A DNA stretch of 64,000 bases, taken from NCBI GenBank assembly GCA_031378375.1, contig JANNEF010000121.1, forward strand, positions 2,650 to 66,649, in the 5' to 3' direction. The position numbers and the translations under genes are program-made. This stretch comes from Verrucomicrobiota bacterium (GTDB lineage Bacteria > Verrucomicrobiota > Verrucomicrobiia > Limisphaerales > JANNEF01). Under the pieces are notes generated by a model. That model had not been told where the DNA came from. It did no database searches and was given only the letters and a program-made list of their open reading frames with translations. Every line of letters starts with the position of its first letter. Within the stretch, counting starts at the first letter, position 1. Positions 1 through 64,000 of this stretch are shown in pieces.

Positions 1-180
1 CTCTTCGCCCAGCTTGGCAAACACGAGATTTTCACGCCGTCCAAAACCTACCCGCAGATGACCGTGAGTGAGTTGGTCGCCCTTGCGCCGGGCGGCAACC
101 CGCCTTGCCCTGAAGGGGCATCCTGTGAAAGCCCAGGGCCACGCCCTGGGAAAGGAACCCACCACATTCCCACGCCCTGA
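1..180 (+). CDS. 3' end of an unidentified CDS entering from upstream (partial)
   Basis: Frame 1 is open from base 1 to TGA at 178-180 (LFAQLGKHEIFTPSKTYPQMTVSELVALAPGG...). The last ~25 codons run into REP palindromes, so the true end is uncertain. No motif recognised. Confidence 0.25.
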   Translation, partial: LFAQLGKHEIFTPSKTYPQMTVSELVALAPGGNPPCPEGASCESPGPRPGKGTHHIPTP

Positions 181-190
181 AGGGGCGTAA
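95..190. repeat. REP-type GC-rich palindromes (type A) upstream of RAYT-1
   Basis: Hairpin units cccagggccacgccctggg (132-150) and acgccctgaaggggcgt (172-188). The same motifs recur in inverted orientation at 657-961. Confidence 0.7.
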
Positions 191-194
191 TCAC

Positions 195-647
195 ATGCCG
201 CAATCCCTCGCCCAAATCCTCGCGCATCTGGTCTTCTCCACGAAGAATCGGGAGGCGGTGCTGGCCGACGACATCCGCGATGAACTCCACGCCTACATCG
301 GCGGCATCGTGGAGAACCAGAAAGGCACGCTCCTCAAGGCTGGCTCGGTCGCCGATCATGTCCATTTGCTGATTGCGCTTTCCCGCACCGCCGCACCCGC
401 CGACCTGGTGCAGGAGATCAAGACTGGCTCCTCCAAATGGCTGAAAACGAAGGCGGACCGCTACGCCTACTTTCACTGGCAGGGTGGCTACGGCATTTTC
501 TCCATCAGCCCCTCCCACCGGCCCGCGTTGGAGCGATACATCGCTGGTCAGGCTGAGCATCATCGCATCGTCACGTTTCAGGAGGAATACCGCCGTCTCC
601 TGGAAAAATACGGCCTTCAATTTGATGAACGCTATGTGTGGGACTGA
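195..647 (+). CDS. REP-associated tyrosine transposase (RAYT, IS200/IS605 TnpA-like Y1 HUH enzyme), copy 1
   Basis: 150 aa with HUH motif (DHVHLLIAL), a WQGGYGIFS region and size typical of the IS200-like transposase fold. Flanked on both sides by REP palindromes. Confidence 0.85.
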   Translation: MPQSLAQILAHLVFSTKNREAVLADDIRDELHAYIGGIVENQKGTLLKAGSVADHVHLLIALSRTAAPADLVQEIKTGSSKWLKTKADRYAYFHWQGGYGIFSISPSHRPALERYIAGQAEHHRIVTFQEEYRRLLEKYGLQFDERYVWD

Positions 648-1005
648 CCTTCATTTCGCCCCTTCAGGGCTTGGGATGTTTTTGGGCATCGTTCCCAAGG
701 CGTTGCCTTGGGCTATCGCATTTTGCCGCGTTGCGGCATCGGTCCGGGGCGTTGTGGCATCCGTTGGCCCCAACGGGACTGGCTTTTGCCGCGTTGCAGC
801 ATCCGCCCGCCCCAACGGGGCCGAAGGTGAAAGCCCAGGGCAACGCCCTGGGAAAGGTATCCCACCATATTCCCCAGCCCTGAAAGGGCGGCACCACCTT
901 TGTTGCGCCCTTTCAGGGCTTGGATTGTTTTCATCCATCCATCCCAGGGCGTTGCCCTGGGCTATCTCATTCCTCCCCGTTGGGGCAAATGCCACCGATC
1001 TGGAG
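648..1005. repeat. REP cluster (type A), BIME-like array of short palindromes
   Basis: Units cgccccttcagggc (657-670), cccaaggcgttgccttggg (694-712), gcccagggcaacgccctggg (833-852), cccagggcgttgccctggg (943-961) plus gccgcgttgcggc-type units. All six frames are open and no coding signal is seen. Confidence 0.75.
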
Positions 1006-1013
1006 GTCATCGT

Positions 1014-2580
1014 ATGAGCGCCCAGGCAAACTTCTCCCTGCGCGGGCGCAACCCGGACGTGCTGACGTGCATCGCGAACCTCTCCAACGACGAGGTGTTC
1101 ACCCCGCCGGAGTTTGCGAACCGGATGCTCGACACGCTGGCCGAGGCGTGGGCGGCGAATAACAAGGGCGCAAACCTCTGGGCGGACAAGTCGGTGAAGT
1201 TCCTCGACCCCTGCACGAAATCCGGCGTGTTCCTGCGCGAGATCACCAGCCGGCTGACCCAGGGGCTGGAGCAGGAGATGCCGGACCTGGAGAAGCGCGT
1301 GAATCACATCCTCACGAAGCAGGTGTTTGGCATTGGCATCACGCAAATCACCGGCCTGCTGGCGCGGCGCAGCGTCTATTGCTCCAAGCACGCCCAAGGC
1401 GAACACTCGATTGCCAAAGGCTTCGCCAGCGACGATGGCAACATCTGGTTCCAGCGCCTCAAACACACTTGGGAGGGCGACAAGTGCCAGTATTGCGGCG
1501 CGGGCAAATCCGTTTTCGACCGGGCGACGGGTCTTGAAACCCACGCCTACGCGTTCATTCACACCGACAACATCAAGACTCGGCTCACCAAGATTTTTGG
1601 AGGCAATATGCAATTCGACGTCATCATTGGAAATCCACCGTATCAATTGGCGAGCGACGGCGGCACGCGCGACATTCCCATTTACAACAAGTTTGTTGAG
1701 CAGGCGAAGAAGCTTGAGCCGCGCTACCTCTCAATGGTTATTCCGTCCCGCTGGATGGCGTCAGGTCTTGGCTTGAGCGATTTCCGAAAAGCCATGTTGG
1801 AGGATAGGAACATCAGGAAGCTGATGGACTATGAGCGCATGGACTTGGTGTTTCCGGGCGTGGATTTCGAGGGCGGCATCTGCTATTTCCTTTGGGATCG
1901 AGACAACGCGGGTAAATGCGAAGTAACCACCGTCACCGGCGAGGAGACCATCGGGCCGGCAATGCGCGACCTGAACGAATACGATATTCTCGTGCGCGAT
2001 AGCCGTGGGCTAAACATCCTCAAGAAGGTGCTCGCAGAAGGCGAGCCGTCCATCATTGATATTCTTTCCGCTGACAAGGAATTTGGCTGGACGTCCAACT
2101 TTGATGGATTTCGGGAGGACAAAAAGCCTAGCGATGTCGCGCTGTATTACGGGCGTGCTGGCAAGCGGCTTGTCGGTGGCATTGCCCGTAAAGATGTCAC
2201 GAAGAGTCCACACCTGATAGACAAGTGGAAGGTGATGGTCTCTGCGGCCTACGGCGAACGTGGTGCGCGGCCTGCGATGGTGCTTGGCCCTAGCTTCATT
2301 GCTGAATCACCTTCGGTTTGCACGCAGACCTACTTGTTTTTTTACGTTGGTTCAAAGAAGCACGCTGAAAGTCTGCAAAGCTATCTCAATACGCGCTTTT
2401 TCCGGTTTTTGGTATCGCTGCGAAAAATCACTCAGCACGCGACTCGCGCGACTTACACTTGGATTCCGCAACAGAGTTGGGACCGCCTTTGGACGGATGA
2501 GGCGCTTTACAAGAAATACAAATTGAGCAAGGACGACATCGCCCACATTGAAGCCTGCATCCGTCCGAGGGCCAGCAACG

Positions 2581-2588
<8 letters not shown>
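1014..2588 (+). CDS. N6-adenine DNA methyltransferase (Eco57I-like gamma-class MTase domain)
   Basis: AdoMet motif I-like KFLDPCTKSGVFLREI and catalytic motif IV IIGNPPYQ. ATG at 1014 lies just past the REP array; the ORF-track start at 900 is inside the repeats. The stop overlaps the next gene start (ATGAGTAA, 2581-2588). Confidence 0.8.
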
Positions 2589-5118
<2,530 letters not shown>

Positions 5119-5159
5119 GGACGGCGATGCGGAGAAGGCGGGACGAGGAAAGCGGGAGG

Positions 5160-5792
5160 TCAGGTGCCGGGCAGGAAGCGCAAGGTTTCGGACAGGTGGG
5201 TGCGGTCGGCCAGGGTGTGCAGCAGCGGCCCTTGCAGGCTGAATTCGACCTGGCTCACGGAACCGACCGGACACCCGAAGCGGTAACGAAAGCGTCCGAC
5301 ATCAATTCCCAGCAGGCTGCAGAGCAGAATCCGGATGGTGGCTTTGTGGGAAACAATCAACACGTTGCCGGAATGGAGGTGTTTGATTTCTTCGATGACG
5401 GCGAGTCCACGCCGGGCAATCGCGATGGCGGCTTCGCCGCCGGTGGGAGCGTGCCAGCCGGGATCGGCTGTCCACCGGAGATAATCATCGTGAAATTCCT
5501 GGCTGACCGCCCCGGCGGTTTTGCCTTCCCATTGGCCGTAGCCGATCTCGCGAAGGCCGTCGTGAATCTCCGGCTTCGTGCCTAACATGTTGCAAAGGGG
5601 GTGGGCGGTGGTGAGGGCGCGGGTCTGCGGACTGGTGTAGATGGCGTTCCAGGGAGTCGAACGATAAGCGTCGGCGAAACTCCGGGCCATTTGCTGGCCC
5701 GCGTCGGTGAGCGCCGGGTCCAGTCCGCCCCCGCAGAATACATTGTCGTGGCTGCAAGGCGTCTGCCCGTGGCGCAGAAAATAAATCGTCAT
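5160..5792 (-). CDS. histidine phosphatase family protein (phosphoglycerate mutase-like)
   Basis: N-terminal IYFLRHGQT (RHG catalytic motif) and downstream LIVSHKATIR histidine motif. 210 aa. Confidence 0.8.
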   Translation of the reverse strand: MTIYFLRHGQTPCSHDNVFCGGGLDPALTDAGQQMARSFADAYRSTPWNAIYTSPQTRALTTAHPLCNMLGTKPEIHDGLREIGYGQWEGKTAGAVSQEFHDDYLRWTADPGWHAPTGGEAAIAIARRGLAVIEEIKHLHSGNVLIVSHKATIRILLCSLLGIDVGRFRYRFGCPVGSVSQVEFSLQGPLLHTLADRTHLSETLRFLPGT

Positions 5793-5961
5793 GGCGAGTG
5801 CGTTTCCGGTTTTAAGGATAGAGGGTTTCCGTGAGACGGAAACGGGTCAGTCTCGCTGTGATCTTGAGTGGGCAGGCGTAAGGGCCGCGCGGTGTGGACC
5901 AGGCAGCGCGCCAGAGTTTTGCTGGAAGGATTCACAAGCGGCGTCCGATGGACTCCGTCCG

Positions 5962-7194
5962 TCACGGCCGTCTCAAGCGGAAGAAGCAGCGCGGATCGGT
6001 CAACGGATAGGCCAGGTGGTAAAAGCCGTTGGACTGGCCGGGGCCGTTCGTATTCAGCAACCACGAACTGGCATTGGCGGGTGTGGCGGTGTGTTGCAGT
6101 TGAAAGGCCGCGGCGCCATTCGTCGCCCAGATCAGCCGCACTTGATTGGTCCCCTGGCGGGTCACTTCCATCGCCGGAGGTTGAAACAGAACAAGGCGAT
6201 CCATGAGAGTTCCGCCGCCGGCCACGGAATGAAATTCAAACGCCATCTGCCGCTCGTCGGCCAGGACGAGCATCGCGCCGTGGCCTGCGTTATACCGGAC
6301 GACGCTGCCGGCGACGGGAGTGCCGAAACCGGCGAGGGATGCGCCGCCCGCGCCGTTGACGAAATAGGGAAAACCGTCGTCCATGATCCGCTCGTAGTTG
6401 TGCGAGTCGCCGGAGACGACGGCGCTGGCGCCCCAATCGCGATAGGGCCAGCGGGTGCCCATCGTGGAGCCGGAAGAGGAGTAGGGCGGATCATGCACCA
6501 CGACAAGTTTCCAGGGTGACGCGGACGCCGCGAGCCGGTTCGAGAGCCAGCGGCCCTGGGTGGAACTGGCGGAGGTGCCGTCCGGCTCGTTCGCCTCGCT
6601 GTTGACGATCAAAAAGTGGACCGGCCCGCGCACGAAGTCGTAGTAGCGCTCGTTTCCCGGCAACGTGAAATAGGCCAGGTGTGTGGAATAACCCCCGGGG
6701 CTGAGATAATCATGGTTGCCCAGCGCGGGGAAAAAACGGTTGGAACTCGCGCCGCTGCCGAAGGTGCCGGTGTAATTCCCGATGTAAGCACGGTAGTATT
6801 TCCCGATGTTCCGGTCGATGTCACCCGCGCCGCCGTACTGGTTGTCGCCGCAGGTGATGATGAACTCAGGCTGCAAATTGGTCTTGATGAGATTCGCCAC
6901 GGCCAGTTCGTTCGCGTCGTCCACCCCGTAGTCGCCTAGGATCGCAAATCGCACCGGGCCGGCCAGGCAAAGCACGGGCAACGCCAGCGCGGCGCCTAGA
7001 ACTGCCCATGCAGTCCGTCGCACGCCAGTTGGCCAGCTTTTTACAAGCCATGTTATGAAGGAACCCATTGGGCGGAGGCTGCGTGAAAGTTCGCGCACCG
7101 GCACCTCGGACGTCGGTAGTGGTACAAGCCAACGGCGCGCATTTGGCAACAGTAAAAAGAACGCGACGTTCATACAATGGGGTGAACACCCCAT
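5962..7194 (-). CDS. secreted metallophosphoesterase (calcineurin-like) with C-terminal beta-sandwich-like extension
   Basis: Motifs AILGDYG, CGDNQY, GNHDY, VVHDPPY, SGDSHNYER. A more likely start is Met43 (7068), which precedes a signal-peptide-like segment. Confidence 0.75.
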   Translation of the reverse strand: MGCSPHCMNVAFFLLLPNARRWLVPLPTSEVPVRELSRSLRPMGSFITWLVKSWPTGVRRTAWAVLGAALALPVLCLAGPVRFAILGDYGVDDANELAVANLIKTNLQPEFIITCGDNQYGGAGDIDRNIGKYYRAYIGNYTGTFGSGASSNRFFPALGNHDYLSPGGYSTHLAYFTLPGNERYYDFVRGPVHFLIVNSEANEPDGTSASSTQGRWLSNRLAASASPWKLVVVHDPPYSSSGSTMGTRWPYRDWGASAVVSGDSHNYERIMDDGFPYFVNGAGGASLAGFGTPVAGSVVRYNAGHGAMLVLADERQMAFEFHSVAGGGTLMDRLVLFQPPAMEVTRQGTNQVRLIWATNGAAAFQLQHTATPANASSWLLNTNGPGQSNGFYHLAYPLTDPRCFFRLRRP

Positions 7195-7205
7195 AGCGAG
7201 AAGTC

Positions 7206-7310
7206 ATGGCCCGCCTTAGCGTTGAATATATGTCAACACTACTTATCGTCTTGATTGTGGTTCTCTTGCTCGGCGGCGGCGGCGGCTACTTCTACTCCCG
7301 GCGCCGGTAA
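7206..7310 (+). CDS. possible tiny membrane peptide (34 aa; or 26 aa from the internal Met)
   Basis: MARLSVEYMSTLLIVLIVVLLLGGGGGYFYSRRR: one hydrophobic helix and a basic tail. No homolog recognised and no clear RBS. Confidence 0.25.
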   Translation: MARLSVEYMSTLLIVLIVVLLLGGGGGYFYSRRR

Positions 7311-7442
7311 GCGGGTGCGGATTCACACGCTGTGCAGCCCAACAAAGCGCGGGCGGACTGCGTCTTGCCGGGCAAGTACAGTGGCGTGATCGTCGTTACG
7401 GAAGCAGAAACAGGTCAGTCGCGCACTCTCGCGACACTCCGG

Positions 7443-7507
7443 CTCACGACGAACTCGAAGAGTTCCTTCTTGGAACTGCGTTGGCGGATGTTTTGCACGG
7501 TCACGCC
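7443..7507 (-). repeat. cassette-associated repeat, copy 1 (partial)
   Basis: ctcacgacgaactcgaagagttccttcttggaactgcgttggcggatgttttgcacggtcacgcc. Hairpin core agttcc-ttctt-ggaact at 7461-7477. Lies 3' of the PIN gene. Confidence 0.7.
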
Positions 7508-7570
7508 TGCCTGCGGCGGGTTCCAAGTTCAAGGTTCCGGGTTTTGAGTTGAAGCCGGCCATTGTTCGCC

Positions 7571-8023
7571 TCAAGACAGCCCCAGGCGCTTCAATGCCTC
7601 GGCGGCGCGAATGATCGGAATACCCTCGAACGATCCGAGCGTGAGCAGATCATTGTCGCCCGTGACGGTCGCGTCAGCCTCCGCCGCCACGGCACAGGCG
7701 AGGACATGGACATCGTCCGGATCGCGCAGTCCGGCGGGTGCGGGAATCGAAATGGTGGGAACGAGTCGGGCCACCGCGCGGACTCGGGTGAACGCAATTT
7801 CCGGGGTGAATTGTTTCAGTGCCAGTCGCGCGGCAAACTTCCTGCGATTCAATACTTCGCGCAACTCGACGAGCAGGAGTTCGCTGAGGAAGAGTCGCAC
7901 CCGGCCATCCACCACCGACAGCAATAATCGACCCGGCTGCCCGCCCCAGAGCAGGCCGGAGACAAGCAGATTGTTATCAATGACCGCCTTCACGCTGCCG
8001 TCGCGCCGCCCGTACCGCGTCAA
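7571..8023 (-). CDS. PIN-domain toxin (TA-system toxin component, PIN family)
   Basis: KAVIDNNLLVSGLL near the N-terminus and TVTGDNDLL..GIPII near the C-terminus, typical of this PIN subfamily. Overlaps the upstream small gene. An alternative GTG start at 7990 is possible. Confidence 0.8.
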   Translation of the reverse strand: MTRYGRRDGSVKAVIDNNLLVSGLLWGGQPGRLLLSVVDGRVRLFLSELLLVELREVLNRRKFAARLALKQFTPEIAFTRVRAVARLVPTISIPAPAGLRDPDDVHVLACAVAAEADATVTGDNDLLTLGSFEGIPIIRAAEALKRLGLS

Positions 8024-8228
8024 CCTCCGTCTGGATTTCTTCCGGCGACATCGGCTCGCCTGGCAACGAGTGCAGGCCTGTGAGCATTTGACCCAGATCC
8101 TTGCGGGCGCGCTCGCGCCGCAATTCCTCGCTCAACAACTCTCCCAAACGACCGGACTCCAGCAGACCGCTGGCTCGCGCTTCATTCACCAGCGCGTCGG
8201 GCAGATCCAGTTGAATCGTGACGCTCAT
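7977..8228 (-). CDS. putative antitoxin partner of the PIN toxin
   Basis: 83-aa ORF immediately upstream of and overlapping the PIN gene (classic TA operon geometry). The fold is not recognisable by eye. Confidence 0.6.
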   Translation of the reverse strand: MSVTIQLDLPDALVNEARASGLLESGRLGELLSEELRRERARKDLGQMLTGLHSLPGEPMSPEEIQTEVDAVRAARRQREGGH

Positions 8229-8296
8229 GCCGTGGGACAGGATGACAGCACCAGCCGCACCGTGTCAAATCGTGAGTCAACTCGGGTCATCCCGAA

Positions 8297-8397
8297 CATT
8301 CGCATATTTCCCGATCACGACGAACTCGAACAGTTCCTTCTTGGAACTGTGTTTGCGGCTGTGCTCCACGGTCACGCCGGTGAAGCCGTGCGGGCGC
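8297..8397 (-). repeat. cassette-associated repeat, copy 2 (full length)
   Basis: cattcgcatatttcccgatcacgacgaactcgaacagttccttcttggaactgtgtttgcgg...gtcacgccggtgaagccgtgcgggcgc. Perfect 7-bp stem cagttcc/ggaactg at 8331-8349. Abuts the stop of the 79-aa gene. Confidence 0.75.
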
Positions 8398-8398
8398 A

Positions 8399-8638
8399 TC
8401 AGTGCGGGCGGGGTGGTTCATCGTTCAGGGCCAAGGCAGATGCTTCCGCGCGTTGGCGTTCTTCCTCGGCCACGAGTTGCCGCAGCTCCCCGGCATTGCG
8501 GACGACGGGACCGGAATGGGGGTGTTCGTCCGACCATTTCCGCAGGTTTTCAAACATGCGGTGAATATCGTAACCCGCTTCGCGCGCCAAGTCGTCCTTG
8601 ATGCGCCAGACTTCCTCAAGAATCGGATTCGCTTTCAT
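8399..8638 (-). CDS. 79-aa conserved small protein (putative antitoxin-like partner of PIN-like gene), copy 1
   Basis: MKANPILEEVWRIKDDLAREAGYDIHRMFENLRKW... is 76/79 identical to the ORF at 11999-12238. The ORF-track extension to 8821 is upstream noise. Confidence 0.6.
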   Translation of the reverse strand: MKANPILEEVWRIKDDLAREAGYDIHRMFENLRKWSDEHPHSGPVVRNAGELRQLVAEEERQRAEASALALNDEPPRPH

Positions 8639-8642
8639 GGAC

Positions 8643-8770
8643 TCATTCTCCCGCAAGTTCGATGGGGGTGCAAATCTCCGGCAGCGCCAGCTCGCGCGCG
8701 GCCATGAACGCGCGGAGTTTCTTCTGCAAGTGCGGATTGGCCAGGTGCCGCGTCGACGTCCGGCCACCCT
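8643..8770 (-). pseudogene. C-terminal remnant of a PIN-like toxin gene
   Basis: ..RTSTRHLANPHLQKKLRAFMAARELALPEICTPIELAGE aligns with the C-terminus of the 12216-12650 product (..WNCRHLANAQILRRIEAEVLRAGLRMPRVCTPLELMGD). No N-terminal PIN portion is present upstream. Confidence 0.5.
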
Positions 8771-8974
8771 CTTCCAGTTCCACTCCCTTGTCGGCACCCG
8801 CCTGCGGGCATCCTCTCCCATCCGGTGGGTGAAGGGCAGGCGCGGAGAAGGAATGCTCCGCAGTTTGCAGCACGTTGACGGTTTAACACTTCATGGTGGA
8901 AGGCATCCCCCTCTTTTGCGGCTTCTGCGTCTTTTTGTGGCAATGCAAACCGCGCGTTGTTTTCCGCCGCCAGA

Positions 8975-9046
8975 CTGTAGCGGCGCTCTGTGAGCGTCGG
9001 CGTTGTCTCGGTTTTTGGTTCGGCGGTCACAGACCGCCGCTACAGG
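8975..9046. repeat. 72-bp palindromic REP pair (type B), left flank of RAYT-2
   Basis: ctgtagcggcgctctgtgagcg(t/c)cgg-N20-cggcggtcacagaccgccgctacagg. Near-identical to 9755-9826. Confidence 0.85.
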
Positions 9047-9073
9047 ATTGCGTGCCCACAGAGCGCCGCTACC

Positions 9074-9760
9074 ATGTTGCGCGTGAACCCGGAAGTTCGT
9101 CCGCCCAGACTCAAACGCCTGGAACGGCTTTTCGTCAATCATCCGCTCTACTTCGTCACCGCGAACACGGAAGACCGAAAACCCATCCTCGCCAACGCCG
9201 GGGTCCATGAAGGATTCCGGAAGTTTTGCGAGACGGGCCTGACGCGGGGCGTGTTCGTTGGCAAATACGTCTTGATGCCGGACCATCTGCATTTGTTTGT
9301 GACGTTTGGTGAGGAATACGAAGCGGCGCTCATAGCGCGTCGCCGGCCACAGTCCGGCGCTACAGCCGGCGACCCTGTAGCGGCGGTCTGCGACCGCCGA
9401 ATCCAACAAGGTGACGCTGCAAAAAAGGCAGTCACAGACAGCCGCTACAACCGTCAGTCGCAGACGGACGCTACAGCAGGCTTTGTAGCGGCGGTCTGCG
9501 ACCGCCGTCTCTCCCCACTTTCGGAATGGATGAAAAGCTTCAAGAACTCGCTCTCGAAAACCTTGCGCGAAATGAATGTTCCCGCCCCGCACTGGCAGAA
9601 GGGCTTCTTCGATCATGTGATGCGTTCCAAGGAATCGTATTCCGAGAAGTGGCTTTACGTGGCAGAAAATCCCGTGCGCAAACATCTGGCCGCGCGTCCT
9701 GAAGATTGGCCGTATCAGGGAGAGATTTTCGCCCTGCAAGCCGGAGGCCACACGCTGTAG
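9074..9760 (+). CDS. REP-associated tyrosine transposase (RAYT), copy 2, carrying an in-frame internal REP cluster
   Basis: HUH motif MPDHLHLFV; C-terminal HWQKGFFDHVMRS and YVAENPVR typical of RAYT/TnpA_REP. ATG at 9074. A ~57-codon insert made of REP units sits between the HUH and Tyr halves. The TAG stop lies inside the right flanking REP. Confidence 0.75.
   Translation: MLRVNPEVRPPRLKRLERLFVNHPLYFVTANTEDRKPILANAGVHEGFRKFCETGLTRGVFVGKYVLMPDHLHLFVTFGEEYEAALIARRRPQSGATAGDPVAAVCDRRIQQGDAAKKAVTDSRYNRQSQTDATAGFVAAVCDRRLSPLSEWMKSFKNSLSKTLREMNVPAPHWQKGFFDHVMRSKESYSEKWLYVAENPVRKHLAARPEDWPYQGEIFALQAGGHTL
9337..9507. repeat. five type-B REP units nested inside the RAYT-2 coding sequence
   Basis: Units at about 9337-9365, 9375-9399, 9427-9450, 9451-9476 and 9483-9507 (consensus (c/t)tgtagcggcggtctgcgaccgccg and its complement). 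By my boundaries the total is 171 bp, a multiple of 3. Confidence 0.7.
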
Positions 9761-9826
9761 CGGCGCTCTGTGAGCGCCGGCGTTGTCTCGGTTTTTGGTT
9801 CGGCGGTCACAGACCGCCGCTACAGG
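9755..9826. repeat. 72-bp palindromic REP pair (type B), right flank of RAYT-2
   Basis: Direct repeat of 8975-9046, with one mismatch seen by eye. Confidence 0.85.
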
Positions 9827-10035
9827 AGGCGTGTGGATTGATGGGTTTCCTTCGCGGCAAAAATTTTTTCACTTTTTTTGCTCACGACGCTAAACAACGC
9901 CGGAGAACTGCCGATAGGCTTGGTAGAGACGAGTTCGGCTCGGTGAGCCGGACGGAGTCGGAATCGAGTGGTCAACAAAACTGTAATGAATCAGTCAGTC
10001 GTCGGTGCCATTAAAAAACTAAACACGCAACAGCC

Positions 10036-10887
10036 ATGAATATTCGCCAAATCAACAAGTTCCGTTCTTACGTCGGTGTGGAATCCGCCTGCAAACGTTA
10101 CAAACCGGTCTGGAATGCCGCCGCCGTGCCGGAGTTCGGCCTCGCGGTGACGGATCTTTCCGAGCGGATCGTCATCATCCGCGGGCTGGGGCAGCGGCAG
10201 GAGGATCCCACCACCGGCATCGCGGCCATGAAGCTGCATTGCCGGAAACAGGTATGCACCACCGGGGCGATCATCGCCGGCGCCGTCCATTCGTGGGCGA
10301 CCAAGACCAATCAACTCGACATCGCGCAGAAGGCGGACTGGTCGTACAGCGATCTGTTCGCCGGGCGCGAGACGGCCAGTGCGGACCGTTGCCAGAACGT
10401 TCACAAGCTGGCGAAGGAGAACCTTTCGTCGCTCGCCAAGTTCGGCGTCACGGCGGACAAGCTGGAGGAATTTCAGGAGCAGGTTGACGCGTATCTCGGT
10501 TGCATCGGCAAGCCGCGCGAGGCCATCACGACCACCAGGACGGTGACGCAACAGTTGGCGACGGAGTTCGCCGCCGTGGACAAGCTGCTGGAGAAGACGC
10601 TGGACAAGCTGGTGCTCCAGTTCCAGGAGAGCGCACCGGACTTCTTCAACGATTACCAGAACGCGCGCTTCATCGTGGATCAAAACGGCGCGCGGGAAAC
10701 GGACGAAGCGTCGGCGGACACGGCAAAGCCCGCAGCGTCGGCCCAGCCAGCGCAACCGGCACAGTCTCAACCCACCCAATCAGCGCAGTCAGCCCAGTCA
10801 CCGCAGCCAGAGACGCCCGCCCAGCCGGAGCAACCCGTGGCGCAACCGGAGCAGCCGTCCGCGCAATCGCAGCCGAAAGCGGCGTGA
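10036..10887 (+). CDS. hypothetical protein with Gln/Pro/Ala-rich low-complexity tail
   Basis: 283-aa ORF with ATG start after an AT-rich leader, a helical-looking body and the tail AQPAQPAQSQPTQSAQSAQSPQPETPAQPEQP. No motif recognised. Confidence 0.5.
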   Translation: MNIRQINKFRSYVGVESACKRYKPVWNAAAVPEFGLAVTDLSERIVIIRGLGQRQEDPTTGIAAMKLHCRKQVCTTGAIIAGAVHSWATKTNQLDIAQKADWSYSDLFAGRETASADRCQNVHKLAKENLSSLAKFGVTADKLEEFQEQVDAYLGCIGKPREAITTTRTVTQQLATEFAAVDKLLEKTLDKLVLQFQESAPDFFNDYQNARFIVDQNGARETDEASADTAKPAASAQPAQPAQSQPTQSAQSAQSPQPETPAQPEQPVAQPEQPSAQSQPKAA

Positions 10888-10934
10888 GCCGATGACGGGG
10901 TGGGTGGATGAGAGTCAGAACGGGGTCAGTCCCG

Positions 10935-11037
10935 CACTTTCGCATATTTCCCGCTCACGACGAACTCGTACAGTTACTTCTTGGAACTGCGTTGGCGGAT
11001 GTTTTCCACAGTCACGCCGGTGCAGCCGTGCTGGCGC
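10935..11037 (-). repeat. cassette-associated repeat, copy 3
   Basis: cactttcgcatatttcccgctcacgacgaactcgtacagttacttcttggaactgcgttggcggatgttttccacagtcacgccggtgcagccgtgctggcgc. Lies 3' of vapC. Confidence 0.75.
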
Positions 11038-11076
11038 AGGATGGCGGCGTAAAGCCGTTCGGTGCGGACTTCCGGG

Positions 11077-11481
11077 CTAAAGCTGTTCGTCGAACGGGTT
11101 GAAAATGTTCACTCCCAAGCCGGCAAAATCGCCGATGTTTCGGGTGGCGACTGTCCAACCGTGCGCGCGAGCCGTGGCCGCGATGAGCGAGTCCCGCGCA
11201 AAAACCGTGCGGCCTTGGGCGAGGGCTTCGGCGGTCATTTCGCCCCAGGCCAGCGCTTCCAACTCGTCAAAGGGCGCGACCGGCAGCGTCAAGACATCTT
11301 CCAGGAACTGCCGCAGTTGGGGTGTGGGATTGCTCTGGACGCCCTGCTTGATTTCCCCCAGCACAATCGCCGGCAGGCGGGCATCGGCGGCCGGCACCTT
11401 GCGCAAGAACGACATGACTTTGGGCGAGGGGCGCTGTTTGGTGCGCTCACTCAGCACATTGGTATCCAGCAGGTAAATCAC
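11077..11481 (-). CDS. vapC: VapC-type PIN-domain ribonuclease toxin
   Basis: MIYLLDTNVLSE (first acidic PIN residue), later ..ARDSLIAATARAHGWTVATRNIGDF. 134 aa. ATGA overlap with the upstream antitoxin gene. Confidence 0.85.
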   Translation of the reverse strand: MIYLLDTNVLSERTKQRPSPKVMSFLRKVPAADARLPAIVLGEIKQGVQSNPTPQLRQFLEDVLTLPVAPFDELEALAWGEMTAEALAQGRTVFARDSLIAATARAHGWTVATRNIGDFAGLGVNIFNPFDEQL

Positions 11482-11723
11482 AGCTTCACCCGATGCACAC
11501 GCTCTCTTTTGAACTCGGCAAACTCCACGTCCGCGCCGGCGGACCCGGCGAGCGCGTCCGCCACAGACTTGCCCTTGAGTTTTCTGGGCGTCGTCCGCTT
11601 GGGCCGTTCAACGCGGGTCAAGAGCCACTGGTTTTGCCCCTGCTCATCCAACAGCAGAACATCTCCCTTTTGGATCGGGAGCGGCAGCACGACCCGGCGC
11701 TTGTCATCAGGCGTCAATTTCAT
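11478..11723 (-). CDS. antitoxin of VapC (AbrB/SpoVT-like N-terminus likely)
   Basis: MKLTPDDKRRVVLPLPIQKGDVLLL.. resembles the swapped-hairpin SpoVT/AbrB DNA-binding motif. Start chosen at Met28 of the track ORF (11804 is the alternative). 4-nt overlap with vapC. Confidence 0.6.
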   Translation of the reverse strand: MKLTPDDKRRVVLPLPIQKGDVLLLDEQGQNQWLLTRVERPKRTTPRKLKGKSVADALAGSAGADVEFAEFKRERVHRVKL

Positions 11724-11833
11724 GGTGGGACAGTCCCACACCTCGACACTGCCGGCAAATCCCTTCTTTGGCAACGGAAACGGGGTCAGAAACGGGTCAC
11801 CCATTAGCGTGAGCTATCCTGCACATTCGCATA

Positions 11834-11997
11834 TTTCCCGCTCACGACGAACGGCTGTGAACTGACGAGTGACAGGTGACGTGTGATGAGACGCCGGCCA
11901 CCTCACCCTCGGTCCCTCTCCCCGCGCGGAGAGGGAGGAACACGAACTGCGTTTGCGGATGTTTTCCACAGTCACGCCGGTGAAGCCGTGCGGGCGC
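11834..11997 (-). repeat. cassette-associated repeat, copy 4, split by an ~81-bp hairpin insertion
   Basis: The halves 11834-11862 and 11944-11997 match copies 2 and 3. The intervening 11863-11943 contains ccctctccccgcgcggagaggg (a REP-like hairpin) and replaces the repeat's own hairpin core. Confidence 0.7.
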
Positions 11998-11998
11998 C

Positions 11999-12238
11999 TC
12001 AGTGCGGGCGGGGCGGTTCATCGTTCAGGGCCAAGGCAGATGCTTCCGCGCGTTGGCGTTCCTCCTCGGCCACGAGTTGTCGCAGCTCCTCAGCATTGCG
12101 GATGACGGGACCGGAATGGGGGTGTTCGGCCGACCATTTCCGCAGGTTTTCGAACATGCGGTGAATATCGTAACCTGCCTCGCGCGCCAGATCGTCCTTG
12201 ATGCGCCAGACTTCCTCAAGAATCGGATTCGCTTTCAT
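11999..12238 (-). CDS. 79-aa conserved small protein, copy 2 (partner of PIN-like gene)
   Basis: 76/79 aa identical to 8399-8638. Its start overlaps the 3' end of the PIN-like gene. Confidence 0.6.
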   Translation of the reverse strand: MKANPILEEVWRIKDDLAREAGYDIHRMFENLRKWSAEHPHSGPVIRNAEELRQLVAEEERQRAEASALALNDEPPRPH

Positions 12239-12650
12239 CAGCAGAGTCTCCCATCAATTCCAGCGGGGTGCAAACCCTGGGCATCCGCAACCCGGCACGA
12301 AGCACTTCCGCCTCGATCCGCCGCAGGATTTGCGCGTTGGCCAGGTGGCGGCAATTCCAAGTCAGCAAGTAGTCGGCCTCCGCGATGACGGCGGCGGCCA
12401 GGTGAATCGCGTCGGAACGGGCGCGGGCCGGCAGCGCGCCCGAAGCCAGAAAACGAATCGTCAATTGTTCGGCCTCCAACGCGGACGGGATCAAGGTCAA
12501 TCCGGCCAGCACGACGAGCCGGCGTCGGGCCTGCTCCGCATCGCCACGGGCGGCTTCGGCCAGCGTTTCGGCGGAGGTGACGCAGTGAAATCCGATCCGG
12601 CGGCGCTGCCACCAATCGCGCGTGGCTTGTTGCAATCCCGCAGTCACCAC
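12216..12650 (-). CDS. PIN-like domain protein (putative toxin); 5' end unresolved
   Basis: DAIHLAAAVIAEADYLLTWNCRHLAN is typical of a PIN-like family paired with a small downstream gene. The same frame stays open upstream (..FIETTIVSYLVADPSRD..) back to a TAA with no ATG/GTG/TTG. The nearby ATG at ~12710 is out of frame. Confidence 0.55.
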   Translation of the reverse strand: MVTAGLQQATRDWWQRRRIGFHCVTSAETLAEAARGDAEQARRRLVVLAGLTLIPSALEAEQLTIRFLASGALPARARSDAIHLAAAVIAEADYLLTWNCRHLANAQILRRIEAEVLRAGLRMPRVCTPLELMGDSADESESDS

Positions 12651-13084
12651 GTCCCGGCTGGGATCAGCGACGAGGTAGCTGACAATCGTCGTCTCGATAA
12701 AACGGTTTCCATGTCGGTGCCAGGGCCGACTTTAGTTGCCCGATTCCTCTGGTCAATGGCTCAGAAATGGGCTGATCGGGCCGTTCAGAGATCCACTGAC
12801 ACCGTCGGGGAAATTGCTGGTTGAAGATGGAGAGTTGATGGACGGAAGGGGACACCTCACCCCCCTTCAATTTCCGATTTCAGATTGCCGATTTGCGATT
12901 TGAAGCCGGCCAGAGCGGGCACCTCGCCCGTCCGGCGGTGAGAAAACGAACACCTCACCCATGATTGCTGGCATCAAGTCCCAACTTTCGCACGGAAAAT
13001 TCTTCTGGCGAGCTAAGGGGCTGGGGTGAAATGAGTTGATCGATCGGGCTGGACTTGCGGGAAAAAGTTTTCCATCCTCCGGCC

Positions 13085-14909
13085 ATGTCGAAACCGTCCC
13101 GAACCACTTCCGCCACCGTCTCCGGCGCGCTGGCGGCCATCCAAGTTCAACTGCTCCCGACGGCCAAGGCCCGCGCCCGCCGTCTGCTGGCCAAACATCA
13201 TTATCTGGGCGATGTCCGCGCGGTGGGCGAACAACTCTTTTACGCGCTCACCGCAGCCGACGGCGACTGGCTCGGGGTGCTCGTCTTCTGCGCCGCCTCG
13301 CGCCGCTTGCGCGCCCGCGACCAATGGATCGGCTGGAGCGAGGAGCAACGCCGCCGCCGTCTCCCGCTGGTCGTCAACAACTGCCGCTTCCTGCTCCTGC
13401 CGCACAAGACCTTGCCCAATCTCGGCTCGCGCGCCCTGCGGCTGACGCTCGACCGCCTGTCCGCCGACTGGCAGGCGCGTTACGGCCATCCCGTCGTGCT
13501 GGTCGAAACGTTCGTCGATCCCGAGCAGTTCTCCGGCACCGTCTACACCGCCAACGGCTGGCAGGAGCTGGGCACCACCGACGGCTTTGGCCGCGTGCGC
13601 CGTGACTTCTACGTGCAGCATAAGAAACCCAAGCGCCTCTTCGCCCGGGAACTGTGCCGCAACGCCCGGCGCAGCCTGGCCGCCGACCAACTCCGGCCCG
13701 CGCTGGCTGCGGTCGAAGCCCGCACCCGGCCGCGCAGCCCGCAAAGCCCCGCGCAGATCCGCTCCCTGGTCGAACACCTCAAGACCCTGCCCGACTATCG
13801 CGCGCGCATCGGCATCTATCCGCTGTGGAGCCTGGTCGCCATGGGCGTGCTGGCCCATCTGTGCGGCGCGCCGCGCGGCCCCAAGGAGTGGTCTCTCTTC
13901 GCCAAGGGTCTGAGCCGGGCGCAGCGCAGCGCCCTGGGCGTGCGCCGGCAGGCCGACGGTTATCCGGCGCCCGGACCGTCCACCTTCTGGCGGCTCCTGG
14001 CGCGCATCGACGGCGACGCTTTGGAAAAGATTTTCCTGCAGGTGCAGGAACAACTGCGCGGCCCCGCCCCGCCCGACGAACTCATCGTGCTGGACGGCAA
14101 AGAGCCCCGGCACGGCGGCGGCCACGCCGTGCTCACCGCCGTCACCGTGCCCGGCCAGCATTACCTGGGCAGCGCGCTGGTGGACCAGAAGACCAACGAG
14201 ATCCCCGTCGCGCGCGAACTCTTCAAGAAGCTCGACCTGGACGGGCGCAAAGTCAGCCTCGACGCCCTCCACACCCAGGACCAGACCGCGCGCGAACTGG
14301 TGCTCGCACACGGCGCTGACTTTCTCCTGACCGTCAAAGACAACCAGCCCACGCTGCGGGCGAACATTGAAAAACTCGTTCCCGCCCCGCCGGCGGATTT
14401 TTCCCCCTCGAGTGGCCACGGCCACGCTGGCGGGCAAACGCGAGTTTAACAAAGGCCAGCCCGAAGTGCGGGTGCTGCGCTCCTGTGCCAGCAGCGCCGA
14501 GTCGATGGACTTCCCCGGCGTCCAACAAGTCGCCTTGCTGCGCCGCCACCTGCGCCAGCATTCGCCGGAAACCGTCGCGCTGGTGACGAGCCTGCCGCCC
14601 GAAGAATTGAACGCCGCGCAGTGGCTGGAGTTCAACCGTGCGGCCTGGGGCATCGCAAGCGGCCTGCACCAGCGCCTGGACGTCTCGCACCGCGACGACC
14701 AGTGCCGCGTGCGCCTGCCGCGCTCGATGCGAGTCATCGGGATGTTCCGCCGCTTGAGCAACAGCCTGTTCATGCACTGGCGCAGCCGGCAAAAGAAACC
14801 CCGGCACCAAACCACCACCGACTTCTTCACCGCCATGAACGCCGAACATCATCGCTATGCCCTTCGCTGCCTAAAGGCCCGCCAGCCAAGCTTCTGCTCC
14901 GCTTCGTGA
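13085..14909 (+). mobile_element. ISAs1-family transposase with N-terminal DUF4338 (DruA-like) domain, interrupted by a frameshift
   Basis: N-terminus LLAKHHYLG..WIGWSEEQRRRRL..VVNNCRFLLLP..VETFVDPEQFSGTVYTANGW matches DUF4338. The middle (VLDGKEPRHGGG..LHTQ..FLLTVKDNQP) is a DDE ISAs1-type transposase. Frame 1 stops at 14449, and the C-terminal part (..DFPGVQQVALLRRH..) continues in another frame from 14367 to 14909. Confidence 0.75.
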
Positions 14910-15071
14910 ACTGGCCATCCGCAGTAGGACGGTGAAGAATTGATGGCTGGAGGGTTCCGAGAACGATCCCGTATCGTTTGGGGACACTCTCGTCTGGTTT
15001 CAGGACACGCCGGGGCGGATTGGGTAAGGTACGTTGAGGATGGAGAAGTCGCCCGGTTCGATTGAACCGTT

Positions 15072-15243
15072 GCTCCGAAGCTGGCGAAACGCCGACAGTG
15101 GCGCGCGGCCTTCAGGCCGCTTCAACGGACGCAAGTCTGCGGGTGAGAGCTGGCACTTTTACTGTCGCACGCCGAGGCGGCCTGAAGGCCGCGCGCCTTG
15201 CGCCTCGGCTCAGGCCCGCTCGCGGGCTACTTCGGAATTCGGG
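15072..15243. repeat. 172-bp MITE-like element, copy A
   Basis: Internal inverted repeat gcgcgcggccttcaggccgc ... gcggcctgaaggccgcgcgc. More than 90% identical by eye to the reverse complement of 24121-24292. Confidence 0.8.
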
Positions 15244-15406
15244 TTGAAGGGCGCAACGCATCGGTTGATGAAACGACGCCCTTGGTTGAACATGGTCCGG
15301 GTTGAGCGGCGGGGATCACCCGTGTCCGGAACTTTCTCTGGCGCTGGGCACATGGCGCTGCCTTGCCTGTTCAGAGAACGGCGCGAGTCGTCCCAGAGCT
15401 CGCGGC

Positions 15407-15883
15407 TCACGCGCCGGGCAGCGATTTCATCACCCGCGCCATTTCCAGCGCCGTTCGCGCGGCTTCCGCGCCGCGATTGTGCGTGCGGCCCAGGCACCGT
15501 TCCTTCGCCTGTTGCTCGTTTTCCAGCAGCAGGACTTCGTGGATGATCGGCACGCCGCCATGAAGCTGAAGCGTCGAGAGCGCCTGTGTCACGGCCTCGC
15601 CGACGTGCTGCGCGTGCGTCGTCGCACCGCGCAGAATCACGCCCAGGCACACGATCGCCGACAGCGGCGGCGACGCCTCGCGCACCAACCGCGCCGCGAC
15701 GACCGGAATCTCAAACGCCCCTGGCACGCGCACAACTTGCACGTCCCGCGCGCCCGCGCGCCGCAATTCCGCCTGCGCCGCCCGCAGCATGGCGTCCACG
15801 TAGCGCGCGTTGTATTTCGACGCGATGATCGCAAAAGTCCCGCCGTCGGCCTTGAGAGTTCTGGTTGGGATTTGTTTCAACAT
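15407..15883 (-). CDS. ribH: 6,7-dimethyl-8-ribityllumazine synthase
   Basis: FAIIASKYNARYVD, VPGAFEIPVVA and CLGVILRGATTH hallmark segments. 158 aa. Confidence 0.9.
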   Translation of the reverse strand: MLKQIPTRTLKADGGTFAIIASKYNARYVDAMLRAAQAELRRAGARDVQVVRVPGAFEIPVVAARLVREASPPLSAIVCLGVILRGATTHAQHVGEAVTQALSTLQLHGGVPIIHEVLLLENEQQAKERCLGRTHNRGAEAARTALEMARVMKSLPGA

Positions 15884-15917
15884 GTTGGCTCGGCTCCGGG
15901 TTCAATTGCCGGCTCCA

Positions 15918-17117
15918 TCAAATCAGGTGCCCCAGCTTTTCCCGCTTGGTCTTGAGGTATTTCTGGTTGTGCCGGTTGGGGGCCACGCGGATGGGCACCT
16001 GCTCGACGATTTCCAGGCCGTAGCCATCCAGCCCCACGAGCTTTTTGGGATTGTTCGTCAGCAGCCGGATGGTTTTCAACCCGAGGTCCACCAGGATTTG
16101 CGCGCCCAGCCCGTATTCCCGCAAATCCATTTTGAAGCCGAGCTTCAAGTTCGCCTCCACCGTGTCGTAGCCGCGCTCCTGTAATTTGTAGGCCTTGATC
16201 TTCGGCGCCAGCCCGATGCCGCGCCCTTCCTGCCGCATGTAAACGATGACGCCCCGACCTTCCGCCGCCACCTGCCGCATCGCCTGCTGCAGTTGATGCC
16301 CGCAATCGCAGCGGCGCGAGCCGAACACGTCGCCCGTCAGGCACTCGCTATGCACGCGCACCAGCACGCCCTGCTTGTTCGCCACGTCGCCCTTCACCAG
16401 CGCCAGATGATGCTGGCCGTCGGTGTTGGACCGGTACAGATACAAGTCGAAGTCACCGTAATCGGTTGGCAGCTTCACCACTTCGACGCGCTCGACCAAC
16501 TTCTCCCGCGTGCGACGAAACTTGATCAAGTCTTCGATGGAACAAATTTTCAGCCGGTGTTTGCGCGCGAACTTGAGCAAGTCGGGCAGCCGCGCCATCG
16601 TGCCGTCGTCGTTCAACACCTCGCAGATGACACCCATGGGCCGGCACCCGGCGAGCTTCGCCAGGTCCACCGCCGCCTCCGTGTGGCCCGCGCGCTGCAA
16701 CACCCCGCCCGCCCGCGCCCGCAGCGGGAAGATGTGCCCCGGCTGCACGAGGCATTCCGGGAGCGCCGTCGGGTCCGCCATCACTTGAATCGTCCGCGCA
16801 CGATCCGCCGCGCTGATGCCGGTGGTGACGCCCCGGGCGGCGTCCACGCTCACCTGGAAATCCGTTTTGAACGTCTCACGGTTCTGCGTGACCATCTGCT
16901 CGATGCCCAACTGCTTGAGCCGCTCGGAAGTCGTCGGCACACAGATCAACCCACGCCCATGCTTGGCCATGAAGTTGATGGCCGCCGGCGTTGTGTGTTC
17001 GGCGGCGAGGATCAAGTCGCCTTCGTTCTCGCGGTCGGCGTCGTCCACCACGATCACCATTTTGCCTTTCCGCAAATCGGCAATCACGGCGGCGATGGAA
17101 TCAAACGGGTCTTTCAT
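15918..17117 (-). CDS. ribBA: bifunctional 3,4-dihydroxy-2-butanone-4-phosphate synthase / GTP cyclohydrolase II
   Basis: DHBPS half ([14 protein letters not shown]), GCH-II half ([21 protein letters not shown]..). Start taken at MKDPFDSI (17117), not the track start 17216. Confidence 0.9.
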
Positions 17118-17266
17118 GCGCGGCGGCGAGCTTAGACGGGCGACCGGCGGGTGCCAGCAACAAACTTCATGGCTGAAACGATCCCGCCAGCCACGCGGCC
17201 GGAATGGCGCGGCCATGTTTTCCCCTTGGCTTGCCCGCCCGGTTGACGGTTTACTCTCGCCACCTG

Positions 17267-18316
17267 ATGAAACTAAAAGCCTACGCCCGCGCGGGTGTTG
17301 ATATTGACCTCGGCAACCGCGTCAAAGCCACCCTGCCACAGTTGCTCGCGTCCACGCACCGCCGCGAGGTGCTCGGCAAGGTCGGCGGCTTCGGCGGCCT
17401 GTTCGCGCTTGATGTGAAGAAGTTCCGCCAGCCCGTGCTCGTCTCCAGCGTGGACGGCGTCGGCACCAAGTTGAAGATCGCCTTCGCGATGGACCGGCAC
17501 GACACCATCGGCCAGGACCTGGTCAATCATTGCGTCAACGACATCGCTGTGCTCGGCGCCGAACCGCTGTTCTTTCTCGACTACCTGGGCACCGGCAAAC
17601 TGGAGCCACGGGTGTTCACTGAAATTCTCCAGGGCTTCGCCAAGGCATGCGCCGAAAATCGGTGTGCCCTCATCGGCGGCGAAACCGCACAGATGCCGGG
17701 CTTCTATCAACCAGGCGAGTACGACGTGAGCGGCACCGTCGTCGGGGTGGTGGAGAAGTCGCGGATGCTGGATGGCAAAACCATCCGCCCCGGCGACGCC
17801 GTGATTGGCCTGGCAGCGAGCGGTCTGCACACCAATGGCTATTCGCTGGCGCGGAAGATTTTCTTCGACCAGATGAAACTCAAGCCCACGAGCCGCGTCG
17901 CCGAACTCGGCAACACCATCGGCGATGAATTGCTCAAGGTGCATGTCAGCTACGGCCCGCTGGTGCAGGCGCTGTTGAAAAAGTTCAACCCCGGCAACCA
18001 CCGCGTCGTCAAAGGCCTGGCTCACATCACCGGCGGCGGCTTCGTGGACAACCTCCCGCGCGTGCTGCCGAAGAACTGCGACGCGGTGATCCGCAAAGGC
18101 TCGTGGGACATGTTGCCGATCTTCCAGATGCTGCGCGCCCGTGGCGGTGTGCCGGAGGCCGAGTTGTACCAGGTTTTCAACATGGGCATTGGCATGACGA
18201 TCGTGATCGCGCCGGAGAAGGTGGACGCGGTGTTGAAATTCATCCACGCGCGAAAGCAGCGCGCGTGGCTGATTGGCGAAGTGACAAAAGGTCACGGCAC
18301 CGCGCGAGTCATTTGA
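17267..18316 (+). CDS. purM: phosphoribosylformylglycinamidine cyclo-ligase (AIR synthetase)
   Basis: [21 protein letters not shown] and AHITGGGF motifs. Start at [14 protein letters not shown] (17267). Confidence 0.9.
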
Positions 18317-18590
18317 TTCACTGATGCGGCGCTGGGGCCTCGCCAGCAAAGTCGTGCGGGCATCTCGTCCACACAAGGCACGCCGGGCGTGATGCCCGCC
18401 GAACGAGCACCGGCGTGGGTGCTTCCCCCCTTCCTGTTTCCGATCAAGCTCTAAAGTATTTCCCGCCAAATACCAATAAACCCACTGGACACCGCGCTCG
18501 GGACGGGCCTGTGGTTGGCAGCGGCGCTTTCGATTCTTCCGCCATCCGACCGGCAGCTTGCCTGTTGCTCGACGGGGTCCCGCGAGAAAC

Positions 18591-20012
18591 ATGCTGCACA
18601 TTCAATCAGAGGAATCGTTGACGGACGGCCAGCCGAACTTTTGTGTCCACGATCTAATCCGCATCCAGGCACGCCGCCGCCCCGATGCCCCGGCCATCGC
18701 CGGGCCGGGCCGCGCGCCGCTGGCCTATGGCCGCCTGTGCGTGCAAGTAGACGACGTGGTGCGCAAACTCAACGCGATGGGTGTGGGCCGCAACGAGCGC
18801 GTCGCCCTCGCGCTGCCGAATGGACCGGAGCTGGCCGTGGCCATGCTCGGAGTGGCGGCGGCGGCCACCAGCGCGCCGCTGGACCCGGCTTCGCGCGCCG
18901 AAGAGTTTGAAGCTCACCTGACTGCAATCCGAGCGAGGGCTCTGATCGTTCAAGCCGGTTTTGATTCACCCGCCCGCGCCATCGCTCACGCGCGCGGAAT
19001 CACCATCGTGGAACTATCGCCTATGCTGGGCGCGGAGGCGGGCCTCTTTGCACTGCGCGGCAACGACAGCGCCCGGCCGGCACGCCATGGCTTCGCGGAG
19101 CCGGGCGACGCGGCGGTGATACTACCGACATCCAACCCGGTCGCCCGATCGGGCCTGGTGCCGTTGACGCACATGAATCTATGCGCCTCGGCGTTCAACA
19201 TCGGCGCCACGTTGCGGCTGCTGGAACGGGATCGGTGTCTGAATCTGATGCCACTGTTCGAGGTTCACGGCCTGGTCAGCGCGCTGGTTTCCTCGCTGGT
19301 CGCCGGAGCCGGGGTGTTCTGTGCACCGGAGTTCAGCGTGGTCCAGTTTTACGACTGGTTGCAGGAGTTCCGGCCGACGTGGTTCACCGCCGCGCCCGCG
19401 ACGCACCAGATCATCCTCGCGGGCGCCCATACTCGTCGCGACATCCTTGCCCATTGCCCGCTGCGGTTCGTGCGCTCATTGGGCAGGGTATTGCCGGCGG
19501 AACTGGCGGGAGATTTGGAAAGAGTTTTCAAAGCGCCGGTGATCGAAGGTTACGGCCTGACCGAGGCGGCGGATCAAATCACCTCCAACCTCCTGCCGCC
19601 GGGCGTTCGCAAGCCCGGCTCCTCGGGAAAAGCAGCGGGGCCGGAGGTCGCCATCATGGATCGCGCCGGCCATGTGCTCGCGCGCGGACGAACCGGTGAG
19701 ATCGTCATACGCGGCCCCAACGTCGCGCTTGGTCCCGAAGGAGCCGCGGCCACCACCGCTGGCGCAGCGGCCAGCGGCTGGTTACGCACGGGCGACTTGG
19801 GGTATCTCGACCAGGACGGCTTCCTGTTCATTACCCAACATCAAGCGGACCAATCGCACCCGCATCGCGAGAATCCAGCCTCGCCGGCTGGGAAACCGGC
19901 GGCGGCGGCACCGCACTGGGCGGATGGCACCGGATTGCATATCGCGGACGAACCGCCAATCAACCGGCTGGAAACACGGAACCCCAGCGGCTCGGATGAT
20001 GACCAAAGTTGA
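18591..20012 (+). CDS. adenylate-forming enzyme family protein (acyl/aryl-AMP ligase-like), degenerate
   Basis: A5 EGYGLTEA and A7 LRTGDLGYLDQDGFLFIT are present. The P-loop/A3 is replaced at equal length (ILPTSNPVARSGLVPLTH against the usual YTSGTTGxPKG). The A8-A10 C-terminal subdomain is replaced by a low-complexity tail. The stop overlaps the NRPS start. Confidence 0.65.
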   Translation: MLHIQSEESLTDGQPNFCVHDLIRIQARRRPDAPAIAGPGRAPLAYGRLCVQVDDVVRKLNAMGVGRNERVALALPNGPELAVAMLGVAAAATSAPLDPASRAEEFEAHLTAIRARALIVQAGFDSPARAIAHARGITIVELSPMLGAEAGLFALRGNDSARPARHGFAEPGDAAVILPTSNPVARSGLVPLTHMNLCASAFNIGATLRLLERDRCLNLMPLFEVHGLVSALVSSLVAGAGVFCAPEFSVVQFYDWLQEFRPTWFTAAPATHQIILAGAHTRRDILAHCPLRFVRSLGRVLPAELAGDLERVFKAPVIEGYGLTEAADQITSNLLPPGVRKPGSSGKAAGPEVAIMDRAGHVLARGRTGEIVIRGPNVALGPEGAAATTAGAAASGWLRTGDLGYLDQDGFLFITQHQADQSHPHRENPASPAGKPAAAAPHWADGTGLHIADEPPINRLETRNPSGSDDDQS

Positions 20013-23000
20013 TTCCGGCGCGCTCGACGAACTCCAGGCGCGGTCGAACCTGACGCGCAACCAGCTTCTGATCTGGGTGGGGCAGAAACTTCATCCGGAG
20101 CTGCCGATCTACAACACGCCGCGGGCGATCTGGTACGCCACCGCGATTGATCCGGCCCACTTCCAGCGCGCCTTCACGCAGTTGGTGGCCGCATGCGACG
20201 CCTTCCGAATCGTGTTCGACGAAGTGGAAGGCGTGCCGCAGCAACGCGTGCTGTCCGAGATGCCCGCGCCGGTCGAGTATCTGGACTTCTCCGGGCGACG
20301 CGATCCAGACGCGGCCTATCGCGCCTGGGCGGTGGAAAGATGCCAGGTGCCGTTTGATCTAGGCCGGTGCCTGTTCGACTGCGTCCTTATCAAACTACAG
20401 GAGCGACGATTCGTCTGGTACTTCAAGCAGCACCATCTGGTCACCGATGGGACGTCGTTCGAAGCGACCCATCGGTGGCTGGACGTGTTTTATCTGCAAT
20501 CCCTGGAGGGCAAACCGCCGGTGAAGCTGGCGCTGCCCTCCTTCATGGACTACGTCGCCGCGGAGCGCGCCTATCGCGAGTCACCGCAGTTCCCACAGGA
20601 CCAGGCGTATTGGGACTCCAAGCTCGCGGATGAGCTTGAGCCATTCATGTTTTACGGCCGGCCGACGGGAGGAACCACCGGCGTGGTGCGAGTCTCGCGG
20701 ACATTGGGCGCGGAACGCACCGCGCGGATGAAGGCTCTCGCCGCGCAACCGCCCTTCGCGGCCAAGACCGGGCACGCGGGCCTCTGCAACATTTTCGCCA
20801 CGTTGTTGGTTGCCTACCTGCACCGGCTGAGCGGTTACCGGCTGATCGGCATCGCGATGCCATATCACAACCGCCGTGCCGCCGAGTTCAAGGAAACCAT
20901 CGGCCTGCTCATGGAGATGCTGCCACTGCGCCTTGCCATCGGCGAAACGGAATCCTTCGCGTCACTGGTGGAAAAGGTCTCCGCCGAGGTGAAGGCCGCG
21001 ATTGCCCATGGTCGTTACGCGCCTGGCAATTCGCTCCACCGGCACAGCTATGATGTCGTCTTCAACTACCAGCCCATCTGCCTGCCGGATTTTCTGGGCA
21101 CGCCGGTGACGACCGAATTGTACCACCCCGGCCACGGCTTCATCAGTTTTGCCGTGCAACTGCACGACCTGGGGCGGACGGGCAGCCTCACGGTGGACTT
21201 CGACTTTCATGAACGCGCGTTCGACGCCGCGCAGCGCGAACGCGCCATCTCACATTTCTTCTCCCTGTTGGAAGCGCTCCTCGATGACCCGTCGCAATCC
21301 CTTCACCACGCGCCACTGCTCGCGCCGGAAGAAGCGCGGGCGCTGGCCGCCTTCCATCAAACCGCCATCACCGCCTTCCCCGACGATGCGACCATCCACC
21401 AGCTTTTTGAAAAACAAGCCCGGGCGACCCCGGAGCAGACCGCCGTGGTGCAGGAGAACCAGTCGCTCACCTATGGCGAATTGAACGCGCACGCCAACGC
21501 CCTGGCCCACCGGCTGCGCGGCCTGGGCGTCGGGCCGGAAACGCTCGTCGGCGTGTTCGCCGAGCGCTCGCCCGAAATGATCGTGGCCGTGCTCGGCGTC
21601 CTCAAAGCAGGCGGCGCCTACGTGCCGCTCGACCCTGCGTATCCGCGCGAGCGCCTGGCCTTCATGCTGGCTGATGCCAACATCCCCGTGCTGCTGGCGC
21701 AGGAGCGCTACCGCGACCAACTCCCGCCCACCTCGGCGCGCATCGTGTGGCTGGACACGGCGGACACTGGCGACCCGCCGGCGACCCGCGAGAACCCGCC
21801 GGCCAAGGCCACGCCCGAAAACCTCGCCTACGTCATCTACACTTCCGGCTCCACCGGCACGCCCAAGGGAGTGGCGGTGCCGCATCACGCGCTCGTCAAC
21901 TTCACGACGGCGGCGGCGGCCAGCTATGAAATTCATTCCAATGACCGGGTGCTTCAGTTCGCCTCCCTGAGTTTTGATGCCGCGGCCGAGGAAATCTTTC
22001 CGTGTCTCACGCGCGGGGGCACGCTGGTGTTGCGCAATGACGTGATGCTCGCCTCCCTGCCGCTCTTCCTGGAGCGATGCGCCGCATGGGGCGTCACGGT
22101 GCTCGACCTCCCGACCGCCTTCTGGCATGAGCTGACTGCGCGGCTCGCAGAGGACCAATTGCGCCTGCCCGCCTCGTTGCGCCTGGTGATCATTGGCGGC
22201 GAAGCGGCGCTACCCGAACGAGTCGCCCAATGGCGGCAACACGTCCGCCCCACCGTGCGGCTCCTCAACACCTACGGCCCCACCGAAGCCACCGTGGTGA
22301 CGACTGTCGCCGACCTCACTGCGCCCGCCGGCGTGGCCACCGGCCCCGCCGACGCCCCCATCGGCCGGCCCATCGCCAACACGCAAGTCTGCGTGCTCGA
22401 TGCGCACCGGCAGCAGGTGCCCCTCGGCGTCATCGGCGAATTGCACATCGGCGGCGCCGGGCTGGCGCGCGGTTACTTGAACCGGCCGGAGCTGACCGCT
22501 GAAAATTTCATCGCCCATCCCTTCACGCGGAACCCCGCCGCCCGCCTTTACAAGACCGGCGACCTCGCCCGCTGGCGTCCCGATGGCCAGCTCGAATACT
22601 GCGGACGCATGGATCGGCAGGTGAAGGTGCGCGGCTTTCGCGTCGAACTCGGCGAGGTGGAAGCCGCCTTGAGCCGCCATGCCGCCGTGCGCGAGGTGGC
22701 CGCTGCGGCCCGCGAGGACACGCCCGGCGACAAGCGCGTGGTCGCCTATCTCGTCCTCCATCGCTCCCCTGCCCCGCCGCTCAACGAGCTGCGCGATTTC
22801 CTCAAGCAATGCCTGCCCGATCACGCCATTCCGTCCGCCTTCGTCTTCCTGGACGCGCTGCCGCGCACGCCCGCCGGCAAACTCGATGCCCGCGCCCTGC
22901 CCGCGCCGGGCCTGGCTGGCCAAGCAGAGGAAACGTTTGTGTCCCCGCGCGGCGCGCTGGAATGCCAGCTCGCGGCCATCTGGGAAAAAGTTTTGGGCCG

Positions 23001-24093
23001 CACCGGCCTCGGAGCGCGCGACAATTTCTTTGAACTGGGCGGCCACTCGCTGCTGGCGGTGCGCGTCTTCGCGGAACTGGATCGCGCGTTCGGCCGACGC
23101 CTTTCCCTGGCCACGCTGTTCCAGGCGCCGACGATTGCGCAACTGGCCGCGCTGTTGGAAACCAACGTCGAGACCGCCGCCAAATCCTGCCTCGTCGCCA
23201 TTCAGCCGCGCGGTACGCGCCCGCCCTTCTTCTGCGTCCACGGCGTCGGCGGCAACGTGCTCAACTTCCACGATCTCGCCCGGCATCTGGCTCCGGACCA
23301 GCCCGTCTATGGTTTGCAATCCGTCGGGCTGGACGGCCGCGAGGTGCCGCTCACCAGCTTCGAGGCGATGGCCGCGCGCTATCTCCGCGAGTTGCGCGCG
23401 CACCAACCGCAGGGGCCGTATTATCTGGGCGGCATGTCTTTCGGCGGATTGATTGCCTACGAGATGGCCTGCCAGTTGGCCGCGCAGGGCCAGCCGGTCG
23501 GTCTGCTCGCGTTGTTCGACACCAGCAGTCGCGGGTGCCTGGAGATGGAGCCCGCCGCTGAACAGCGCCGCGTCCGGTTCGAGAGTTACTGGGATCGCTT
23601 TCAGTTCAATGCCCGGCAACTGCTGCTCGGTCCGCGCCGGGGAGAATACTTGCGAAGAAAATTCCAGACCTTGAAACGCCAGTTCACCAGCCGCGTCTGG
23701 CGGATGAATTACCGCCGGCAAATGCGCGGCGGCGGGGCGGTGCCGCCAGTCTTGCACAGCGTGAAGGAACTCAATTTCCTGGCCGCGCAGAATTATCGCC
23801 CCGCCGCCTATGCCGGTCGCGTAGCGCTCTTTCGCGCCGCGCAGAGCGCCGTGGGCAGCCGTCACCGCGAGCCAACGCTCGGCTGGCATCGGCTGGCGGG
23901 CGGCGGGGTGGCCGTCTTCGAGATGCCCGGCGATCACACCACGATGATTCTCGATCCCCACGCCGCCTTCGTGGCCGAGCAATTGCGCGCCTGCCTGGAC
24001 CCGGCCTCGCGCGCCCGCCCCGACGCGGCCCTGTTCACACTGGTTCCGTCCGCCGACGGCGATGCGCGTCGTCAGGAAGCCGTGGGTCAATGA
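19996..24093 (+). CDS. single-module nonribosomal peptide synthetase, C-A-T-TE
   Basis: C domain HHLVTDGTSF (~20431). A domain LTYGELN.., YTSGSTGTPKG (~21838), NTYGPTEATV, YKTGDLARW, VKVRGFRVELGEVE. Carrier FFELGGHSLLA (Ser codon 23047-23049). Thioesterase FFCVHGVGGN and GMSFGG (Ser 23437-23439). Start at ATGATG 19996 (MMTKVDSG). Confidence 0.9.
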   Translation: MMTKVDSGALDELQARSNLTRNQLLIWVGQKLHPELPIYNTPRAIWYATAIDPAHFQRAFTQLVAACDAFRIVFDEVEGVPQQRVLSEMPAPVEYLDFSGRRDPDAAYRAWAVERCQVPFDLGRCLFDCVLIKLQERRFVWYFKQHHLVTDGTSFEATHRWLDVFYLQSLEGKPPVKLALPSFMDYVAAERAYRESPQFPQDQAYWDSKLADELEPFMFYGRPTGGTTGVVRVSRTLGAERTARMKALAAQPPFAAKTGHAGLCNIFATLLVAYLHRLSGYRLIGIAMPYHNRRAAEFKETIGLLMEMLPLRLAIGETESFASLVEKVSAEVKAAIAHGRYAPGNSLHRHSYDVVFNYQPICLPDFLGTPVTTELYHPGHGFISFAVQLHDLGRTGSLTVDFDFHERAFDAAQRERAISHFFSLLEALLDDPSQSLHHAPLLAPEEARALAAFHQTAITAFPDDATIHQLFEKQARATPEQTAVVQENQSLTYGELNAHANALAHRLRGLGVGPETLVGVFAERSPEMIVAVLGVLKAGGAYVPLDPAYPRERLAFMLADANIPVLLAQERYRDQLPPTSARIVWLDTADTGDPPATRENPPAKATPENLAYVIYTSGSTGTPKGVAVPHHALVNFTTAAAASYEIHSNDRVLQFASLSFDAAAEEIFPCLTRGGTLVLRNDVMLASLPLFLERCAAWGVTVLDLPTAFWHELTARLAEDQLRLPASLRLVIIGGEAALPERVAQWRQHVRPTVRLLNTYGPTEATVVTTVADLTAPAGVATGPADAPIGRPIANTQVCVLDAHRQQVPLGVIGELHIGGAGLARGYLNRPELTAENFIAHPFTRNPAARLYKTGDLARWRPDGQLEYCGRMDRQVKVRGFRVELGEVEAALSRHAAVREVAAAAREDTPGDKRVVAYLVLHRSPAPPLNELRDFLKQCLPDHAIPSAFVFLDALPRTPAGKLDARALPAPGLAGQAEETFVSPRGALECQLAAIWEKVLGRTGLGARDNFFELGGHSLLAVRVFAELDRAFGRRLSLATLFQAPTIAQLAALLETNVETAAKSCLVAIQPRGTRPPFFCVHGVGGNVLNFHDLARHLAPDQPVYGLQSVGLDGREVPLTSFEAMAARYLRELRAHQPQGPYYLGGMSFGGLIAYEMACQLAAQGQPVGLLALFDTSSRGCLEMEPAAEQRRVRFESYWDRFQFNARQLLLGPRRGEYLRRKFQTLKRQFTSRVWRMNYRRQMRGGGAVPPVLHSVKELNFLAAQNYRPAAYAGRVALFRAAQSAVGSRHREPTLGWHRLAGGGVAVFEMPGDHTTMILDPHAAFVAEQLRACLDPASRARPDAALFTLVPSADGDARRQEAVGQ

Positions 24094-24120
24094 CGACGGG
24101 TGGCGGATGAGCGCACTAAT

Positions 24121-24292
24121 CCCGAATTCCGAAGTAGCCCGCGAGCGGGCCTGATCCGAGGCGCGCGGCGCACGGCCTTCAGGCCGCCTCGGCGTGCGAC
24201 AGAAAAAGTGCCAGCGCTCACCCGCAGACTTGCGTCCGTTGAAGCGGCCTGAAGGCCGAGCGCCACGGTCGGCGTTTCGCCAGCTTCGGAGC
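24121..24292. repeat. 172-bp MITE-like element, copy B (inverted relative to copy A)
   Basis: Reverse complement aligns end to end with 15072-15243. Sits between the convergent NRPS and ABC-2 permease stops. Confidence 0.8.
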
Positions 24293-24429
24293 TTCGGGCT
24301 CAATCGAGAAGCTTTGCTGTGTTCCGTTCGGACTGGCTTTGCGTTCTTTGCGGTTATTCAACGGCGGTTCATCCGTGAATTCCGTAGTTTCTTTCCCAGT
24401 GGCGGTGCTGGAACGCGGGCGGCCCTGCC

Positions 24430-25269
24430 TCACGACTTGATGTCGCGCAGGTGAAACGCCGTGCAGCCGACCACGAGGAACGTCACGTTGAAACCCACCA
24501 GCACGCTCAACGATTCCCCCACGCGCCACCACGGCACGGGTTGCGCGAACATGAGCTGCCAGAGGTTCAGGTGATAGGTGAAGAACCAGTGCTGGAACTC
24601 TTTGAACCAGGGGATGTGTTGCAGGATGATGTTCACGAACATCAGCGACAGCGCCAGGATCGTCGCCGCCGCCGGCTTCATGTTGAAACACGAGAACATG
24701 AACGCCAGCCCCATGATGGACACCGCCTCCGAGATGAGCATGACGTGCGCGATCACGTAGCGCCCCAGCCCCTCGCCGCCGCTGAACACGCCGAAGATGC
24801 CCTGCTCCGGCATGAACACGAACAGCCCGCCCCACGGAAAACACAGCCGCGCGAACAGCAGCCCGAACACCGCCAGCGACAACACCAGCACGACCGAAAA
24901 GATCGCGCCCGCCAGCCACTTCAACAGCAGCAGCCGCACGCGCGAGATGGGCCGCGCCAGGATCATCCGCAGCGTGCCGTCCTCCGCCTCCTTCGCCACG
25001 AGGTCGCCGCCCACCAGCGAGACGTAGAGCGGCAGGAGGAACACCGCCAGCGGGATCAGCATGATGGTCGCGATGGTCAGCACCGACAGATACGGCTCCA
25101 GCGCGTAACCGTTGCCCTCCAGCAGCCGCGCCATCGGCTGTGACGCGCGGGTGAATTTGAAAATCAGGCTCACGACGTTCTGCGTGAGCAGGAACATCCC
25201 GAAGCCGATGTAAGTCCGCTTCTTGCCAAACAGCTTCCACAGCTCGTTGCGCAGTTGGTGGTAAAACAT
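24430..25269 (-). CDS. ABC-2 type transporter permease
   Basis: 279 aa with about 6 hydrophobic segments and an N-terminal MFYHQLRNELWKLFGKKRTYIG typical of ABC-2 exporter permeases. Immediately downstream of the ATPase gene. Confidence 0.65.
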   Translation of the reverse strand: MFYHQLRNELWKLFGKKRTYIGFGMFLLTQNVVSLIFKFTRASQPMARLLEGNGYALEPYLSVLTIATIMLIPLAVFLLPLYVSLVGGDLVAKEAEDGTLRMILARPISRVRLLLLKWLAGAIFSVVLVLSLAVFGLLFARLCFPWGGLFVFMPEQGIFGVFSGGEGLGRYVIAHVMLISEAVSIMGLAFMFSCFNMKPAAATILALSLMFVNIILQHIPWFKEFQHWFFTYHLNLWQLMFAQPVPWWRVGESLSVLVGFNVTFLVVGCTAFHLRDIKS

Positions 25270-25291
25270 TTTCAGTGCGCCGTCCCGCGCC

Positions 25292-26185
25292 TTACCCGCC
25301 GCCCTTCATCAGGTTCAGATAAAACTGTTCCAGCGTCTCCTCCTCGGGCGCGATTTCATGCACGGGCAGGCCCAGGCCCGTCAAGTGACGCACCACGTCC
25401 GCCGTGCCCGCGCCGGCGGCCAGCGCGATCAGCCGCCCGTCCCGCTCGTCCGCGATCAGATTCGCCGCGCGCAATTCCTTCGCCGCCTGCGCGAAATCCC
25501 CCGTGCGCAGGCGCACCCACTGCCGCCCGGCCCTGACCTCGGCCAGCGCGCCGTCGAAAACCTTCCGCCCCTGGTTCAACACCACGATGCGCGTGCAGAG
25601 CTGCTCCACCTCGTTCAGCAAGTGCGACGACAACAGGATCGTCAGCCCCAGCTCGCGGTGCAGCCGCAGGATCGTGTGGCGCATCTCGTGGATGCCCTCG
25701 GGGTCCAGTCCGTCGCTCGGCTCGTCGAGGATGAGCAACCGCGGCTCCGGCAAGAGCGCCTGCGCCAGCGCCAGCCGCGCGCGCATCCCGTGCGAGTAAG
25801 TCTTCACCTTCGACCGCTCGCGGCCGGTCAACCCCACCCAGTCAATCACCTCGCGCAGACGCGCGGGCGGCGTGACGGCGGAGTAATGGCTCAACACCTC
25901 CAGATTCCGCCAGCCGCTCAGGTAATCGTAGAACACCGGCGACTCGAAGATCGCGCCGACATGCTTCAACGCCCGCCGCCGCTGCGTCATCACCTCCCAG
26001 CCGAACAGCCGCACCTCCCCGCCCGTGGGCCACACCTGGCCGAGCATCATGCCGATGGCGGTGCTTTTGCCCGCGCCGTTGTGGCCGAGCAGACCGCAAA
26101 TCTCCCCGGCGGGCACGCGCAAGGTCAGATCCTCGACGGCCACCCGCGCCCCAAACATTTTCCGCACGTTGCGCAATTCAATCAC
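25292..26185 (-). CDS. ABC transporter ATP-binding protein
   Basis: Walker A GHNGAGKST, signature YSHGMRARLALAQAL, Walker B LLILDEPSDGLD. GTG start at 26185 (VIELRNVRKMFG). The track extension to 26470 runs over REP hairpins. Confidence 0.85.
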   Translation of the reverse strand: MIELRNVRKMFGARVAVEDLTLRVPAGEICGLLGHNGAGKSTAIGMMLGQVWPTGGEVRLFGWEVMTQRRRALKHVGAIFESPVFYDYLSGWRNLEVLSHYSAVTPPARLREVIDWVGLTGRERSKVKTYSHGMRARLALAQALLPEPRLLILDEPSDGLDPEGIHEMRHTILRLHRELGLTILLSSHLLNEVEQLCTRIVVLNQGRKVFDGALAEVRAGRQWVRLRTGDFAQAAKELRAANLIADERDGRLIALAAGAGTADVVRHLTGLGLPVHEIAPEEETLEQFYLNLMKGGG

Positions 26186-26500
26186 GAGACGCCGTGAGCG
26201 TCGCAAAACCCGCGCCGCGAACAAAGATTTTTCCCCTGTCGCTGCCAGCAGGCATAAATGAATTCTGCGGTAGGGTCGGCGCGCCGCGCCGACCGCGCCG
26301 CGTCCAGCGGCGCAACATGTCGCATCAGAGCGGTCATCCGTACGAGTTCGTTCCGCCCGCTGAACGCGGGCGGGGACATCGCGGCGCGATGTCCCTACCT
26401 CGCACAACCATTCTCGTGCGTTTTGATGCCTTCTTTCCCGCCACCCTCGCCCGGACAATAGGCTATTCACCGCGCGCCCACCTTGTTAGCGTCGCCGCCG

Positions 26501-27166
26501 ATGGACCAAAAGATTTTGTTCGACGGCCTGGCCAGCTACCTGTGCGTGGTGGTCATCATCACCCTGCACGAGTTCGGCCACGCCTGGATGGCGTGGAAAT
26601 GTGGCGACGACACCGCGCACTCGGAAGGCCGCGTCACCCTCAACCCCATCGCGCACATGGACATGATTGGCACCGTCATCCTGCCGTTGATCGTCGTGTT
26701 TCTTTCGGCGTCGGGGTCGGGGCTGGGACGGTTCATCATCGGCTGGGGCAAGCCGGTGCCGGTGAACCTCAGCCGGCTGCGCCACCCGCGCCGCGACGAC
26801 ATCCTGGTGTCCATGGCCGGCCCCGCGATGAACGTGGTGCTCGCGGTGGCGGTGATGATCATCGGGCGCATGGCCGAGCTGGCCAACTGGGGCGTGGTGC
26901 AGGACGCGGCGGTGCAACTGGCGTTCATCAGCATGTTCCTCTGCTTCTTCAACCTGCTGCCCGTGCCGCCGCTGGACGGCTCGCACGTCGTGAAGAATCT
27001 GATTCGCATGAGCCACGAGACCTACGCGCGCATCAGCCAGTATGGCTTCTTCATCGTCATCGTGCTGGTGCAGATACCGGCGGTGCAAACCCTCCTGGGC
27101 GTGTGCACCATTGGCTCGATGACCTTCATGGCCTGGGCGCTGCGATTTGGAACGGGGTTGCAGTAG
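26501..27166 (+). CDS. site-2 protease family (M50-like) membrane metalloprotease
   Basis: HExxH (LHEFGHAWMAW), GRVTLNPIAHMD and NLLPVPPLDGSHV motifs. Multiple TM segments. Confidence 0.75.
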   Translation: MDQKILFDGLASYLCVVVIITLHEFGHAWMAWKCGDDTAHSEGRVTLNPIAHMDMIGTVILPLIVVFLSASGSGLGRFIIGWGKPVPVNLSRLRHPRRDDILVSMAGPAMNVVLAVAVMIIGRMAELANWGVVQDAAVQLAFISMFLCFFNLLPVPPLDGSHVVKNLIRMSHETYARISQYGFFIVIVLVQIPAVQTLLGVCTIGSMTFMAWALRFGTGLQ

Positions 27167-27289
27167 AAGCGGGGAAGTTGAATGTTCAAGCAATGCTCCA
27201 AGACGGGAGCCGCTTCCCATTCGTGTCAATTCGTGTCTCCCCAATCCGCGTCCATCTGCGTGATGCGCGGGTGAAGTTCCCGGCGGAGT

Positions 27290-28630
27290 TCAGGGCGCGG
27301 CGGCGGGTGTCTCGCTTTTGACGACTCGCTTCAACTTGAGCCGCGCCACGCGCCGGTCGTCCATCTCCTCCACGCGCAGCTCGCACGCGCCGAGGGTCAG
27401 CACGTCGCCCTCCTTCGGGAAGCCGCCCAGCCGGTGCGTCACCCAGCCGCTGGTGGTGGTGATGCCTTCCTCGGCCAGCGGTTCGCCGGCCAGTTCCGCC
27501 AGTTCATGCACCGGCAGCGCGCCGAGCAGTTCCCACGTCTGGTCGTCCAGCCGCACGGCCAGCGGCTTCTCCTGGTCGAACTCGTCCTGTATCTGCCCGA
27601 CGAGTTCTTCGAGAATGTTTTCCAGCGTCACCATCCCCACGGTGCCGCCGAATTCGTCCACGACGATGGCGAAGTGGAGTTTTCGTTCGAGGAAGAACTG
27701 GAGCAGCTTCTCCAGCCGCGCCGTCTGCGGCACGTAGATGATCTTGCGCGCGACGGGGATGAAATCGGCCCCGCTGTGGGCCTTGAAGCGAAGGGCGATC
27801 ATGTCCTTCAGGTGAACCACGCCGAGAGTCTTGTCGAGGTCGCCGCCGTCGCACAGGGGGAAGCGGGAGAAGCGCGTCTTCTCCGCCACGTCGAGGCATT
27901 CGGCGAAGCTGGCAACGGTATTGAGCGCGGTGATCTCCTGGCGCGGGCGCATCACGTCGCGCGCGGTGCGGTGCCGCAGGTCGAGGGCGTTGAGGACGAT
28001 GTCGCGGCCCAGGGTGGTGCCGCCGGTGGGCTTGGCCCGCGTGGCAAAGAGCAGGCGCAGTTCCTCCTCCGAATGAATGGCCTCGCCTTCGCCCGCCGGT
28101 TCGATGCCGAGCCGGCGCAACATCCACAGGGACGATTGGTTCAGCACCCAGATGAACGGAGAGGTGAGTTTGCAAAAGATGACCAGCGGCACCACCACCC
28201 ACAGCGAGGTGGGCAGGGGCTTTTGGATCGCCAGCCACTTGGGCGCCTGTTCGCCCGCCGTGATGTGCAGGAACGTCAGCGCGGTGAACCCGATGATGAC
28301 CGCGATGGTGTGCCGCGCGGTCTCGGACTGGATGTGGAGCAGGTCAAGCAACGGCTGCAAGAGCACTGAGAACACGGGTTCGCCGACCCAGCCCAGCGCG
28401 AGGCTGGCGAGGGTGATGCCGAGTTGCGCGGCGCTCAGGTAGCGGTCGAGGCTGCCGATGACCTGCCGCGTTAGCCGGGCGCGACGATGCCCGCGCGCGA
28501 CGAGGGGGTTGAGCTGGGTGTCGCGGATTTTGACGAGCGCGAATTCGGCGGCGACAAAGAAGCCGTTCAGCAGCACCAGCGCCGCGACGACGAGAATTTT
28601 CAGGAGGATGACGGTGAAGTCGGATTCCAT
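27290..28630 (-). CDS. CNNM/DUF21-CBS-CorC_HlyC family transporter (hemolysin C/CorC-like)
   Basis: N-terminal DUF21 TM domain (FFVAAEFALVK), CBS pair, and a C-terminal CorC_HlyC-like domain (..TTSGWVTHRLGGFPKEGD..). Confidence 0.8.
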   Translation of the reverse strand: MESDFTVILLKILVVAALVLLNGFFVAAEFALVKIRDTQLNPLVARGHRRARLTRQVIGSLDRYLSAAQLGITLASLALGWVGEPVFSVLLQPLLDLLHIQSETARHTIAVIIGFTALTFLHITAGEQAPKWLAIQKPLPTSLWVVVPLVIFCKLTSPFIWVLNQSSLWMLRRLGIEPAGEGEAIHSEEELRLLFATRAKPTGGTTLGRDIVLNALDLRHRTARDVMRPRQEITALNTVASFAECLDVAEKTRFSRFPLCDGGDLDKTLGVVHLKDMIALRFKAHSGADFIPVARKIIYVPQTARLEKLLQFFLERKLHFAIVVDEFGGTVGMVTLENILEELVGQIQDEFDQEKPLAVRLDDQTWELLGALPVHELAELAGEPLAEEGITTTSGWVTHRLGGFPKEGDVLTLGACELRVEEMDDRRVARLKLKRVVKSETPAAAP

Positions 28631-28631
28631 G

Positions 28632-29615
28632 CTACAAACTCAGTTCGCCGAAAATCACCTTGAGCACGTCCTGCAAACTCACGGTGCCCCACTCCGCACG
28701 ATCCGGCCCCAGCACAATCGCCAGGCGCTGCCCGGTGCGCTGCATCTGGCGCAGCGCGACTTCCAGGCGCGTCTCGTGATCCAGATAGAGCGCCGGCTGC
28801 AAATAATCGCCGGCGGCCTTGGTCACGTCCAGGTCCGCGCGGTAGAGCAACGAACGCAAGCTGACCAGTCCCACGATGCGACGCCGCGCGCCCTCCTGCT
28901 TCCAGACCGGCAGGCGGCTGACCTGGCGATCCCGGCACAAGGCGAGCAGTTCGCTGACGGGAGTGTGCGCCGACACCGTCACCGCCTGGGCCAGTGGAGT
29001 GGCGATCTGGCGCACGGTGAGGTTCTGCAAGTCCAGCACGCGGTTGATCATCGTGCGTTCCTCGCTGGTGAAGCCCTGCGCGGATTCCTGCATCACCAGG
29101 CGCAACTCCTCGCGGTTGCCGAAGAGATGGCCGGTGAAGGTTTTGCCGCCGGACCAGCGCAACAGATTTTTCGCGAACCACGCCATGACGGCCACGAGCG
29201 GTTTCAACGCGAGATGCACCGCGCCAAACGGCAACGCCATCAGCAGGCACAGCCGGTTCGGATAAAGGCGGAAGAGCATCTTCGGCAGAAACTCGCACAG
29301 CGCATAGAACAACGCCCCGCCCACCAGCACCGCCGCCACCACCGCCGCCGGCCAGTGACGCAACCAGTGATGCACTCCCACCAGACCGAGGCTGACGATG
29401 GCGACATTGGCCAGCGTGTTGCCGACGAGAATGGTCCAGAGAAAATCCTCCGGATGCTCCAGGTAGGCGTGCAGCGCCTTGGCGCGCGGATTGCCGGCCC
29501 GCATCTGCTGGCGCACGCGCAGCCGGCTCAACGCGAACACGCCGGCCTCCATGCCGGACATCAGGAAGGAGATGCCGAGGCAAAGGCTGAAGAGGAGGAG
29601 GAGCAATCCTTGCAT
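28632..29615 (-). CDS. CNNM/DUF21-CBS domain protein (lacks the C-terminal CorC_HlyC domain)
   Basis: Start at MQGLLLLLFSL (29615). DUF21 TM region plus CBS pair; ends right after the CBS pair. Confidence 0.75.
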   Translation of the reverse strand: MQGLLLLLFSLCLGISFLMSGMEAGVFALSRLRVRQQMRAGNPRAKALHAYLEHPEDFLWTILVGNTLANVAIVSLGLVGVHHWLRHWPAAVVAAVLVGGALFYALCEFLPKMLFRLYPNRLCLLMALPFGAVHLALKPLVAVMAWFAKNLLRWSGGKTFTGHLFGNREELRLVMQESAQGFTSEERTMINRVLDLQNLTVRQIATPLAQAVTVSAHTPVSELLALCRDRQVSRLPVWKQEGARRRIVGLVSLRSLLYRADLDVTKAAGDYLQPALYLDHETRLEVALRQMQRTGQRLAIVLGPDRAEWGTVSLQDVLKVIFGELSL

Positions 29616-29667
29616 GGCTACAAATAGGCAGCGGGGAAGGCTTGGAGCTTTTTCAAGAGTTCGCGGA

Positions 29668-30900
29668 TCATTTCCTTCTCGCGAGTTCCACCAACACCTC
29701 GCGCACCCGCCGCTCATCCACCGCCTGCGCCGTGAGCCGCAGCCCGTGAAACACCACGGACTGCCCCGCCGCCGGCACCACTTCCATCTGCGCCACCAAC
29801 AGTCCGCCCATCGTGTCCACGCCCGGCGCGTCGCCCAGTTCGGGGTATTCGCGGCGGAAATCGTCCAGCCACATCGTGCCGTTGACGCGCCAGCGGCCCG
29901 CGGCAAGTTTCTCCATCACGAATCCCGCCGGCTCGCCCTCGCCGCGAATTTCGCCAACCACTTCCTCCAGAATATCCTCGATGCTGACGACGCCCGCTGT
30001 CCCGCCAAACTCGTCCAGCACGATGGCCAGCCCGCGCTGCTGCCGCTGGAGCGCCTTGAGCAGGTGCAGCAGGTTCATGCTCTCCGGCACAAACGACGGA
30101 AACTCAATCGCACCTTCCAAATCCGCCTGCGGGTCGAGCAACAGCGCCCGCGTGTTCAGCACGCCGACGATGGTGTCGGGCGTCTCGTCGTAAATCGGCA
30201 GGCGGCGATGCCCAAACTTGCGAGCGGCGGCAAGCATCTCCTCGACGGTCAGGTCGTCGGAGATGGCGTTCATGCGCGAACGCGGCTTCATCACGTCGCG
30301 GGCAGTCTTCCGATCGAGACTGATGATTTGCAGAATGATCTCCTTCTCCGACTGCGCGAGCGCGCCCTGCTGATAGGCCAGGTCCAGCAGTTCCTGGTAT
30401 TCCTCGTCACCCGCCGCGCCGGGCGGGCGGATCGCACGCGGCACGATCACGCGCAGCAACACGTCGTTAAACTGTTGCACCCAGCGATGAAACCAGCCGG
30501 TGATCCCCTGGAGCAACAACATCGGCCGCGCCACGCGCAACGCCCACAACTCCGGCGCCCGCACCGCCAGCGCCTTGGGCAGGAGTTCGCAACCCACCAG
30601 CACCAGTGCCAGCACCGCGACAAGCGTCGCCGCCAGCGGCCACTGCCCGTTCAACACCGGCCACAACGCCAGCACCACGATGCCGCCATTGGCGAAGGTG
30701 TTGCCCAGGCTGATGGTGGCGAGCAGTTCGGCGGGGTGTTCCAACAGGCGCATGACCGACGGGCCGTGACGCTGTTCCGCCACCTGACGCGCGCGCCACT
30801 TGCCCAGCGCAAACAACGACGTCTCCGCCAGCGCAAAGAAAAAACTCGCGCCGGCACACATCGCCACGCCGGGCGGAACCAGCCACGCGGTCAGATCCAC
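29668..30900 (-). CDS. CNNM/DUF21-CBS-CorC_HlyC family transporter
   Basis: ALAETSLFALGKWR DUF21 start, CBS pair and a C-terminal transporter-associated domain. Third tandem paralog. Confidence 0.8.
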   Translation of the reverse strand: MDLTAWLVPPGVAMCAGASFFFALAETSLFALGKWRARQVAEQRHGPSVMRLLEHPAELLATISLGNTFANGGIVVLALWPVLNGQWPLAATLVAVLALVLVGCELLPKALAVRAPELWALRVARPMLLLQGITGWFHRWVQQFNDVLLRVIVPRAIRPPGAAGDEEYQELLDLAYQQGALAQSEKEIILQIISLDRKTARDVMKPRSRMNAISDDLTVEEMLAAARKFGHRRLPIYDETPDTIVGVLNTRALLLDPQADLEGAIEFPSFVPESMNLLHLLKALQRQQRGLAIVLDEFGGTAGVVSIEDILEEVVGEIRGEGEPAGFVMEKLAAGRWRVNGTMWLDDFRREYPELGDAPGVDTMGGLLVAQMEVVPAAGQSVVFHGLRLTAQAVDERRVREVLVELARRK

Positions 30901-31199
30901 GGACGGCAGTATGGCAAAGTGGGGCAGAATTGCGAATGATGAATTTCGGCGGATGCGCCGAACGAAGCTGCGCCTCCGGCCTTCGGGATTGGGAATGCGT
31001 CATGCGACGTTCGAGGAAGGGGACGGCTCGCGGGGCAGAATGCCTGGTTTCAGTTTGGGGAACTGGATGGGAGCATCCTCACTACCGAAGGGCGGGAACG
31101 CTGTCCTGCGTTCCCCACGTTGCCGTGTAACCCGTCGCTCCCCGCGAGCCTGACTGTTTGGTTCCTCCCTGGGAAATTGTCCGAAAGAAAATCACGCCG

Positions 31200-32525
31200 T
31201 CAGTTCAGGGCCACACCGCGCCGGATGTAAGTCGGCACGTCCAAGTCCTGGCCCTGATGAATCGTCGGCTCGCTCTTCTCGAAGCGGCCCTTGGAAATTA
31301 TCTCCAGCGGCAACTGTCCCTGGCGCAAACGTGAGGCGTTCTTTTTCTGCCGCGCGCCGCCCTGCTGCCGCAACAACTGCTCGGTCGTCTCCGGCGTGGC
31401 CGGTGGCGGTGGGGCAACGAACCGCGACGCCGGCCGCGCGGCCATGGCCGGGCTGGCCAGTTGCGAATCATGCTCCGTCACGCCCGCTGAAGTCGCGCCG
31501 ACGGCATCCGCGCTCCGGCCGCGCCCCGCGCCGGCACGCGGACCATCCGGAGCTTCACGGCGCGAAGTCACCAGCGTCACCAAAAGCCGGTCATTTAGCT
31601 CCTCGTCAATGGCCGCGCCCAGGATGAGATGCGCGTGTTCGCAATGGCGGCTGACCTGCTCCATGACGCGCGTCACCTCGCCCATCGCCAGGTCGGGTCC
31701 CGCCGCGATGCACACCAGCACCCCCGCCGCGTCGGTGAGCGCCTGACCGCCGTCAATGAGCGGATGGGCCAGCAGTTTTTCCATGACGTCGCGGGCGCGG
31801 TTTTCGCCGCGCGTCTCGGCGGTGGCAAGCGAACTCTCCGCGTGCCGGCCGCGCGTGACGGCGCACAGGTCCGCGAAGTCCACGTTGATCAAGCCCGGCC
31901 GCGACAGCAGCCGCCAGATGCCGCGCACGCCCTGGGCAATCAATTCGTTGGTGATGCGCAGCGCCTCCACCAGGCCGGTCTTTTCGTCAATCAGCTTGAA
32001 CACTTTCTGGTTCGGCAGGGAGATCACCCCGTCCGCCGCCGCCTTGAGTTCAGCCAGGCCGTCCAGTGCCTGCTGCGCGCGACGGTTGCCCTCGCAGTCG
32101 AACGGCAGCATCACCACCGCCAGCACCAATGCGCCGGATTCCTTGGCCAGCCGCGCGACCACCGGTCCCGCGCCCGTGCCCGTGCCGCCGCCCAAACCAG
32201 CGATGACAAACACCACGTCCGCGCCCGCGCACAGCGCGCGGATGTTTTCGGCGTCTTCCTCGGCGGCGGCGCGGCCCTGGTCCGGATCGCCGCCCGCGCC
32301 CAGGCCGCGGGTGGATTTCGCGCCGAGCATCAGTTGCGCCGGCACCGGCGAGAGCGCCAGGGCGGGGCCGTCGGTGTTGAGCACGGCGAAGCTGACGCCC
32401 GCGACCGACTCGCGGGCGAGATGGTTGACGGCGTTGCAGCCGGCGCCGCCCACACCCAAAACTTTGATGGCGAAAGATTTTTTCAGCGCCGGCGTTTCCG
32501 GTGTCGTGACAGTTGGATTGGTCAT
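31200..32525 (-). CDS. ftsZ: cell division GTPase FtsZ
   Basis: VLGVGGAGCNAVNHL and tubulin signature GLGGGTGTGAGPVVA. Long disordered C-terminal linker and conserved terminal peptide. Confidence 0.95.
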   Translation of the reverse strand: MTNPTVTTPETPALKKSFAIKVLGVGGAGCNAVNHLARESVAGVSFAVLNTDGPALALSPVPAQLMLGAKSTRGLGAGGDPDQGRAAAEEDAENIRALCAGADVVFVIAGLGGGTGTGAGPVVARLAKESGALVLAVVMLPFDCEGNRRAQQALDGLAELKAAADGVISLPNQKVFKLIDEKTGLVEALRITNELIAQGVRGIWRLLSRPGLINVDFADLCAVTRGRHAESSLATAETRGENRARDVMEKLLAHPLIDGGQALTDAAGVLVCIAAGPDLAMGEVTRVMEQVSRHCEHAHLILGAAIDEELNDRLLVTLVTSRREAPDGPRAGAGRGRSADAVGATSAGVTEHDSQLASPAMAARPASRFVAPPPPATPETTEQLLRQQGGARQKKNASRLRQGQLPLEIISKGRFEKSEPTIHQGQDLDVPTYIRRGVALN

Positions 32526-32627
32526 AAATTTTGACAGCGATGCGGACAGCCTTGTCCGCGCAATGGTGAAATGAAAGTCATCCTGGCCGGCGCGAAACCC
32601 AGGCGGATGAAGCTTTCTTGCGTCGAA

Positions 32628-33851
32628 TTAACAGCGCCGCAGAAACCCGCCAAACGTTTCCTTCAACGTCTGCGTCAGAAAACTGTGGCCGGGGCGCTTC
32701 TTCTGATGGAACGAGCCGAATTTCACCAACCCGATGGCCGTGGCAAATTCCGGCTGGTCCAGCGCCGACTTGAGGCCGCTGATGGAATTGGCCTGGCCCA
32801 GCGTGGTCGGAAGCTGGAAAATTTTCTCCGCCAGTTTCTGGATGCCGGGAATGCGCGCCCCCCCGCCGCACAGCAAAACACCGGCGCGCACGTAATCAAT
32901 CAGCCCGGCCCGGGCCAGTTCGTCCTCGATGAGTTCGAAGTTTTCTTCCAACCGGAGCGCCATGATGCGGCGCAGATGCTCCAGATTGATCGTCTTGAGC
33001 GGCAGGCCAAGTTCATTGTTCGTTGTCACAGTCTGGCCTTTGATGCTGGCGTCCACTGAGGCAGCCCCGTGCTGTATCTTCAACTCCTCGGCGCGACCCA
33101 GCGGCACTTTCAAGCCGTAAGCCAGATCGTTGGAAACGTGGTCGCCGCCCACCGCCAGCACACCGGCGTGCTTGATGACGCCGCCGCCATACACGACGTA
33201 CTCCGTCGCGCCGCCACCAATGTCGATCACCAGCGCACCCATCTCCTTCTGTTCGTTGGTAAGCAGCGCAAGCGAGGAAGCCAGCCCGTTGAAGACGATG
33301 GCTTCGACTTCGATTTGCAAACCCTTCACCGTACGAATGGGGTTTTGAAAGCGGTTGAAATTGCCATGCACGACGTGCATGTCCACCTCGACCCGCGCGC
33401 CGAGCATCCCCACCGGGTCCACGATGCCGTCCTGGCCGTCCACGAGGAAATGCTGGCGGATGGCGTGCAGGACGAAATTCTCGGCGGGAAGGTTGATGGC
33501 CTTGGCGTTTTTGATCACGTCCTCCACGTCTTCGCGCATGATCTCGCGGTCGGAGGACACCACGGGATGCACGCCGCGATTGGTGAAGCCGCGAAGGTGC
33601 CCGCCGGTCACGCCAAGAAACACGCTGCGGATTTCCACGTCGGCGCTCTGCTCGGCCTCGACGATGGCGTTGCGGATGTCTTCCGCGGCTGTCGCGGCGT
33701 CGGCGATCTCGCCTTTGCGCACGCCGCGTGAGCGCGACTGGCCAAGGCCGACGATGTTGAGCGCGCCGGCGGAGTTGATTTCGCCGACCACGGCGCAGAT
33801 TTTGGAAGTGCCGATTTCCAGACCAACGATGATGGAGGAGGGATCAAACAT
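32628..33851 (-). CDS. ftsA: cell division protein FtsA
   Basis: Actin-like ATPase: IVGLEIGTSKICAVVGE, VIDIGGGATEY. Start at MFDPSSII (33851). Confidence 0.9.
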   Translation of the reverse strand: MFDPSSIIVGLEIGTSKICAVVGEINSAGALNIVGLGQSRSRGVRKGEIADAATAAEDIRNAIVEAEQSADVEIRSVFLGVTGGHLRGFTNRGVHPVVSSDREIMREDVEDVIKNAKAINLPAENFVLHAIRQHFLVDGQDGIVDPVGMLGARVEVDMHVVHGNFNRFQNPIRTVKGLQIEVEAIVFNGLASSLALLTNEQKEMGALVIDIGGGATEYVVYGGGVIKHAGVLAVGGDHVSNDLAYGLKVPLGRAEELKIQHGAASVDASIKGQTVTTNNELGLPLKTINLEHLRRIMALRLEENFELIEDELARAGLIDYVRAGVLLCGGGARIPGIQKLAEKIFQLPTTLGQANSISGLKSALDQPEFATAIGLVKFGSFHQKKRPGHSFLTQTLKETFGGFLRRC

Positions 33852-34797
33852 GTTTTTTCCTGTAGGCGGAGGGTTTGCTGGCTTTGGGAACGGGCGACGG
33901 CGCGGCGCTCGCTTCCAGCCAGCGGGCGGGGACGTTGTTTGCGACCGAAAGATCCAGCGAGGCGAGTTGTCTGCCCGTCCTCTGCCCGTGATCATGCACC
34001 AGGCGCCAGCGGCGCAGTTGTCCGTCGAGATCCTGGAGGCCAAAGACTACCTCGCTATTCTGGCCGGTGGCGACGGTCAGGATGTTGGGCGAGGAGAGAT
34101 CAATCTGCCGGATGTCCGCCAGCCCGATCATCGGTGAACGCTCGAACGCCTGGATCAGTTTAAGGGCCGCGAGCACCTGCGTGGATTCCGACTGCCGCCC
34201 CGGTCGCACATCCGCCAGGGTGATGCCGCTGATCACGGGCAGATGTTCGTTCGTCTGCGCGGGCGGCGTGGAGCGTTGATGCGCCTCGATGGGAAACATG
34301 AACCAGCCCGCCGCATCCAGCGTGTAAACTCGCCGACCGCCGACCGCGCGCAATTGGGGAAACACCACCTGCGCCACCGGCTCGCGCTCGGTCACGCGCA
34401 GGCGCAACGTGTGCGGCAGCACGCGCTCGACCACGACCGATTCAATCGCCGGCACCAGTTCCAGATCGCGCTTCACACGCGCCAAGTCCAGGCGCATGAG
34501 GTTCTCCCGCAGCCGCACGCCCGACCAACTGCGGAGTTGCTCCGGCGCGATCACGCCGTCGGTTTGGATGTCGAGCCGCTGGATGGCGAACGTCGGATTT
34601 TCATACACGGCCCAGCGCAACAATTCCTCGCCGCCGCGCCACAGCAAATACAGGCCGAGTCCGACACCAAACAACAGCCCGCCCACCAGCGCGCCCTGCC
34701 GCAAGCGATCCTGCCGCCGCTGGCTGGAGCGGATTTTGACATCAAGGATGTGCTCGCGCACGAAGCGCCGGTTCCGGGTTTTTCGTTTGAACCACAT
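33844..34797 (-). CDS. ftsQ: cell division protein FtsQ (POTRA domain)
   Basis: Basic N-terminus, one TM segment and a POTRA-like segment (FAIQRLDIQTDG..). Position between ddl and ftsA. Start at MWFKRKTRNRR (34797). Confidence 0.7.
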   Translation of the reverse strand: MWFKRKTRNRRFVREHILDVKIRSSQRRQDRLRQGALVGGLLFGVGLGLYLLWRGGEELLRWAVYENPTFAIQRLDIQTDGVIAPEQLRSWSGVRLRENLMRLDLARVKRDLELVPAIESVVVERVLPHTLRLRVTEREPVAQVVFPQLRAVGGRRVYTLDAAGWFMFPIEAHQRSTPPAQTNEHLPVISGITLADVRPGRQSESTQVLAALKLIQAFERSPMIGLADIRQIDLSSPNILTVATGQNSEVVFGLQDLDGQLRRWRLVHDHGQRTGRQLASLDLSVANNVPARWLEASAAPSPVPKASKPSAYRKKHV

Positions 34798-34805
34798 GAG
34801 GGCAA

Positions 34806-35723
34806 CTAAAATTTCACGGTGTTTTTCCGCCGCAACGCCAGGTCCACCATGCGCTGGCAAAGTTCCGCGTAGCCGATGCCCGCGGCGGCCGCCGCCTTGG
34901 GCAAAAGACTTGTCTCGGTCATGCCGGGGAGTGTGTTCACCTCAAGCACCACGGGTGAACCGTCGGCGCGCACCATCACATCCACGCGCGCGTAGTCACG
35001 CCCACCGATCGCCTGGAACGCGCCGCGGGCCGCCGCCTGGATGCGTTCGGTCGTCGCCGCGTCGAAAGACGCCGGACAAAAGTATTCCGTCGCACCCGGC
35101 GTGTACTTGTTCTTGTAGTCGAGCACGCCCTGCTTGGGACGCACCTCCACCACTGGCAAAACTTGATCCGCGAGAATCCCAACCGTCGCCTCGCGACCGT
35201 TGATCCGTTCCTCCATCAAAACCTGTGAATCGTAGCGGAACGCCTCGGTGAGCGCGGCGTTCCAATCGGCGACGCGTTCGACGAATTGAAGGCCGACGCT
35301 GGATCCCTGCCGCACCGGCTTGAGCACCACCGGCGGTTGCCAGCCCAGCGGCCAGGTCGCGTCCGGCGCCTCCAGCACGTTGAACCGCGCTGTTGGCACA
35401 CCGGCTTCCAAACACCGTTTCTTGGTGAGCACCTTGTCGAACGCGGTGTGGCTCGCCTCCGGGCCGCAGCCGGTGTAGGGCACGCCCAGTTGTTCCAACC
35501 GCCGCTGCACGGTGCCGTCCTCGCCATAAGTGCCGTGCAAGGCGAGAAAGACGACTTCGGTGCCGACCGGCAGCGTCCACGAATCATCGCGCGGATCGAG
35601 TTCATAAACCGTGTGACCGAGCGACCGCAACGCCCCGGCCACCGCGCCGCCCGTGCGCAACGATACTTCGCGCTCGGCGGAGAAGCCGCCGAGCATGACG
35701 GTGAGGTTCAATTTGCCTGCCAC
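34806..35723 (-). CDS. ddl: D-alanine--D-alanine ligase
   Basis: LHGTYGEDGTVQRRLEQLGVPYTG and EVNTLPGMT ATP-grasp motifs. GTG start at 35723 abuts the murB stop (the track start 35783 is the alternative). Confidence 0.88.
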   Translation of the reverse strand: MAGKLNLTVMLGGFSAEREVSLRTGGAVAGALRSLGHTVYELDPRDDSWTLPVGTEVVFLALHGTYGEDGTVQRRLEQLGVPYTGCGPEASHTAFDKVLTKKRCLEAGVPTARFNVLEAPDATWPLGWQPPVVLKPVRQGSSVGLQFVERVADWNAALTEAFRYDSQVLMEERINGREATVGILADQVLPVVEVRPKQGVLDYKNKYTPGATEYFCPASFDAATTERIQAAARGAFQAIGGRDYARVDVMVRADGSPVVLEVNTLPGMTETSLLPKAAAAAGIGYAELCQRMVDLALRRKNTVKF

Positions 35724-35724
35724 T

Positions 35725-36756
35725 TCAATCTCCAAGGATTTCCACTTCCGTCTCCAATTCAATCCCCCGTGCCGCCAGGACACGCTGCTGGATGACTTCG
35801 ATGAGGCTCAACACATCCTGCGCGGTCGCGTGGCCGTCGTTGACAATGAAATTGCCGTGAACATCCGATACGACCGCGCCGCCGACGCGCGTGCCTTTCA
35901 AGCCAAGTTCGTCAATGAGTTTGCCCGCGGGAATGGTCCTTGGGTTTTTGAAAATGCAGCCCGCGCTCGGCGCCGCGGGTTGCGAGGCCCAGCGCTTCGC
36001 GCTGAAGGTGTTCATGCGTTCGGCGATCATCGCCGGGGTCGCCGCCCGGCCTGTGAGCACGGCACCGAGCGCAATGTGTGTCTTGAGCAACGGGCAGGCG
36101 CGATACTCCACCGGCACCTCGCTCGCGTGGCGTTCGTGAACGCGCCCGGCGCAATCCATGAAGCGAACCGCATCCACAACTTCAAACATCCAGGCTCCCA
36201 TCGCCCCGGCATTCATCCGCAGCGCGCCGCCAACGCTGCCGGGGATGCCTTCGAGAAATTCCAACCCGGCCAGCGCGTGGCGCCGTGCTTCGACGGACAC
36301 GGTCTTTAGCTTCACGCCCGCCCCGCAACGCAGTTTGTCGCCGACGATTTCGAGCCTGCTGAAATTTGGGTGCGCCAGGCAAATCACCACACCACGAATT
36401 CCAGCGTCCTTGATGAGGAGGTTGGAACCGCGCCCCAGCAATGTGAAATGCAGTTGGCGCGCGGCGCAGAATGCCAGCACGCGCGCGAGGTCCACCTCGG
36501 AGGCGGGCTCGGCATACAGATCAGCGGGACCGCCAACTCGCAACGTGGTGCGTTTGGCCAGCGCTTCGTCCAAACGCACCACGGAGTCGGCGGAGAGGGT
36601 CGCGGAGAGATCCGCGCAGAGTTGTTCTTTGGGCGTCACGCTATCGAGTTTCAGTTCCACCGCCGGTTCATGCGCGGCACCGGCACTGTCCCCCGCGCCA
36701 GCAAACAAAACAAGAACGTCCGATTTCACCGCCGCAGGGGCCGCGTGCGGGCTCAT
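35725..36756 (-). CDS. murB: UDP-N-acetylenolpyruvoylglucosamine reductase
   Basis: TLRVGGPADLY, GRGSNLLI and SAGCIFKNP motifs. About 55 aa of N-terminal extension if 36756 is the true start (4-nt overlap with the murG stop). Confidence 0.9.
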   Translation of the reverse strand: MSPHAAPAAVKSDVLVLFAGAGDSAGAAHEPAVELKLDSVTPKEQLCADLSATLSADSVVRLDEALAKRTTLRVGGPADLYAEPASEVDLARVLAFCAARQLHFTLLGRGSNLLIKDAGIRGVVICLAHPNFSRLEIVGDKLRCGAGVKLKTVSVEARRHALAGLEFLEGIPGSVGGALRMNAGAMGAWMFEVVDAVRFMDCAGRVHERHASEVPVEYRACPLLKTHIALGAVLTGRAATPAMIAERMNTFSAKRWASQPAAPSAGCIFKNPRTIPAGKLIDELGLKGTRVGGAVVSDVHGNFIVNDGHATAQDVLSLIEVIQQRVLAARGIELETEVEILGD

Positions 36757-37946
36757 GCGATGGCGGATTGCGGATTGTCCCGCAGGCGAAGGGCCGGTTG
36801 AGCGGCGGGCGCGGCGGCGCTGCCTGTCCAGCGCCCCGGACTCCTGGCCTGCACCAGCGCCAGAATTCTTTCCGCAATTAACTCAGCCGCGTGCGGCGTG
36901 TGCCAGCGGGCGAGCGCCTCGCTCGCGGCGGTGCGAGCGGCCGAGTCGGCGACCAGTTTCAAAATCGCGTCCACCAAACCGCGCGGCGTGGCCCCCGGTT
37001 GTTCCACGAGCAGGGCCGCTCCGGTGTCAACGAATGCGCGGGCATTGTAATACTGGTGATTGTCGGCGGCGGCGGGATAGGGAATCAAAATTGCCGGCAG
37101 GCGCATCGCCGCCAGTTCCGCCAGCGACGACGCGCCGGAGCGACTCACGGCGGCAGTGGCCGCGCCCAGCGCGAGATCCATTTCAGTGAGAAACGGACGC
37201 ACAATGGCCTTGCAGTTCAGTTGCTGGTAAGCCGTCTGGACTTTTTCCGCATCCTGGGCGCCGGTCAGGTGGAGGAATTGCAGTTCGGGCATCCGCTGGA
37301 CGAGCAGCGGCAGCGACTGCACCACCAACTCGTTGATCCCGCTGGCACCCTGACTGCCCCCCATCACGAGCAGCACCGGACGCTGCGGGTGCAATCCCAG
37401 CGCGGTGCGGCAGGAAGCGGCGTCGGCTGACTGAAACTCGGCGCGAACCGGCGTGCCGGTGACGAGCACGTTTTGATGATGCAAACGGCCGGCGGCGGTG
37501 GTGAAGCCGACAAACGCCTGATCCACGACATGCGCGAGCCAGCGGTTGGCGCGACCGGGAATGGCGTTCGACTCGTGCAGAAACGTCACCGCGCCGCACG
37601 CGTTCCCGGCGAGCACCGGCGGCGCGCTGGTAAAACCGCCCATCGCCAGCACGGCCTGCGGGGGCCGCGAATGAAAATGTTTTTTCGCGGCGACGAGGGA
37701 TTTCCAGCATCCGTGGAGAAACGCCATTCGCTGGCCAGACGTCAAACCAACTGCCGGCAACGTGGCGACGGCCATGCCGGTCGCGGACTTCACCGCCTGT
37801 TGATCCACTTCCTTTGGCGAAATCAAAAGCGTGACCTCGCAGCCGCGCCGGAGCAGTTCATCGCCGACGGCCAGGCCGGGGAACAAGTGTCCCCCGGTGC
37901 CACCACAGGCAATGGCAACGAGCGGTTTGATGGACGATTTCCCCAT
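36753..37946 (-). CDS. murG: undecaprenyldiphospho-muramoylpentapeptide beta-N-acetylglucosaminyltransferase
   Basis: IACGGTGGHLFPGLAV and LLVMGGSQGA motifs. Confidence 0.9.
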   Translation of the reverse strand: MGKSSIKPLVAIACGGTGGHLFPGLAVGDELLRRGCEVTLLISPKEVDQQAVKSATGMAVATLPAVGLTSGQRMAFLHGCWKSLVAAKKHFHSRPPQAVLAMGGFTSAPPVLAGNACGAVTFLHESNAIPGRANRWLAHVVDQAFVGFTTAAGRLHHQNVLVTGTPVRAEFQSADAASCRTALGLHPQRPVLLVMGGSQGASGINELVVQSLPLLVQRMPELQFLHLTGAQDAEKVQTAYQQLNCKAIVRPFLTEMDLALGAATAAVSRSGASSLAELAAMRLPAILIPYPAAADNHQYYNARAFVDTGAALLVEQPGATPRGLVDAILKLVADSAARTAASEALARWHTPHAAELIAERILALVQARSPGRWTGSAAAPAAQPALRLRDNPQSAIA

Positions 37947-39073
37947 CAGGACGGCTGCGGTGTGGGTTCGTGGTCGGCCGGCATCGGCAGTAACGCGTCT
38001 TCCAGATCGGCAGCGTGGCGCGCGACGTTAAGCAGCAAGCCGACACACGCAAGCATGAGGACAAGGTTGGAGCCGCCGTAGCTCATGAACGGCAGCGAGA
38101 GTCCCTTGTTGGGCAGTGAGCCGGTGACGACCCCGATGTTAATCACCGCTTGCAGGCCGATCAGGCTGGTGATGCCCGACGCGAGCAACATGCCAAACGT
38201 GTCCCGCGCGTTCCACGCGATGTAAACGCCGCAAATCACAATCACGAGGAAGGCCACGACGACGGCGAGCGTGGCGATCAGGCCCAATTCCTCGCCGATG
38301 ACTGAGAAGATAAAGTCGGTATGGTGTTCCGGCACGAAGCCAAGTTTTTGGCGGCCGTCACCCAACCCCAGGCCGGTGACGCCGCCGCTGCCAAGCGCGA
38401 CCATCGCCTGATAAGTCTGGTAGCCGACACCTTCCTTGTTCGCCTCCAGATCAAAGTATGCCTGGAGGCGACGGAGTCGCATCGGATTGTTGAGCAGAAA
38501 AAGCGTCAACCCGGTCCCCGCGATCATTACCGGCGCGACCATGTAGCGCAGACGTGTGCCGGCGAGATACAGCACAATGCCACTGACGGCCGCCAGCAAG
38601 AGCGTGGTGCCAAGATCCGGCTCCGCGACGATCAAAGCCAGCACCGGCAAGATAATAAGGCCCGGCAACAGCAAGCCGCGCCGGAAGGTAGGCATCTGCC
38701 GCTGGTAACGCTCGCCGAAATGCGCCAGCGCGATGATGAGCGCGAGCTTGGCCAGTTCGGAGGGTTGCAGCCGCAAGCCGGCCACTTCGAGCCAGCGGTG
38801 AGCGCCTTTGATTTCCTTGGAAACGCCGGGAATGATCACCAACCCCAGCAGGGCGACGGCGACCAGCAGCAACAACCCGGAAAATTTCTTGAGCCAACGA
38901 TAATCGCCGGCGGCGAGCAGCCAGCAGGCGATCAAGCCGATCCCGCACCAGATGGGCTGCATGATCAGGTAGCGCGCTTCGGGCTGACCCGTGCTGGCGC
39001 TGGAGAGCATGACCATGCCCAGCGCCAGAAGCGCGACGACAAAAGTGAAGAGAGTCGTGGTGGCGAGTTTCAT
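37946..39073 (-). CDS. ftsW: SEDS-family peptidoglycan polymerase FtsW
   Basis: FVPEHHTDFIFSVIGEELG, about 10 TM segments, dcw position. Confidence 0.9.
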   Translation of the reverse strand: MKLATTTLFTFVVALLALGMVMLSSASTGQPEARYLIMQPIWCGIGLIACWLLAAGDYRWLKKFSGLLLLVAVALLGLVIIPGVSKEIKGAHRWLEVAGLRLQPSELAKLALIIALAHFGERYQRQMPTFRRGLLLPGLIILPVLALIVAEPDLGTTLLLAAVSGIVLYLAGTRLRYMVAPVMIAGTGLTLFLLNNPMRLRRLQAYFDLEANKEGVGYQTYQAMVALGSGGVTGLGLGDGRQKLGFVPEHHTDFIFSVIGEELGLIATLAVVVAFLVIVICGVYIAWNARDTFGMLLASGITSLIGLQAVINIGVVTGSLPNKGLSLPFMSYGGSNLVLMLACVGLLLNVARHAADLEDALLPMPADHEPTPQPS

Positions 39074-39253
39074 TGGAGCAACGCGGCAGTAACTGGGTTT
39101 CAGCAGTCGCTTCCGAAAAAAGTCCGGCAGGTCTCTGCCAGAAAGGAAACCAGGTAAAAAAGTTAAACCGACTGAAGGAGCGGCGCTTACCGAAGCGCCA
39201 TGAGCCTGAAGGCCGCGCCGGGCGGAGTTCGCCCGGCGCGGCTGGCGGAAACC

Positions 39254-40003
39254 TTACGGATTCGTCGCTCCCGGCGTGAACACCGGCGGCGGAGGTGTTG
39301 TTACAGGTGGCAGCGCGGTCGCGACGGGCTCCGGCGCGGGCACAGCCGACGCTTTGGCCGGGATCTTGATCTTTTGCGACACTTTGATTTGGTCGGTTTT
39401 GAGGCGGTTGGCCAGGCGCAAGGCTTTGACGGTGGTGCCATGTTCCTTGGCGATTTTCATCAATGTGTCGCCAGACTTCACCGAGTAGGTCTTTTCGACT
39501 CCGTTGGCCACGGGAGCAACCACCGAAGGCGCCACGACCGCCGCCGTACCACCAGCAGGAATCTTAAGCTTCTGGCCGAGCTTGAGCCGGGTCGAATCCA
39601 CGCCCGGATTGGCTTCGGCGATGGCCTTCATGGTGACGTTGTATTTTTTCGCGAGCGTGTAAAACGAATCGCGCGCGACGACGACGTGCTCCCGCTCGCC
39701 TTCCGTCGGCACCGGCGGCGGCACCGGCGGTATCGGCGCTGGGACCACGACGGGAGGCAACGTGGTCTGTATCACCACCGGCGGCGGCGGCGGATTGGTC
39801 GGGGGTTCATAGGGCGGCATGAAGACGTTCGTTTCAGCCGGTGGCAGCGGCGGTTCGGCGGTGCGTTTGCAGCCCTGCAAAAGCAGGGCGCCGAGCAAGA
39901 CAACGTGGATGGCCAGGATGGTGAAAACGGCGATGCGGACGTGCGAGCGCCCCCCGCTGCCGGGAAAAGTGCCTTGGGGATGGAGTGGGTTCGGTGTGTT
40001 CAT
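39254..40003 (-). CDS. membrane-anchored tandem LysM-domain protein
   Basis: N-terminal TM (IAVFTILAIHVVLLGALLL), a Pro-rich linker and two LysM repeats (HVVVARDSFYTLAKKYNVTMKAIAEANP..; YSVKSGDTLMKIAKEHGTTVKALRLAN..). Confidence 0.75.
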   Translation of the reverse strand: MNTPNPLHPQGTFPGSGGRSHVRIAVFTILAIHVVLLGALLLQGCKRTAEPPLPPAETNVFMPPYEPPTNPPPPPVVIQTTLPPVVVPAPIPPVPPPVPTEGEREHVVVARDSFYTLAKKYNVTMKAIAEANPGVDSTRLKLGQKLKIPAGGTAAVVAPSVVAPVANGVEKTYSVKSGDTLMKIAKEHGTTVKALRLANRLKTDQIKVSQKIKIPAKASAVPAPEPVATALPPVTTPPPPVFTPGATNP

Positions 40004-40101
40004 GTTCTTCGTGGGCGCGGTTCAGCGTCCGTTCTGTTTGAGGTCGTATCGTTAATTATTTTCACGCCGGGGTTTTCCCTCAAAAAACCCCGAAGCGAAG
40101 T

Positions 40102-41547
40102 TCAAGTCGTCTCCGGTTCAGTGGCGGCCAGATCCATCGTCCGTCCATTCAATCGACGCGCGGGGCCGCCGCCCGCCGCCGTCGCCATCTTCTGCACCGC
40201 CTGACGAAAAACATCGCCCCGGTGTTGATGGTTCTTAAACTGGTCAAAGCTCGAACAAGCCGGAGAAAGCAAAACCACGTCGCCAGCGACCGCGTTTCGC
40301 GCGGCTTCGGCGAGTGCTATTAACAATGAATCCCCCAAGGTGCAAGGGGTAAATAGGCTCCACGCCGCGCGCAGCTTTTCGCGCGTCTCGCCAATCAGGA
40401 AAGCCCCCTTCACGCGCCGCGAGAGCAGCGGCCCGATGTCATGGTAATCAAAGCCCTTGTCCCGGCCGCCGGCAATGAGCCACACGTTCGGCTCGCCCGC
40501 CGGCGCCGCCGGCAGCGCCAGCAGCGCCTTGTGCAGCGCGTCGAGGTTCGTGGCCTTGGAATCGTTCACAAATTTCACACCGTTAATCTCCGCCACCAAC
40601 TCGCAGCGGTGCGGCGCGGGCGCGCAGGACTTCAGCGCTCCGAGCATTTGCTCCAGCGGAATCCGCAGCACGCGGCCCACCGCGAGGGCGGCCATGAGGT
40701 TCTCAGCATTGTGCGGGCCGCGAAGCTGGCACTGCTCCATGTCGAGCAACGGCCCGGCCCACCCTTCGATGCGGCTCGTGAGCAGGCTGCGGTCGAGATA
40801 AATGTCCGCACCCCGGTTACTGGCACTGAACGTAATAATCTTGGACGGGATGTCCAACTTCAGCGCACGCAACTGCGCCAGCGCCTCGCTTTGAACAATG
40901 GCCCAGTCAAAGGCCTGCTGGTTTTGAAACAGCCGCGCCTTGGCCCGCGCGTAATCCGCCATGCTCGCATAACGGTCCAGGTGATCCGGGGTGAGATTGA
41001 GCAGCACGCCGACCGCCGGGCGAAAAAACTGCGTGGACTCCAGTTGAAACGCGCTGACTTCGAGTGTCAGGAAATCCAGTTCGCGCGTTTGCCCGACCAC
41101 GGAGCAGAGCGGCACGCCGTGGCAGCCGGCGACGACTGTTTTGAAGTGGTTGTGAGTCAGCAACCGCTCCACCAGTTCGGCAGTGGTGGTTTTCCCGTTC
41201 GTGCCGGTAATGGCGACGTTGAGACAGAGCGCGTGCTGGTAGCCCAGTTCGAGTTCACCGATGACGGGCACCCCGCGCCGGACCATCTCCTGGAGAATTG
41301 CGTTATCCCCCGGCACACCGGGACTGGTCACGACCAAATCAAACTGCCCCGTCGGCGAGGAAACGACGCCCAGTTGCACCTCGGCACCGCAGGCCCGGAG
41401 CTTCGCGGTGTCATGCTGGAGCGCGTCGGTGTTCGCAGAGTCCAACGCCAGCACTTTCGCGCCACGCCGGCAAAGGAGTTCCCCGGCAGCCCGGCCACTG
41501 GTGCCGAGACCGACGATCAAGACTCTTTTGTTTTCCAACGGAATCAT
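40102..41547 (-). CDS. murD: UDP-N-acetylmuramoylalanine--D-glutamate ligase
   Basis: VLIVGLGTSGRA Rossmann start and ITGTNGKTTT P-loop. Start at MIPLENKR (41547). Confidence 0.9.
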   Translation of the reverse strand: MIPLENKRVLIVGLGTSGRAAGELLCRRGAKVLALDSANTDALQHDTAKLRACGAEVQLGVVSSPTGQFDLVVTSPGVPGDNAILQEMVRRGVPVIGELELGYQHALCLNVAITGTNGKTTTAELVERLLTHNHFKTVVAGCHGVPLCSVVGQTRELDFLTLEVSAFQLESTQFFRPAVGVLLNLTPDHLDRYASMADYARAKARLFQNQQAFDWAIVQSEALAQLRALKLDIPSKIITFSASNRGADIYLDRSLLTSRIEGWAGPLLDMEQCQLRGPHNAENLMAALAVGRVLRIPLEQMLGALKSCAPAPHRCELVAEINGVKFVNDSKATNLDALHKALLALPAAPAGEPNVWLIAGGRDKGFDYHDIGPLLSRRVKGAFLIGETREKLRAAWSLFTPCTLGDSLLIALAEAARNAVAGDVVLLSPACSSFDQFKNHQHRGDVFRQAVQKMATAAGGGPARRLNGRTMDLAATEPETT

Positions 41548-41552
41548 TGTTC

Positions 41553-41632
41553 TTGGTGAACCAGTAATCAGCAGGTCAGTAATCAGTAAACGATCCAAGA
41601 GCGCCGCGCGGCAACTGACCTACTGATGACCG
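41553..41632. repeat. AT-richer palindromic intergenic element (cagtaatcag family), copy 1
   Basis: atcagcaggtcagt (41567-41580) pairs with actgacctactgat further on. Shares ggtcagtaatcagt / actgacctactg with 44402-44488. Confidence 0.5.
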
Positions 41633-41637
41633 CCCCA

Positions 41638-42792
41638 CTACCGTATCTTCAAAGTGCCCAGCGCGACTACCGCGCAGAGAATGCACAGAATGTAAAACCG
41701 CGTCACCACTTGCGACTCGTGCCAGCCCTTCTTCTCGAAGTGATGATGCAACGGCGCCATTAAAAAAATCCGCTGGCCGGTGCCATACCGTTTCCGGGTG
41801 TACTTGAAGTAACCCGTCTGGATCATCACCGACAACGCCTCGGCCACGAACACGCCCCCCGCGATCACCAGCACCAGCGGCTGATGAATCAACACCGCCA
41901 TGATGCCCAGCGCCCCGCCCAGCGCCAGCGAACCGGTGTCGCCCATGAACACCTGCGCCGGGTGACAGTTGAACCACAGGAACCCCAGACCCGCGCCAAT
42001 CATCGCGGCACAAAAAACCGTCAACTCGCCCGCGCCCACGACGTGCGGCACTTGCAGGTAGTCCGCCATCCGCGCGTTGCCCGCCACGTAGGTCAGCACC
42101 ACAAACACGAACGAGACGATCAGCGTGCAGCCAATCGCCAGCCCATCCAGCCCGTCGGTCAGGTTCACCGCGTTCGAGCTGCCCACGATGGTCAGCGCCG
42201 TGAGCACCAACCCGAACACCACTCCGAGCGTGCCGACGGCAATGGGGTGTTTGGAAAACGGCACCATGACTTCCGAGATCAACTGGCTCGTCGCCGGCAC
42301 GCGCCACAAATATACAGCGATGAAAATCGCCAGCAGCGATTGCACCCAGAGTTTGACATGCGACGCGGCGCCCTTGCCGCTTTGCTGGGTGATCTTCGCA
42401 TAATCATCGTAGAACCCCAACCCGGCGAGCACGAGCACCGAGAGCAGTGTCAGTTGCACCAGCGTATTCCACTGCGCCCACAGCAACGCCGTGAGATCCA
42501 TGACGGGAACGATCAGGATGCCGCCCATCGTCGGCGTGCCTTTCTTCGAGCCAATGCGCGCCACCAACCCGCCGGCCTGCTCCGCCTTGTCCGTGTATTC
42601 CTGGCCGAACTTGATGCACTTGAGCCACGCGATCATTTTTGGACCCAGCCACCAGCACAACAGCAAGGCCGTGATCGCCGCACCCGCGCTGCGGAAGGTG
42701 ATGTAGCGGAACAGCCGCAGGAACGAAAGCGGATCGGCCCACTGCGTGCCCGCGCTCCATTCGAGCACCCATTGGCTGATGTAAAAAATCAT
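41638..42792 (-). CDS. mraY: phospho-N-acetylmuramoyl-pentapeptide-transferase
   Basis: NAVNLTDGLDGLA and MGDTGSLALGG motifs. Start at MIFYISQW (42792). Confidence 0.95.
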   Translation of the reverse strand: MIFYISQWVLEWSAGTQWADPLSFLRLFRYITFRSAGAAITALLLCWWLGPKMIAWLKCIKFGQEYTDKAEQAGGLVARIGSKKGTPTMGGILIVPVMDLTALLWAQWNTLVQLTLLSVLVLAGLGFYDDYAKITQQSGKGAASHVKLWVQSLLAIFIAVYLWRVPATSQLISEVMVPFSKHPIAVGTLGVVFGLVLTALTIVGSSNAVNLTDGLDGLAIGCTLIVSFVFVVLTYVAGNARMADYLQVPHVVGAGELTVFCAAMIGAGLGFLWFNCHPAQVFMGDTGSLALGGALGIMAVLIHQPLVLVIAGGVFVAEALSVMIQTGYFKYTRKRYGTGQRIFLMAPLHHHFEKKGWHESQVVTRFYILCILCAVVALGTLKIR

Positions 42793-43000
42793 TGCTAGTC
42801 GTGGCGGGCCTGCGACCACCCTTCACTGCACAAACATTTCGCACGGGCCAAGCCGACCAGGCGCACCAGGAATTCCGGCACCTGACGCAAACGACCAGCG
42901 GATGGCCGGTTCTGTCCAGCAGCGTGTGAATTGGCCGGACGCCGGCAGCCCCGGTCAGGTTTCCACGCTTTTTTTGTCTTCATGCTTTGACTCGGCAACT

Positions 43001-44401
43001 TCATCGGCGGCTCCGCAACGCTTCACCAATGCGCTCGAACCCGGCCGCACGCGACGCCTTGAGCAACACCACATCGCCCGGCTGGACCATCGCTTTCACG
43101 CCGACGGCGGCTGTTGGTACATCGGAAAACAATTCAACATCTTGCAGCCCTGCCGCGCGCGCCGCAGCCGCCGTGGTGGCTGCCCACCGCCCCACGGCGA
43201 TCAGTCGCCGCACGCCGAGTTCCACCGCGCATCGGCCCACTTCATCGTGCGCCGACGCCGTGTGCGCGCCCAACTCGCCCATGTCTCCGAGCACCGCAAG
43301 CCGCCGGCCAGCGCACGGAAAGTCCCGCAACGTTTCCAGCGCGGCCACCATCGAATCCGCATTCGCATTGTAGGCGTCGTCCAGCACGCGCACTCCGCCA
43401 GTCTCCCAGACTTGCAGGCGCATCTTCGGCGGGGCGCAGGTCGCCAGGCCGAGCCGCACTTCGGCAGGACAGACACCAAGTTCCGTCCCCGCCGCGAGGG
43501 CGAGGAGTGCATTCGGAACCTGGTGCCGTCCCAGCAGGCGAATCCGATACTCGCCCACAAATTCTCCGCGCGGCGCGCTCAACTCAAACGTGGTGCCCGC
43601 GTCATCCATCCGCACATTCACCGCGCGCCAGTCATTGTGCGGACCGAAGCCGACACGGACAACTTTGGCCCGGGTGCGCTTCTCGATCTGCGGCGTCCAC
43701 TCATTGTCGCCGTTGACGAAAAGTGTTCCGTGCGTGGGCAACATCTCGGCCAGCCAGCCTTCCTCCTGCGCCACGCCGCCGAGGTCGCCAAAAAATTCCA
43801 GATGCTCGCGGCCAATGTTCGTCAGCACGCCGAACTGCGGCGCGATCATGCGCAGCAACGGCGCGAGTTCGCCGGGATGATTGGTGCCGGCTTCAAGCAC
43901 GGCTGCCCCGTGAGTTTTTTCCAACTTCAACAAAGTAAGCGGCACGCCAATGTCGTTGTTGAAACTCGCCTCACTGGCGAGCGTGTTGAACTTCTGGCCA
44001 AGCACCGACGCGATCAATTCCTTCGTCGTCGTCTTTCCATTCGATCCGGCGACGGCGACGACCGGCAGCGTGAAATCGGCGCGGTAGCGGGCCGCCAGTT
44101 TGCCGAGCGCGGCGCGCGTGTCGTCCACGGCAATGATCCCGACCGAACTGGGCAGGCGCGAAGCCGGTTCCGCCTTCGCGCGCTCCACGACCACCGCCGC
44201 CACACTTTTCTCCGCGACTTGCGGCAGAAAGTTGTGCGCGTCGAACTTTTCACCCGCCAGCGCAAAGAACAAATCCCCCGGCTGCGCCTGGCGTGAATCG
44301 GTACAGACACGCCGAACCATCGCATCCGGCGAGCCGCGGAGCAGATCGCCGGAGCTAGCGCCGGTCAGGAAACTCAAAGAGCGGGCATCCATCTTTGCCA
44401 C
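43001..44401 (-). CDS. murF: UDP-N-acetylmuramoyl-tripeptide--D-alanyl-D-alanine ligase
   Basis: VAVAGSNGKTTTKE P-loop and Mur ligase architecture. Confidence 0.9.
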   Translation of the reverse strand: MAKMDARSLSFLTGASSGDLLRGSPDAMVRRVCTDSRQAQPGDLFFALAGEKFDAHNFLPQVAEKSVAAVVVERAKAEPASRLPSSVGIIAVDDTRAALGKLAARYRADFTLPVVAVAGSNGKTTTKELIASVLGQKFNTLASEASFNNDIGVPLTLLKLEKTHGAAVLEAGTNHPGELAPLLRMIAPQFGVLTNIGREHLEFFGDLGGVAQEEGWLAEMLPTHGTLFVNGDNEWTPQIEKRTRAKVVRVGFGPHNDWRAVNVRMDDAGTTFELSAPRGEFVGEYRIRLLGRHQVPNALLALAAGTELGVCPAEVRLGLATCAPPKMRLQVWETGGVRVLDDAYNANADSMVAALETLRDFPCAGRRLAVLGDMGELGAHTASAHDEVGRCAVELGVRRLIAVGRWAATTAAAARAAGLQDVELFSDVPTAAVGVKAMVQPGDVVLLKASRAAGFERIGEALRSRR

Positions 44402-44488
44402 TGGGAAGTAATCAGTAGGTCAGTAATCAGTGATGCAGATGCGCGTCGGTTACTGATTTACTGATTACTGGTTCACTGACCTACTGGC
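44402..44488. repeat. AT-richer palindromic intergenic element (cagtaatcag family), copy 2
   Basis: gtaatcagtaggtcagtaatcagt ... actgatttactgattactggttcactgacctactgg forms a long imperfect hairpin between murE and murF. Confidence 0.5.
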
Positions 44489-45973
44489 TCACTTCCTCCC
44501 AAACCCCAGCGCCTCCAGCGTCTCCTGCGCGTGCAGGCGGTCGTCGAAGGGCACCACGGTGTCGTCAAATTCCTGATAGGTCTCGTGACCCTTGCCGGCG
44601 AGCAGAACGGTGTCGCCCGGCTCGGCTTTGCCGATGATTTGCTGGATGGCGCGGCGGCGGTCGAGTTCCACGGCGAAGGTGTCGGCGCGCACGGAGCGGC
44701 AGCCTTCTTCGATTTGCGAGGCGATCTTCGCCGGGTTTTCCTTGCGCGGATTGTCGCTGGTGATGAGCGTGAAGTCCGCGAGTTCCGCCGCCACTTTTCC
44801 CATCCGGGCGCGCTTGCCGGTGTCGCGGCTGGCGCCGCAGCCGAACGCGACCAGCACGCGACCCGGCGTGATCTCGCGCAGCGTGGTAAGCACGCTCTTG
44901 AGCGCGTCATCGGTGTGCGCGTAGTCCACGAACACTCCGAAGGGCTGGCCCAGCGACACGGCCTCCAGACGGCCCGGGACCGGCGTGAGCGCGTTGAGCG
45001 CGGCCTGCAAGGTGAGCACCTTCACCTTGAGCGCCAGCCCCGCGCCGACGGCGGCGAGCGCGTTGTAAATGTTGTGCCGTCCGATCATCGGCAGGCGGCA
45101 GGCGAAGTTCCGCTCCGGCGTTTCGACGACGAACCGCGAGCCGTCCTTGCCCAGTTCAATCTTCGTCGCGCGCAGGCGGGCGGCCTGCTGGAGACCGTAG
45201 GTGAGTTGCACCTCCACATTGGTTTGCTCGGCGAGTCGCGCACCAAAGGTGTCGTCAATGTTAATCACGGCGGTGGCCTGCTTCTTCCCCTGCGCCAGTG
45301 GGGCAAAAAGTTTTTGCTTCGCGCCGAAATAGTTTTCCATCGTGCCGTGATAATCCAGATGGTCGCGCGTGAGGTTCGTGAAGATGGCGACATCAAAGTC
45401 CACGCCGAGCACGCGCTTTTGCTCCAGCGCGTGTGAACTGACTTCCATCACACAGGCCTGGCAATCCGCGCGCACCATCGCCGCGAGCATCTGCTGCACT
45501 TCCAGCGATTCCGGCGTGGTGCGCTGCGCGGGAAAGATGCGGTCACCGATCTCGTAGCGCACGGTGCCGAGCAGGCCGGTCTTGATGCCGGCGGCTTCCA
45601 GGATGGCTTTGACCATGAAGGCGACGGTGGTCTTGCCATTGGTGCCGGTGACGCCGATGACTTTGAGCTTCGAACTCGGCTGCTCATAGAACGCGGCGGC
45701 GGCCCGAGCCATCGCTTCCCGCACGTCGGGGACTTTGATCTTCGTGGCGCGGTGCAGCATGAAGCCGTTGCGCTCGCAGAGGATCGCCGTGGCGCCGCGC
45801 TCGATGGCCATGTTGATGAACTCGTGCCCGTCCACATGCTGGCCGGGGATCGCCACGAACACCATGCCGGGCGTCACCCGACGCGAGTCGTAGGTGAGGC
45901 CGGTCACTTCCCGGTCGAGCGAGCCTTCGACGCTCGCGCCGGGGAGATGGGCGATGAGTTGTTTGAGTTGCAT
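44489..45973 (-). CDS. murE: UDP-N-acetylmuramoyl-L-alanyl-D-glutamate--2,6-diaminopimelate ligase
   Basis: IGVTGTNGKTTVA P-loop and TSDNPRKE motif. Start at MQLKQLIAHL (45973); 46021 is the alternative. Confidence 0.9.
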   Translation of the reverse strand: MQLKQLIAHLPGASVEGSLDREVTGLTYDSRRVTPGMVFVAIPGQHVDGHEFINMAIERGATAILCERNGFMLHRATKIKVPDVREAMARAAAAFYEQPSSKLKVIGVTGTNGKTTVAFMVKAILEAAGIKTGLLGTVRYEIGDRIFPAQRTTPESLEVQQMLAAMVRADCQACVMEVSSHALEQKRVLGVDFDVAIFTNLTRDHLDYHGTMENYFGAKQKLFAPLAQGKKQATAVINIDDTFGARLAEQTNVEVQLTYGLQQAARLRATKIELGKDGSRFVVETPERNFACRLPMIGRHNIYNALAAVGAGLALKVKVLTLQAALNALTPVPGRLEAVSLGQPFGVFVDYAHTDDALKSVLTTLREITPGRVLVAFGCGASRDTGKRARMGKVAAELADFTLITSDNPRKENPAKIASQIEEGCRSVRADTFAVELDRRRAIQQIIGKAEPGDTVLLAGKGHETYQEFDDTVVPFDDRLHAQETLEALGFGRK

Positions 45974-46031
45974 GGTCGAAACGGGGTGCGTGAAAATGGG
46001 AGTGATGTCCCTCGACGTCACGCACCACGCA

Positions 46032-47948
46032 TCACGGGCTCCGCACCGCCGCCGTGTTCAGCCTTTCGGCCCTGACCGGAATGGCCAGTTTGTCCACTGG
46101 CGGCTCCTCGCGATCGGGACGGAGTTTCAAGTAGTTCGCCACCTGCTCGGCGATGTTTTTGAAAAACGGTGCCGCCGTCTGGCCGCCATAGTAGCCCTTT
46201 TTCAAATCGGGCGCATCGAGCATCACGGAGATGCACACTTCCGGGGCGTCGGCAGGAAAGAAACCGATGAACGACGAGATGTACTGGCCATCAAGATAGC
46301 CGGTGGCGGTGGGCTTTTGCGCGGTGCCAGTCTTGCCAGCGACGGTGTAGTGTTCCAGCGCGGCCTTGGGCGCGGTGCCGTCCTTGGTGACCACGGTCTT
46401 GAGGGCGGTGACCAGGTGGCGGGCGGCACGTTCAGAAACCACCTGGCGAACTTCCTGCGGCTGGAACTGCTTGAAAACAGCACCGGTTTGATCTTGCAGG
46501 CGGCTCACCAGCATCGGGCGCATCAGCCGGCCATCGTTGGCAACGGCACAGGTGGCCATCATCATTTGCAGGTGCGTCACCCCCACCGCGTGGCCCATCG
46601 GGATGCGCGAGATCAGGAGCTTGTCCTTGCTCCAATCGGCCAGCGGAATGACGCGCCCTGCGGTTTCGCCGCCGAGCGGGATGCCGGTCTTCTCGCCAAA
46701 TCCGAAGGCCCGAATGTAGTCGTAGAGTTTTTGCGGGCCGAGCTTGTAAACGGCGATCTTGGCCGAACCGATGTTGGACGACTTGGTGATGATGTTCTCG
46801 ACGGAGATCACGCCGTAGCCGCCCCCGTGGTCGTGCAGGTCGCGCCCCATGTAACGCCAGTTGCCACGCTCGCAGTCGAACTGGTCGTTGAGGGTGATGA
46901 GGTCCTCGTTCAGCGCGGCGGAGACCACGACAATCTTGAACGTCGAACCCGGCTCCACGCGGTCGGTGATGATGCGGTTGCGCCAGTGGCCCTCCGGGAA
47001 GTCGCCCGGACGGTTCGGATCGTAGTTGGGCAGCGTGGCCATCGCCAGGATCTCCCCCGTGCGCGGGCGGACCACCATCGCCGAGGCGCTGATCGGGGTG
47101 TGCTTCTTCATCGCCTCCGCCAGCTCGGTTTCCACGATGCTTTGAATCACCATGTCGATCGTGAGCACCACGTTCAGTCCGGAACGGGCCTCGACTTCCT
47201 GCTCCCGGTTGACGACGATCTCGCGCTTGCGACGGTCGGTCTCGGTCACGCGCCAGCCGCGCACGCCGCGCAACCTGCTGTCGCACCAGGCCTCGATGCC
47301 GTCCTTGCCAGTGACCTCATTAACCGAGGTATTGTTAAACTCCGACTCCTGCTCCTGCGCGAAACCAACGACATGCGCCGCGAGGTGGTGCCCCGGATAA
47401 ATGCGCTGCTGGTCATCCACCGCAAAGACCGCATGCTGCCGGAGCAGCCGGTAGTAGTTCTTCTGGGATTTCGGCAACGTCTTCTCGTCCACGCCAAACG
47501 TGAGTTCCGCCATCGCCTGCGTAATCTGTTGCCACTGTTCAACGGTGACTTTGCGGCGAAGGTTCACCGGAGGATTGGTCACGAGCAGGCCGGCCTGGTT
47601 GGTGCGAAGGACCGGTTGCAGGCGGCGGGCCAAAGCGGTTTCGTCCCACTGGATCAGCGGCGCGAGCACATGCGCCACTTCGGCGGCATGACGACCAACG
47701 TAGCGCGGGTCGGCGCCAACCCGCTTCACGGGGATGCTGGTCGCCAGCGGATTACCGCGCGCGTCGAGGATGTCGCCCCGGCGCGGCTCGCGCAGAAACA
47801 CGCGTTGCGTGTTGCGCCCGGCAATCTGACGATATTTCTCGTGCTGGAAGACCTGAAGCACGACCAACCGGTAGCCCAGCGCGCTCAAGGCGAGGCCCAG
47901 CAAGACCGCCAGCGCCAGCAGGCGGCGCAGATGCGTTGGTTTGATCAT
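46032..47948 (-). CDS. ftsI: peptidoglycan D,D-transpeptidase FtsI (class B PBP)
   Basis: SxxK (GSTFKIV), SxN (KSSNIG) and KTG (GKTGTA) motifs. N-terminal TM anchor. Confidence 0.9.
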   Translation of the reverse strand: MIKPTHLRRLLALAVLLGLALSALGYRLVVLQVFQHEKYRQIAGRNTQRVFLREPRRGDILDARGNPLATSIPVKRVGADPRYVGRHAAEVAHVLAPLIQWDETALARRLQPVLRTNQAGLLVTNPPVNLRRKVTVEQWQQITQAMAELTFGVDEKTLPKSQKNYYRLLRQHAVFAVDDQQRIYPGHHLAAHVVGFAQEQESEFNNTSVNEVTGKDGIEAWCDSRLRGVRGWRVTETDRRKREIVVNREQEVEARSGLNVVLTIDMVIQSIVETELAEAMKKHTPISASAMVVRPRTGEILAMATLPNYDPNRPGDFPEGHWRNRIITDRVEPGSTFKIVVVSAALNEDLITLNDQFDCERGNWRYMGRDLHDHGGGYGVISVENIITKSSNIGSAKIAVYKLGPQKLYDYIRAFGFGEKTGIPLGGETAGRVIPLADWSKDKLLISRIPMGHAVGVTHLQMMMATCAVANDGRLMRPMLVSRLQDQTGAVFKQFQPQEVRQVVSERAARHLVTALKTVVTKDGTAPKAALEHYTVAGKTGTAQKPTATGYLDGQYISSFIGFFPADAPEVCISVMLDAPDLKKGYYGGQTAAPFFKNIAEQVANYLKLRPDREEPPVDKLAIPVRAERLNTAAVRSP

Positions 47949-48023
47949 GGAATCGAAATTACCGACCGCCCGTGTGCTGGTGGTTCCTCTCCAACCGGCG
48001 ACACGAGCAGCGGTAAAAAGTTT

Positions 48024-48389
48024 TCATTTCCCCAGCACGAGCAACTGAGGCGTTGTGTTGGTCCGGTCCACCAGGGGCGGCTCGACCAGCCAGACCATCT
48101 GACCCGGCAATGGCGGGACGAGGCCGAGCCGTTGATCCCGCGCACGCTCCAGCAGCCGCTGCGGCATTTGCAGTTCGGCGAGCTGATTGGCGCGCACCTT
48201 GTTCTCCCACTTGAGCCGTTCGAGCCGCTTCTCACGGACTTCGATCTGACGGCCCAGTTCGTGGATTTTGTTCTTCTGCAAAACGTAACCCACCGCCGAA
48301 CCACCCAGCAGCAGGCAGAGCAGAAAGGCTTTGAGCGCGGGGACCAGCTTAACCGCGCCGGATTGATTACGTTTGTTATTGCGAGCCAT
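48024..48389 (-). CDS. ftsL: cell division protein FtsL-like (bitopic, coiled coil)
   Basis: 121 aa from MARNNKRNQ. One TM (LKAFLLCLLLGGSAVGYVL) then a coiled coil (ELGRQIEVREKRLERLKWEN). Position between rsmH and ftsI. Confidence 0.55.
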   Translation of the reverse strand: MARNNKRNQSGAVKLVPALKAFLLCLLLGGSAVGYVLQKNKIHELGRQIEVREKRLERLKWENKVRANQLAELQMPQRLLERARDQRLGLVPPLPGQMVWLVEPPLVDRTNTTPQLLVLGK

Positions 48390-48432
48390 GTTTTCGGGGT
48401 GCGTGGTGCGTGCAGGCACGCAGCACTTCCAG

Positions 48433-49374
48433 TTAAATTTTTTCCAGCACTTTCAACTGGGCACTCCGGGCACGCGGATTTTCATTAAGTTCCGCTTCGC
48501 CCGGCTGTAACGCCTTGCGCTGCACCCACCGCATCAGCGGGGCGCGGGGCCGGCGCAGTTCGGGCACATCCACCGGGCCGTCGAAGATATAGTCGCGCGT
48601 TTGTTCGCGCCCGAAGTCCTTCAGGACGCGATCCTCGACGCCGTGGAAGGTGATCACCGCCAGGCGCCCTCCGGGTTTGAGCACGGTGCAAGCTGCCGCC
48701 AGTGCGCTTCGGAGCGAGCACACTTCATCATTCACCGCCATTCGTATCGCCATAAACACCCGCGTCGCCGGATGCCGTTTTTGCCCGTGGCGCGGTGCGA
48801 GTCGCTCGATCAAGGCCGCCAGTTGCCCGGTGGTTTCCCACCGCCGTGTCTGGCGCGCCTGGACGATCTCCCGCGCAAACCGCCGCCCTTGCGGCTCGTC
48901 ACCCAGTTCCCAAAAAATCTTCGCCAACTCGGCCTCGCTCCACTCGTTGACCACGCCCGCCGCCGTGAGCGTCTGCCGGTCATCCATCCGCATGTCGAGC
49001 GGGCCGCTTTGCTGAAAGCTGAACCCGCGTTCCGGCCGGTCCAGTTGCGGCGAACTCACGCCCAGATCCAGCAGCACACCATCACAACTGCCCGGTTCAA
49101 TCCAATCTGCCAGTTCCGCAAAATTTCCCCGGCGCACTTCGAACCGTCCGGCGAATTCCGCCAACCGCCCCGCCGCCGCTTCAACTGCTGCGCCATCGCG
49201 ATCGCACCCATACAGCCATCCAGTCGGGTGGCTCGCCCGCAGGATCGCCGCGGCGTGTGAGCCGCCGCCCAGAGTCGCGTCCACGCACCTTCCGCCCGGA
49301 CGCGGGTTCAACGCCGCCAGCACTTCCGCCAACAGGACTGGTTTGTGTTGAAACTCTGGCACTGCGCATGGCAC
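48433..49374 (-). CDS. rsmH: 16S rRNA (cytosine1402-N4)-methyltransferase
   Basis: HKPVLL, VDATLGGGSHA and LLDLGVSSPQLD motifs. Confidence 0.9.
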   Translation of the reverse strand: MPCAVPEFQHKPVLLAEVLAALNPRPGGRCVDATLGGGSHAAAILRASHPTGWLYGCDRDGAAVEAAAGRLAEFAGRFEVRRGNFAELADWIEPGSCDGVLLDLGVSSPQLDRPERGFSFQQSGPLDMRMDDRQTLTAAGVVNEWSEAELAKIFWELGDEPQGRRFAREIVQARQTRRWETTGQLAALIERLAPRHGQKRHPATRVFMAIRMAVNDEVCSLRSALAAACTVLKPGGRLAVITFHGVEDRVLKDFGREQTRDYIFDGPVDVPELRRPRAPLMRWVQRKALQPGEAELNENPRARSAQLKVLEKI

Positions 49375-49383
49375 CCAAGGACA

Positions 49384-49965
49384 TCAGCTTCGCCCCGCCC
49401 CAAACAATCGGGTCGTGATCCGGCTGAAAGCGATCCCATCCGTTTCTCGCTCCTCGCCCGGCAGCGCCTCGACGGCTCTGGACGCCGTGGCCTGAGGACT
49501 GGCGGGAACGAGTTCCAGGTCAGCGTCGTTCAGGTCGTTCCGGGCGACCCGGATCACTCCCAATTTCAATTCACCCTGCTTCACCGTTGACGCCTCGGAC
49601 TTCGGCGTGGACGGGTGGATGAAGGCGTTTTTGATGAGCGTCCAGCGCCCCTGCGGATAGGCCGCTACCGGCACTTCCGTCTTCTCGGAGGCCTCTTCTG
49701 TTGCTTCTACTTCTGCTGTTTTCATGTTCTTCACTTTCGGTGGGCACGCCGGCGGTTGCCTGACAGCGCGCGGTTTTTCGACATTTTTTTCCGGCATGCT
49801 GGCCGACGTAACAACGACGGGTGGCGTCCCAGTAAAATCGAGTCCGAGTTCGTCCACCGGCCCAAACTTGGGCAGGAGATTCCGCCGCGCCATCTTGTAG
49901 CGGGTCGGACGGTTTTCGATATTCAGAATGCTTTTCCCGACGGCCAGTAGTTGAAGCCAGCTCAT
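49384..49965 (-). CDS. hypothetical protein inserted between mraZ and rsmH
   Basis: 193-aa ORF tightly packed between neighbours (3-nt gap to mraZ, 10-nt gap to rsmH). No motif recognised; mostly polar and disordered-looking. Confidence 0.5.
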   Translation of the reverse strand: MSWLQLLAVGKSILNIENRPTRYKMARRNLLPKFGPVDELGLDFTGTPPVVVTSASMPEKNVEKPRAVRQPPACPPKVKNMKTAEVEATEEASEKTEVPVAAYPQGRWTLIKNAFIHPSTPKSEASTVKQGELKLGVIRVARNDLNDADLELVPASPQATASRAVEALPGEERETDGIAFSRITTRLFGAGRS

Positions 49966-49967
49966 AG

Positions 49968-50447
49968 CTATTCCATCAGTTTGAACGCCTCGGCCGCCAT
50001 CACGGCATCCGCCGCCTTGACCGCCGCGCCGCGTTCGGGACTCCAGATTTCAAAACGGTCGAGCAGGCCGACAAGCACCGCCTTGTCTTTGATCGCCGCC
50101 GCCGCTGCCATTTCTTCGGGCAGACAAATCCGCCCCTGTTTGTCCACCGGCACCTGCGTTGATTCGCTGCCAATGAATCGCTTCAGGACCACTTTGTTCG
50201 GGTCGCTGTTGGGCATCGCATTTATCTCGCGCATCAATTCCGCCATCTTATGCGGCGGCAGTGCACGCAGGCAGACGCCACTCGACGACTTGGGCCAGAC
50301 AATCAGCGTGAATTCGATCGTCGAGGCCTTGTCGCCCTTCTTCTCCGGCAACCACTTCGCCGGCACCATCACGCGGCGGCTCCCGTCAACGCCGTGCGGG
50401 AACTTGCCGTTAAACACGATGGACTCGATTGAATCAGCCTCTGCCAT
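49968..50447 (-). CDS. mraZ: division/cell wall cluster transcriptional regulator MraZ
   Basis: Two SpoVT/AbrB-like halves (DGSRRVMVPAKW.. and DKQGRICLPEEM..). 159 aa. First gene of the cluster. Confidence 0.85.
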   Translation of the reverse strand: MAEADSIESIVFNGKFPHGVDGSRRVMVPAKWLPEKKGDKASTIEFTLIVWPKSSSGVCLRALPPHKMAELMREINAMPNSDPNKVVLKRFIGSESTQVPVDKQGRICLPEEMAAAAAIKDKAVLVGLLDRFEIWSPERGAAVKAADAVMAAEAFKLME

Positions 50448-50473
50448 TGCGTGCCTTCGGTCAGAGCCAGCTC

Positions 50474-50537
50474 ACCCACGATTTTCCATTGCCAACCATT
50501 TCGACCCTTTTTTTACCTTTTTCTACCCAAACGTCAA
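50474..50537 (-). promoter_or_regulatory. putative mraZ promoter with a phased array of MraZ-box-like GGGT/GGT repeats
   Basis: On the minus strand: TTGACG (50537-50532), then TGGGT, AAGGT, AGGGT, ATGGT, ATGGA, TGGGT. Their plus-strand complements start at 50525, 50515, 50504, 50495, 50485 and 50474, giving 9-11 bp phasing that ends ~25 nt before the mraZ ATG. Confidence 0.4.
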
Positions 50538-50724
50538 TCCTTATCTGGAGAAATAGCCGGGAAGTTATTCACAGATTATTGCCAACACTGAGTGATCCCC
50601 GGCCTCCCCTGCCGATGAATAGTTTTCGGCGGAAGCTCATTTTCTCACCCGTCCGCCCCAACCGCGCCAGAAAACCGTTTTCCAAAAGTTTGAACTGACC
50701 TCGCCACCTGCACTACAACCAGCC

Positions 50725-51801
50725 GTGCGCACGAGCGACTTTGCTTTTGAACTGCCCCCGGAACTGATCGCCCAGGTGCCCGTCACTGAACGCGACCAGT
50801 CGCGCCTGCTCGTGCTGCAACGCGGCACGGGAAAAATCGCGCACCACCAGTTCCCCGCCCTGCTGGAGTTCCTTCAACCCGGCGATGTGCTGGTGCGTAA
50901 CGATTCCAAAGTCATCCCCGCCCGCCTGCGCGGAATCAACGCCGATGGCGGCGGGCAGTTTGAAGTCCTGCTGCTCGAAGAATCCGCGCCGAACGATTGG
51001 TGGGTGATGCTCCGGCCCGGCAAACGGGCGCGCATAAACACGCGCATCATTTTCAAAACGCCCGGCGGCGTTTTGACCGGGGTGCAGGCCACCGTCGCCG
51101 AAATCAACGGCGAGGGCCACCGGCGGCTGCGCTTTGCCGGGACACCGGACATCGCCGCAAGCCTGTCAAAATTGGGCGAAGTGCCACTCCCGCCGTACAT
51201 CCGGCGGACGAGTGACGACGCAATGAAGGGCGACGCGGATCGCTACCAGACGGTTTACGCGCGCGCCGCCGGTTCCGTCGCCGCGCCGACCGCCGGGCTG
51301 CACTTCACGGAAAATCTGCTCGGACAAATCCACGCGCGTGGTCTGCGCGTCTGCTCCGTCACGCTCCACGTTGGCCTCGGCACCTTCGCGCCCGTCAAAG
51401 CCGACACACTCGCGGAACACGTCATGCACGAGGAACGCTTCATCCTCGGCGAAGAAACCGCGCACGCCATCAACACTGCCAAACGCGAAGGCCGCCGCGT
51501 GATCGCCATCGGCACCACCACCGTGCGGGTGCTGGAAAGCGTGGCGGCGCAGCACTCGGGACAACTCGTCGCGGGCGCGGGTCGCACGCGGATTTTCATT
51601 CATCCGCCGTATCGCTTTCAAATCGTGGACGCGCTGCTCACGAACTTTCACCTCCCCTGCTCCACTCTGCTCATGCTCGTGAGCGCCTTCGCCGCCCCGG
51701 GCGGGACGGACGGACGCGAAATGATTTTGTCCGCCTACGCCGAGGCCGTGCGCCAGCGCTACCGCTTCTTCAGTTACGGCGACGCGATGCTTCTCGTTTG
51801 A
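50725..51801 (+). CDS. queA: S-adenosylmethionine:tRNA ribosyltransferase-isomerase
   Basis: FAFELPPELIAQ N-terminus, GTTTVRVLES and LLTNFHLPCSTLLMLVSAF. GTG start. Confidence 0.9.
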   Translation: MRTSDFAFELPPELIAQVPVTERDQSRLLVLQRGTGKIAHHQFPALLEFLQPGDVLVRNDSKVIPARLRGINADGGGQFEVLLLEESAPNDWWVMLRPGKRARINTRIIFKTPGGVLTGVQATVAEINGEGHRRLRFAGTPDIAASLSKLGEVPLPPYIRRTSDDAMKGDADRYQTVYARAAGSVAAPTAGLHFTENLLGQIHARGLRVCSVTLHVGLGTFAPVKADTLAEHVMHEERFILGEETAHAINTAKREGRRVIAIGTTTVRVLESVAAQHSGQLVAGAGRTRIFIHPPYRFQIVDALLTNFHLPCSTLLMLVSAFAAPGGTDGREMILSAYAEAVRQRYRFFSYGDAMLLV

Positions 51802-51822
51802 TCCACGGAGAACGCCCGCGAG

Positions 51823-53325
51823 TCACGCGCCGCCATGCAGCCACCGCACGCGCGGGTGCGTCCGCACGGCCTCCAAACTCCCCTGGCACACCACGCGCCC
51901 GCCTTCCAGCAACAACCCGTGCGTCAGGCAGCGCGGGAGATCGTCAAGATGATGCGTCACCACGATCAGCCGCGTGCCTTTGCGCGAAACCAGCTCCAAC
52001 GTCAGCGCGAACTCCGCCTTCGCCGTGGCGTCCAGTCCGTCGAACGGCTCGTCGCAGATCAAAATCTCCGGCTCATTCACCAACGCGCGCAGCAGCAACA
52101 CTCGCCGGAATTCGCCGTAAGACATCCGCAACGCGCGCTTCTCCGCCAGCACCCCCGCGCCGAAAGTCACCATCAACGTCCGCACCCGTTCCCGATGGCG
52201 CCGCGTGACTTTGTCCATCAAACCCACGCTCGAAAAAAAACCGGAGGCGATCACGTCGGCACCTGTCACGTCCGCGCGGTAGTTCGCCTGAAAGTCGGGT
52301 GAGATCCAGCCGATGCGCCGTTTCCAATCCCACACCGAGTTCTTCGCCGTGAGATCGAAGCGCCGCACCACGCCGCCCGCCGCCGGCTGCACATCGCCGA
52401 AGATTAGTTTGAGCAAGGTCGTCTTGCCCGCGCCATTCGGGCCGAAGACGACCCAGTTTTGCGCGGCCCGCATTTCCCAATTGACGACCCGCAAAACTTT
52501 TTTGCGATTGAGGAAGACGTTCGCATCGCGAATGTGGATCAGGACGGAGGACGGCTTGCAAGCGATTGCGGTTGCGGACACCCGCAGCTCTTTCCGCCCA
52601 GCGGGAACCGCCGAGCCGTCACGTTCCAAAAATCTTCCCCGCTTCACCACGCGCCCGCGCTCCAGTAACAGCACGTGCGTGATCGCCGGGATCAACTCCT
52701 GGCGCCGGTGCGTCGTGTAGAGCAACGGCGTGCCGCCGCGCGCCACCACTTCCAGCATCGTCAGCAGTTGCGCGCGGGAACGAGCGTCCAACCCGTCGCA
52801 CAACTCATCGCAAATCAAAACCTGCGGCCTGCCCGCCAGCGCGCGCGCGATCAAAAGTTTCCGCAGTTCGCCCGTGGAAAGCTCCTGCGCGTTGCGCCGC
52901 AGCAAATTCTCCACGCCCAACCGCCGCGCCAGCGCCACCGCGCGCGCCCGTTGCCGCGCGTCCGGGCGTTGATGCACATAGTCCGTGTTGAAGAAGCCGC
53001 TCAACACCACCTGCAAGCCCGTCAGCCGCCACTCTTGTTGCAGGTAACGCTGCTGCAACTCCGGCGACACCGAACCAATCCTCTCCCGCACACCCACCGC
53101 CGTCGTCTGTTCGTCGCCGTCGAAACGATAAATCCGCCGCCCCCGCCCCGGCGCGGGCCACAACTCGCCGCGCACCAGCCGCAGGAAAGTGCTTTTGCCC
53201 GCGCCATTGCCGCCCAGCACGGCCCAGTGTTCGCCGGGGCGCAACCGCCAGTTCACGCCGCGCAGGATGGTCTGCCCATCCAGCACCACGTCCACGTTCT
53301 CCAGTTGAATTAAAGGTTTGGTCAT
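51823..53325 (-). CDS. tandem-ATPase ABC protein (ModF-like, no TM domain)
   Basis: Two cassettes: GGNGAGKSTFL / LSTGELRKLLIARAL / LICDELCDGLD and GPNGAGKTTLL / MSYGEFRRVLLLRAL / LICDEPFDGLD. Confidence 0.75.
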   Translation of the reverse strand: MTKPLIQLENVDVVLDGQTILRGVNWRLRPGEHWAVLGGNGAGKSTFLRLVRGELWPAPGRGRRIYRFDGDEQTTAVGVRERIGSVSPELQQRYLQQEWRLTGLQVVLSGFFNTDYVHQRPDARQRARAVALARRLGVENLLRRNAQELSTGELRKLLIARALAGRPQVLICDELCDGLDARSRAQLLTMLEVVARGGTPLLYTTHRRQELIPAITHVLLLERGRVVKRGRFLERDGSAVPAGRKELRVSATAIACKPSSVLIHIRDANVFLNRKKVLRVVNWEMRAAQNWVVFGPNGAGKTTLLKLIFGDVQPAAGGVVRRFDLTAKNSVWDWKRRIGWISPDFQANYRADVTGADVIASGFFSSVGLMDKVTRRHRERVRTLMVTFGAGVLAEKRALRMSYGEFRRVLLLRALVNEPEILICDEPFDGLDATAKAEFALTLELVSRKGTRLIVVTHHLDDLPRCLTHGLLLEGGRVVCQGSLEAVRTHPRVRWLHGGA

Positions 53326-53457
53326 CGAATGCGGCGACGCGCCGTGCCTGCTTCAGTCAATCAGCCGCTGCGACCGCCACTGAAAAACAGTTCCTGCATT
53401 TCCGCGCCGCCTGTGAAACTCTCGTCACCGGCGACGGAAATGTTTTAAGCCGGACAC

Positions 53458-54810
53458 TTGAAGACTCCAATCGAAAAGGACTCGTTCCCGCCCGGATTGC
53501 ACAACGCGTTCTTCTTCGCGGTGTTCAACGCGCTCTCCTTTCAAATCGTGCTGGGCAGCCCGATGATTCTCTACGCCAAGACGCTGGGCGCGAGCGCGAC
53601 CGTGCTGGGCATCATCGCCGGGATGATGCCGCTGCTGGTGATCTTCCAAATCCCCGCCGCGCACTACCTCAACCGCATCGGCTACAAACGCTTTGTCTAT
53701 GCGGGCTGGGGCACGCGGGTGGGCTTCATCTTCGCCGTCGGGCTGGTGCCGCTGACCGGCGCGTTCCTCGACGCCGGCACGCGCCTGGCGCTGACGCTGA
53801 TGCTGCTCTTCGCCTTCAACCTGGCGCGCGGCATCTCCAGTTGCGCGTGGCTGCCGTGGATCACCGCGCTGGTGCCGGCCTCGCTGCGCGGAAAGTATCT
53901 CGCGCTCGACGCGGCCTTCACAAACGTGGCCAGCTTCGGCTCCTTTCTGGTCGCCGCCGCGTGCCTGGGCGCGGAACCGCGCGCGTGGCAGTTCGCCGTG
54001 CTCTTCGCCTTCAGCGGCGCGATGGGCGCGACGAGTTTGATCTTCCTCAAGCGCATCCCGGACGCGGAACCGCCGGAGGAAGCCCGCGCCTCGAAGGCCC
54101 CCGTGCCGTGGGGTGAGATGCTCCGCTTCCCGCCGTTCCAAAAACTCCTGCGGATGGTCGTGGCGTGGTCGGTGGCGTACGGCGGCATCACGGCGTTCAC
54201 CGTGGCCTTCCTGAAAACGGAGGCGGGCATGGCGGAGGGAAAAATTCTACTCGTCACCGCAGTGGCATTTCTCGGCGGGTTGAGCAGCCTGTGGTTTCTC
54301 GGCTCGCGGCTCGACGGCTTGGGCAGCAAACCCATCCTTACTTTTTCCTTCGCCGTCTGGCTCCTGGTGCTAGGCGTCTGGATGACGCTGGCGGGCCGGG
54401 CGTTGGCCCCGTCGCTGCCCATCGTGCTGACGCTACAGTTTATGATGGGCCTGTTCGCTGCGCTGGTGGCGATGGCCAACGTGCGCCTGGCCATGACGAT
54501 TGTGCCGGTAATGGGCCGCAACCATTTCTTCGCGCTCTTCTCGGTGCTCGGCAGCGTGTCCCTCGGGCTGGCGCCGATTGGCTGGGGCCTGCTCATTGAC
54601 GCCGTGGGCACGCGGGAGGCTGCGTGGCTGGGGCTGTCGTGGAACCGCTACACGGTATTTTTCGCGGCCGCCGCGATGGTGTTCGTGCTCGCGCTCATCC
54701 TCGCGCGCCGGCTGGACGAACCGGAGGCGGTGAGCATGGAAACGCTGCTCAAGGAAGTGCTCATTGATTCCCCGCAACGCGTCTTCGTGCGCCTGTGGCC
54801 GCGTGGATGA
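53458..54810 (+). CDS. MFS transporter
   Basis: 450 aa with about 12 hydrophobic segments. TTG start as in the ORF track; start uncertain. Confidence 0.7.
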   Translation: MKTPIEKDSFPPGLHNAFFFAVFNALSFQIVLGSPMILYAKTLGASATVLGIIAGMMPLLVIFQIPAAHYLNRIGYKRFVYAGWGTRVGFIFAVGLVPLTGAFLDAGTRLALTLMLLFAFNLARGISSCAWLPWITALVPASLRGKYLALDAAFTNVASFGSFLVAAACLGAEPRAWQFAVLFAFSGAMGATSLIFLKRIPDAEPPEEARASKAPVPWGEMLRFPPFQKLLRMVVAWSVAYGGITAFTVAFLKTEAGMAEGKILLVTAVAFLGGLSSLWFLGSRLDGLGSKPILTFSFAVWLLVLGVWMTLAGRALAPSLPIVLTLQFMMGLFAALVAMANVRLAMTIVPVMGRNHFFALFSVLGSVSLGLAPIGWGLLIDAVGTREAAWLGLSWNRYTVFFAAAAMVFVLALILARRLDEPEAVSMETLLKEVLIDSPQRVFVRLWPRG

Positions 54811-55000
54811 AGCGCGCCGCGCCGCCAAAAAACAAAAGAGCCGGAGAAAACTCTCCGGCCCTTGTGGGTGATGAGGACATTAACACTGTCACCCGGCAGT
54901 GGTGTTATGCCGGAACACGCGAACCATCGAGCCATGTTCCTTTTTGACGATGCCCTCTCCGTCTCTCCCGTCCAGCGGACGAGAAATCACTTCCCCGCGC

Positions 55001-55921
55001 CTACGCCGCCTGCGCCTGCGCCACGTTGATCACGGCCTCGGTGCTCGCGGGGCCTTCCCCGCGCGAATTCACACCCACGACCTTGTAGCGATACTCGCCG
55101 GCGGCCAGACCCGTGGCCGTGTACACACCCGGCTTGAGCAAGTCCTCCTCCACCAGCGTGAACTCCGACTCGCCCGGCCCCTGGCGCCACGCCTGGAAAC
55201 TCGTCGCGTGCGGCGCGTCGAACTCCAGCCGCACCGCCCCCGCCGCCGGACTCTCCGCCTTCGTAACCTCCGCCTGACCTGGTTCCTGCGTGGCCGGGGC
55301 CGTCGGCACCCGGTCAATCGTCTCCCGCTCCGCCGTGCCCTCGGGGAACTGCCCGCGCCCCTGCGCCAGCGCCGCCGCGGCGAAATCCGCCAGCACCTGC
55401 TGTTGCGCGTGCAGAAAACCCTCGCGCAACTGGAACGGCTGATCCGCCGCCGCTTCCGCGATCTGTGCGCTGTCAAACGCCGTCTTCAACGTGTCGAACG
55501 CCGTGCGGGTCAGCAGCCCCACCTTGAACGGGCCCGCCCACCCCGGCGGATTCGGCAGCCCGGCCCACGCCTCCGAAATGCCCAGCGCACGGGTGATCGT
55601 CTCGTCATACGATTGGTCCTGCACGGGCAGACTTTCGATGCAGTTCAGGCTGGCGGGATCCTTGCGATAGCACGACTTCATGCACTGATACACGCTCACG
55701 CAGGCGTCGTGCAGCGCGGCGTGGGCGGCCTGCGTGGCGCCGCGCGCGGAATTGAGCGCGTTGAACTTGGCTACGTAATCCTGGCGCACCACCTTGGCCG
55801 AACCGATGATCGAGTCCACGATTGACACCGTGCTGTCATCCGGTTTGTACACCGGAATGACCGCCATGGCGGCGCGGATGTAATTGACCTGCGTGAGATG
55901 GAAGTTGAATTCTACTAACAT
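55001..55921 (-). CDS. hypothetical protein with C-terminal fibronectin type III-like domain
   Basis: Start at MLVEFNFHL (55921). C-terminus ..AVRLEFDAPHATSFQAWRQGPGESEFTLV..GEYRYKVVGVNSRGEGPAS is FN3-like. The N-terminal ~200 aa are unrecognised. Confidence 0.55.
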   Translation of the reverse strand: MLVEFNFHLTQVNYIRAAMAVIPVYKPDDSTVSIVDSIIGSAKVVRQDYVAKFNALNSARGATQAAHAALHDACVSVYQCMKSCYRKDPASLNCIESLPVQDQSYDETITRALGISEAWAGLPNPPGWAGPFKVGLLTRTAFDTLKTAFDSAQIAEAAADQPFQLREGFLHAQQQVLADFAAAALAQGRGQFPEGTAERETIDRVPTAPATQEPGQAEVTKAESPAAGAVRLEFDAPHATSFQAWRQGPGESEFTLVEEDLLKPGVYTATGLAAGEYRYKVVGVNSRGEGPASTEAVINVAQAQAA

Positions 55922-56357
55922 ACGATGACTGCCTTTCTTTTTTTTGTTATTATTTTGACGGACACGGCCCGGAGACCCCACCCATTGTTTTCTGAACCCG
56001 GAGCCGCCACCATTGACAACCCCGTCATACTGGGTGAATCGGCAGTCTGCGAAATCTGTTCACTAAAAAATGCTCTGATGAGCATTTTTATTTTCGGAGT
56101 GGAGCCGTCATCTGGGGACGGAAGGCGCGGGCGCAAGCGGATGGCACGGTAAGGAGTGGATGGGGTTGGGGTGAGGGCGGAGTAACCACGCTCTCGTGGC
56201 CCGCGCCAAAAATGAAGTGACCTGGCTCACGCCGGATGCTACGAAATGGACATGGACGCGATGAATCCCGACACGTCGAGACTGGACGCCGCTAATCGAG
56301 CTGGATGAAGCGGCTGAAAAACACATTGATGCGTTGATGAACAAATACCGTTGATAT

Positions 56358-57392
56358 ATGGCAAACAAACCAACGACTCGAAAACGCCTCACTGTCGTTG
56401 AAATCAACGAGGCAATCGCCGATTTCAAAGCCTGGCTTGATGACGCGCGAAGTGCCCGGTCAGCAGATAAAATTCCTGAACATCTCAAGCGTTTGGCGTT
56501 TCTCAGTGCAAAGAACTCCACTTTGCATCACATTTTTACCTTCATTCTGCCGAGCGCTGATATAGGTTCCATCCTGGAACGTTTCAAGAACGTCGAGTCG
56601 GTTGGGTTTAGCCGGCTTGTTTCAATCGAATGGCCGATCGATCCAGATGCGCGACTTGCCATGCAGTTCGCACTCCTCATTGCCGTGGGTGAAGCGCGAA
56701 TTGAATGGAATAGATTGTTTGAATATTCGTTTGGTACCTATGGTGACTTCTTGGCAGAATTATTTATTCCAGCGACTCGAGATTTCGAGCGTCTGCTCAA
56801 ACGCATCAAGCAAGAAATTCTGAGCCAAGTGCCTGATGAGGCAGCTAAGGCAAAACTATCCATGGCTACCAGACCACAGTTTTCATTGGACTTGTTCATT
56901 AGTCACAGCAGTAAGGACGAACAAATCGCCAAAGCTTTGATCGAGTTTCTGCGGTTCACTTTGGCTATTCCTCCCGAGCGTGTGCGATGCACAAGCGTGG
57001 ACGGCTACAAGCTATCGGCAGGAGTGCCCACGGAACTCGAACTAAAGCGCGAAATCCATGAAAGCCGATGTTTCATCGGACTCGTCACTCCAAACAGCCT
57101 CCAATCATCTTTCGTGTTATTCGAATTGGGCGCCCGCTGGGGATCAGGCGCCCGACTGATTCCGGTCCTTGCTGCTCGGCAAAAGGCATCGGAGTTAAGA
57201 CCTCCACTTTCAACCTTGAATGCGCTTGATTGTGAGAAAGGGCAGGAAATGGAGCAACTTGTTCATGAACTTGCGCGTGAGCTAGGGAAAAACGTGCCGC
57301 TTCCTGCTACATACGAGAGCCAACTGAAAGCCTTGGTGCAAGCTGCGGGAGGGTTACGGCCACATAACAATTTCTTTGCCGAGCTCGTGTGA
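56358..57392 (+). CDS. TIR-domain protein with unknown ~170-aa N-terminal domain
   Basis: C-terminal half: DLFISHSSKDEQIAKALIEFL (TIR beta-A/AA loop), CFIGLVTPNSLQSSFVLFELGARW (candidate catalytic Glu). The gene is visibly lower in G+C than its flanks. Confidence 0.75.
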   Translation: MANKPTTRKRLTVVEINEAIADFKAWLDDARSARSADKIPEHLKRLAFLSAKNSTLHHIFTFILPSADIGSILERFKNVESVGFSRLVSIEWPIDPDARLAMQFALLIAVGEARIEWNRLFEYSFGTYGDFLAELFIPATRDFERLLKRIKQEILSQVPDEAAKAKLSMATRPQFSLDLFISHSSKDEQIAKALIEFLRFTLAIPPERVRCTSVDGYKLSAGVPTELELKREIHESRCFIGLVTPNSLQSSFVLFELGARWGSGARLIPVLAARQKASELRPPLSTLNALDCEKGQEMEQLVHELARELGKNVPLPATYESQLKALVQAAGGLRPHNNFFAELV

Positions 57393-57494
57393 CTGTATGC
57401 ACATACAGACGACCGCCCCCTCACTGAGAATCCGCTGCGACTGGTCCTTCGGACACAGTCGCGCTCCGGGGAGGTTATCGCGCGGTTGCGGGCA

Positions 57495-57994
57495 AATCCC
57501 GTCGGGGCGGTTAGGGTGTTTTGGCGTCGGAAGCCGCTCTACCCGTCCGGAAGGGCGCTGTACCTGTCCGGGAGGCCGGTCATTCCGTCGGCGAGGCTGT
57601 TGTACCTGTCGGGAATCTGGCCTACCGGTCGGGGAGGTCGCTGTACCTGTCAGGAAAGCTGCCATTCCTGTCAGGAAGGCTGCGGTACCTGTCGGCGAGG
57701 CTGGCATATCTGTCAGGAAGGTCGCTGTACCTGTCAGGGAGGCTGCTACACCACAAATATCAGGCTGCCTGACAGGTACAGCAGGCTCCCCGACGGAATG
57801 ATCGGCCTCCCGGAGAGGTACAGCGGCCTCGCCGGGCGGGGAAACGCCCTTCGCCGCCGGAGGACCGGGCGGCGCGACGGGTGGAACAGATTGCCCGGCG
57901 CGTGTGCCGGCCTCCCGCGCCGGGTGAACAGCCTGGCTGACGGAGTGATCGGGCGGGCCGACGGGTGGAACGCCTTGCCCCGGCGACGTGAACC
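57495..57994. repeat. dyad-symmetric array of ~21-bp tandem repeats (about 12 forward plus 11 inverted units)
   Basis: Left arm 57495-57748, units like gtacctgtcnggnaggctgcn alternating with cattccgtc/atatctgtc-type units. Centre acaccacaaatatc at 57749-57762. Right arm 57763-57994 holds reverse-complement units (ngcngcctnccngacaggtac). Confidence 0.8.
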
Positions 57995-58161
57995 TAAAAC
58001 ACGCAGTTGAACAACCAAGGAACCAAGGAACAAAGCTGGAATTCAAAAAGATGCGCCGGGAAGTGAAAAATCCTCCTTCGCTTGCACAGGTCTCGCTTCG
58101 CTGCAAAACAGCGAAGGGCCTGCCATCCGCAGCCTGGAGCGCGGGCGAACGTGATCGCCCT

Positions 58162-58192
58162 CCTTCGCCCGGTGCTGCGCTCCGGGCGAAGG
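58162..58192 (-). terminator. hairpin immediately 3' of tmRNA (terminator/processing-like; no U-tract)
   Basis: ccttcgcccgg-N9-ccgggcgaagg, an 11-bp perfect stem that starts 2 nt after the encoded CCA. Confidence 0.35.
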
Positions 58193-58193
58193 A

Positions 58194-58546
58194 TGGTGGA
58201 GGCGGGGGGAGTTGAACCCCCGTCCCTGACAAACAAACCAGCCGCGACTACATGCTTAGTCCGGAGAAGGTTTTCTGCCGTGCGATAGCGTCCGAACTCG
58301 AGACGCACAGCCTAGTCCGCATGAAGTTTTCTCGGTCGCCGGCGCGCAGTCTCCGCCGTCAACCATGCCTGCTGTTGCGTTCAGCCGGCGTAGCAGGTGT
58401 CCACCGGTGAACGTCGAGGCAATTAAGCCGCGAGAGCTAGTTCTGTATTAGCTTTTGATTTTTGGTTCGATGATTAACGAGGCCAACGAACCGTCCTCGG
58501 CATGCCGCCTCTGGCGCATCTCTCAGGTCGAAACCAGTACGCCCCC
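58194..58546 (-). ncRNA. ssrA: transfer-messenger RNA (tmRNA)
   Basis: 5' GGGGGCGTACTGGTTTCGAC pairs with the 3' ..CGCCTCCACCA, including the G3:U alanine identity pair. T-arm GGGGGTTCAACTCCCCC. Internal tag frame GCT AAT ACA GAA CTA GCT CTC GCG GCT TAA (58452-58423) encodes ANTELALAA. Confidence 0.9.
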
Positions 58547-58728
58547 AGCCAGCGGTGACAATATGGCGGGAAGTGGCGACGGGGTCAAGCTCTCGAATCG
58601 GCGGGGGCGCGACGCGACGTTCAACCTGAAAAAGCGGTTGAGCCACCAAGTCACGGAGGGGACGCTGGAACGTCAACGCAATGGATCGTTCCTGCCCCGG
58701 ATGGCCAAGCGGACGGCTGCTTTACGGA

Positions 58729-59727
58729 TCAAAACAAACTGTTCACCGCGATGCCCAGTACGCTCAACGGGCCCTGGTCTTCCAAGCCCTCGGTGGCTTT
58801 CTCCAGTTTTTGCAGCGAGAGCTTGGCGTTGCGGTAGAGCATGTCGTCGTTGATGAGCTTGCCGACGGTGCCCTGGCCGCGGTTCATTTTTTGCAGGATT
58901 TCCTTGAGGCTCACCGTGGCGTCGGTGAACTCGCGGTAGAGCGCGTCGTCCTTGGCCAGTTTGCCCAACGTGCCTTCGCCGGAGTTGAACCGGGCGATGA
59001 CGGTGCGCGCGTCGGTGACGAGTCCCTCGGTCTGCGTCATCAGTCCCTTGAGATCGGCGGAGGCGCTCTGGAGATTGGTAATGGCGCCAAAGGCGGCGGT
59101 GTAGAAGGTGTCGTCCTTGACGAGCCGGCCCACGGTGCCTTCGCCCGAGGCGATCTTGTCGGAAACGACGCGCAGGTTGCCGAGCATCGCGGTGAGCACG
59201 GGGGCGTTCTGTTTGAAGAAATCGGTGAGCGGCCCCACGAGCGTGCTGATGTTGTCGGTGCTGAAACTTTTGGTGAGGCCCTCGACGCCGGTGGCGACGC
59301 CTTCGAGTTTGGCCATCAGCGTGCCGAGGTTGGGCTGCTCGGCGGTTTCGAGGGAGCCGCCACTCTGGACGATGGGGGCGTCCGCCGTACCGCCCTCTAC
59401 GGCGATGAAGTTCTGGCCCATCAGTCCGGTGAAGCGGATGACGGCCTTGCTGTCCGTCTTGATGGCTTTCTCGTATTTCTTCTGAATCTTCAGGAGCACG
59501 CGGGCGCGACCGGCCTCCAGACCGATTTCCTCGACCCGCCCAATTTGCACGCCGGCCATTTTCACCTGGTCACCCTTCTTGAGTTCCTGCGCGTTGGCGA
59601 AACTGGCGGTGATCGGGTAGCTGGGTTTCCAGGGATCGAACGCGCCGACCAATTCAAGCAACAGCGCGGCGACGATCAGGGCGAGGGCGAAAAAGATGCC
59701 AAGGCGGGTTTCGAGTGTGTTTTTCAT
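58729..59727 (-). CDS. mlaD: MCE/MlaD-family substrate-binding protein
   Basis: N-terminal TM, MCE domain (..KKGDQVKMAGVQIGRVEEI..) and a long helical C-terminal extension. Last gene of the MlaFED-like operon. Confidence 0.75.
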   Translation of the reverse strand: MKNTLETRLGIFFALALIVAALLLELVGAFDPWKPSYPITASFANAQELKKGDQVKMAGVQIGRVEEIGLEAGRARVLLKIQKKYEKAIKTDSKAVIRFTGLMGQNFIAVEGGTADAPIVQSGGSLETAEQPNLGTLMAKLEGVATGVEGLTKSFSTDNISTLVGPLTDFFKQNAPVLTAMLGNLRVVSDKIASGEGTVGRLVKDDTFYTAAFGAITNLQSASADLKGLMTQTEGLVTDARTVIARFNSGEGTLGKLAKDDALYREFTDATVSLKEILQKMNRGQGTVGKLINDDMLYRNAKLSLQKLEKATEGLEDQGPLSVLGIAVNSLF

Positions 59728-60497
59728 GATGGATCCTGACGGTGGTTGAGGTTGAAGTTGGCGCTGAGAAATTTCTGGATGAGTGGATCTGGGTGGCGGC
59801 GGATTTCGTCCGGCGGGCCAATCGCCAGGAACTGGCCGTCGAAAATCATCGCAATGCGGTCGGCCAGTCCGAACGCGAGATCGCGGTCATGTGTGATGGC
59901 GATGGACGTGACCTGTGTGCGTTTTTTGAGATTCAAGATCTCGCCGCCGATGGTCACGGCGATGAGCGGGTCCAATTCACTGGTCGGTTCGTCGTAGAGA
60001 ATCAACTGCGGTTCGATGACCAGCGCGCGCGCGATGGCGACGCGCTTTTTCATGCCGCCGGAGAGTTCGCCGGTGGAACGGTCCTTCACGCCTTTGAGGC
60101 CGAGGAACTCCAGCTTCTCCGTCACGATGCGATCAATCTCCCCTGGCTCCTTGAGGCGATGTTCGGTCAGATAAAGGCCGACGTTCTCGCCGACGGTGAG
60201 CGAGTTGAGCAGCGCGCCGGACTGGAAAACCATCGCCAGGCGATACTTGTCCATCACGCCGGCCTGGTGGATCGGCTCGCCTTCGATGAGGATTTCGCCG
60301 GCATCGGGAGTTTCCAGGCCGATGATGTGCTTGAGCAATACGCTCTTGCCGGCGCCGCTGGGTCCCATGATGACGAAGATTTCCCCGTGCTGAACCTCGA
60401 AATCAATCCCGCGCAACACCGGCTGGCCGGCGTAGCTCTTGCACAGTCCGCGCACCTGGACGCTGACACTCTGTTGCGTTGAAACGGGGTCGCTCAT
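59724..60497 (-). CDS. mlaF: ABC transporter ATP-binding protein (MlaF-like)
   Basis: GPSGAGKSVLLKH, LSGGMKKRVAIARAL, ILYDEPTSELDP. Confidence 0.85.
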   Translation of the reverse strand: MSDPVSTQQSVSVQVRGLCKSYAGQPVLRGIDFEVQHGEIFVIMGPSGAGKSVLLKHIIGLETPDAGEILIEGEPIHQAGVMDKYRLAMVFQSGALLNSLTVGENVGLYLTEHRLKEPGEIDRIVTEKLEFLGLKGVKDRSTGELSGGMKKRVAIARALVIEPQLILYDEPTSELDPLIAVTIGGEILNLKKRTQVTSIAITHDRDLAFGLADRIAMIFDGQFLAIGPPDEIRRHPDPLIQKFLSANFNLNHRQDPS

Positions 60498-61240
60498 TAT
60501 TCCAAATACATGAGGAAGCGCGTCAAAAAATAATCGAGGATCAGGATCAGCACAATGGCATTGACCACTGACTTGGTCACGGAACGCCCGATGCCACGCG
60601 GCCCTCCGATGGTGACGAGGCCCTGATGACAGGCGACCGTACCGATGACGACCGCGAAGATAAAACTCTTAAACAGGCCGTTGAGCACGTCACCCAATTC
60701 CACCACATCCCGGAGGTTGCTGAGGTAGGCCGGGAAACTCACCGCGATTTTCGGATTTGAAAACGCCACCAGGCCGCCGCCAAACCAGCCTACCAGGATC
60801 GCGAACACCACCAGCACCGGCAACGCCAGGCTGATGGCCACCACACGCGGCAGCACCAGGTAGAATACCGGGTTGATGTTCATCGTCCGCAGCGCGTCAA
60901 TTTCCTGATACACCTGCATCGAACCAATCTCCGCCGTCATCGCCGAACCGATGCGTCCGGCGATGAGGATGGCAATCATCACCGGGGCGAGTTCTTTGCA
61001 CACCGAGATGCCGACCAGGCCGCCGATGAGATTGGCCAGGCCGCGCTCGGCCAGCGCCGAGCCGGTGTGCAGGGTGACGACTCCGCCGATGAACATCGCC
61101 AGGATGCACACCATGAGCAGGCTGGCGTTGCCGATGTCGAAAAGCTGGTCGAAGATTTTTTTCCGCTGGCGGAAAGCCTGCGGCAACGCATTGAACGTGC
61201 GCCAAAGCAAAACCGCCATCTCGCCGATGTTTTGGAACAT
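60497..61240 (-). CDS. mlaE: ABC transporter permease (MlaE-like)
   Basis: 247 aa, about 5 TM segments. ..IAGRIGSAMTAEIGSMQVYQEIDAL.. is typical of MlaE/YrbE. Confidence 0.8.
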   Translation of the reverse strand: MFQNIGEMAVLLWRTFNALPQAFRQRKKIFDQLFDIGNASLLMVCILAMFIGGVVTLHTGSALAERGLANLIGGLVGISVCKELAPVMIAILIAGRIGSAMTAEIGSMQVYQEIDALRTMNINPVFYLVLPRVVAISLALPVLVVFAILVGWFGGGLVAFSNPKIAVSFPAYLSNLRDVVELGDVLNGLFKSFIFAVVIGTVACHQGLVTIGGPRGIGRSVTKSVVNAIVLILILDYFLTRFLMYLE

Positions 61241-61674
61241 AGTCTAGCTGAACAATGCGCACGTCACGACCCTTGAATACCTGCCGGGTCGAAAAAGTTC
61301 AAAATGATTTTATGCCACCGAAGTTTCACGCGCGGCTCCTTGCTCAATGAATTTGACGCGAGGATCGCCTGATGGCGGAGTCGTGCGCTGAGGTTTTCAT
61401 GTATCCATTCAGGCCTTCACGCGGATACCGCCGGTTACTTTGCCATCAACACCGTCGAGACTCTGCACCTGCCATGCCTGTGGCGGTTACCGCCGGCGAT
61501 CTGCCTTCTCTGGAGACACCTTTCAGCCGTGTTTCATCACAACCGCGCGCCCAATCCTTTCAAGGTCCGCAGCCTCATCGGCTGAAACCAGCTCTGCAGC
61601 TTTACCATTTCTTAACAAAACTCGCCAGAAAGTCTCACGGTCCCTTAACACTTTCTGCGTCTATTGGACTGCTT

Positions 61675-62820
61675 ATGAGCATGAACATCTTGTGCCTGCC
61701 CGCTCTCGTCCTGTTACTCGTGCGAGTGGCCCACGCGCACGCCCAGGGCCACCCGAATCATGTTCACGCGGCGAATCCGCCGACAAACCAAGTGCGCATC
61801 CGCATCGAGGGCGGCCAGCGCGTCTTCACAGCCAATGGCTGGCCGGACCATGCGCCGGGGAAGTTTCCGCGCCGGGGCAATCCCAACACGCTCACGCCGC
61901 AGAGTTACACGTTTCGCGTGCCGCTGAAGCCAGTGGTCGCGGAGGTGCCGGCGCGGCGCGGCGGATGGTTCTTTGGCGTGGCGCTGAACGGCGTGCCCTT
62001 CGAGCCGGGCACGGCGGAGACCTGGAATAACAATCCCGCCTGGCGCTATGAGGCGCACACGGGCTTCATGAACCTCGGTCTCGACGAACACAACGCGCAT
62101 GTGCAGCCGACCGGCGCGTATCATTATCACGCCATGCCGGTGGGACTCGTCGAACGACTCGGCGGCGACAGTAACCGCATGTTGCTCGTGGGCTGGGCGG
62201 CCGATGGTTTTCCGCTCTACACTGCGCGCGGCCACTCCGACCCGAAGGATGCGAAGAGTCCGTTGCGCAAGATGCAGCCGAGCTTCCAACTGAAGCAGGG
62301 CGAACGCACCGGCGCTCCGGACGGTCCCGGCGGCAAATACGACGGTCGCTTCACGCAGGATTTTGAATTCGTGAACGGCTCGGGCGATCTCGACGAATGC
62401 AACGGGCGCGTGGGCGTGACGCCGGAATTTCCAGAGAGCATCTACCACTACTACATCACCGGGGAATTCCCGTTCCTGCCGCGCCGATGGCGTGGCACGC
62501 CGGATTCGAGCTTCGGCAAAGCGGGCGGCCCTCCTGGTGGTGGCCGACCGGGCGGCGGACGCGGCGGGCCTGGTGCGGGTGGAGGCCCGGGCGGCCCCGG
62601 CGGCGGACATCCTCCGTCCCCGATCATCGAAGCGCTCGACGCGAACGGCGACGGAACAATTGACGGCGATGAAATCAGGAAAGCCGAAGACCTGTTGAAG
62701 TCTCTTGACGCTGACGGTGATGGCAAACTGTCGCCGGTTGAATATCAACCAACGCGGCTCGGCCGTTTTCCGGAGCCGGGCGACAACCGTCCGCGAAGCC
62801 GGCCCGCAGCAAACCAATGA
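61675..62820 (+). CDS. secreted YHYH-domain protein with Gly/Pro-rich linker and C-terminal EF-hand pair
   Basis: Signal peptide MSMNILCLPALVLLLVRVAHA, GAYHYHAMP motif, and EF-hands DANGDGTIDGDE and DADGDGKLSPVE. Start at 61675, not the track start 61372. Confidence 0.65.
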   Translation: MSMNILCLPALVLLLVRVAHAHAQGHPNHVHAANPPTNQVRIRIEGGQRVFTANGWPDHAPGKFPRRGNPNTLTPQSYTFRVPLKPVVAEVPARRGGWFFGVALNGVPFEPGTAETWNNNPAWRYEAHTGFMNLGLDEHNAHVQPTGAYHYHAMPVGLVERLGGDSNRMLLVGWAADGFPLYTARGHSDPKDAKSPLRKMQPSFQLKQGERTGAPDGPGGKYDGRFTQDFEFVNGSGDLDECNGRVGVTPEFPESIYHYYITGEFPFLPRRWRGTPDSSFGKAGGPPGGGRPGGGRGGPGAGGGPGGPGGGHPPSPIIEALDANGDGTIDGDEIRKAEDLLKSLDADGDGKLSPVEYQPTRLGRFPEPGDNRPRSRPAANQ

Positions 62821-62851
62821 ACCACTTCGTCGCCCACTGCGATTTACGCCC

Positions 62852-63297
62852 ATGAAACCAGACCGCTCGGACCTGACCAAAGCCATCGGCAAAGGGTTTA
62901 CCGCCTTGCTTCTCTTCCCCCTCATCGCCAGGGCACAGGCAGGCGACTGGACACAGTTCCACGGACCGAATGGCTCCGGCATCCCGCCCGACGCCAAGCC
63001 ACCCACGACCTGGAGCGAGCCACAGAACTTGAAATGGAAGCTACTGCTCCCCGGTGCCGGCACCTCCAGCCCGATCCTTGTCGGCGGAAAAACCTTTCTC
63101 ACCTGTTGGATCAGTGGCGACGCGTCGCGCCTGCAACGGCAACTCGTCTGCCTGAATTGTGAGACGGGGAAAATTCTACGGGCGATGATACCGATTTCAA
63201 CGCCACCCCTGCGCTCGCGGGCCGGCAACTCTTTCTGCGCTCCAACCGGAATCTTTACTGCATCGACGCGATGCAGACGGCGGGTGCGGGAAACTGA
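62852..63297 (+). pseudogene. decayed PQQ-like beta-propeller protein gene (internal deletion plus frameshift)
   Basis: Signal peptide plus GDWTQFHGPNGSG..NLKWKLLLPGAGTSSPILVGGKTFL (typical first blade), then nonsense. A different frame reads ..DTDFNATPALAGRQLFLRSNRNLYCIDA (typical last blade) ending near 63297. Confidence 0.55.
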
Positions 63298-63315
63298 CAG
63301 CAACAGCAAAACATT

Positions 63316-63750
63316 ATGAACGCAAAAATCCTCATCCTCACACTCGCGCTTGGCGCATCAACGTGCCTCCTCCCAGCGCAAGACGGCAATCAACGCCCCG
63401 GCGGGCAACGTCCTCCCGGCGGCCAGGGTGGCCCCCAGGGTGGCGGGCCAGGTGGCGCGGACGGGCAACGCGGCGGTCCCGGCGGCGCAGGCATGCGCAT
63501 GCCGAATCCCATCGTCGAGTCGCTCGACCTTAACAAGGACGGCACGATTGACGCCGACGAGATCAAGAAGGCCAGCCAGTCCTTGAAGTCACTCGACAAG
63601 AACAGGGACGGACAAATCACTGCAGAAGAATACCGCCCGCAACGCCCTGGCGGTCCTGGCGGTCCCGGCGGTCCTGGCGGCCAAGGCGGACGCCCGCCAG
63701 GTGGTCAAGGCGGCGAGAACCGTCCCCAGCGCCCTGCTGAAGAGAAGTAA
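63316..63750 (+). CDS. secreted EF-hand pair protein flanked by Gly/Pro-rich repeats
   Basis: Signal peptide MNAKILILTLALGASTCLL, then DLNKDGTIDADE and DKNRDGQITAEE loops. Same module as the C-terminus of 61675-62820. Confidence 0.7.
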   Translation: MNAKILILTLALGASTCLLPAQDGNQRPGGQRPPGGQGGPQGGGPGGADGQRGGPGGAGMRMPNPIVESLDLNKDGTIDADEIKKASQSLKSLDKNRDGQITAEEYRPQRPGGPGGPGGPGGQGGRPPGGQGGENRPQRPAEEK

Positions 63751-63762
63751 CTGCATCAGTCG

Positions 63763-63797
63763 AAAAGGCGGCGCCAGCGATGGCGCCGCCTTTTTTG
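63763..63797 (+). terminator. rho-independent terminator
   Basis: aaaaggcggcgcca-gcga-tggcgccgcctttt followed by a T-run, 13 nt after the stop at 63750. Confidence 0.8.
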
Positions 63798-63894
63798 TTC
63801 AGCAACAGACCCCCTCCCCTTCCGATCAAAGAGCGGGTGACCTGGCGGGCTTTTACGACTTGATGGCCGCAGAGCGACCGGACACCGTTGGGCC

Positions 63895-64000
63895 ATGCTG
63901 CGACCGTCGAAGAAATACTCCGTTTACGATCTGAGACAACTCAAGGGCAAATGCTGCCTCACGCACATCCATGTGAAGTCGCCCGAGGAAGCCGCCGCCG
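63895..64000 (+). CDS. 5' end of an unidentified CDS (partial, runs off the window)
   Basis: ATG at 63895, open to the window end (MLRPSKKYSVYDLRQLKGKCCLTHIHVKSPEEAAA). Not identifiable. Confidence 0.3.
   Translation, partial: MLRPSKKYSVYDLRQLKGKCCLTHIHVKSPEEAAA

What the first reader, a model, noticed from the sequence alone, without database searches (positions are those of the whole stretch)
7443..12650. Four minus-strand toxin-antitoxin-type cassettes, each followed at its 3' end by the same ~65-105 bp repeat
Reading the minus strand, the order is as follows. (1) PIN-like gene plus 79-aa gene, then repeat copy 4. (2) AbrB-like antitoxin plus VapC, then copy 3. (3) PIN remnant plus 79-aa gene, then copy 2. 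(4) antitoxin plus PIN toxin, then copy 1. The repeat (..cattcgcatatttcccg(a/c)tcacgacgaactcg(a/t)acagtt(c/a)cttcttggaactg(c/t)g..gtcacgccggtg(a/c)agccgtgc) carries a short hairpin, cagttcc-ttctt-ggaactg. It always lies immediately downstream of a cassette stop codon. One conserved element after each small accessory operon resembles a chromosomal integron cassette array (ORF plus attC). No integrase is visible in the window, and I could not see the extended R''/L''-L'/R' symmetry by eye. Other readings are a shared terminator or processing site, a recombination scar that propagates TA modules, or a relic coding segment; one plus-strand frame (..HDEL..LLGTA.ADV.H.HAG..) stays open in all copies.
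Basis: partly seen in the sequence, partly recalled or inferred. Interest (0 to 1): 0.65.

Follow-up and report, generated by a model that had tools for sequence, protein, structure and literature searches.

The report
Methylase-gene remnants between toxin–antitoxin cassettes
The repeat after each toxin–antitoxin cassette is a decayed copy of the last 30–50 codons of a restriction–modification methyltransferase gene, not an integron site, and it marks the joints of a cassette array whose content differs between related bacteria.

Summary
Four copies of a 95–160 nt repeat lie on the minus strand, each after a toxin–antitoxin (TA) cassette. I also found a fifth 24-nt stump at 5837–5860.

The repeat is not an attC, a terminator or a known RNA. 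It is the decayed 3' end (last 31–48 codons, stop codon and about 16 nt) of a ~410-aa DNA methyltransferase gene. In intact loci that gene follows a conserved ~280-aa partner gene, which I infer to be a restriction enzyme. The window holds no intact copy. The hairpin is simply the codons for S-S-K-K-E-L.

All copies share the same right edge, but their left edges differ (−83, −53, −53, −32, −9 nt). A related metagenomic array (L176) has remnant pieces at every cassette joint and different cassettes. A third contig (L174) has two remnants around an inverted cassette.

My best reading is that self-contained TA cassettes inserted repeatedly at the end of a former methylase gene, each time duplicating part of the target. 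Recombination between the repeats later reshuffled the array. A site-specific, integron-like mechanism that uses the fixed right edge is not excluded. No integrase was found in the window.

The parts
5837..5860 (-). w0: stump of the repeat (last codons, stop codon and the 3' flank motif GACTGACCCGTTTCCG), lying after the metallophosphoesterase gene
   Evidence: (D10)
7405..7510 (-). w1: methyltransferase 3'-end remnant. Its left edge is 32 nt before the S codon of the SKKELFEF motif. It reads ..AGVTVQNIRQRSSKKELFEFVVSRSVARVRD*
7571..8228 (-). Cassette 4: an 83-aa putative antitoxin (7977-8228) plus a PIN_3 toxin (7571-8023). The unit is bounded at 8274 and 7570 by homology to L176.
8276..8402 (-). 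w2: remnant with its left edge at -53. It is still an intact 40-aa ORF (8277-8399) whose ATG overlaps the TGA of the 79-aa gene.
   Evidence: (P0001)
8399..8760 (-). Cassette 3: a 79-aa gene (8399-8638) plus a C-terminal remnant of the PIN-like gene (about 8643-8760). It is a duplicate of cassette 1 together with its remnant (93% identity over 300 nt).
   Evidence: (D1)
8968..9830 (+). REP-associated tyrosine transposase (RAYT, 8990-9760) with its flanking REP hairpins, inserted in the array upstream of cassette 3
   Evidence: (D4-D9, I1-I25)
10916..11075 (-). w3: the longest remnant, with its left edge at -83. It reads EVRTERLYAAILRQHGCTGVTVENIRQRSSKK*LYEFVVSGKYAKVRD* and carries an in-frame stop codon.
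11077..11786 (-). Cassette 2: an unclassified putative antitoxin (11478-11723) plus VapC (11077-11481), with a 62-nt leader that contains the palindrome GTGGGACTGTCCCAC
11787..12002 (-). w4: remnant with its left edge at -53, split by a ~90-nt insertion (11853-11942). The insertion carries the palindrome CCCTCTCCGCGCGGGGAGAGGG.
11999..12766 (-). Cassette 1: a self-contained unit made of a promoter-like site (TTGACC..TAAAGT, 12756-12729), the PIN-like gene and the 79-aa gene. It is 85-89% identical to L175 and L176. The L175 homology runs from 12766 to the 79-aa stop codon (11999); the L176 homology starts at 12724 and runs past the stop into the first 23 nt of the remnant (to 11975).
13055..14449 (+). 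Truncated ISAs1-family transposase with a DruA-like N-terminal domain, at the upstream end of the array. It is a possible cause of the loss of the array's upstream flank.

Best explanation
**What the repeat is.** The repeat is a non-functional remnant of the 3' end of a methyltransferase gene. It covers the last 31-48 codons, the stop codon and about 16 nt of flank. The parent gene encodes a ~410-aa N6/N4-type DNA methyltransferase with the motifs DPFxGTGTT and TSPPYPNRMSY. In intact loci it follows a conserved ~280-aa partner gene, which I infer to be a type II restriction enzyme.

**How the array formed (inferred).** Compact, self-expressing TA cassettes inserted repeatedly at the end of this gene. 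Each cassette runs from its own promoter to the stop codon of its last gene. Each insertion joined the left end of the cassette at one fixed point about 16 nt after the methylase stop codon. Each insertion also duplicated a variable stretch of the gene end. This is 'insertion with long target duplication', described previously for restriction-modification modules. The result is the order: remnant, cassette, remnant, cassette, and so on.

**What happened afterwards (inferred).** The 95-160 nt direct repeats then served as substrates for homologous recombination. That recombination duplicated one unit (PIN-like gene, 79-aa gene and remnant) and changed the cassette content between related strains. 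The body of the methylase gene has since been lost from this locus.

**Shown versus inferred.**
- Shown: the identity of the repeat, its edges, the cassette limits and the polymorphism between genomes.
- Inferred: the insertion mechanism and the role of homologous recombination.
For: **Identity of the repeat.**
- A profile built from the translated copies found 263 proteins in 1.84 billion. The full-length hits (400-430 aa) match at their extreme C-terminus.
- These full-length proteins carry N6_N4_Mtase signatures and resemble DpnA-type methylases in the PDB.
- tblastn with full-length members hits only the four copies in the window, with E from 2e-8 to 2e-4 for w1-w3 and only 0.17-2.5 for the split copy w4. 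It matches only their last ~40-55 residues.
- In about 108 intact loci, a ~280-aa gene directly precedes the methylase on the same strand.

**The copies are decaying.**
- Variable sites fall 6/8/9 over codon positions 1/2/3.
- w3 has an in-frame stop codon, and w4 has lost its start codon and is split by an insertion.

**Edges of the repeat.**
- Left edges are at -83, -53, -53, -32 and -9 nt. The right edge is shared.
- The remnant in L084 is 92.5% identical to w3, and the similarity stops exactly at both edges of the remnant.

**Cassettes are discrete units that can occur without the remnant.**
- Cassette 1 is 85% identical in L175 from 12766 to the stop codon, with unrelated DNA after it.
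- Cassette 4 is bounded at 8274 and 7570 by its homology to L176.

**The array is polymorphic.**
- L176 has remnant pieces at all five cassette joints (each reached by 0-2 of 300 shuffles). It carries a DUF6883/DUF4926 cassette where the window has VapBC and cassette 3.
- L174 has two remnants around a cassette on the opposite strand.

**Signs of illegitimate joining.**
- There is a 6-nt overlap, TTCTGA, at the joint between the right edge of the remnant and cassette 1.
- The spacing between the right edge and cassette 4 varies: 2-6 nt in the window against 24 nt in L176.

**Precedent.** Long, variable target duplications that span a gene's stop codon, with no mobility gene in the insert, are described for restriction-modification modules (PMC2853133).
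Against: - No intact methylase gene sits at the upstream end of the array, as simple serial insertion would predict. The array ends in a truncated IS.
- No strain-level 'empty site' is available for comparison.
- None of about 128 loci with a full-length methylase has a second copy of the gene end on the sequence held around it (up to 10 kb each side; many contigs are much shorter). Ongoing insertion into intact genes was therefore not observed.
- No full-length gene with this lineage's ..SGKYAxVRD* tail was found.
- The common right edge could equally be the crossover point of a site-specific recombinase.
- Several independent remnants share a left edge near the codons for V-P-T-E. Random breakage does not predict this.
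- Two joints have unexplained 9-12 nt direct repeats beside them.
Confidence: 0.5

Rival explanations
1. The array is a site-specific cassette array that is integron-like in logic but not an integron. In this reading each mobile unit is a cassette plus its own piece of the methylase remnant. An unknown recombinase, encoded elsewhere in the genome, recombines the units at a fixed core about 16 nt after the old stop codon (TGACCCGTTTCTGA). It would excise circles and re-insert them at any other copy.
For: - The right edge is constant in w0-w4, L084 and L176, while the left edge differs from cassette to cassette. This is the same topology as attC-bounded cassettes.
- Cassette content differs between related arrays while the repeats are kept.
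- Remnant copies of one lineage are 85-96% identical across at least three sources and flank at least six different cassettes.
- The 6-nt overlap TTCTGA at one joint could be a crossover core.
Against: - No recombinase was found in the 64 kb.
- No dyad symmetry or binding-site-like inverted repeat occurs at the right edge.
- The distance from the right edge to cassette 4 differs between genomes, 2-6 nt against 24 nt.
- Cassette 1 occurs without any remnant in L175 and with thiC remnants in L010.
- L174 lacks the motif after the stop codon.
Confidence: 0.22
2. The array arose from one ancient accident followed by amplification. A single TA cassette landed in, or a deletion fused it to, the end of a decaying methylase gene. 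Unequal crossing-over between copies then amplified the cassette-plus-remnant unit in tandem. Individual cassettes were later replaced by homologous exchange or by small deletions. In this reading no repeated insertion took place.
For: - A clear tandem-type duplicate exists: PIN-like gene, 79-aa gene and remnant at 93% identity (D1).
- The remnant copies form one tight clade of 84-96% identity.
- In intact loci such as L010, TA cassettes already sit just upstream of the two-gene methylase module, so a deletion alone could create a cassette-remnant fusion.
- Restriction-modification units flanked by long repeats are reported to amplify (PMC2853133).
Against: - It requires at least four separate replacements by unrelated cassettes.
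- Each replacement must end exactly at a cassette's stop codon and create a new left edge in the remnant (-83, -53, -32, -9).
- It does not explain why the right edge of a remnant abuts each cassette's promoter in two genomes.
Confidence: 0.18
3. The repeat is kept because it has a function. It could be a 3' UTR stabiliser or processing site, a terminator, a promoter for the next cassette, or a small protein (the 40-aa ORF in w2 is translationally coupled to the 79-aa gene).
For: - w2 is an intact ORF whose ATG overlaps the upstream TGA.
- Gene callers found similar small ORFs starting at the conserved Met/Val in other contigs.
- Copies persist directly after stop codons.
Against: - There is no bias towards synonymous change.
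- w3 has a stop codon, w4 is split and w1 lacks a start codon.
- There is no terminator-like site and no fold better than shuffles.
- There is no Rfam match.
- The hairpin is a by-product of codon choice and is not conserved at the DNA level in the family.
- In L174 the cassette is on the opposite strand from the remnants.
Confidence: 0.05
4. The array is a true chromosomal integron, with the repeat acting as attC.
For: - Four co-oriented small cassettes are each followed by a similar ~100-nt element.
- TA cassettes are typical cargo of chromosomal integrons (my own knowledge, not tested here).
Against: - There are no R'/R'' core sites.
- There is no attC-like folded structure.
- The element is homologous to a protein-coding gene end.
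- There is no intI in the window.
Confidence: 0.02

Closest known systems
Insertion with long target duplication of restriction-modification modules (Nobusato et al. 2000; Furuta et al. 2010, PMC2853133)
   Same: - Direct repeats of tens to hundreds of bp flank a small addiction-type module that carries no mobility gene.
- The repeat spans the stop codon of a target gene.
- The length of the repeat varies.
- Repeat-flanked units can amplify.
   Different: - The inserts here are TA cassettes, not restriction-modification genes.
- At least five serial copies form an array.
- All copies share one fixed right edge.
- The target gene itself, a methylase, is no longer intact.
- No empty-site genome is available to prove that insertion occurred.
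Chromosomal integron cassette arrays (intI, attI, attC)
   Same: - The array consists of small, mostly co-oriented cassettes, many of them TA modules, each followed by a related ~100-nt repeat.
- Cassette content varies between related genomes.
   Different: - There are no attC core sites or folded structure, and no intI in the window.
- The repeat is a remnant of a gene.
- Each cassette has its own promoter.
- A cassette can be inverted relative to the repeats (L174).
Tandem genomic islands bounded by att repeats derived from the 3' end of the target gene (tRNA, tmRNA or protein-coding targets)
   Same: - The repeats are copies of the 3' end of a gene.
- They have a common end and bound successive accessory segments.
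   Different: - The units are only 0.7-0.8 kb and have no integrase.
- The intact target gene is missing.
- The left edges of the repeats differ from unit to unit.
Type II DNA methyltransferases of the N6_N4_Mtase (PF01555) kind, paired with a restriction gene
   Same: The repeat aligns to the last 31-48 residues of this family (..VPTE..IRKRSSKKELFEFVVS..).
   Different: - Only the C-terminal tail survives.
- There is no SAM-binding or SPPY motif, so the remnant is not a functional member of the family.

Membership tests
Integron cassette array | An intI tyrosine recombinase next to the array | tested here: not met
   Pfam and NCBIfam scans of about 53 ORFs across the 64 kb gave no Phage_integrase hit. 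The rest of the genome could not be searched.
Integron cassette array | attC: an imperfect palindrome (R''-L''...L'-R') that folds as a single strand | tested here: not met
   RNA and DNA folds of both strands of three copies gave z-scores from about +0.9 to -2.8 and structures that differ between copies. The only shared helix is the 6-8 bp central hairpin.
Integron cassette array | Core sites RYYYAAC and GTTRRRY at the ends of the element | tested here: not met
   Neither pattern occurs on either strand of w0-w4.
Integron cassette array | Co-oriented cassettes, each followed by the repeat, with content that varies between strains | tested here: met
   In the window, 4 of 4 cassettes fit this pattern. 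L176 carries different cassettes at the same joints. In L174, however, the cassette is inverted.
Insertion with long target duplication | Direct repeats longer than 30 bp flank an insert that carries no mobility gene | tested here: met
   Repeats of 95-160 nt at 84-96% identity flank 0.7-0.8 kb cassettes made only of TA genes.
Insertion with long target duplication | The repeat corresponds to a single-copy target in a genome that lacks the insert (an empty site) | tested here: inconclusive
   About 128 loci carry the intact methylase gene with a single copy of its end. None of them is a close relative that shows the empty site of this array.
Insertion with long target duplication | The upstream repeat copy remains part of the intact target gene | tested here: not met
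   The window has no full-length methylase, and the array ends at a truncated IS.
N6_N4 DNA methyltransferase (parent gene of the repeat) | Sequence homology to the family | tested here: met
   The profile search placed full-length hits at their C-terminus, with E down to 1e-28. tblastn gave E from 2e-8 to 2e-4 for w1-w3 (0.17-2.5 for the split w4). DNA identity to the intact gene in L004 is 75-80% over 64-113 nt.
N6_N4 DNA methyltransferase (parent gene of the repeat) | Catalytic and SAM-binding motifs are present | tested here: not met
   Only the last 31-48 codons are present, and no N-terminal part occurs anywhere in the window.
Type II toxin-antitoxin cassettes | A recognisable toxin domain next to a small upstream partner gene | tested here: met
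   - The PIN_3 / TIGR00305 toxin scored E = 5e-16 and 2e-18, and VapC scored E = 5e-8 and 4e-14.
- The 144-aa protein gives only a weak hit (E = 0.003).
- No antitoxin family was confirmed, apart from a weak VapB15 hit for the 83-aa protein.
Tandem att-bounded integrative elements | An integrase gene in or beside the units | tested here: not met
   No integrase was found in the window.

The most novel reading that the evidence does not exclude
Some Verrucomicrobia-like bacteria may maintain a previously undescribed kind of cassette array for addiction and defence modules. In such an array, the 3' end of a host gene has been co-opted as the recurrent recombination site, with a fixed crossover point just after the old stop codon. 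Here the host gene is a restriction-modification methylase. In another genome it is thiC, and possibly a third gene ending ..RFYRVLETC*. The array would work without integron machinery, using either an unknown recombinase or a dedicated break-and-copy route.
Probability: 0.2. Interest if true: 0.75.

Novelty: new variant of a known kind. Interest (0 to 1): 0.45.

Why it matters
**A practical caution.** A repeat after each small operon can look like an integron site and still be a remnant of a gene. Translating both strands and searching with a profile settles the question.

**A possible extension of a known process.** If the insertion model is correct, 'insertion with long target duplication' extends from restriction-modification modules to toxin–antitoxin cassettes. 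It also shows that the process can build whole arrays. That gives a concrete route by which addiction and defence islands grow in little-studied phyla without integrases or transposases.

**A testable feature.** The shared right edge, and the parallel arrays built on the ends of other genes, point to a defined break or crossover site. This could be tested experimentally.

Tried and rejected
**Known RNA family.** Rfam scans at the gathering threshold and at permissive E-values found nothing in the copies.

**Structured RNA or DNA element.** The folds are not consistently better than shuffles.

**Terminator.** No terminator-like site falls in any copy.

**Functional coding segment.** I first thought the differences between copies were mainly synonymous. 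A proper count gave 6/8/9 over the three codon positions, which is neutral decay.

**Hairpin as a recombination core.** The hairpin is not conserved at the DNA level among about 90 family members and only reflects the codons for S-S-K-K-E-L.

**Intact methylase in the window, or a second gene-end copy near intact genes elsewhere.** Neither was found.

**Phage origin.** There was no relative in the viral contigs.

**Pfam or NCBIfam name for the fragment alone.** There was none.

**Source record.** P0001, the 40-aa ORF of w2, is in the protein collection, but its contig could not be retrieved.

**A sixth copy upstream of cassette 1 (12767-12830).** The support is only weak. An alignment score of 25 was reached by 14 of 300 shuffles, and part of the motif match belongs to the cassette's own end.

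**The repeat between cassettes in L175.** This turned out to be a REP-like palindrome, not a gene remnant.

Full report

The repeat finder recovered four direct copies. A MAFFT alignment of the minus-strand sequences gave a ~110-nt common core. The consensus reads GCGCCCGCACGGCTTCACCGGCGTGACCGTGGAAAACATCCGCCAACGCAGTTCCAAGAAGGAACTGTTCGAGTTCGTCGTGAGCGGGAAATATGCGAAAGTGCGGGACT.

The copies, in plus-strand coordinates, are:
- w1: 7405-7510
- w2: 8276-8402
- w3: 10916-11075
- w4: 11787-12002

In w4, a ~90-nt insertion carrying the palindrome CCCTCTCCGCGCGGGGAGAGGG replaces the central hairpin. Core 27-mers and 49-mers had no matches in shuffled sequence, and the window holds no other full copy. A fifth, 24-nt stump (w0, 5837-5860) keeps only the last codons, the stop codon and a 3' motif.

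Cassettes 2 and 4 contain genuine PIN/VapC toxins. The 144-aa 'PIN-like' protein gives only a weak hit. None of the small partner genes has a significant family match.

**What the repeat is**

Translating the minus strand gives ..HGFTGVTVENIRQRSSKKELFEFVVSGKYAKVRD*.

A search with the aligned peptides found small ORFs in metagenomes. The longer ones extend N-terminally to ..YIVGNSKFYDVMVPTE... A profile of these sequences, searched against 1.84 billion representative proteins, found 263 hits. Every full-length hit (400-430 aa) matches at its extreme C-terminus.

These proteins have N6_N4_Mtase signatures and the motifs DPFxGTGTT and TSPPYPNRMSY. Their nearest solved relatives are DpnA-type adenine methylases.

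tblastn with full-length members hits only the four copies in the window, and only with their last ~40-55 residues. The window therefore holds no intact gene.

In essentially all loci with an intact gene, a conserved ~280-aa gene sits directly upstream on the same strand (examples). I read this pair as a type II restriction-modification system. That reading is an inference, because the partner has no Pfam or NCBIfam match.

**The copies are decaying DNA, not a maintained element**

- Variable sites are spread 6/8/9 over codon positions 1/2/3.
- w3 has an in-frame stop codon, w4 has lost its start codon and is split by the insertion, and w1 has no start codon.
- The hairpin CAGTTCC-AAGAA-GGAACTG is just the codons for S-S-K-K-E-L. 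In about 90 family members the peptide is invariant, but the DNA palindrome is not conserved.
- There is no Rfam match.
- There is no terminator-like site.
- Folds of either strand, as RNA or as DNA, are not consistently better than shuffles and share no element-spanning structure.
- Neither attC core pattern occurs in any copy.
- No tyrosine recombinase appears among about 53 ORFs scanned.

The integron reading therefore fails on every feature I could test.

**Anatomy of the edges**

I measured positions from the S codon of the SKKELFEF motif. The left edges are at:
- −83 nt in w3
- −53 nt in w2 and w4
- −32 nt in w1
- about −9 nt in w0

All copies end at the same place, about 16 nt past the stop codon, in the motif GACTGACCCGTTTCTG.

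In contig L084 from another metagenome, a remnant 92.5% identical to w3 follows a different TA pair (Phd-like plus a split PIN). The similarity stops exactly at both edges of the remnant.

**The cassettes are discrete units**

- Cassette 1 is 85% identical to a segment of an NCBI MAG contig (L175). The similarity runs from 12766, a few bases upstream of a TTGACC..TAAAGT promoter-like site, to the stop codon of the 79-aa gene. Unrelated DNA follows in L175.
- Cassette 4 is bounded in the same way, at 8274 and 7570, by its homology to L176.
- The cassettes can therefore occur without the remnant. The remnant is the target, not part of the cassette.

**Comparison with related arrays**

L176 (ENA, 3.9 kb) is an orthologous array. 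It reads, in order:
1. the right-edge motif;
2. cassette 1 (89% identical to the window);
3. the first 23 nt of the remnant;
4. an insertion;
5. the remnant's right half;
6. a DUF6883/DUF4926 cassette;
7. the remnant's tail plus the right edge;
8. a cassette 4 homologue;
9. another remnant piece.

Each of the five remnant pieces was reached by only 0-2 of 300 shuffles. Where the window has VapBC, the 283-aa gene, the RAYT gene and cassette 3, L176 has a different cassette.

L174 (JGI) has two remnants, both with the −53 left edge, around a DUF4926/DUF6883 pair on the opposite strand.

Other remnants of the same gene end follow:
- a MazF-like gene, upstream of a SIR2-HerA system (L085);
- VapBC plus an ORF6N gene, next to a convergent gene pair with AAA and UvrD-helicase domains that resembles Gabija (my reading, not tested) (L086);
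- an MNT-HEPN pair (L082).

In L010, which carries an intact partner-plus-methylase pair, relatives of the 79-aa gene are followed by two remnants of the 3' end of thiC.

**How it most likely works**

The pattern is a constant right edge that abuts each cassette's promoter, and a cassette-specific left edge that abuts each cassette's stop codon. Two processes would produce it:
- serial insertion at one point, each time copying a variable length of the upstream target;
- site-specific recombination at a fixed core.

I favour the first, with about 0.5 confidence, for these reasons:
- No recombinase was found, and there is no symmetry at the right edge.
- The spacing between the right edge and cassette 4 differs between genomes, 2-6 nt against 24 nt.
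- One joint shows a 6-nt microhomology, TTCTGA.
- Cassette orientation is not fixed.
- The phenomenon has a published precedent. Restriction-modification modules are found inserted with long, variable target duplications that often span a gene's stop codon, and with no mobility gene in the insert (PMC2853133).

The 93%-identical duplicate of the unit made of the PIN-like gene, the 79-aa gene and a remnant (D1), together with the differences in content between arrays, fits later unequal or reciprocal homologous recombination between the repeats. This step is inferred.

**What does not fit**

- No intact methylase sits at the array's upstream end. A truncated ISAs1-type element lies there instead.
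- No intact gene elsewhere has a displaced second copy of its end on the sequence held around it (up to 10 kb each side).
- Several remnants from different sub-lineages share a left edge at the V-P-T-E codons.
- In L001, a neighbouring 150-nt piece of the gene is inverted at about that point.
- Two joints have significant 9-12 nt direct repeats beside them.

These points keep a site-specific mechanism alive, at about 0.2.

**Verdict**

The finding is real and is now largely explained. The repeats are gene remnants that mark the joints of a TA cassette array. The array is not an integron.

The array architecture is a new variant of known target-duplication or att-scar structures. The features that make it so are the fixed right edge, the polymorphic content and the parallel arrays built on the ends of other genes. 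It is moderately interesting, and the mechanism remains unproven.

Noticed in passing
window 8968-9830: A REP-associated tyrosine transposase (RAYT, 8990-9760, NCBIfam E = 5e-24) lies among at least ten REP-type hairpins (..GTAGCGGCGGTCTGCGACCGCCG..). It is inserted in the array where the PIN-like gene of cassette 3 is truncated.
   Followed up: partly
window 13055-14449: An ISAs1-family transposase has a DruA-like (PF14236) N-terminal domain. It is truncated after about position 182 of the 314-position ISAs1 model. It marks the upstream end of the array, next to the housekeeping genes ribH and ribBA.
   Followed up: partly
window 11999-12003/8397-8402 and 11060-11090: Short direct repeats sit beside two cassette/remnant joints. 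CGCCCGCAC occurs twice, 5 nt apart, at the end of the 79-aa gene. CGAAC(A/G)GCTTTA occurs twice, 17 nt apart, at the end of VapC (0 of 500 shuffles). Their meaning is unknown.
   Followed up: partly
L010 2826-2984 and 3946-4041: In a Verrucomicrobiota MAG, two relatives of the 79-aa gene are each followed by a remnant of the 3' end of thiC (..FCSMKITEDVRKYAAEQG..ELYAKA*). This array parallels the one in the window and sits just upstream of an intact partner-plus-methylase pair.
   Followed up: partly
L176 301-520, 1378-1575, 2519-2701, 3531-3726; window 12864-12965 and 7521-7561: A ~200-nt unit is repeated four times (92-93% identity) between cassettes in L176. It reads ..FLFMDTHASHAPRRFYRVLETC* and so looks like the 3' end of yet another gene. 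The window contains only its AAATCG-rich 5' part.
   Followed up: partly
window 11853-11942; L084 about 700-800; L174 50-130 and 940-1000; L176 several sites: A small palindromic element (CCCTCTCC..GGGAGAGGG followed by GGGTGAGG) keeps turning up inside or beside the remnants. In w4 and in one L176 remnant it is inserted at almost the same position, after CGCAG.
   Followed up: no
L001 7474-7745: A remnant of the methylase end (residues ~384-413) lies next to a 150-nt piece of the same gene (residues ~325-375) in inverted orientation. The breakpoint is near the V-P-T-E codons, where several other remnants also begin.
   Followed up: partly
window 7230-7310 (+): A small ORF encodes a 26-aa hydrophobic peptide, MSTLLIVLIVVLLLGGGGGYFYSRRR. 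It lies between w1 and the metallophosphoesterase gene.
   Followed up: no
window 900-5118 (+): An Eco57I-type methylase (562 aa) is followed by an 856-aa protein with T5orf172 and ResIII helicase domains. This is a separate restriction-like system, unrelated to the remnant family, at the other end of the island.
   Followed up: no
window 16911-17014 (+): An Rfam hit to Vibrio RNA AS9 scores 53.2 bits against a gathering score of 50. It lies antisense within the ribBA gene and is probably a by-product of conserved coding sequence.
   Followed up: no
window 58194-58546 (-): A tmRNA gene with the tag ANTELALAA. No integrase or island was detected beside it.
   Followed up: partly
window 18558-24093 (+): Non-ribosomal peptide synthetase genes (AMP-binding, condensation, PP-binding and thioesterase domains) lie next to the riboflavin genes.
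   Followed up: no

Follow-up and report, generated by a model that had tools for sequence, protein, structure and literature searches.

The DNA analysed here, a 64,000-nt stretch hereafter called the window, carries a tmRNA gene (ssrA) on the minus strand at 58194..58546, which was identified by ARAGORN and by Rfam model RF00023 (161.6 bits) and encodes the tag peptide ANTELALAA; given this position and strand, the interval 55922-58193 is the 3' flank of ssrA. At the far side of this interval a host Fn3-like gene of 306 aa (55001..55921, minus strand, GC3 0.83) is divergent from an intact TIR gene of 344 aa on the plus strand (56358..57392), the product of which combines an N-terminal helical domain with an SpbK-like TIR domain. 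Further along lie two convergent arrays of a 21-nt repeat (57529..57977; about 11 units on the plus strand followed by about 10 on the minus strand) with the consensus GAGGCTGCTGTACCTGTCAGG, the unit of the array being also written GTACCTGTCAGG. A long hairpin is predicted for the array region (z -8.3). A second strong structure, a G+C-rich hairpin detected as an inverted repeat on the minus strand, follows the CCA end of the tmRNA directly (58161..58193; -38.6 kcal/mol, z -7.2) and is probably the ssrA terminator or a processing stem. The neighbours encoded in the window are FtsI, RsmH, QueA, an ABC ATPase, an MFS transporter, MlaDEF and YHYH.

The G+C content lies at 0.46-0.55 across ~55750-57400 as against 0.60-0.73 on either side, and the TIR gene is compositionally foreign, with a GC3 of 0.50 for the plus-strand ORF 56358-57392, whereas the remaining credible ORFs in the window range from 0.65 to 0.93. 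The lower G+C that the original prediction had ascribed to this gene was thereby borne out (gene G+C 0.50, GC3 0.50). The same prediction had drawn a low-G+C islet of 2.3 kb reaching up to ssrA: the drop in G+C is real, but the low-G+C segment measures only ~1.5 kb (~55900-57400), and the G+C of 57400-58193 is host-like (0.59-0.68), so that the foreign DNA stops short of ssrA. The repeat array, host-like in G+C, lies outside the foreign patch. DNA and protein alignments to the closest relatives placed the right breakpoint of the patch at 57345..57420, where the G+C rises from 0.52 to 0.65 and where homology stops at the start of the linker and 140-aa C-terminal domain possessed by these relatives. 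The segment is best explained as a horizontally acquired patch of DNA of at least 1.15 kb, and probably of ~1.5 kb, running from ~55900 or 56243 to ~57400. The low-G+C stretch at 55922-56242 contains the A/T-rich bidirectional hairpin that had been described from inspection, AAAAATGCTC-TGAT-GAGCATTTTT at 56066..56089, with a perfect 10-bp stem and a 4-nt loop. Folding of the two strands yielded -13.4 and -10.6 kcal/mol (z -3.7 and -3.2, respectively); this hairpin looks like a bidirectional terminator and is absent from the output of a consensus terminator scan.

Since tmRNA genes are known integration sites and the patch begins 0.8 kb away on the tmRNA 3' side, as in ssrA-targeted islands, the patch had been proposed to be a genomic island; one would then have to suppose that it was integrated site-specifically at the ssrA 3' end and has since lost its integrase and att repeat. 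At another locus, L056, a HEPN-MNT mini-island is enclosed by duplicated ssrA 3' ends, and at L026 an integrase and a primase-like gene lie directly 3' of ssrA. In contrast to L056, where two copies of the ssrA 3' 32-mer, 937 nt apart, bracket the HEPN-MNT pair, neither an integrase nor a duplicated ssrA end was found in the window, in agreement with what had been noted initially: 55922-58193 holds no integrase-sized ORF, the flanking genes are housekeeping genes, and a search of all 64 kb that allowed up to 3 mismatches found a single copy of the ssrA 3' 25-mer. Moreover, the tmRNA end is followed by its native-looking hairpin, the DNA abutting ssrA is host-like in G+C and ~800 nt of such DNA separate ssrA from the patch. 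Finally, the same kind of 21-nt array is present in the relative L145, on a contig devoid of tmRNA, together with a comparable low-G+C insert beside the same Fn3-like gene. We therefore hold integration at ssrA to be extremely improbable, and the locus illustrates that proximity to a tmRNA gene is by itself a poor predictor of an integrated island. A 14-nt repeat, the sole short one, considered as a candidate att site (TGRCAAACAAACCA, at 56359 and 58227, 13/14 matching) was rejected, as it is close to chance expectation and does not extend. Also set aside were a 292-aa minus-strand ORF over the array, annotated as a gene in a public assembly, which shows no GC3 excess and no Pfam match and whose overlap with the ssrA end is a further point against coding, and an Rfam DUF2693-FD hit at 57787-57842, which at 24.9 bits versus a gathering score of 44.5 was taken as chance.

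The comparison with L145 and a second contig, L146, suggests another frame for the patch. The Fn3-like gene has homologues in both (65% and 54% identity, respectively), each with a different low-G+C insert upstream of it and no tmRNA nearby. The Fn3-like gene is the conserved left anchor of a variable slot, and the patch would occupy a variable intergenic slot between this gene and a conserved 21-nt array which happens to lie beside ssrA. Less probably, the slot upstream of the Fn3-like gene, flanked by the convergent array, could represent a new kind of hotspot at which this lineage recombines defence cargo. Broader surveys of the genomic surroundings gave little to compare: a metagenome scan with the tmRNA 3' 32-mer returned 120 loci, the closest tmRNAs of which reach 82-88% identity and have no flanking gene in common with the window, a scan of genome contigs with the MlaD neighbour returned only a 23%-identical match from Cloacimonadota, and all window proteins that were checked are singletons at 90% identity.

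Directly upstream of the TIR gene, DNA alignment to relatives revealed the 3' end of a UbiD-family decarboxylase gene, surviving as a frameshifted stub (56243..56354, plus strand). The stub is collinear with the sequence upstream of the genes for the 482-aa relatives P0002 and P0003 apart from a 6-nt and an 8-nt deletion in the window, and its stop at 56354 leaves a 3-nt gap to the ATG at 56358, the same gap as in P0002 and P0003. In the relatives, the final part of this upstream gene aligns with NCBIfam PRK10922 (positions 446-486 of 497, E=1.8e-7) and with E. coli UbiD 2idb (residues 446-485, E=2e-4), so that in the closest relatives it is a UbiD-family gene that stands before the TIR gene. 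The short remnant seen just before the TIR start, ending at 56354 and 3 nt ahead of the ATG, is therefore genuine, but the lost upstream partner that it had seemed to hint at is not: because the remnant is the 3' end of a housekeeping gene of the UbiD family which also stands ahead of the relatives' TIR gene, it does not point to a defence partner. Judging from these alignments, the stub was co-transferred with the TIR gene. No signal of additional ubiD sequence was obtained in 55922-56242, and the window was found to contain no trace of the C-terminal domain of the relatives or of further add-ons of the family. The 140-aa C-terminal domain of the relatives, absent here, had been overlooked in the original prediction. 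The stub and the missing C-terminal domain together indicate that the TIR gene arrived as a fragment, and the patch is best read as a piece of a 'ubiD-TIR-C-terminal domain' locus. If so, the locus shows a defence gene moving as a bare recombination fragment, with the stub of a donor neighbour gene attached and no integrase.

A fragment cut at both ends might alternatively be scrap, that is, an unexpressed and non-functional passenger heading to decay. Both patch ends are indeed truncations of the donor locus (the ubiD stub and the missing C-terminal domain), the stub is already frameshifted, a promoter scan found no sigma-70-like or similar site upstream of the TIR gene, and the closest relatives, three proteins of 70-72% identity, all carry the extra 140-aa domain at their C terminus, which might be needed for regulation or sensing. 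The gene itself argues otherwise. Its 344-codon ORF is intact, its product matches at 33 of 34 columns without variation among 28 other members of the family and likewise retains 60 of 61 conserved columns, and its distance to outgroups is the same as that of its relatives, hence without acceleration; the TIR gene thus shows no sign of decay. In addition, most members of the family are proteins of ~320-330 aa that naturally have no C-terminal extension, so the core retained here corresponds to a complete architecture. A passenger without function is in our view unlikely.

The TIR domain spans residues 177-331 (56886..57350, plus strand) and conserves the motifs FISHSSKD, RCTSVDGYKL and FELGARWG. 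Its initial recognition was upheld by a match of residues 180-300 to Pfam TIR_2 (PF13676; E=1.7e-11, 45.1 bits against a cut-off of 28), and several independent comparisons converged on SpbK. The best PADLOC model was spbK (2e-11, model positions 113-232 of 308 against protein residues 145-261), as it was for five further family members (2e-11 to 5.5e-15); the top sequence match of a profile search against the PDB was SpbK 9phb (E=3.4e-7); and the AF2 model of the 344-aa protein (mean pLDDT 86.3) had as its top Foldseek structural match 9phb_A, from the SpbK filament (TMt 0.78, rmsd 2.9 A, 154 columns). In the alignment E256 (codon at 57123..57125, plus strand) falls opposite SpbK E192 and is invariant in 29 family members, which makes it the predicted catalytic Glu. 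SpbK residues S121/S122, T148, E192, G194 and W197 correspond to S184/S185, T212, E256, G258 and W261, all of them invariant in the family, whereas Y188 is F252 here, and N191 and D158 are replaced by F255 and V223. The roles of the aligned SpbK residues have been described (PMC12847820, PMC11984713), and the substitutions E192Q and E192A abolish both NADase activity and defence in SpbK (PMC11984713, PMC12847820). By analogy, the 344-aa protein is expected to have NADase activity.

The resemblance to SpbK extends to the organisation of the protein, a single polypeptide in which a helical domain at the N terminus is joined by a linker to a TIR domain at the C terminus, the latter with the FISHSSKD motif, the catalytic Glu and, in alphaC, the interface residues Gly and Trp, and to the location of the gene on foreign DNA, SpbK being encoded by ICEBs1 of Bacillus subtilis and acting by abortive infection against phage SPbeta. 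It is to be noted that the two proteins nevertheless differ in several respects. They belong to different phyla, their TIR domains share ~19-26% identity, and the family described here includes variable C-terminal domains and linked genes that are absent from SpbK. Above all, the N-terminal domain comprises ~170 aa and eight helices instead of the 94-aa four-helix bundle of SpbK, to which it has no detectable similarity, both the spbK HMM and the SpbK PDB sequence aligning with the TIR part only.

This N-terminal domain (residues 1-172, 56358..56873, plus strand) is all-helical between residues 13 and 167 of the AF2 model, and when modelled alone it reached a pLDDT of 86.3 and a pTM of 0.80. 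It had first been described as an unrecognised helical domain of about 170 aa, and it has no relative in Pfam, PADLOC, PDB or BFVD: Pfam, PADLOC and NCBIfam contained no match to it and Foldseek found no fold relative, the best E-values being 0.5 (PDB) and 0.6 (BFVD). A single-sequence search of 1.84 billion representatives returned only 12 matching clusters, a single one of which has a recognisable second domain, TIR_2, with no fusion to a non-TIR effector, and a profile search returned 10 matches, mainly fragments. From sequence comparison, the two-domain core of helical domain and TIR constitutes a rare family. We propose, by analogy to SpbK, that the N-terminal domain may serve as the sensor.

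The neighbourhoods of the homologues strengthen the suggested link to defence, since several lie in defence or mobile contexts that include MmeI-like restriction-modification enzymes, integrases, genes for NERD proteins and further TIR genes. The TIR gene follows an MmeI-like gene (1062-1067 aa) after 8 nt, or overlaps it by 4 nt, in L002 and L009, and is preceded by a C-terminal remnant of such a gene in L010; NERD proteins adjoin it in L006 and L010, integrases lie near it in L002 and L006, Gabija-like OLD/UvrD genes near it in L010, and a PDC-S35 TIR gene adjoins the homologue in L143. Additional linked neighbours are a DUF3800 protein with a 176-aa protein and a Zn-ribbon-like protein, while one subfamily has a conserved ~100-aa protein encoded upstream of the TIR gene. 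Such tight linkage in many members suggests that the TIR protein may not act alone. The adjoining or overlapping MmeI-like genes and the remnant in L010 could in particular be taken to mean that an MmeI-type restriction-modification system once had this protein as an accessory subunit, for instance as a TIR module responding to restriction failure, and that the protein, now orphaned, is functionless by itself. The association is, however, not family-wide, as other members are linked to ubiD, to DUF3800 and the 176-aa protein, or to the ~100-aa protein, and defence genes often adjoin one another in islands anyway; we regard this origin as very unlikely.

TIR domains also occur in proteins of other known systems. 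The fold superposes on those of SPARTA (TIR-APAZ), AbTir and SARM1 (Foldseek E ~1e-3), a structural likeness that is generic for TIR domains, and no APAZ/Argonaute partner and no SAM/ARM domains accompany it here. Thoeris ThsB is likewise a stand-alone bacterial TIR protein with a catalytic Glu. Some TIR proteins are generators of signals, not effectors, and this is a point against the reading we favour: the 344-aa protein could be a ThsB-like enzyme producing a messenger of the cyclic-ADPR or His-ADPR type for a separate effector that is located elsewhere or has been lost. Several PADLOC ThsB models do match, weakly and partially (best 1.3e-7), the NERD or Zn-ribbon-like genes directly downstream in some homologues could be effectors, and SpbK itself yields N1-cADPR (PMC12847820). 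Nonetheless, no gene of the ThsA type (SIR2/SLOG, Macro, TM) lies within ~10 kb in the window or in eight homologue contexts, the large N-terminal domain sets the protein apart from ThsB, and SpbK outscores ThsB for every member tested. Signalling to a distant effector is accordingly quite improbable.

Taken together, an acquired patch bearing one intact helical-TIR gene that acts by SpbK-type abortive infection is the explanation that best accounts for these observations, with a probability of roughly 0.55, and single-gene phage defence is a plausible function for the TIR gene. By analogy, the 344-aa protein is probably a phage-triggered NADase, with its triggering by phage and its mechanism modelled on SpbK and its expression in this host presumed. 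The protein would be inactive in the uninfected cell; upon infection, its N-terminal domain would bind a multimeric phage component, whereby the TIR domains would cluster into assemblies with composite active sites, and E256 would then hydrolyse NAD+ to ADPR or cADPR and the infected cell would be arrested. Among TIR effectors, NADase activity is commonly switched on by oligomerisation (PMC12847820). A wider proposal, which we consider rather unlikely as a whole, is that the family forms a previously undescribed defence family whose N domain senses a conserved phage component, with swappable add-ons; the fused C-terminal domains, the Zn-ribbon-like and NERD proteins, the ~100-aa protein and the MmeI-like protein may in that case modulate triggering or operate downstream of a nucleotide signal that the TIR domain produces.

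By itself, one more TIR protein whose N-terminal domain is unassigned is the kind of finding that metagenomes commonly yield. If this one is active, the SpbK mechanism, in which TIR NADases are gathered on a phage assembly by their sensor domain, would extend beyond Firmicutes to an uncultured high-G+C lineage and to a sensor fold without known relative, which would offer a new trigger-recognition module for study. Additionally, the SpbK-type TIR subtype was observed fused to different domains at its N and C termini, some of these fusions being encoded on viral contigs.

The best-supported reading of the TIR gene at 56358-57392 (+) is that it encodes a predicted, acquired single-polypeptide abortive-infection NADase of the SpbK type, named after the anti-phage TIR protein of Bacillus subtilis. 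The TIR domain announced by the original prediction was recovered as Pfam TIR_2 over residues 180-300 (E=1.7e-11), while NCBIfam gave no name for the protein. The top PADLOC model was spbK (2e-11), which also ranked above the ThsB models in five further family members; the alternative of a Thoeris-like signal generator, for which ThsB models ranked below spbK in the window protein itself, is less well supported. In a profile search built from 29 full-length homologues, the best solved relative was SpbK (PDB 9phb, E=3.4e-7). The AlphaFold model (mean pLDDT 86.3) superposed most closely on the SpbK filament subunit, with a target-normalised TM of 0.78 and an rmsd of 2.9 A, followed by the TIR domains of SPARTA, TRAM, MAL and AbTir.

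The catalytic glutamate, which the original prediction had left to a proper alignment, is in place: E256 pairs with SpbK E192. The NAD+-contacting residues S121/S122 and T148 of SpbK correspond to S184/S185 and T212, and the alphaC interface residues G194 and W197 to G258 and W261; these five conserved positions, E256 included, are invariant across the family. Two further SpbK positions are changed in the window protein, N191 of the alphaC interface (F255) and D158 of the BB loop (V223). In SpbK, the E192Q or E192A substitution abolishes NADase activity and defence, and G194R or W197A abolishes filaments, NADase activity and defence alike (PMC11984713, PMC12847820). The two proteins have their TIR type, and probably the logic of their mechanism, in common. 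The window protein nevertheless does not classify as a full SpbK, because its N-terminal domain differs and its match to the spbK model is partial.

Indeed, the 94-residue four-helix bundle of SpbK has no similarity to the N-terminal domain of the window protein, in which residues 13-167 form eight helices (pLDDT 86.3 and pTM 0.80 when modelled by itself). Used as the sole query, this domain matched 12 clusters among 1.84 billion cluster representatives, with TIR_2, in one cluster, as the only recognisable second domain; a profile search added nothing but fragments. The domain is therefore rare and has so far been seen only with this TIR subtype. The subtype itself (FISHSS...RCTSV...FELGARWG) was also found with unrelated flanking domains, including HEAT, MarR and periplasmic-binding-like domains, and in proteins encoded by viral contigs. 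Such domain modularity is typical of defence sensors. By analogy, binding of a phage component by the novel helical domain would bring the TIR domains together in active assemblies.

About 35 of the best 120 matches spanned over 85% of the query, with identities of 32-72%, and came from Verrucomicrobiales, Longimicrobium and metagenome contigs. Most family members are 320-330 aa long, that is, the two-domain core alone; the remainder bear varied C-terminal additions, such as a 140-aa domain in the three nearest relatives (P0002-P0004) and a fused Cys-rich domain in P0010 and P0012, which is encoded by a separate downstream 201-aa gene in the locus of P0006. That the window copy is an inert passenger fragment is less well supported, since it retains 33 of the 34 columns invariant in other members and 60 of the 61 that are at least 90% conserved. 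With a distance to outgroups equal to that of its close relatives, the protein displays no sign of decay by either measure.

The segment carrying this gene is compositionally foreign. G+C falls to 0.46-0.55 across ~55750-57400, with flanks of 0.60-0.73 on either side, and GC3 of the TIR gene is 0.50 as against 0.65-0.93 for the remaining credible ORFs of the window, bearing out the lower G+C first ascribed to it. The neighbouring genes are housekeeping ones (FtsI, RsmH, QueA, an ABC ATPase, an MFS transporter, MlaDEF and YHYH). All window proteins looked up were singletons at 90% identity, which means that the collections searched contain no sequenced close relative of the organism.

The origin of the segment could be traced at both ends. 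In the contigs of the two nearest relatives, a gene stops 3 nt before the TIR start, with the same geometry as the short ORF of the window, and its tail is of the UbiD family (positions 446-486 of 497 in NCBIfam PRK10922, E=1.8e-7; residues 446-485 of E. coli UbiD 2idb, E=2e-4). Window positions 56243-56354 are collinear with this tail (~64% identity overall, 71% over the last 73 nt), the ubiD frame being broken by deletions of 6 and 8 nt. The supposed trace of a lost upstream partner can thus be identified as the 3' stub of a ubiD gene, transferred together with the TIR gene. On the right, homology to the relatives ceases at ~57345-57420, at the start of the linker and 140-aa C-terminal domain of those proteins, and no trace of that domain was found anywhere in the window. 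A locus of the order ubiD-TIR-C-terminal domain was therefore the source of the patch, which retains only part of it and is truncated on both sides. Left of the stub, 55922-56242 is also low in G+C and contains the A/T-rich hairpin already described, found at 56066-56089.

The original prediction had placed this gene in an island integrated at ssrA. The tmRNA gene lies at 58194-58546 on the minus strand (ARAGORN and Rfam), and 55922-58193 is therefore its 3' flank. All the features listed for this flank are present, but the islet does not span it: the foreign DNA amounts to ~1.5 kb and makes no contact with ssrA, as 57400-58193 has a host-like G+C of 0.59-0.68 and contains a repeat array and, directly after the tmRNA CCA end, a hairpin of very high stability (-38.6 kcal/mol, z -7.2). 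No integrase-like ORF was found within 55922-58193, and the 64-kb window contains a single copy of the 3'-terminal 25 nt of ssrA even with 3 mismatches allowed, in agreement with what was first reported. With neither integrase nor att repeat, and with host-like DNA between the patch and ssrA, an ssrA island is a less well supported explanation. True ssrA islands differ in this respect, as seen in two metagenome loci sharing the tmRNA 3' 32-mer with the window. L056 (1409-2699) is a textbook ssrA mini-island, with two copies of the 32-mer 937 nt apart and a HEPN-nucleotidyltransferase (MNT) pair between them. In L026 (9349-12917), from a distant relative (tmRNA 73% identical), an element is integrated at ssrA, with a tyrosine-recombinase-like integrase (9765-10985) directly 3' of ssrA followed by a primase/TOPRIM-like gene (11826-12917). 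The nearest tmRNAs have no flanking genes in common with the window.

Instead, the Fn3-like gene bordering the patch on the left has homologues that likewise have lower-G+C cargo upstream. In contig L145, a homologue with 65% identity (P0131) lies ~5 kb from a convergent 21-nt array of the type seen in the window, with a GTACCTGTCAGG core, and the ~5.2-kb lower-G+C insert between them (4800-10000) encodes a 1019-aa protein without a match in Pfam or PADLOC. Upstream of a second homologue, more distant at 54% identity and located in L146, G+C is low over 6.5 kb (3500-10000); the cargo there comprises a small TIR gene distinct from that of the window, a gene for a pentapeptide-repeat protein, and fragments of both PDC-M60C and a type IIG enzyme. 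Neither contig contains a tmRNA, so what recurs in these loci is not ssrA but a variable slot (55922-57400 in the window) 5' of the Fn3-like gene. Judging from the three genomes, this slot may act as a hotspot, specific to the lineage, for accessory and defence DNA. The Fn3-like gene itself (55001-55921, minus strand, 306 aa) has ~30 metagenome homologues, one of them annotated fn3; its product has no Pfam match, and its C-terminus looks Fn3-like.

Homologues of the TIR gene lie in varied surroundings. MmeI-like restriction-modification enzymes of 1062-1067 aa are encoded directly 5' of P0006 and P0010, and P0009 is preceded by a C-terminal MmeI-like remnant and followed by a NERD protein, with Gabija-like genes nearby. 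That the window gene is an orphaned accessory of such a restriction system is less well supported than the SpbK-like NADase. P0005 has DUF3800 and a 176-aa gene on one side, a NERD gene on the other and an integrase upstream; P0004 adjoins a PIN toxin-antitoxin pair and an IS200-type transposase, and P0070 a PDC-S35 TIR gene. These pairings with MmeI-like (type IIL/IIG) genes lie at L002 6805-10981, L009 6393-10972 and L010 7073-8609, and the junctions comprise one 8-nt gap, one 4-nt overlap and one following the C-terminal remnant. In a distant subfamily (P0070, P0074), a conserved ~100-aa protein stops 1 nt before the TIR start (L141 7769-7999, L142 3059-3382, L143 7691-7999 and L144 3-257); it has no match in Pfam or PADLOC, and may form a genuine two-gene system with the TIR gene. 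Its motif reads …DEFMLR.T.F.S…AIPDE.WD.F.R.RTRF.SW.EM….

To the right of the patch, two convergent 21-nt repeat arrays occupy 57529-57977 (the similar array of L145 lies at 3910-4500), with ~11 units one way and ~10 the other. The consensus is GAGGCTGCTGTACCTGTCAGG, with the palindrome CCTGNCAGG within it, and conservation is highest at the centre. The array folds as a long hairpin (z -8.3), the rest of the window lacks its motif, and ORFs called across it look non-coding; it may provide protein-binding sites or serve as a recombination structure. A 26-nt direct repeat (73% identity, TCCTTCG…GCGCTCCGGG) brackets it, with one copy just past the TIR gene (57445-57470) and the other inside the ssrA-adjacent hairpin (58161-58186), which could be due to chance. 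On the minus strand, 58143-58193 forms two stacked G+C-rich hairpins without a T-run directly past the CCA end, with a possible role in processing or termination.

Follow-up and report, generated by a model that had tools for sequence, protein, structure and literature searches.

What kind of element is a long palindrome of short tandem units that lies between two genes of a bacterial core chromosome, and does it do anything there? The question is raised by a contig of a Verrucomicrobiota bacterium, of which a stretch of 64,000 nucleotides (hereafter the window) was analyzed. Positions 57515-58006 of the window form an imperfect palindrome of ~490 bp, which is built of 21-bp units with a 42-bp super-period and has a TIR gene on one side and the tmRNA gene (ssrA) on the other. 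The initial annotation of this DNA had described a dyad-symmetric 21-bp array between these two genes, and all nine of the units it quoted were found where it had placed them. The array is real and has the form of a long imperfect palindrome of tandem units, without demonstrable function. The features of the locus are as follows (window positions, strand and description):

56226-57350, + strand: imported segment, with a UbiD-like remnant and DNA similarity to the loci of TIR homologues
56358-57392, + strand: TIR-domain gene, 344 aa (Pfam TIR_2, E 1.7e-11), outside the array
57393-57462, + strand: spacer that separates the array from the TIR stop codon, with two small hairpins read from the sequence
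57515-57747, + strand: left arm, ~11-12 forward 21-bp units, consensus GTACCTGTCAGGGAGGCTGCT
57748-57761, no strand: dyad centre, ACACCACAAATATC, 14 bp with 9 A/T
57759-57821, - strand: inner right arm, three well-kept reverse-complement units
57822-58006, - strand: outer right arm, diverged units with an 84-bp higher-order repeat, motif CGACGGGTGGAAC
58194-58546, - strand: ssrA (tmRNA), tag ANTELALAA, outside the array

When positions 57476-58010 are written in rows of 21, forward units occupy ~57518-57747 and reverse-complement units follow from 57759 on, giving a layout of ~12 forward units, the 14-bp centre and then ~11 units in reverse complement. Clear units of the left arm span 57539-57747, one of them (57602-57621) being 20 bp long, and a single 1-bp indel was found across the ~23 units of both arms. 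The super-period arises from the alternation of GTAC-type and CATTC/ATATC-type units in the left arm. Both spacings proposed earlier were recovered by Tandem Repeats Finder, which reported a period of 21 at 57593-57746 (7.4 copies) and a period of 42 at 57540-57745 (4.9 copies, score 193). The limits of the array had been given as 57495-57994, which is broadly right, but the complementarity runs to ~57515 and 58006 (GTGTTTT / AAAACAC); likewise, the centre had been put at 57749-57762 and actually lies one base further left. The A+T content of the centre is 64% versus ~32% in the arms, and a perfect 15-bp stem (GCTGTACCTGTCAGG / CCTGACAGGTACAGC) surrounds it. Inverted arms were detected over 91 nt (77%, 57523-57613 / 57768-57858), 72 nt (72%, 57677-57748 / 57758-57829) and 53 nt (72%, 57549-57601 / 57927-57979). 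The palindrome is thus imperfect, unlike chimeric artefacts.

The closest pairs of units are found across the dyad: the three units of the inner right arm match left-arm units at 18/21 (R57759/L57727), 18/21 (R57780/L57581) and 19/21 (R57801/L57560) positions. Similarity among units is highest near the centre and decays outward. The outward degradation noted in the initial annotation is therefore correct as regards divergence, but it misses that the outer right arm (57822-57994) has a repeat structure of its own, in which the higher-order copies 57863-57896 and 57947-57980 are 82% identical. This outer part is also richer in G+C (the whole right arm, 57763-57994, has 74% G+C versus 64% in the left arm) and still pairs with the outer left arm, through the 53-nt match given above. 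The best pairing registers are offset from each other by whole units, and several of them compete.

With all units co-oriented, the conserved positions are C5, G7-T8-C9, G11-G12, A14-G15-G16-C17, G19 and T21, and the variable ones are 1-3, 6, 10, 13, 18 and 20, the latter without a 3-base rhythm. In many units a 9-bp palindromic core, CCTGTCAGG, can be recognized, and the outer units are devoid of the core motif. A shorter core, allowing at most one mismatch, occurs on the + strand at 57543, 57564, 57585, 57647, 57668, 57689, 57710 and 57731, and on the - strand at 57763, 57784, 57805, 57931 and, out of phase, at 57620; only three matches to it lie elsewhere in the 64 kb.

The array is beyond chance expectation. 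A 20-mer consensus with up to three mismatches occurred six times in the window, always within the array, and never in 100 shuffles. That a long imperfect hairpin could form, as previously suggested, is borne out by strong folds of either strand: the RNA fold of the + strand has -338 kcal/mol (z -10.05), that of the - strand has -293 kcal/mol (z -8.5), and folding with DNA parameters gave z -9.9. The fold of the + strand is 45 kcal/mol better and contains 27 G-U pairs versus 11, and G is in excess on the + strand in both arms. In gapless pairing registers, the ratios of G-T to A-C mismatches were 6:4, 5:4 and 6:1.

Two simple explanations concern whether there is an array to be explained at all and whether it is a gene. 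The contig is metagenome-assembled and chimeric reads can yield palindromes, which made a collapsed or chimeric repeat conceivable. The Logan assembly of run SRR20217213 contains a contig of 2017 bp that is 100% identical to window positions 56206-58222, including the array and both flanks. As this independent assembly agrees base for base, the array is not a one-off assembly artefact; moreover, the palindrome is only ~72-77% complementary and its flanks are unique. An artefact is hence hardly credible, and the array stands against this objection raised in the initial annotation.

A gene for a heptad-repeat protein, either a 174-aa ORF at 57486-58010 (+ strand) or a 292-aa ORF at 57354-58232 (- strand), would agree with a period of 21 bp, that is, seven codons, and the sequence GGAGG stands 11 nt before a TTG at 57486. 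All six frames had been reported as open; in fact, each strand has a single stop-free frame across 57497-57994, and the other four frames contain 3-6 stops each. The pN/pS values among 15 units ranged from 0.71 to 1.67 over the six frames, and the absence of a 3-base rhythm in the variable positions also speaks against coding. Because of the dyad symmetry, any ORF through the array would encode two unrelated types of repeats. The 292-aa ORF extends into ssrA as well as into the TIR gene, and no homologue of it was found among 5.8 billion proteins at E values up to 0.001; for the 174-aa ORF, only unrelated low-complexity repeats were matched among 1.84 billion cluster representatives. No Pfam family was detected in ORFs of the array, and the conserved heptad-repeat family that the initial annotation had considered as a counter-explanation did not appear in these translated searches. 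We conclude that the array is non-coding, as had been thought likely, and regard a protein gene as very improbable. However, a gene caller has already turned the array into a 'protein' of 288 aa in the Logan contig, which should be taken as a warning for annotation.

The array is located in a core-chromosome setting. The order of genes is mraZ-mraW-ftsI-murE-murF-mraY-murD (40-50 kb), queA, genes for an ABC-F ATPase and an MFS transporter, a hypothetical gene (55001-55981), the TIR gene, the array, ssrA and genes for MlaD, MlaF, MlaE and a YHYH protein, so that the array is enclosed by the dcw cluster and queA on one side and by the Mla genes on the other. Both flanking genes are as described in the initial annotation, which had also reported that no Rep, Par or recombinase gene is adjacent. 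Indeed, among Pfam-annotated neighbours there were no Rep, Par, recombinase or transposase genes within 8 kb of the array and no Tus/RTP-like or HTH gene over the same distance; no DnaA box (at most one mismatch) was found within 4 kb, and no parS-like site near the array.

The TIR gene lies in a stretch of low G+C content (50% at 56001-57000). Immediately before it, at 56226-56357, we observed a pseudogene remnant of the C-terminus of a UbiD-like protein (tblastn match at 56274-56345, E 1e-7, with an in-frame stop), and DNA similarity to the loci of TIR homologues with 70% identity extends over 56282-57350. The left neighbour of the array has thus been horizontally acquired and is decaying. 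The 70%-identical homologues carry an extra C-terminal domain of ~140 aa, and more distant ones are accompanied by a small overlapping downstream gene and reside in defence islands with MmeI, NERD and OLD/UvrD-type genes. The window's TIR gene has neither the C-terminal domain nor the downstream partner gene of its homologues and is therefore an imported and truncated fragment. No repeat array was found at seven loci of TIR homologues (45-72% identity) in other contexts, and the array is thus not a component of the TIR defence gene; the two are neighbours and not partners. The combination of TIR and a 21-nt period also brought SPARTA/pAgo, retron and DRT systems into consideration, and these were rejected as no Argonaute, APAZ or reverse transcriptase gene is nearby.

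On the other side, hairpins resembling terminators and followed by T-runs are present on the minus strand at ~58040-58196, between ssrA and the array. Between the end of the TIR gene and the array, no terminator was found. The spacer contains one hairpin at 57393-57408 (CTGTATG..CATACAG) and a second one with a UUCG loop at 57437-57462 (GCGACTGGTCC-TTCG-GGAC..CAGTCGC), and neither is followed by a U-tract.

Twelve viral contigs of IMG/VR share the last 32 nt of ssrA without a mismatch; half of them (6/12) lack a tmRNA gene, and in one contig a gene for a large serine recombinase overlaps this fragment. From this we infer that the 3' end of ssrA commonly serves as an integration core, beyond which the DNA is prone to turnover. 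The sequence common to many organisms also explains why the Logan contig breaks at 58222, and the break was not accepted as the border of an island. We found no att duplicate of the 3' end of ssrA above the shuffle background, and the genes annotated between 40 kb and the right edge of the window included no integrase. An att-flanked island at ssrA was accordingly rejected, as it lacks both a direct repeat at a far boundary and an integrase. A 9-mer shared by ssrA and the unit (TCCCTGACA) is within chance expectation. In none of five genomes with relatives of MlaD (61-70% identity) is ssrA located beside MlaD.

To find relatives of the array, several collections were searched. In the genome collection, at least 120 loci matched a three-unit pattern, and no relative was found among the matches listed; the pattern was loose and the loci were mostly irrelevant, so this counts as weak evidence. 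The matches listed comprised heptad repeats within coding sequence as well as further 21-bp arrays, three of which (L034, L032 and L003) are near-perfect and unrelated. A metagenome scan with a 42-bp two-unit pattern returned 16 loci, none of them related, examples being L135, in which the match is the PDRYYDR tail of a secreted protein, and actinobacterial tails rich in G, Y and Q. Scans of the viral collection revealed no relative of the array, only iteron-like repeats of phages: four contigs (L155-L157 and L159) have 21-24-bp repeats with the core CATTCCTGTCGGGGAGG inside a replication-initiator-like gene of the HTH_36 type, and another (L158) has three 22-bp repeats, CCCTGTCTGGAAGGGTC. The likeness of the phage repeats to the array is partly forced, as 20 of the 33 positions were fixed in the search pattern. 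No blastn match to the array was obtained in plasmids (PLSDB) or GenBank phages, and no second copy is present in the 64-kb window. In Rfam 15 nothing reached the gathering threshold, and even at E values up to 10 only sub-threshold noise was returned, the best match inside the array being DUF2693-FD (24.9 bits versus a gathering threshold of 44.5). As far as can be seen the array is single-copy, and on these searches it appears to match nothing described, in line with the earlier remark that the arrangement is unlike known elements.

We then compared the array with known classes of repeat elements. It had been said not to be a CRISPR array, and this holds: the units abut head to tail, the absence of spacers between them rules out this class, and no cas genes or leader were found within 8 kb. 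Type III toxin-antitoxin repeats of the ToxI type are direct tandem RNA repeats that directly precede the toxin gene, from which a terminator separates them; they were rejected as the present array lies downstream of the TIR gene and is half inverted. REP/BIME elements are extragenic, form hairpins, occur between convergent genes and can stabilize the upstream mRNA. Their units are 35-40 bp long, alternate in orientation and number hundreds per genome, whereas the units here are direct within each arm and only one locus was found in 64 kb.

A resemblance to iteron or centromere-like arrays had been proposed in the initial annotation, and the 21-bp phasing and the opposed arrays indeed agree with it. 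Iteron origins contain phased direct repeats of 17-22 bp, with which the period of 21 and the ~12 forward units agree. As in iteron arrays of plasmids and phages, whose repeats measure 17-24 bp, the spacing is close to two turns of the helix, and the core of the unit is similar to the phage repeats CATTCCTGTCGGGGAGG mentioned above. In known iteron origins, however, 3-8 iterons, most of them direct, are accompanied by a rep gene and by a long unwinding region rich in A+T; examples are the lambda origin inside gene O and SaPI origins, whose repeats flank an A+T-rich stretch. The array has ~23 units in two opposed sets and neither an A+T-rich unwinding region nor a DnaA box nor an adjacent rep gene, and its 14-bp centre is too short for an unwinding element. 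Plasmid centromeres share with it two clusters of short repeats around a central core and the combination of direct and inverted orientations; in R1 parC, two sets of five 11-bp repeats surround a promoter, and pSM19035 has arrays of heptads. Such centromeres sit directly upstream of the par operon that they regulate, but the array has no par genes, no promoter-driven gene and no parS-like site. The part of the proposal that concerns function is thereby made unlikely, as partner gene, unwinding element, DnaA boxes, parS and relatives are all absent within the ranges searched. A replication fork trap consists of opposed polar Ter sites at the terminus, bound by a protein of the Tus/RTP type, and of these features the opposed orientation is present in the array.

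Foldback-type transposons, such as FB of Drosophila, Galileo and Tetris, have long inverted ends that are internally repetitive (PMC3573991, PMC4079207). Like the array, they consist of inverted arms of short tandem units with little between them, show higher-order repeats and are unstable in the number of units and the length of the arms, and terminal inverted repeats made of tandem units, a feature of foldback elements and MITEs, are present here. On the other hand, foldback elements are eukaryotic and multi-copy and have transposase-coding relatives and target-site duplications, whereas the array is single-copy within the 64 kb and has none of these; no target-site duplication was found at 57515 / 58006. 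Ends of the Tn7/Mu type were also not recognized, with no TGT...ACA termini or 5-bp duplication at the outer ends and no transposase within 8 kb. Apart from repeat geometry, the features that define foldback elements, iteron origins and centromeres are thus absent. The closest described geometry is that of the internally repetitive inverted ends of eukaryotic foldback-type transposons, and the closest functional analogues in bacteria are iteron origins and repeat-array centromeres.

The explanation we prefer, tentatively and with somewhat less than even confidence, is that a palindromic minisatellite, non-coding and self-generated, arose in the variable DNA downstream of ssrA and acts at most as a passive hairpin. 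A 21-bp (42-bp) tandem array would have grown by replication slippage, a template switch may then have copied it in inverted orientation, and gains of units, duplications of blocks and correction between the arms would have reshaped it later. The pairing registers offset by whole units, the close pairs across the dyad, the outward decay of similarity, the single 1-bp indel and the 84-bp block all point to a tandem array of which an inverted copy was made and which keeps changing by whole units and blocks. The site would be poorly constrained DNA beyond ssrA, which also contains the horizontally acquired, truncated TIR gene and the UbiD pseudogene fragment, and no dedicated protein partner would be needed. 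Since no terminator follows the TIR stop codon, the TIR mRNA probably includes the array as its 3' tail, which would fold into an imperfect hairpin of ~230 bp; this hairpin could end or stabilize the TIR transcript and shield ssrA from convergent transcription. Orphan status, the core-chromosome setting and the lack of partner genes, the absence of a link to the TIR gene, the imported and decaying flank, the hairpin potential and the recurrence of this architecture elsewhere (see below) support the minisatellite reading. If the array is only such a by-product, it would be a clean bacterial case of a minisatellite folding back into a long imperfect palindrome.

Some observations go in other directions. 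Bacterial genomes usually lose DNA that is of no use, and long palindromes are prone to instability; that 490 bp persist nevertheless hints at tolerance or use, which is a point against the minisatellite reading. So is the exact 21-bp phasing, equal to two helical turns, over ~23 units together with conservation along the whole unit, which is the pattern of protein sites, and the better fold of the + strand could mean selection on RNA. As regards a terminator role, no canonical U-tract follows the array hairpin on either strand, so that this role is hypothetical.

These observations bear on three rival explanations. One is that a protein encoded elsewhere, or since lost, binds cooperatively to the two opposed sets of helically phased 21-bp sites, in an iteron- or centromere-like manner or as a two-way barrier similar to a fork trap. 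We consider it unlikely, although several features agree with it: not only does the period of 21.0 bp correspond to two helical turns, but the super-period corresponds to four; positions are conserved along the unit, many units contain the palindromic core, and the opposed arrays surround a relatively A+T-rich centre. The phage repeats further show that motifs of this kind can be iterons, with the reservation about pattern-forced positions made above. The surroundings disagree, as neither a candidate gene for such a protein (Rep, Par, Tus/RTP-like or HTH, within 8 kb) nor an unwinding element, DnaA boxes or parS sites accompany the 14-bp centre, the setting is that of a core chromosome, and no similar array was found in plasmids or phages. 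In addition, 23 sites are far above the known sets of iterons or centromere repeats, and the core motif is no longer present in the outer units. The + strand could instead produce a functional hairpin RNA with or after the TIR mRNA, for instance for RNase III-dependent control of TIR or as a double-stranded RNA product. The difference in folding energy, the G-U pairs and the G excess in both arms would fit this, as would the open path from the TIR stop codon to the array and the UUCG-loop hairpin just upstream of it. Nevertheless, the bias in gapless registers is weak and mutational skew could explain it, any DNA palindrome folds well as RNA, Rfam gave no match, and nothing similar lies downstream of TIR homologues, all of which makes a functional RNA improbable.

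The third rival is a non-autonomous mobile element of the foldback type, or a pair of abutted transposon ends, whose arms would be tandem binding sites of a transposase with little or no cargo in between. In its favor are the architecture, which is that of Foldback, Galileo and Tetris in eukaryotes (PMC4079207, PMC3573991), and the position of the array next to ssrA, an insertion hot spot. We nevertheless judge it quite improbable on several counts: no second copy exists in the 64 kb, no relative appeared among the matches from the collections scanned or in translated searches of billions of called ORFs, and target-site duplication, TGT/ACA termini and a nearby transposase were all sought in vain. 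Ends of the Tn7 and Mu types contain several sites of ~22 bp, and Tn7-like elements target sites beside conserved genes, which would also agree with this rival. However, the best-kept units of the array are those at its centre, whereas a transposase would work on the outer ends. If a function in binding protein or as RNA were true, the array would represent a new kind of phased and opposed repeat element at gene ends.

Among the loci loosely matched in the genome collection, a second array with the architecture of the one in the window was found in a Holophagales MAG (L080, contig CAWJGT010000025.1). At positions 2265-2640 of this locus, eight forward cores, GGTCGGACAGT, follow each other at exact 21-bp spacing (2267-2445), and three reversed cores come after them at 42-bp spacing (2462-2556). 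The array begins 9 bases past the stop codon of a ferritin-like gene, in a chromosomal setting with AtuA, GAF, CheD and CheA and with no mobile genes nearby; as far as can be told, it has not been described previously. The two arrays share the forward-then-reversed layout, the position after the stop codon of a gene and long spurious ORFs through them, but in the Holophagales array there are fewer reversed units, the fold is weaker (z -3.6), and a ferritin-like gene takes the place of ssrA. Beyond seven positions forced by the search pattern, its unit (GGTCGGACAGT plus 8 variable nt) is unrelated to that of the window.

The same architecture with an unrelated unit fits a recurrent mutational process better than one inherited element, although the recurrence also keeps the idea of a class of elements open. 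Such a class, that is, a recurrent and undescribed bacterial cis-element of opposed, helically phased 21-bp arrays after gene stops, bound by a trans-encoded protein or forming a hairpin RNA and blocking transcription or replication in both directions or acting like a centromere, seems to us a doubtful proposition. If function were true, the unrelated Holophagales example would make the class testable by comparison. Dyad arrays were also screened among the fetched loci by self-inverted BLAST, which mostly revealed arrays of internally palindromic units (L022, L037 and L109), a different architecture. One further locus (L063) contains an in-frame 21-bp array within the gene of an AMP-binding enzyme.

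Within positions 56226-57392 of the window, the TIR gene is accompanied by the tail of a UbiD-like gene, which is pseudogenised and has an in-frame stop. An intact UbiD-like gene lies directly upstream of the TIR homologues that are 70% identical, and these homologues are 482 aa long, with an additional C-terminal domain compared with the copy in the window. G+C content is 50% over 56001-57000, the stretch holding the TIR gene. The copy in the window looks like a truncated and imported fragment.

More distant TIR homologues (45-48% identity) were identified at two other loci, L151 (5001-6586) and L153 (5001-6381). In both, a small overlapping gene encoding 201 or 134 aa, with no Pfam match, is located downstream of the TIR homologue. 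The neighbours of these homologues include defence genes of MmeI, NERD and OLD/UvrD type. This suggests a TIR defence system of two genes, the second part of which is fused in some relatives and absent from the window.

Two features flank the palindromic array of 21-bp units (57515-58006): a stable UUCG-loop hairpin at 57437-57462, in the spacer that separates the TIR stop codon from the array, and a short tandem repeat (AACCAAGG x 2.9) at 58013-58035, between the array and ssrA. On L001, a Logan contig identical to this part of the window, the gene caller placed a 288-aa protein across the array (L001 1149-2015, corresponding to window 57354-58220 on the minus strand); this call overlaps both ssrA and the TIR gene and is almost certainly spurious. 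The final 32 nt of ssrA (58194-58225) are identical in 12 viral contigs, half of which (6/12) lack a tmRNA gene. In one of the 12 (L166), which also encodes a phage SmpB, a large serine recombinase gene ends over the ssrA fragment.

Repeats of 21 bp were also observed in other genomic settings. Another array with dyad symmetry is present in a Holophagales MAG (L080, CAWJGT010000025.1, 2244-2640), immediately preceded by a ferritin-like gene. Its unit, unrelated to that of the window, consists of the core GGTCGGACAGT and 8 variable nt, and the cores are arranged as eight forward followed by three reversed. In a Planctomycetaceae MAG (L063, 6795-6990), seven 21-bp units (GGTGGGGCAGACATTCCTGTC) and one inverted unit are in frame within a 685-aa AMP-binding enzyme ORF and encode GGADIPV heptads; the same ORF carries a second, proline-rich repeat farther upstream.

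In four phage contigs from IMG/VR (L155-L157 and L159), two 21-bp repeats and approximately four 24-bp repeats (TCCTGTCGGGGAGG..., CTGTCACCCTAGAGGGCGGTC; e.g., L157 2208-2332) are located within an HTH_36 replication-initiator-like ORF. They look like an origin embedded in its own initiator gene, which resembles lambda gene O, where the origin lies inside the initiator gene.

Elsewhere in the window, distant from the array, defence or mobile-type genes, additional repeats and an Rfam match were noticed:

106-191 / 653-738, inverted repeat of 86 nt (72%)
809-853 / 942-986, inverted repeat of 45 nt (89%)
900-5118 and 13055-14449, genes for an Eco57I-family methylase, a T5orf172 + ResIII helicase protein and a DruA-like protein with a DDE_Tnp_1-associated domain
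9005-9051, 9369-9415 and 9785-9826, three copies of a ~45-nt element (GTCTCGGTTTTTGGTTCGGCGGTCACAGACCGCCGCTACAGG) in alternating orientation
16911-17014 (+), Rfam match to V_AS9, a Vibrio antisense RNA (53.2 bits, gathering threshold 50)

Both inverted repeats lie close to where an Eco57I-type methylase gene begins, in the leftmost part of the window, and copies of the GTCTCGGTTTTTGGTTCGGCGGTCACAGACCGCCGCTACAGG element match at 81-83% and are spaced about 370-410 bp apart. The V_AS9 match is antisense to the ribBA ORF that contains it (minus strand, 15918-17216), and conservation of the coding sequence may account for it.
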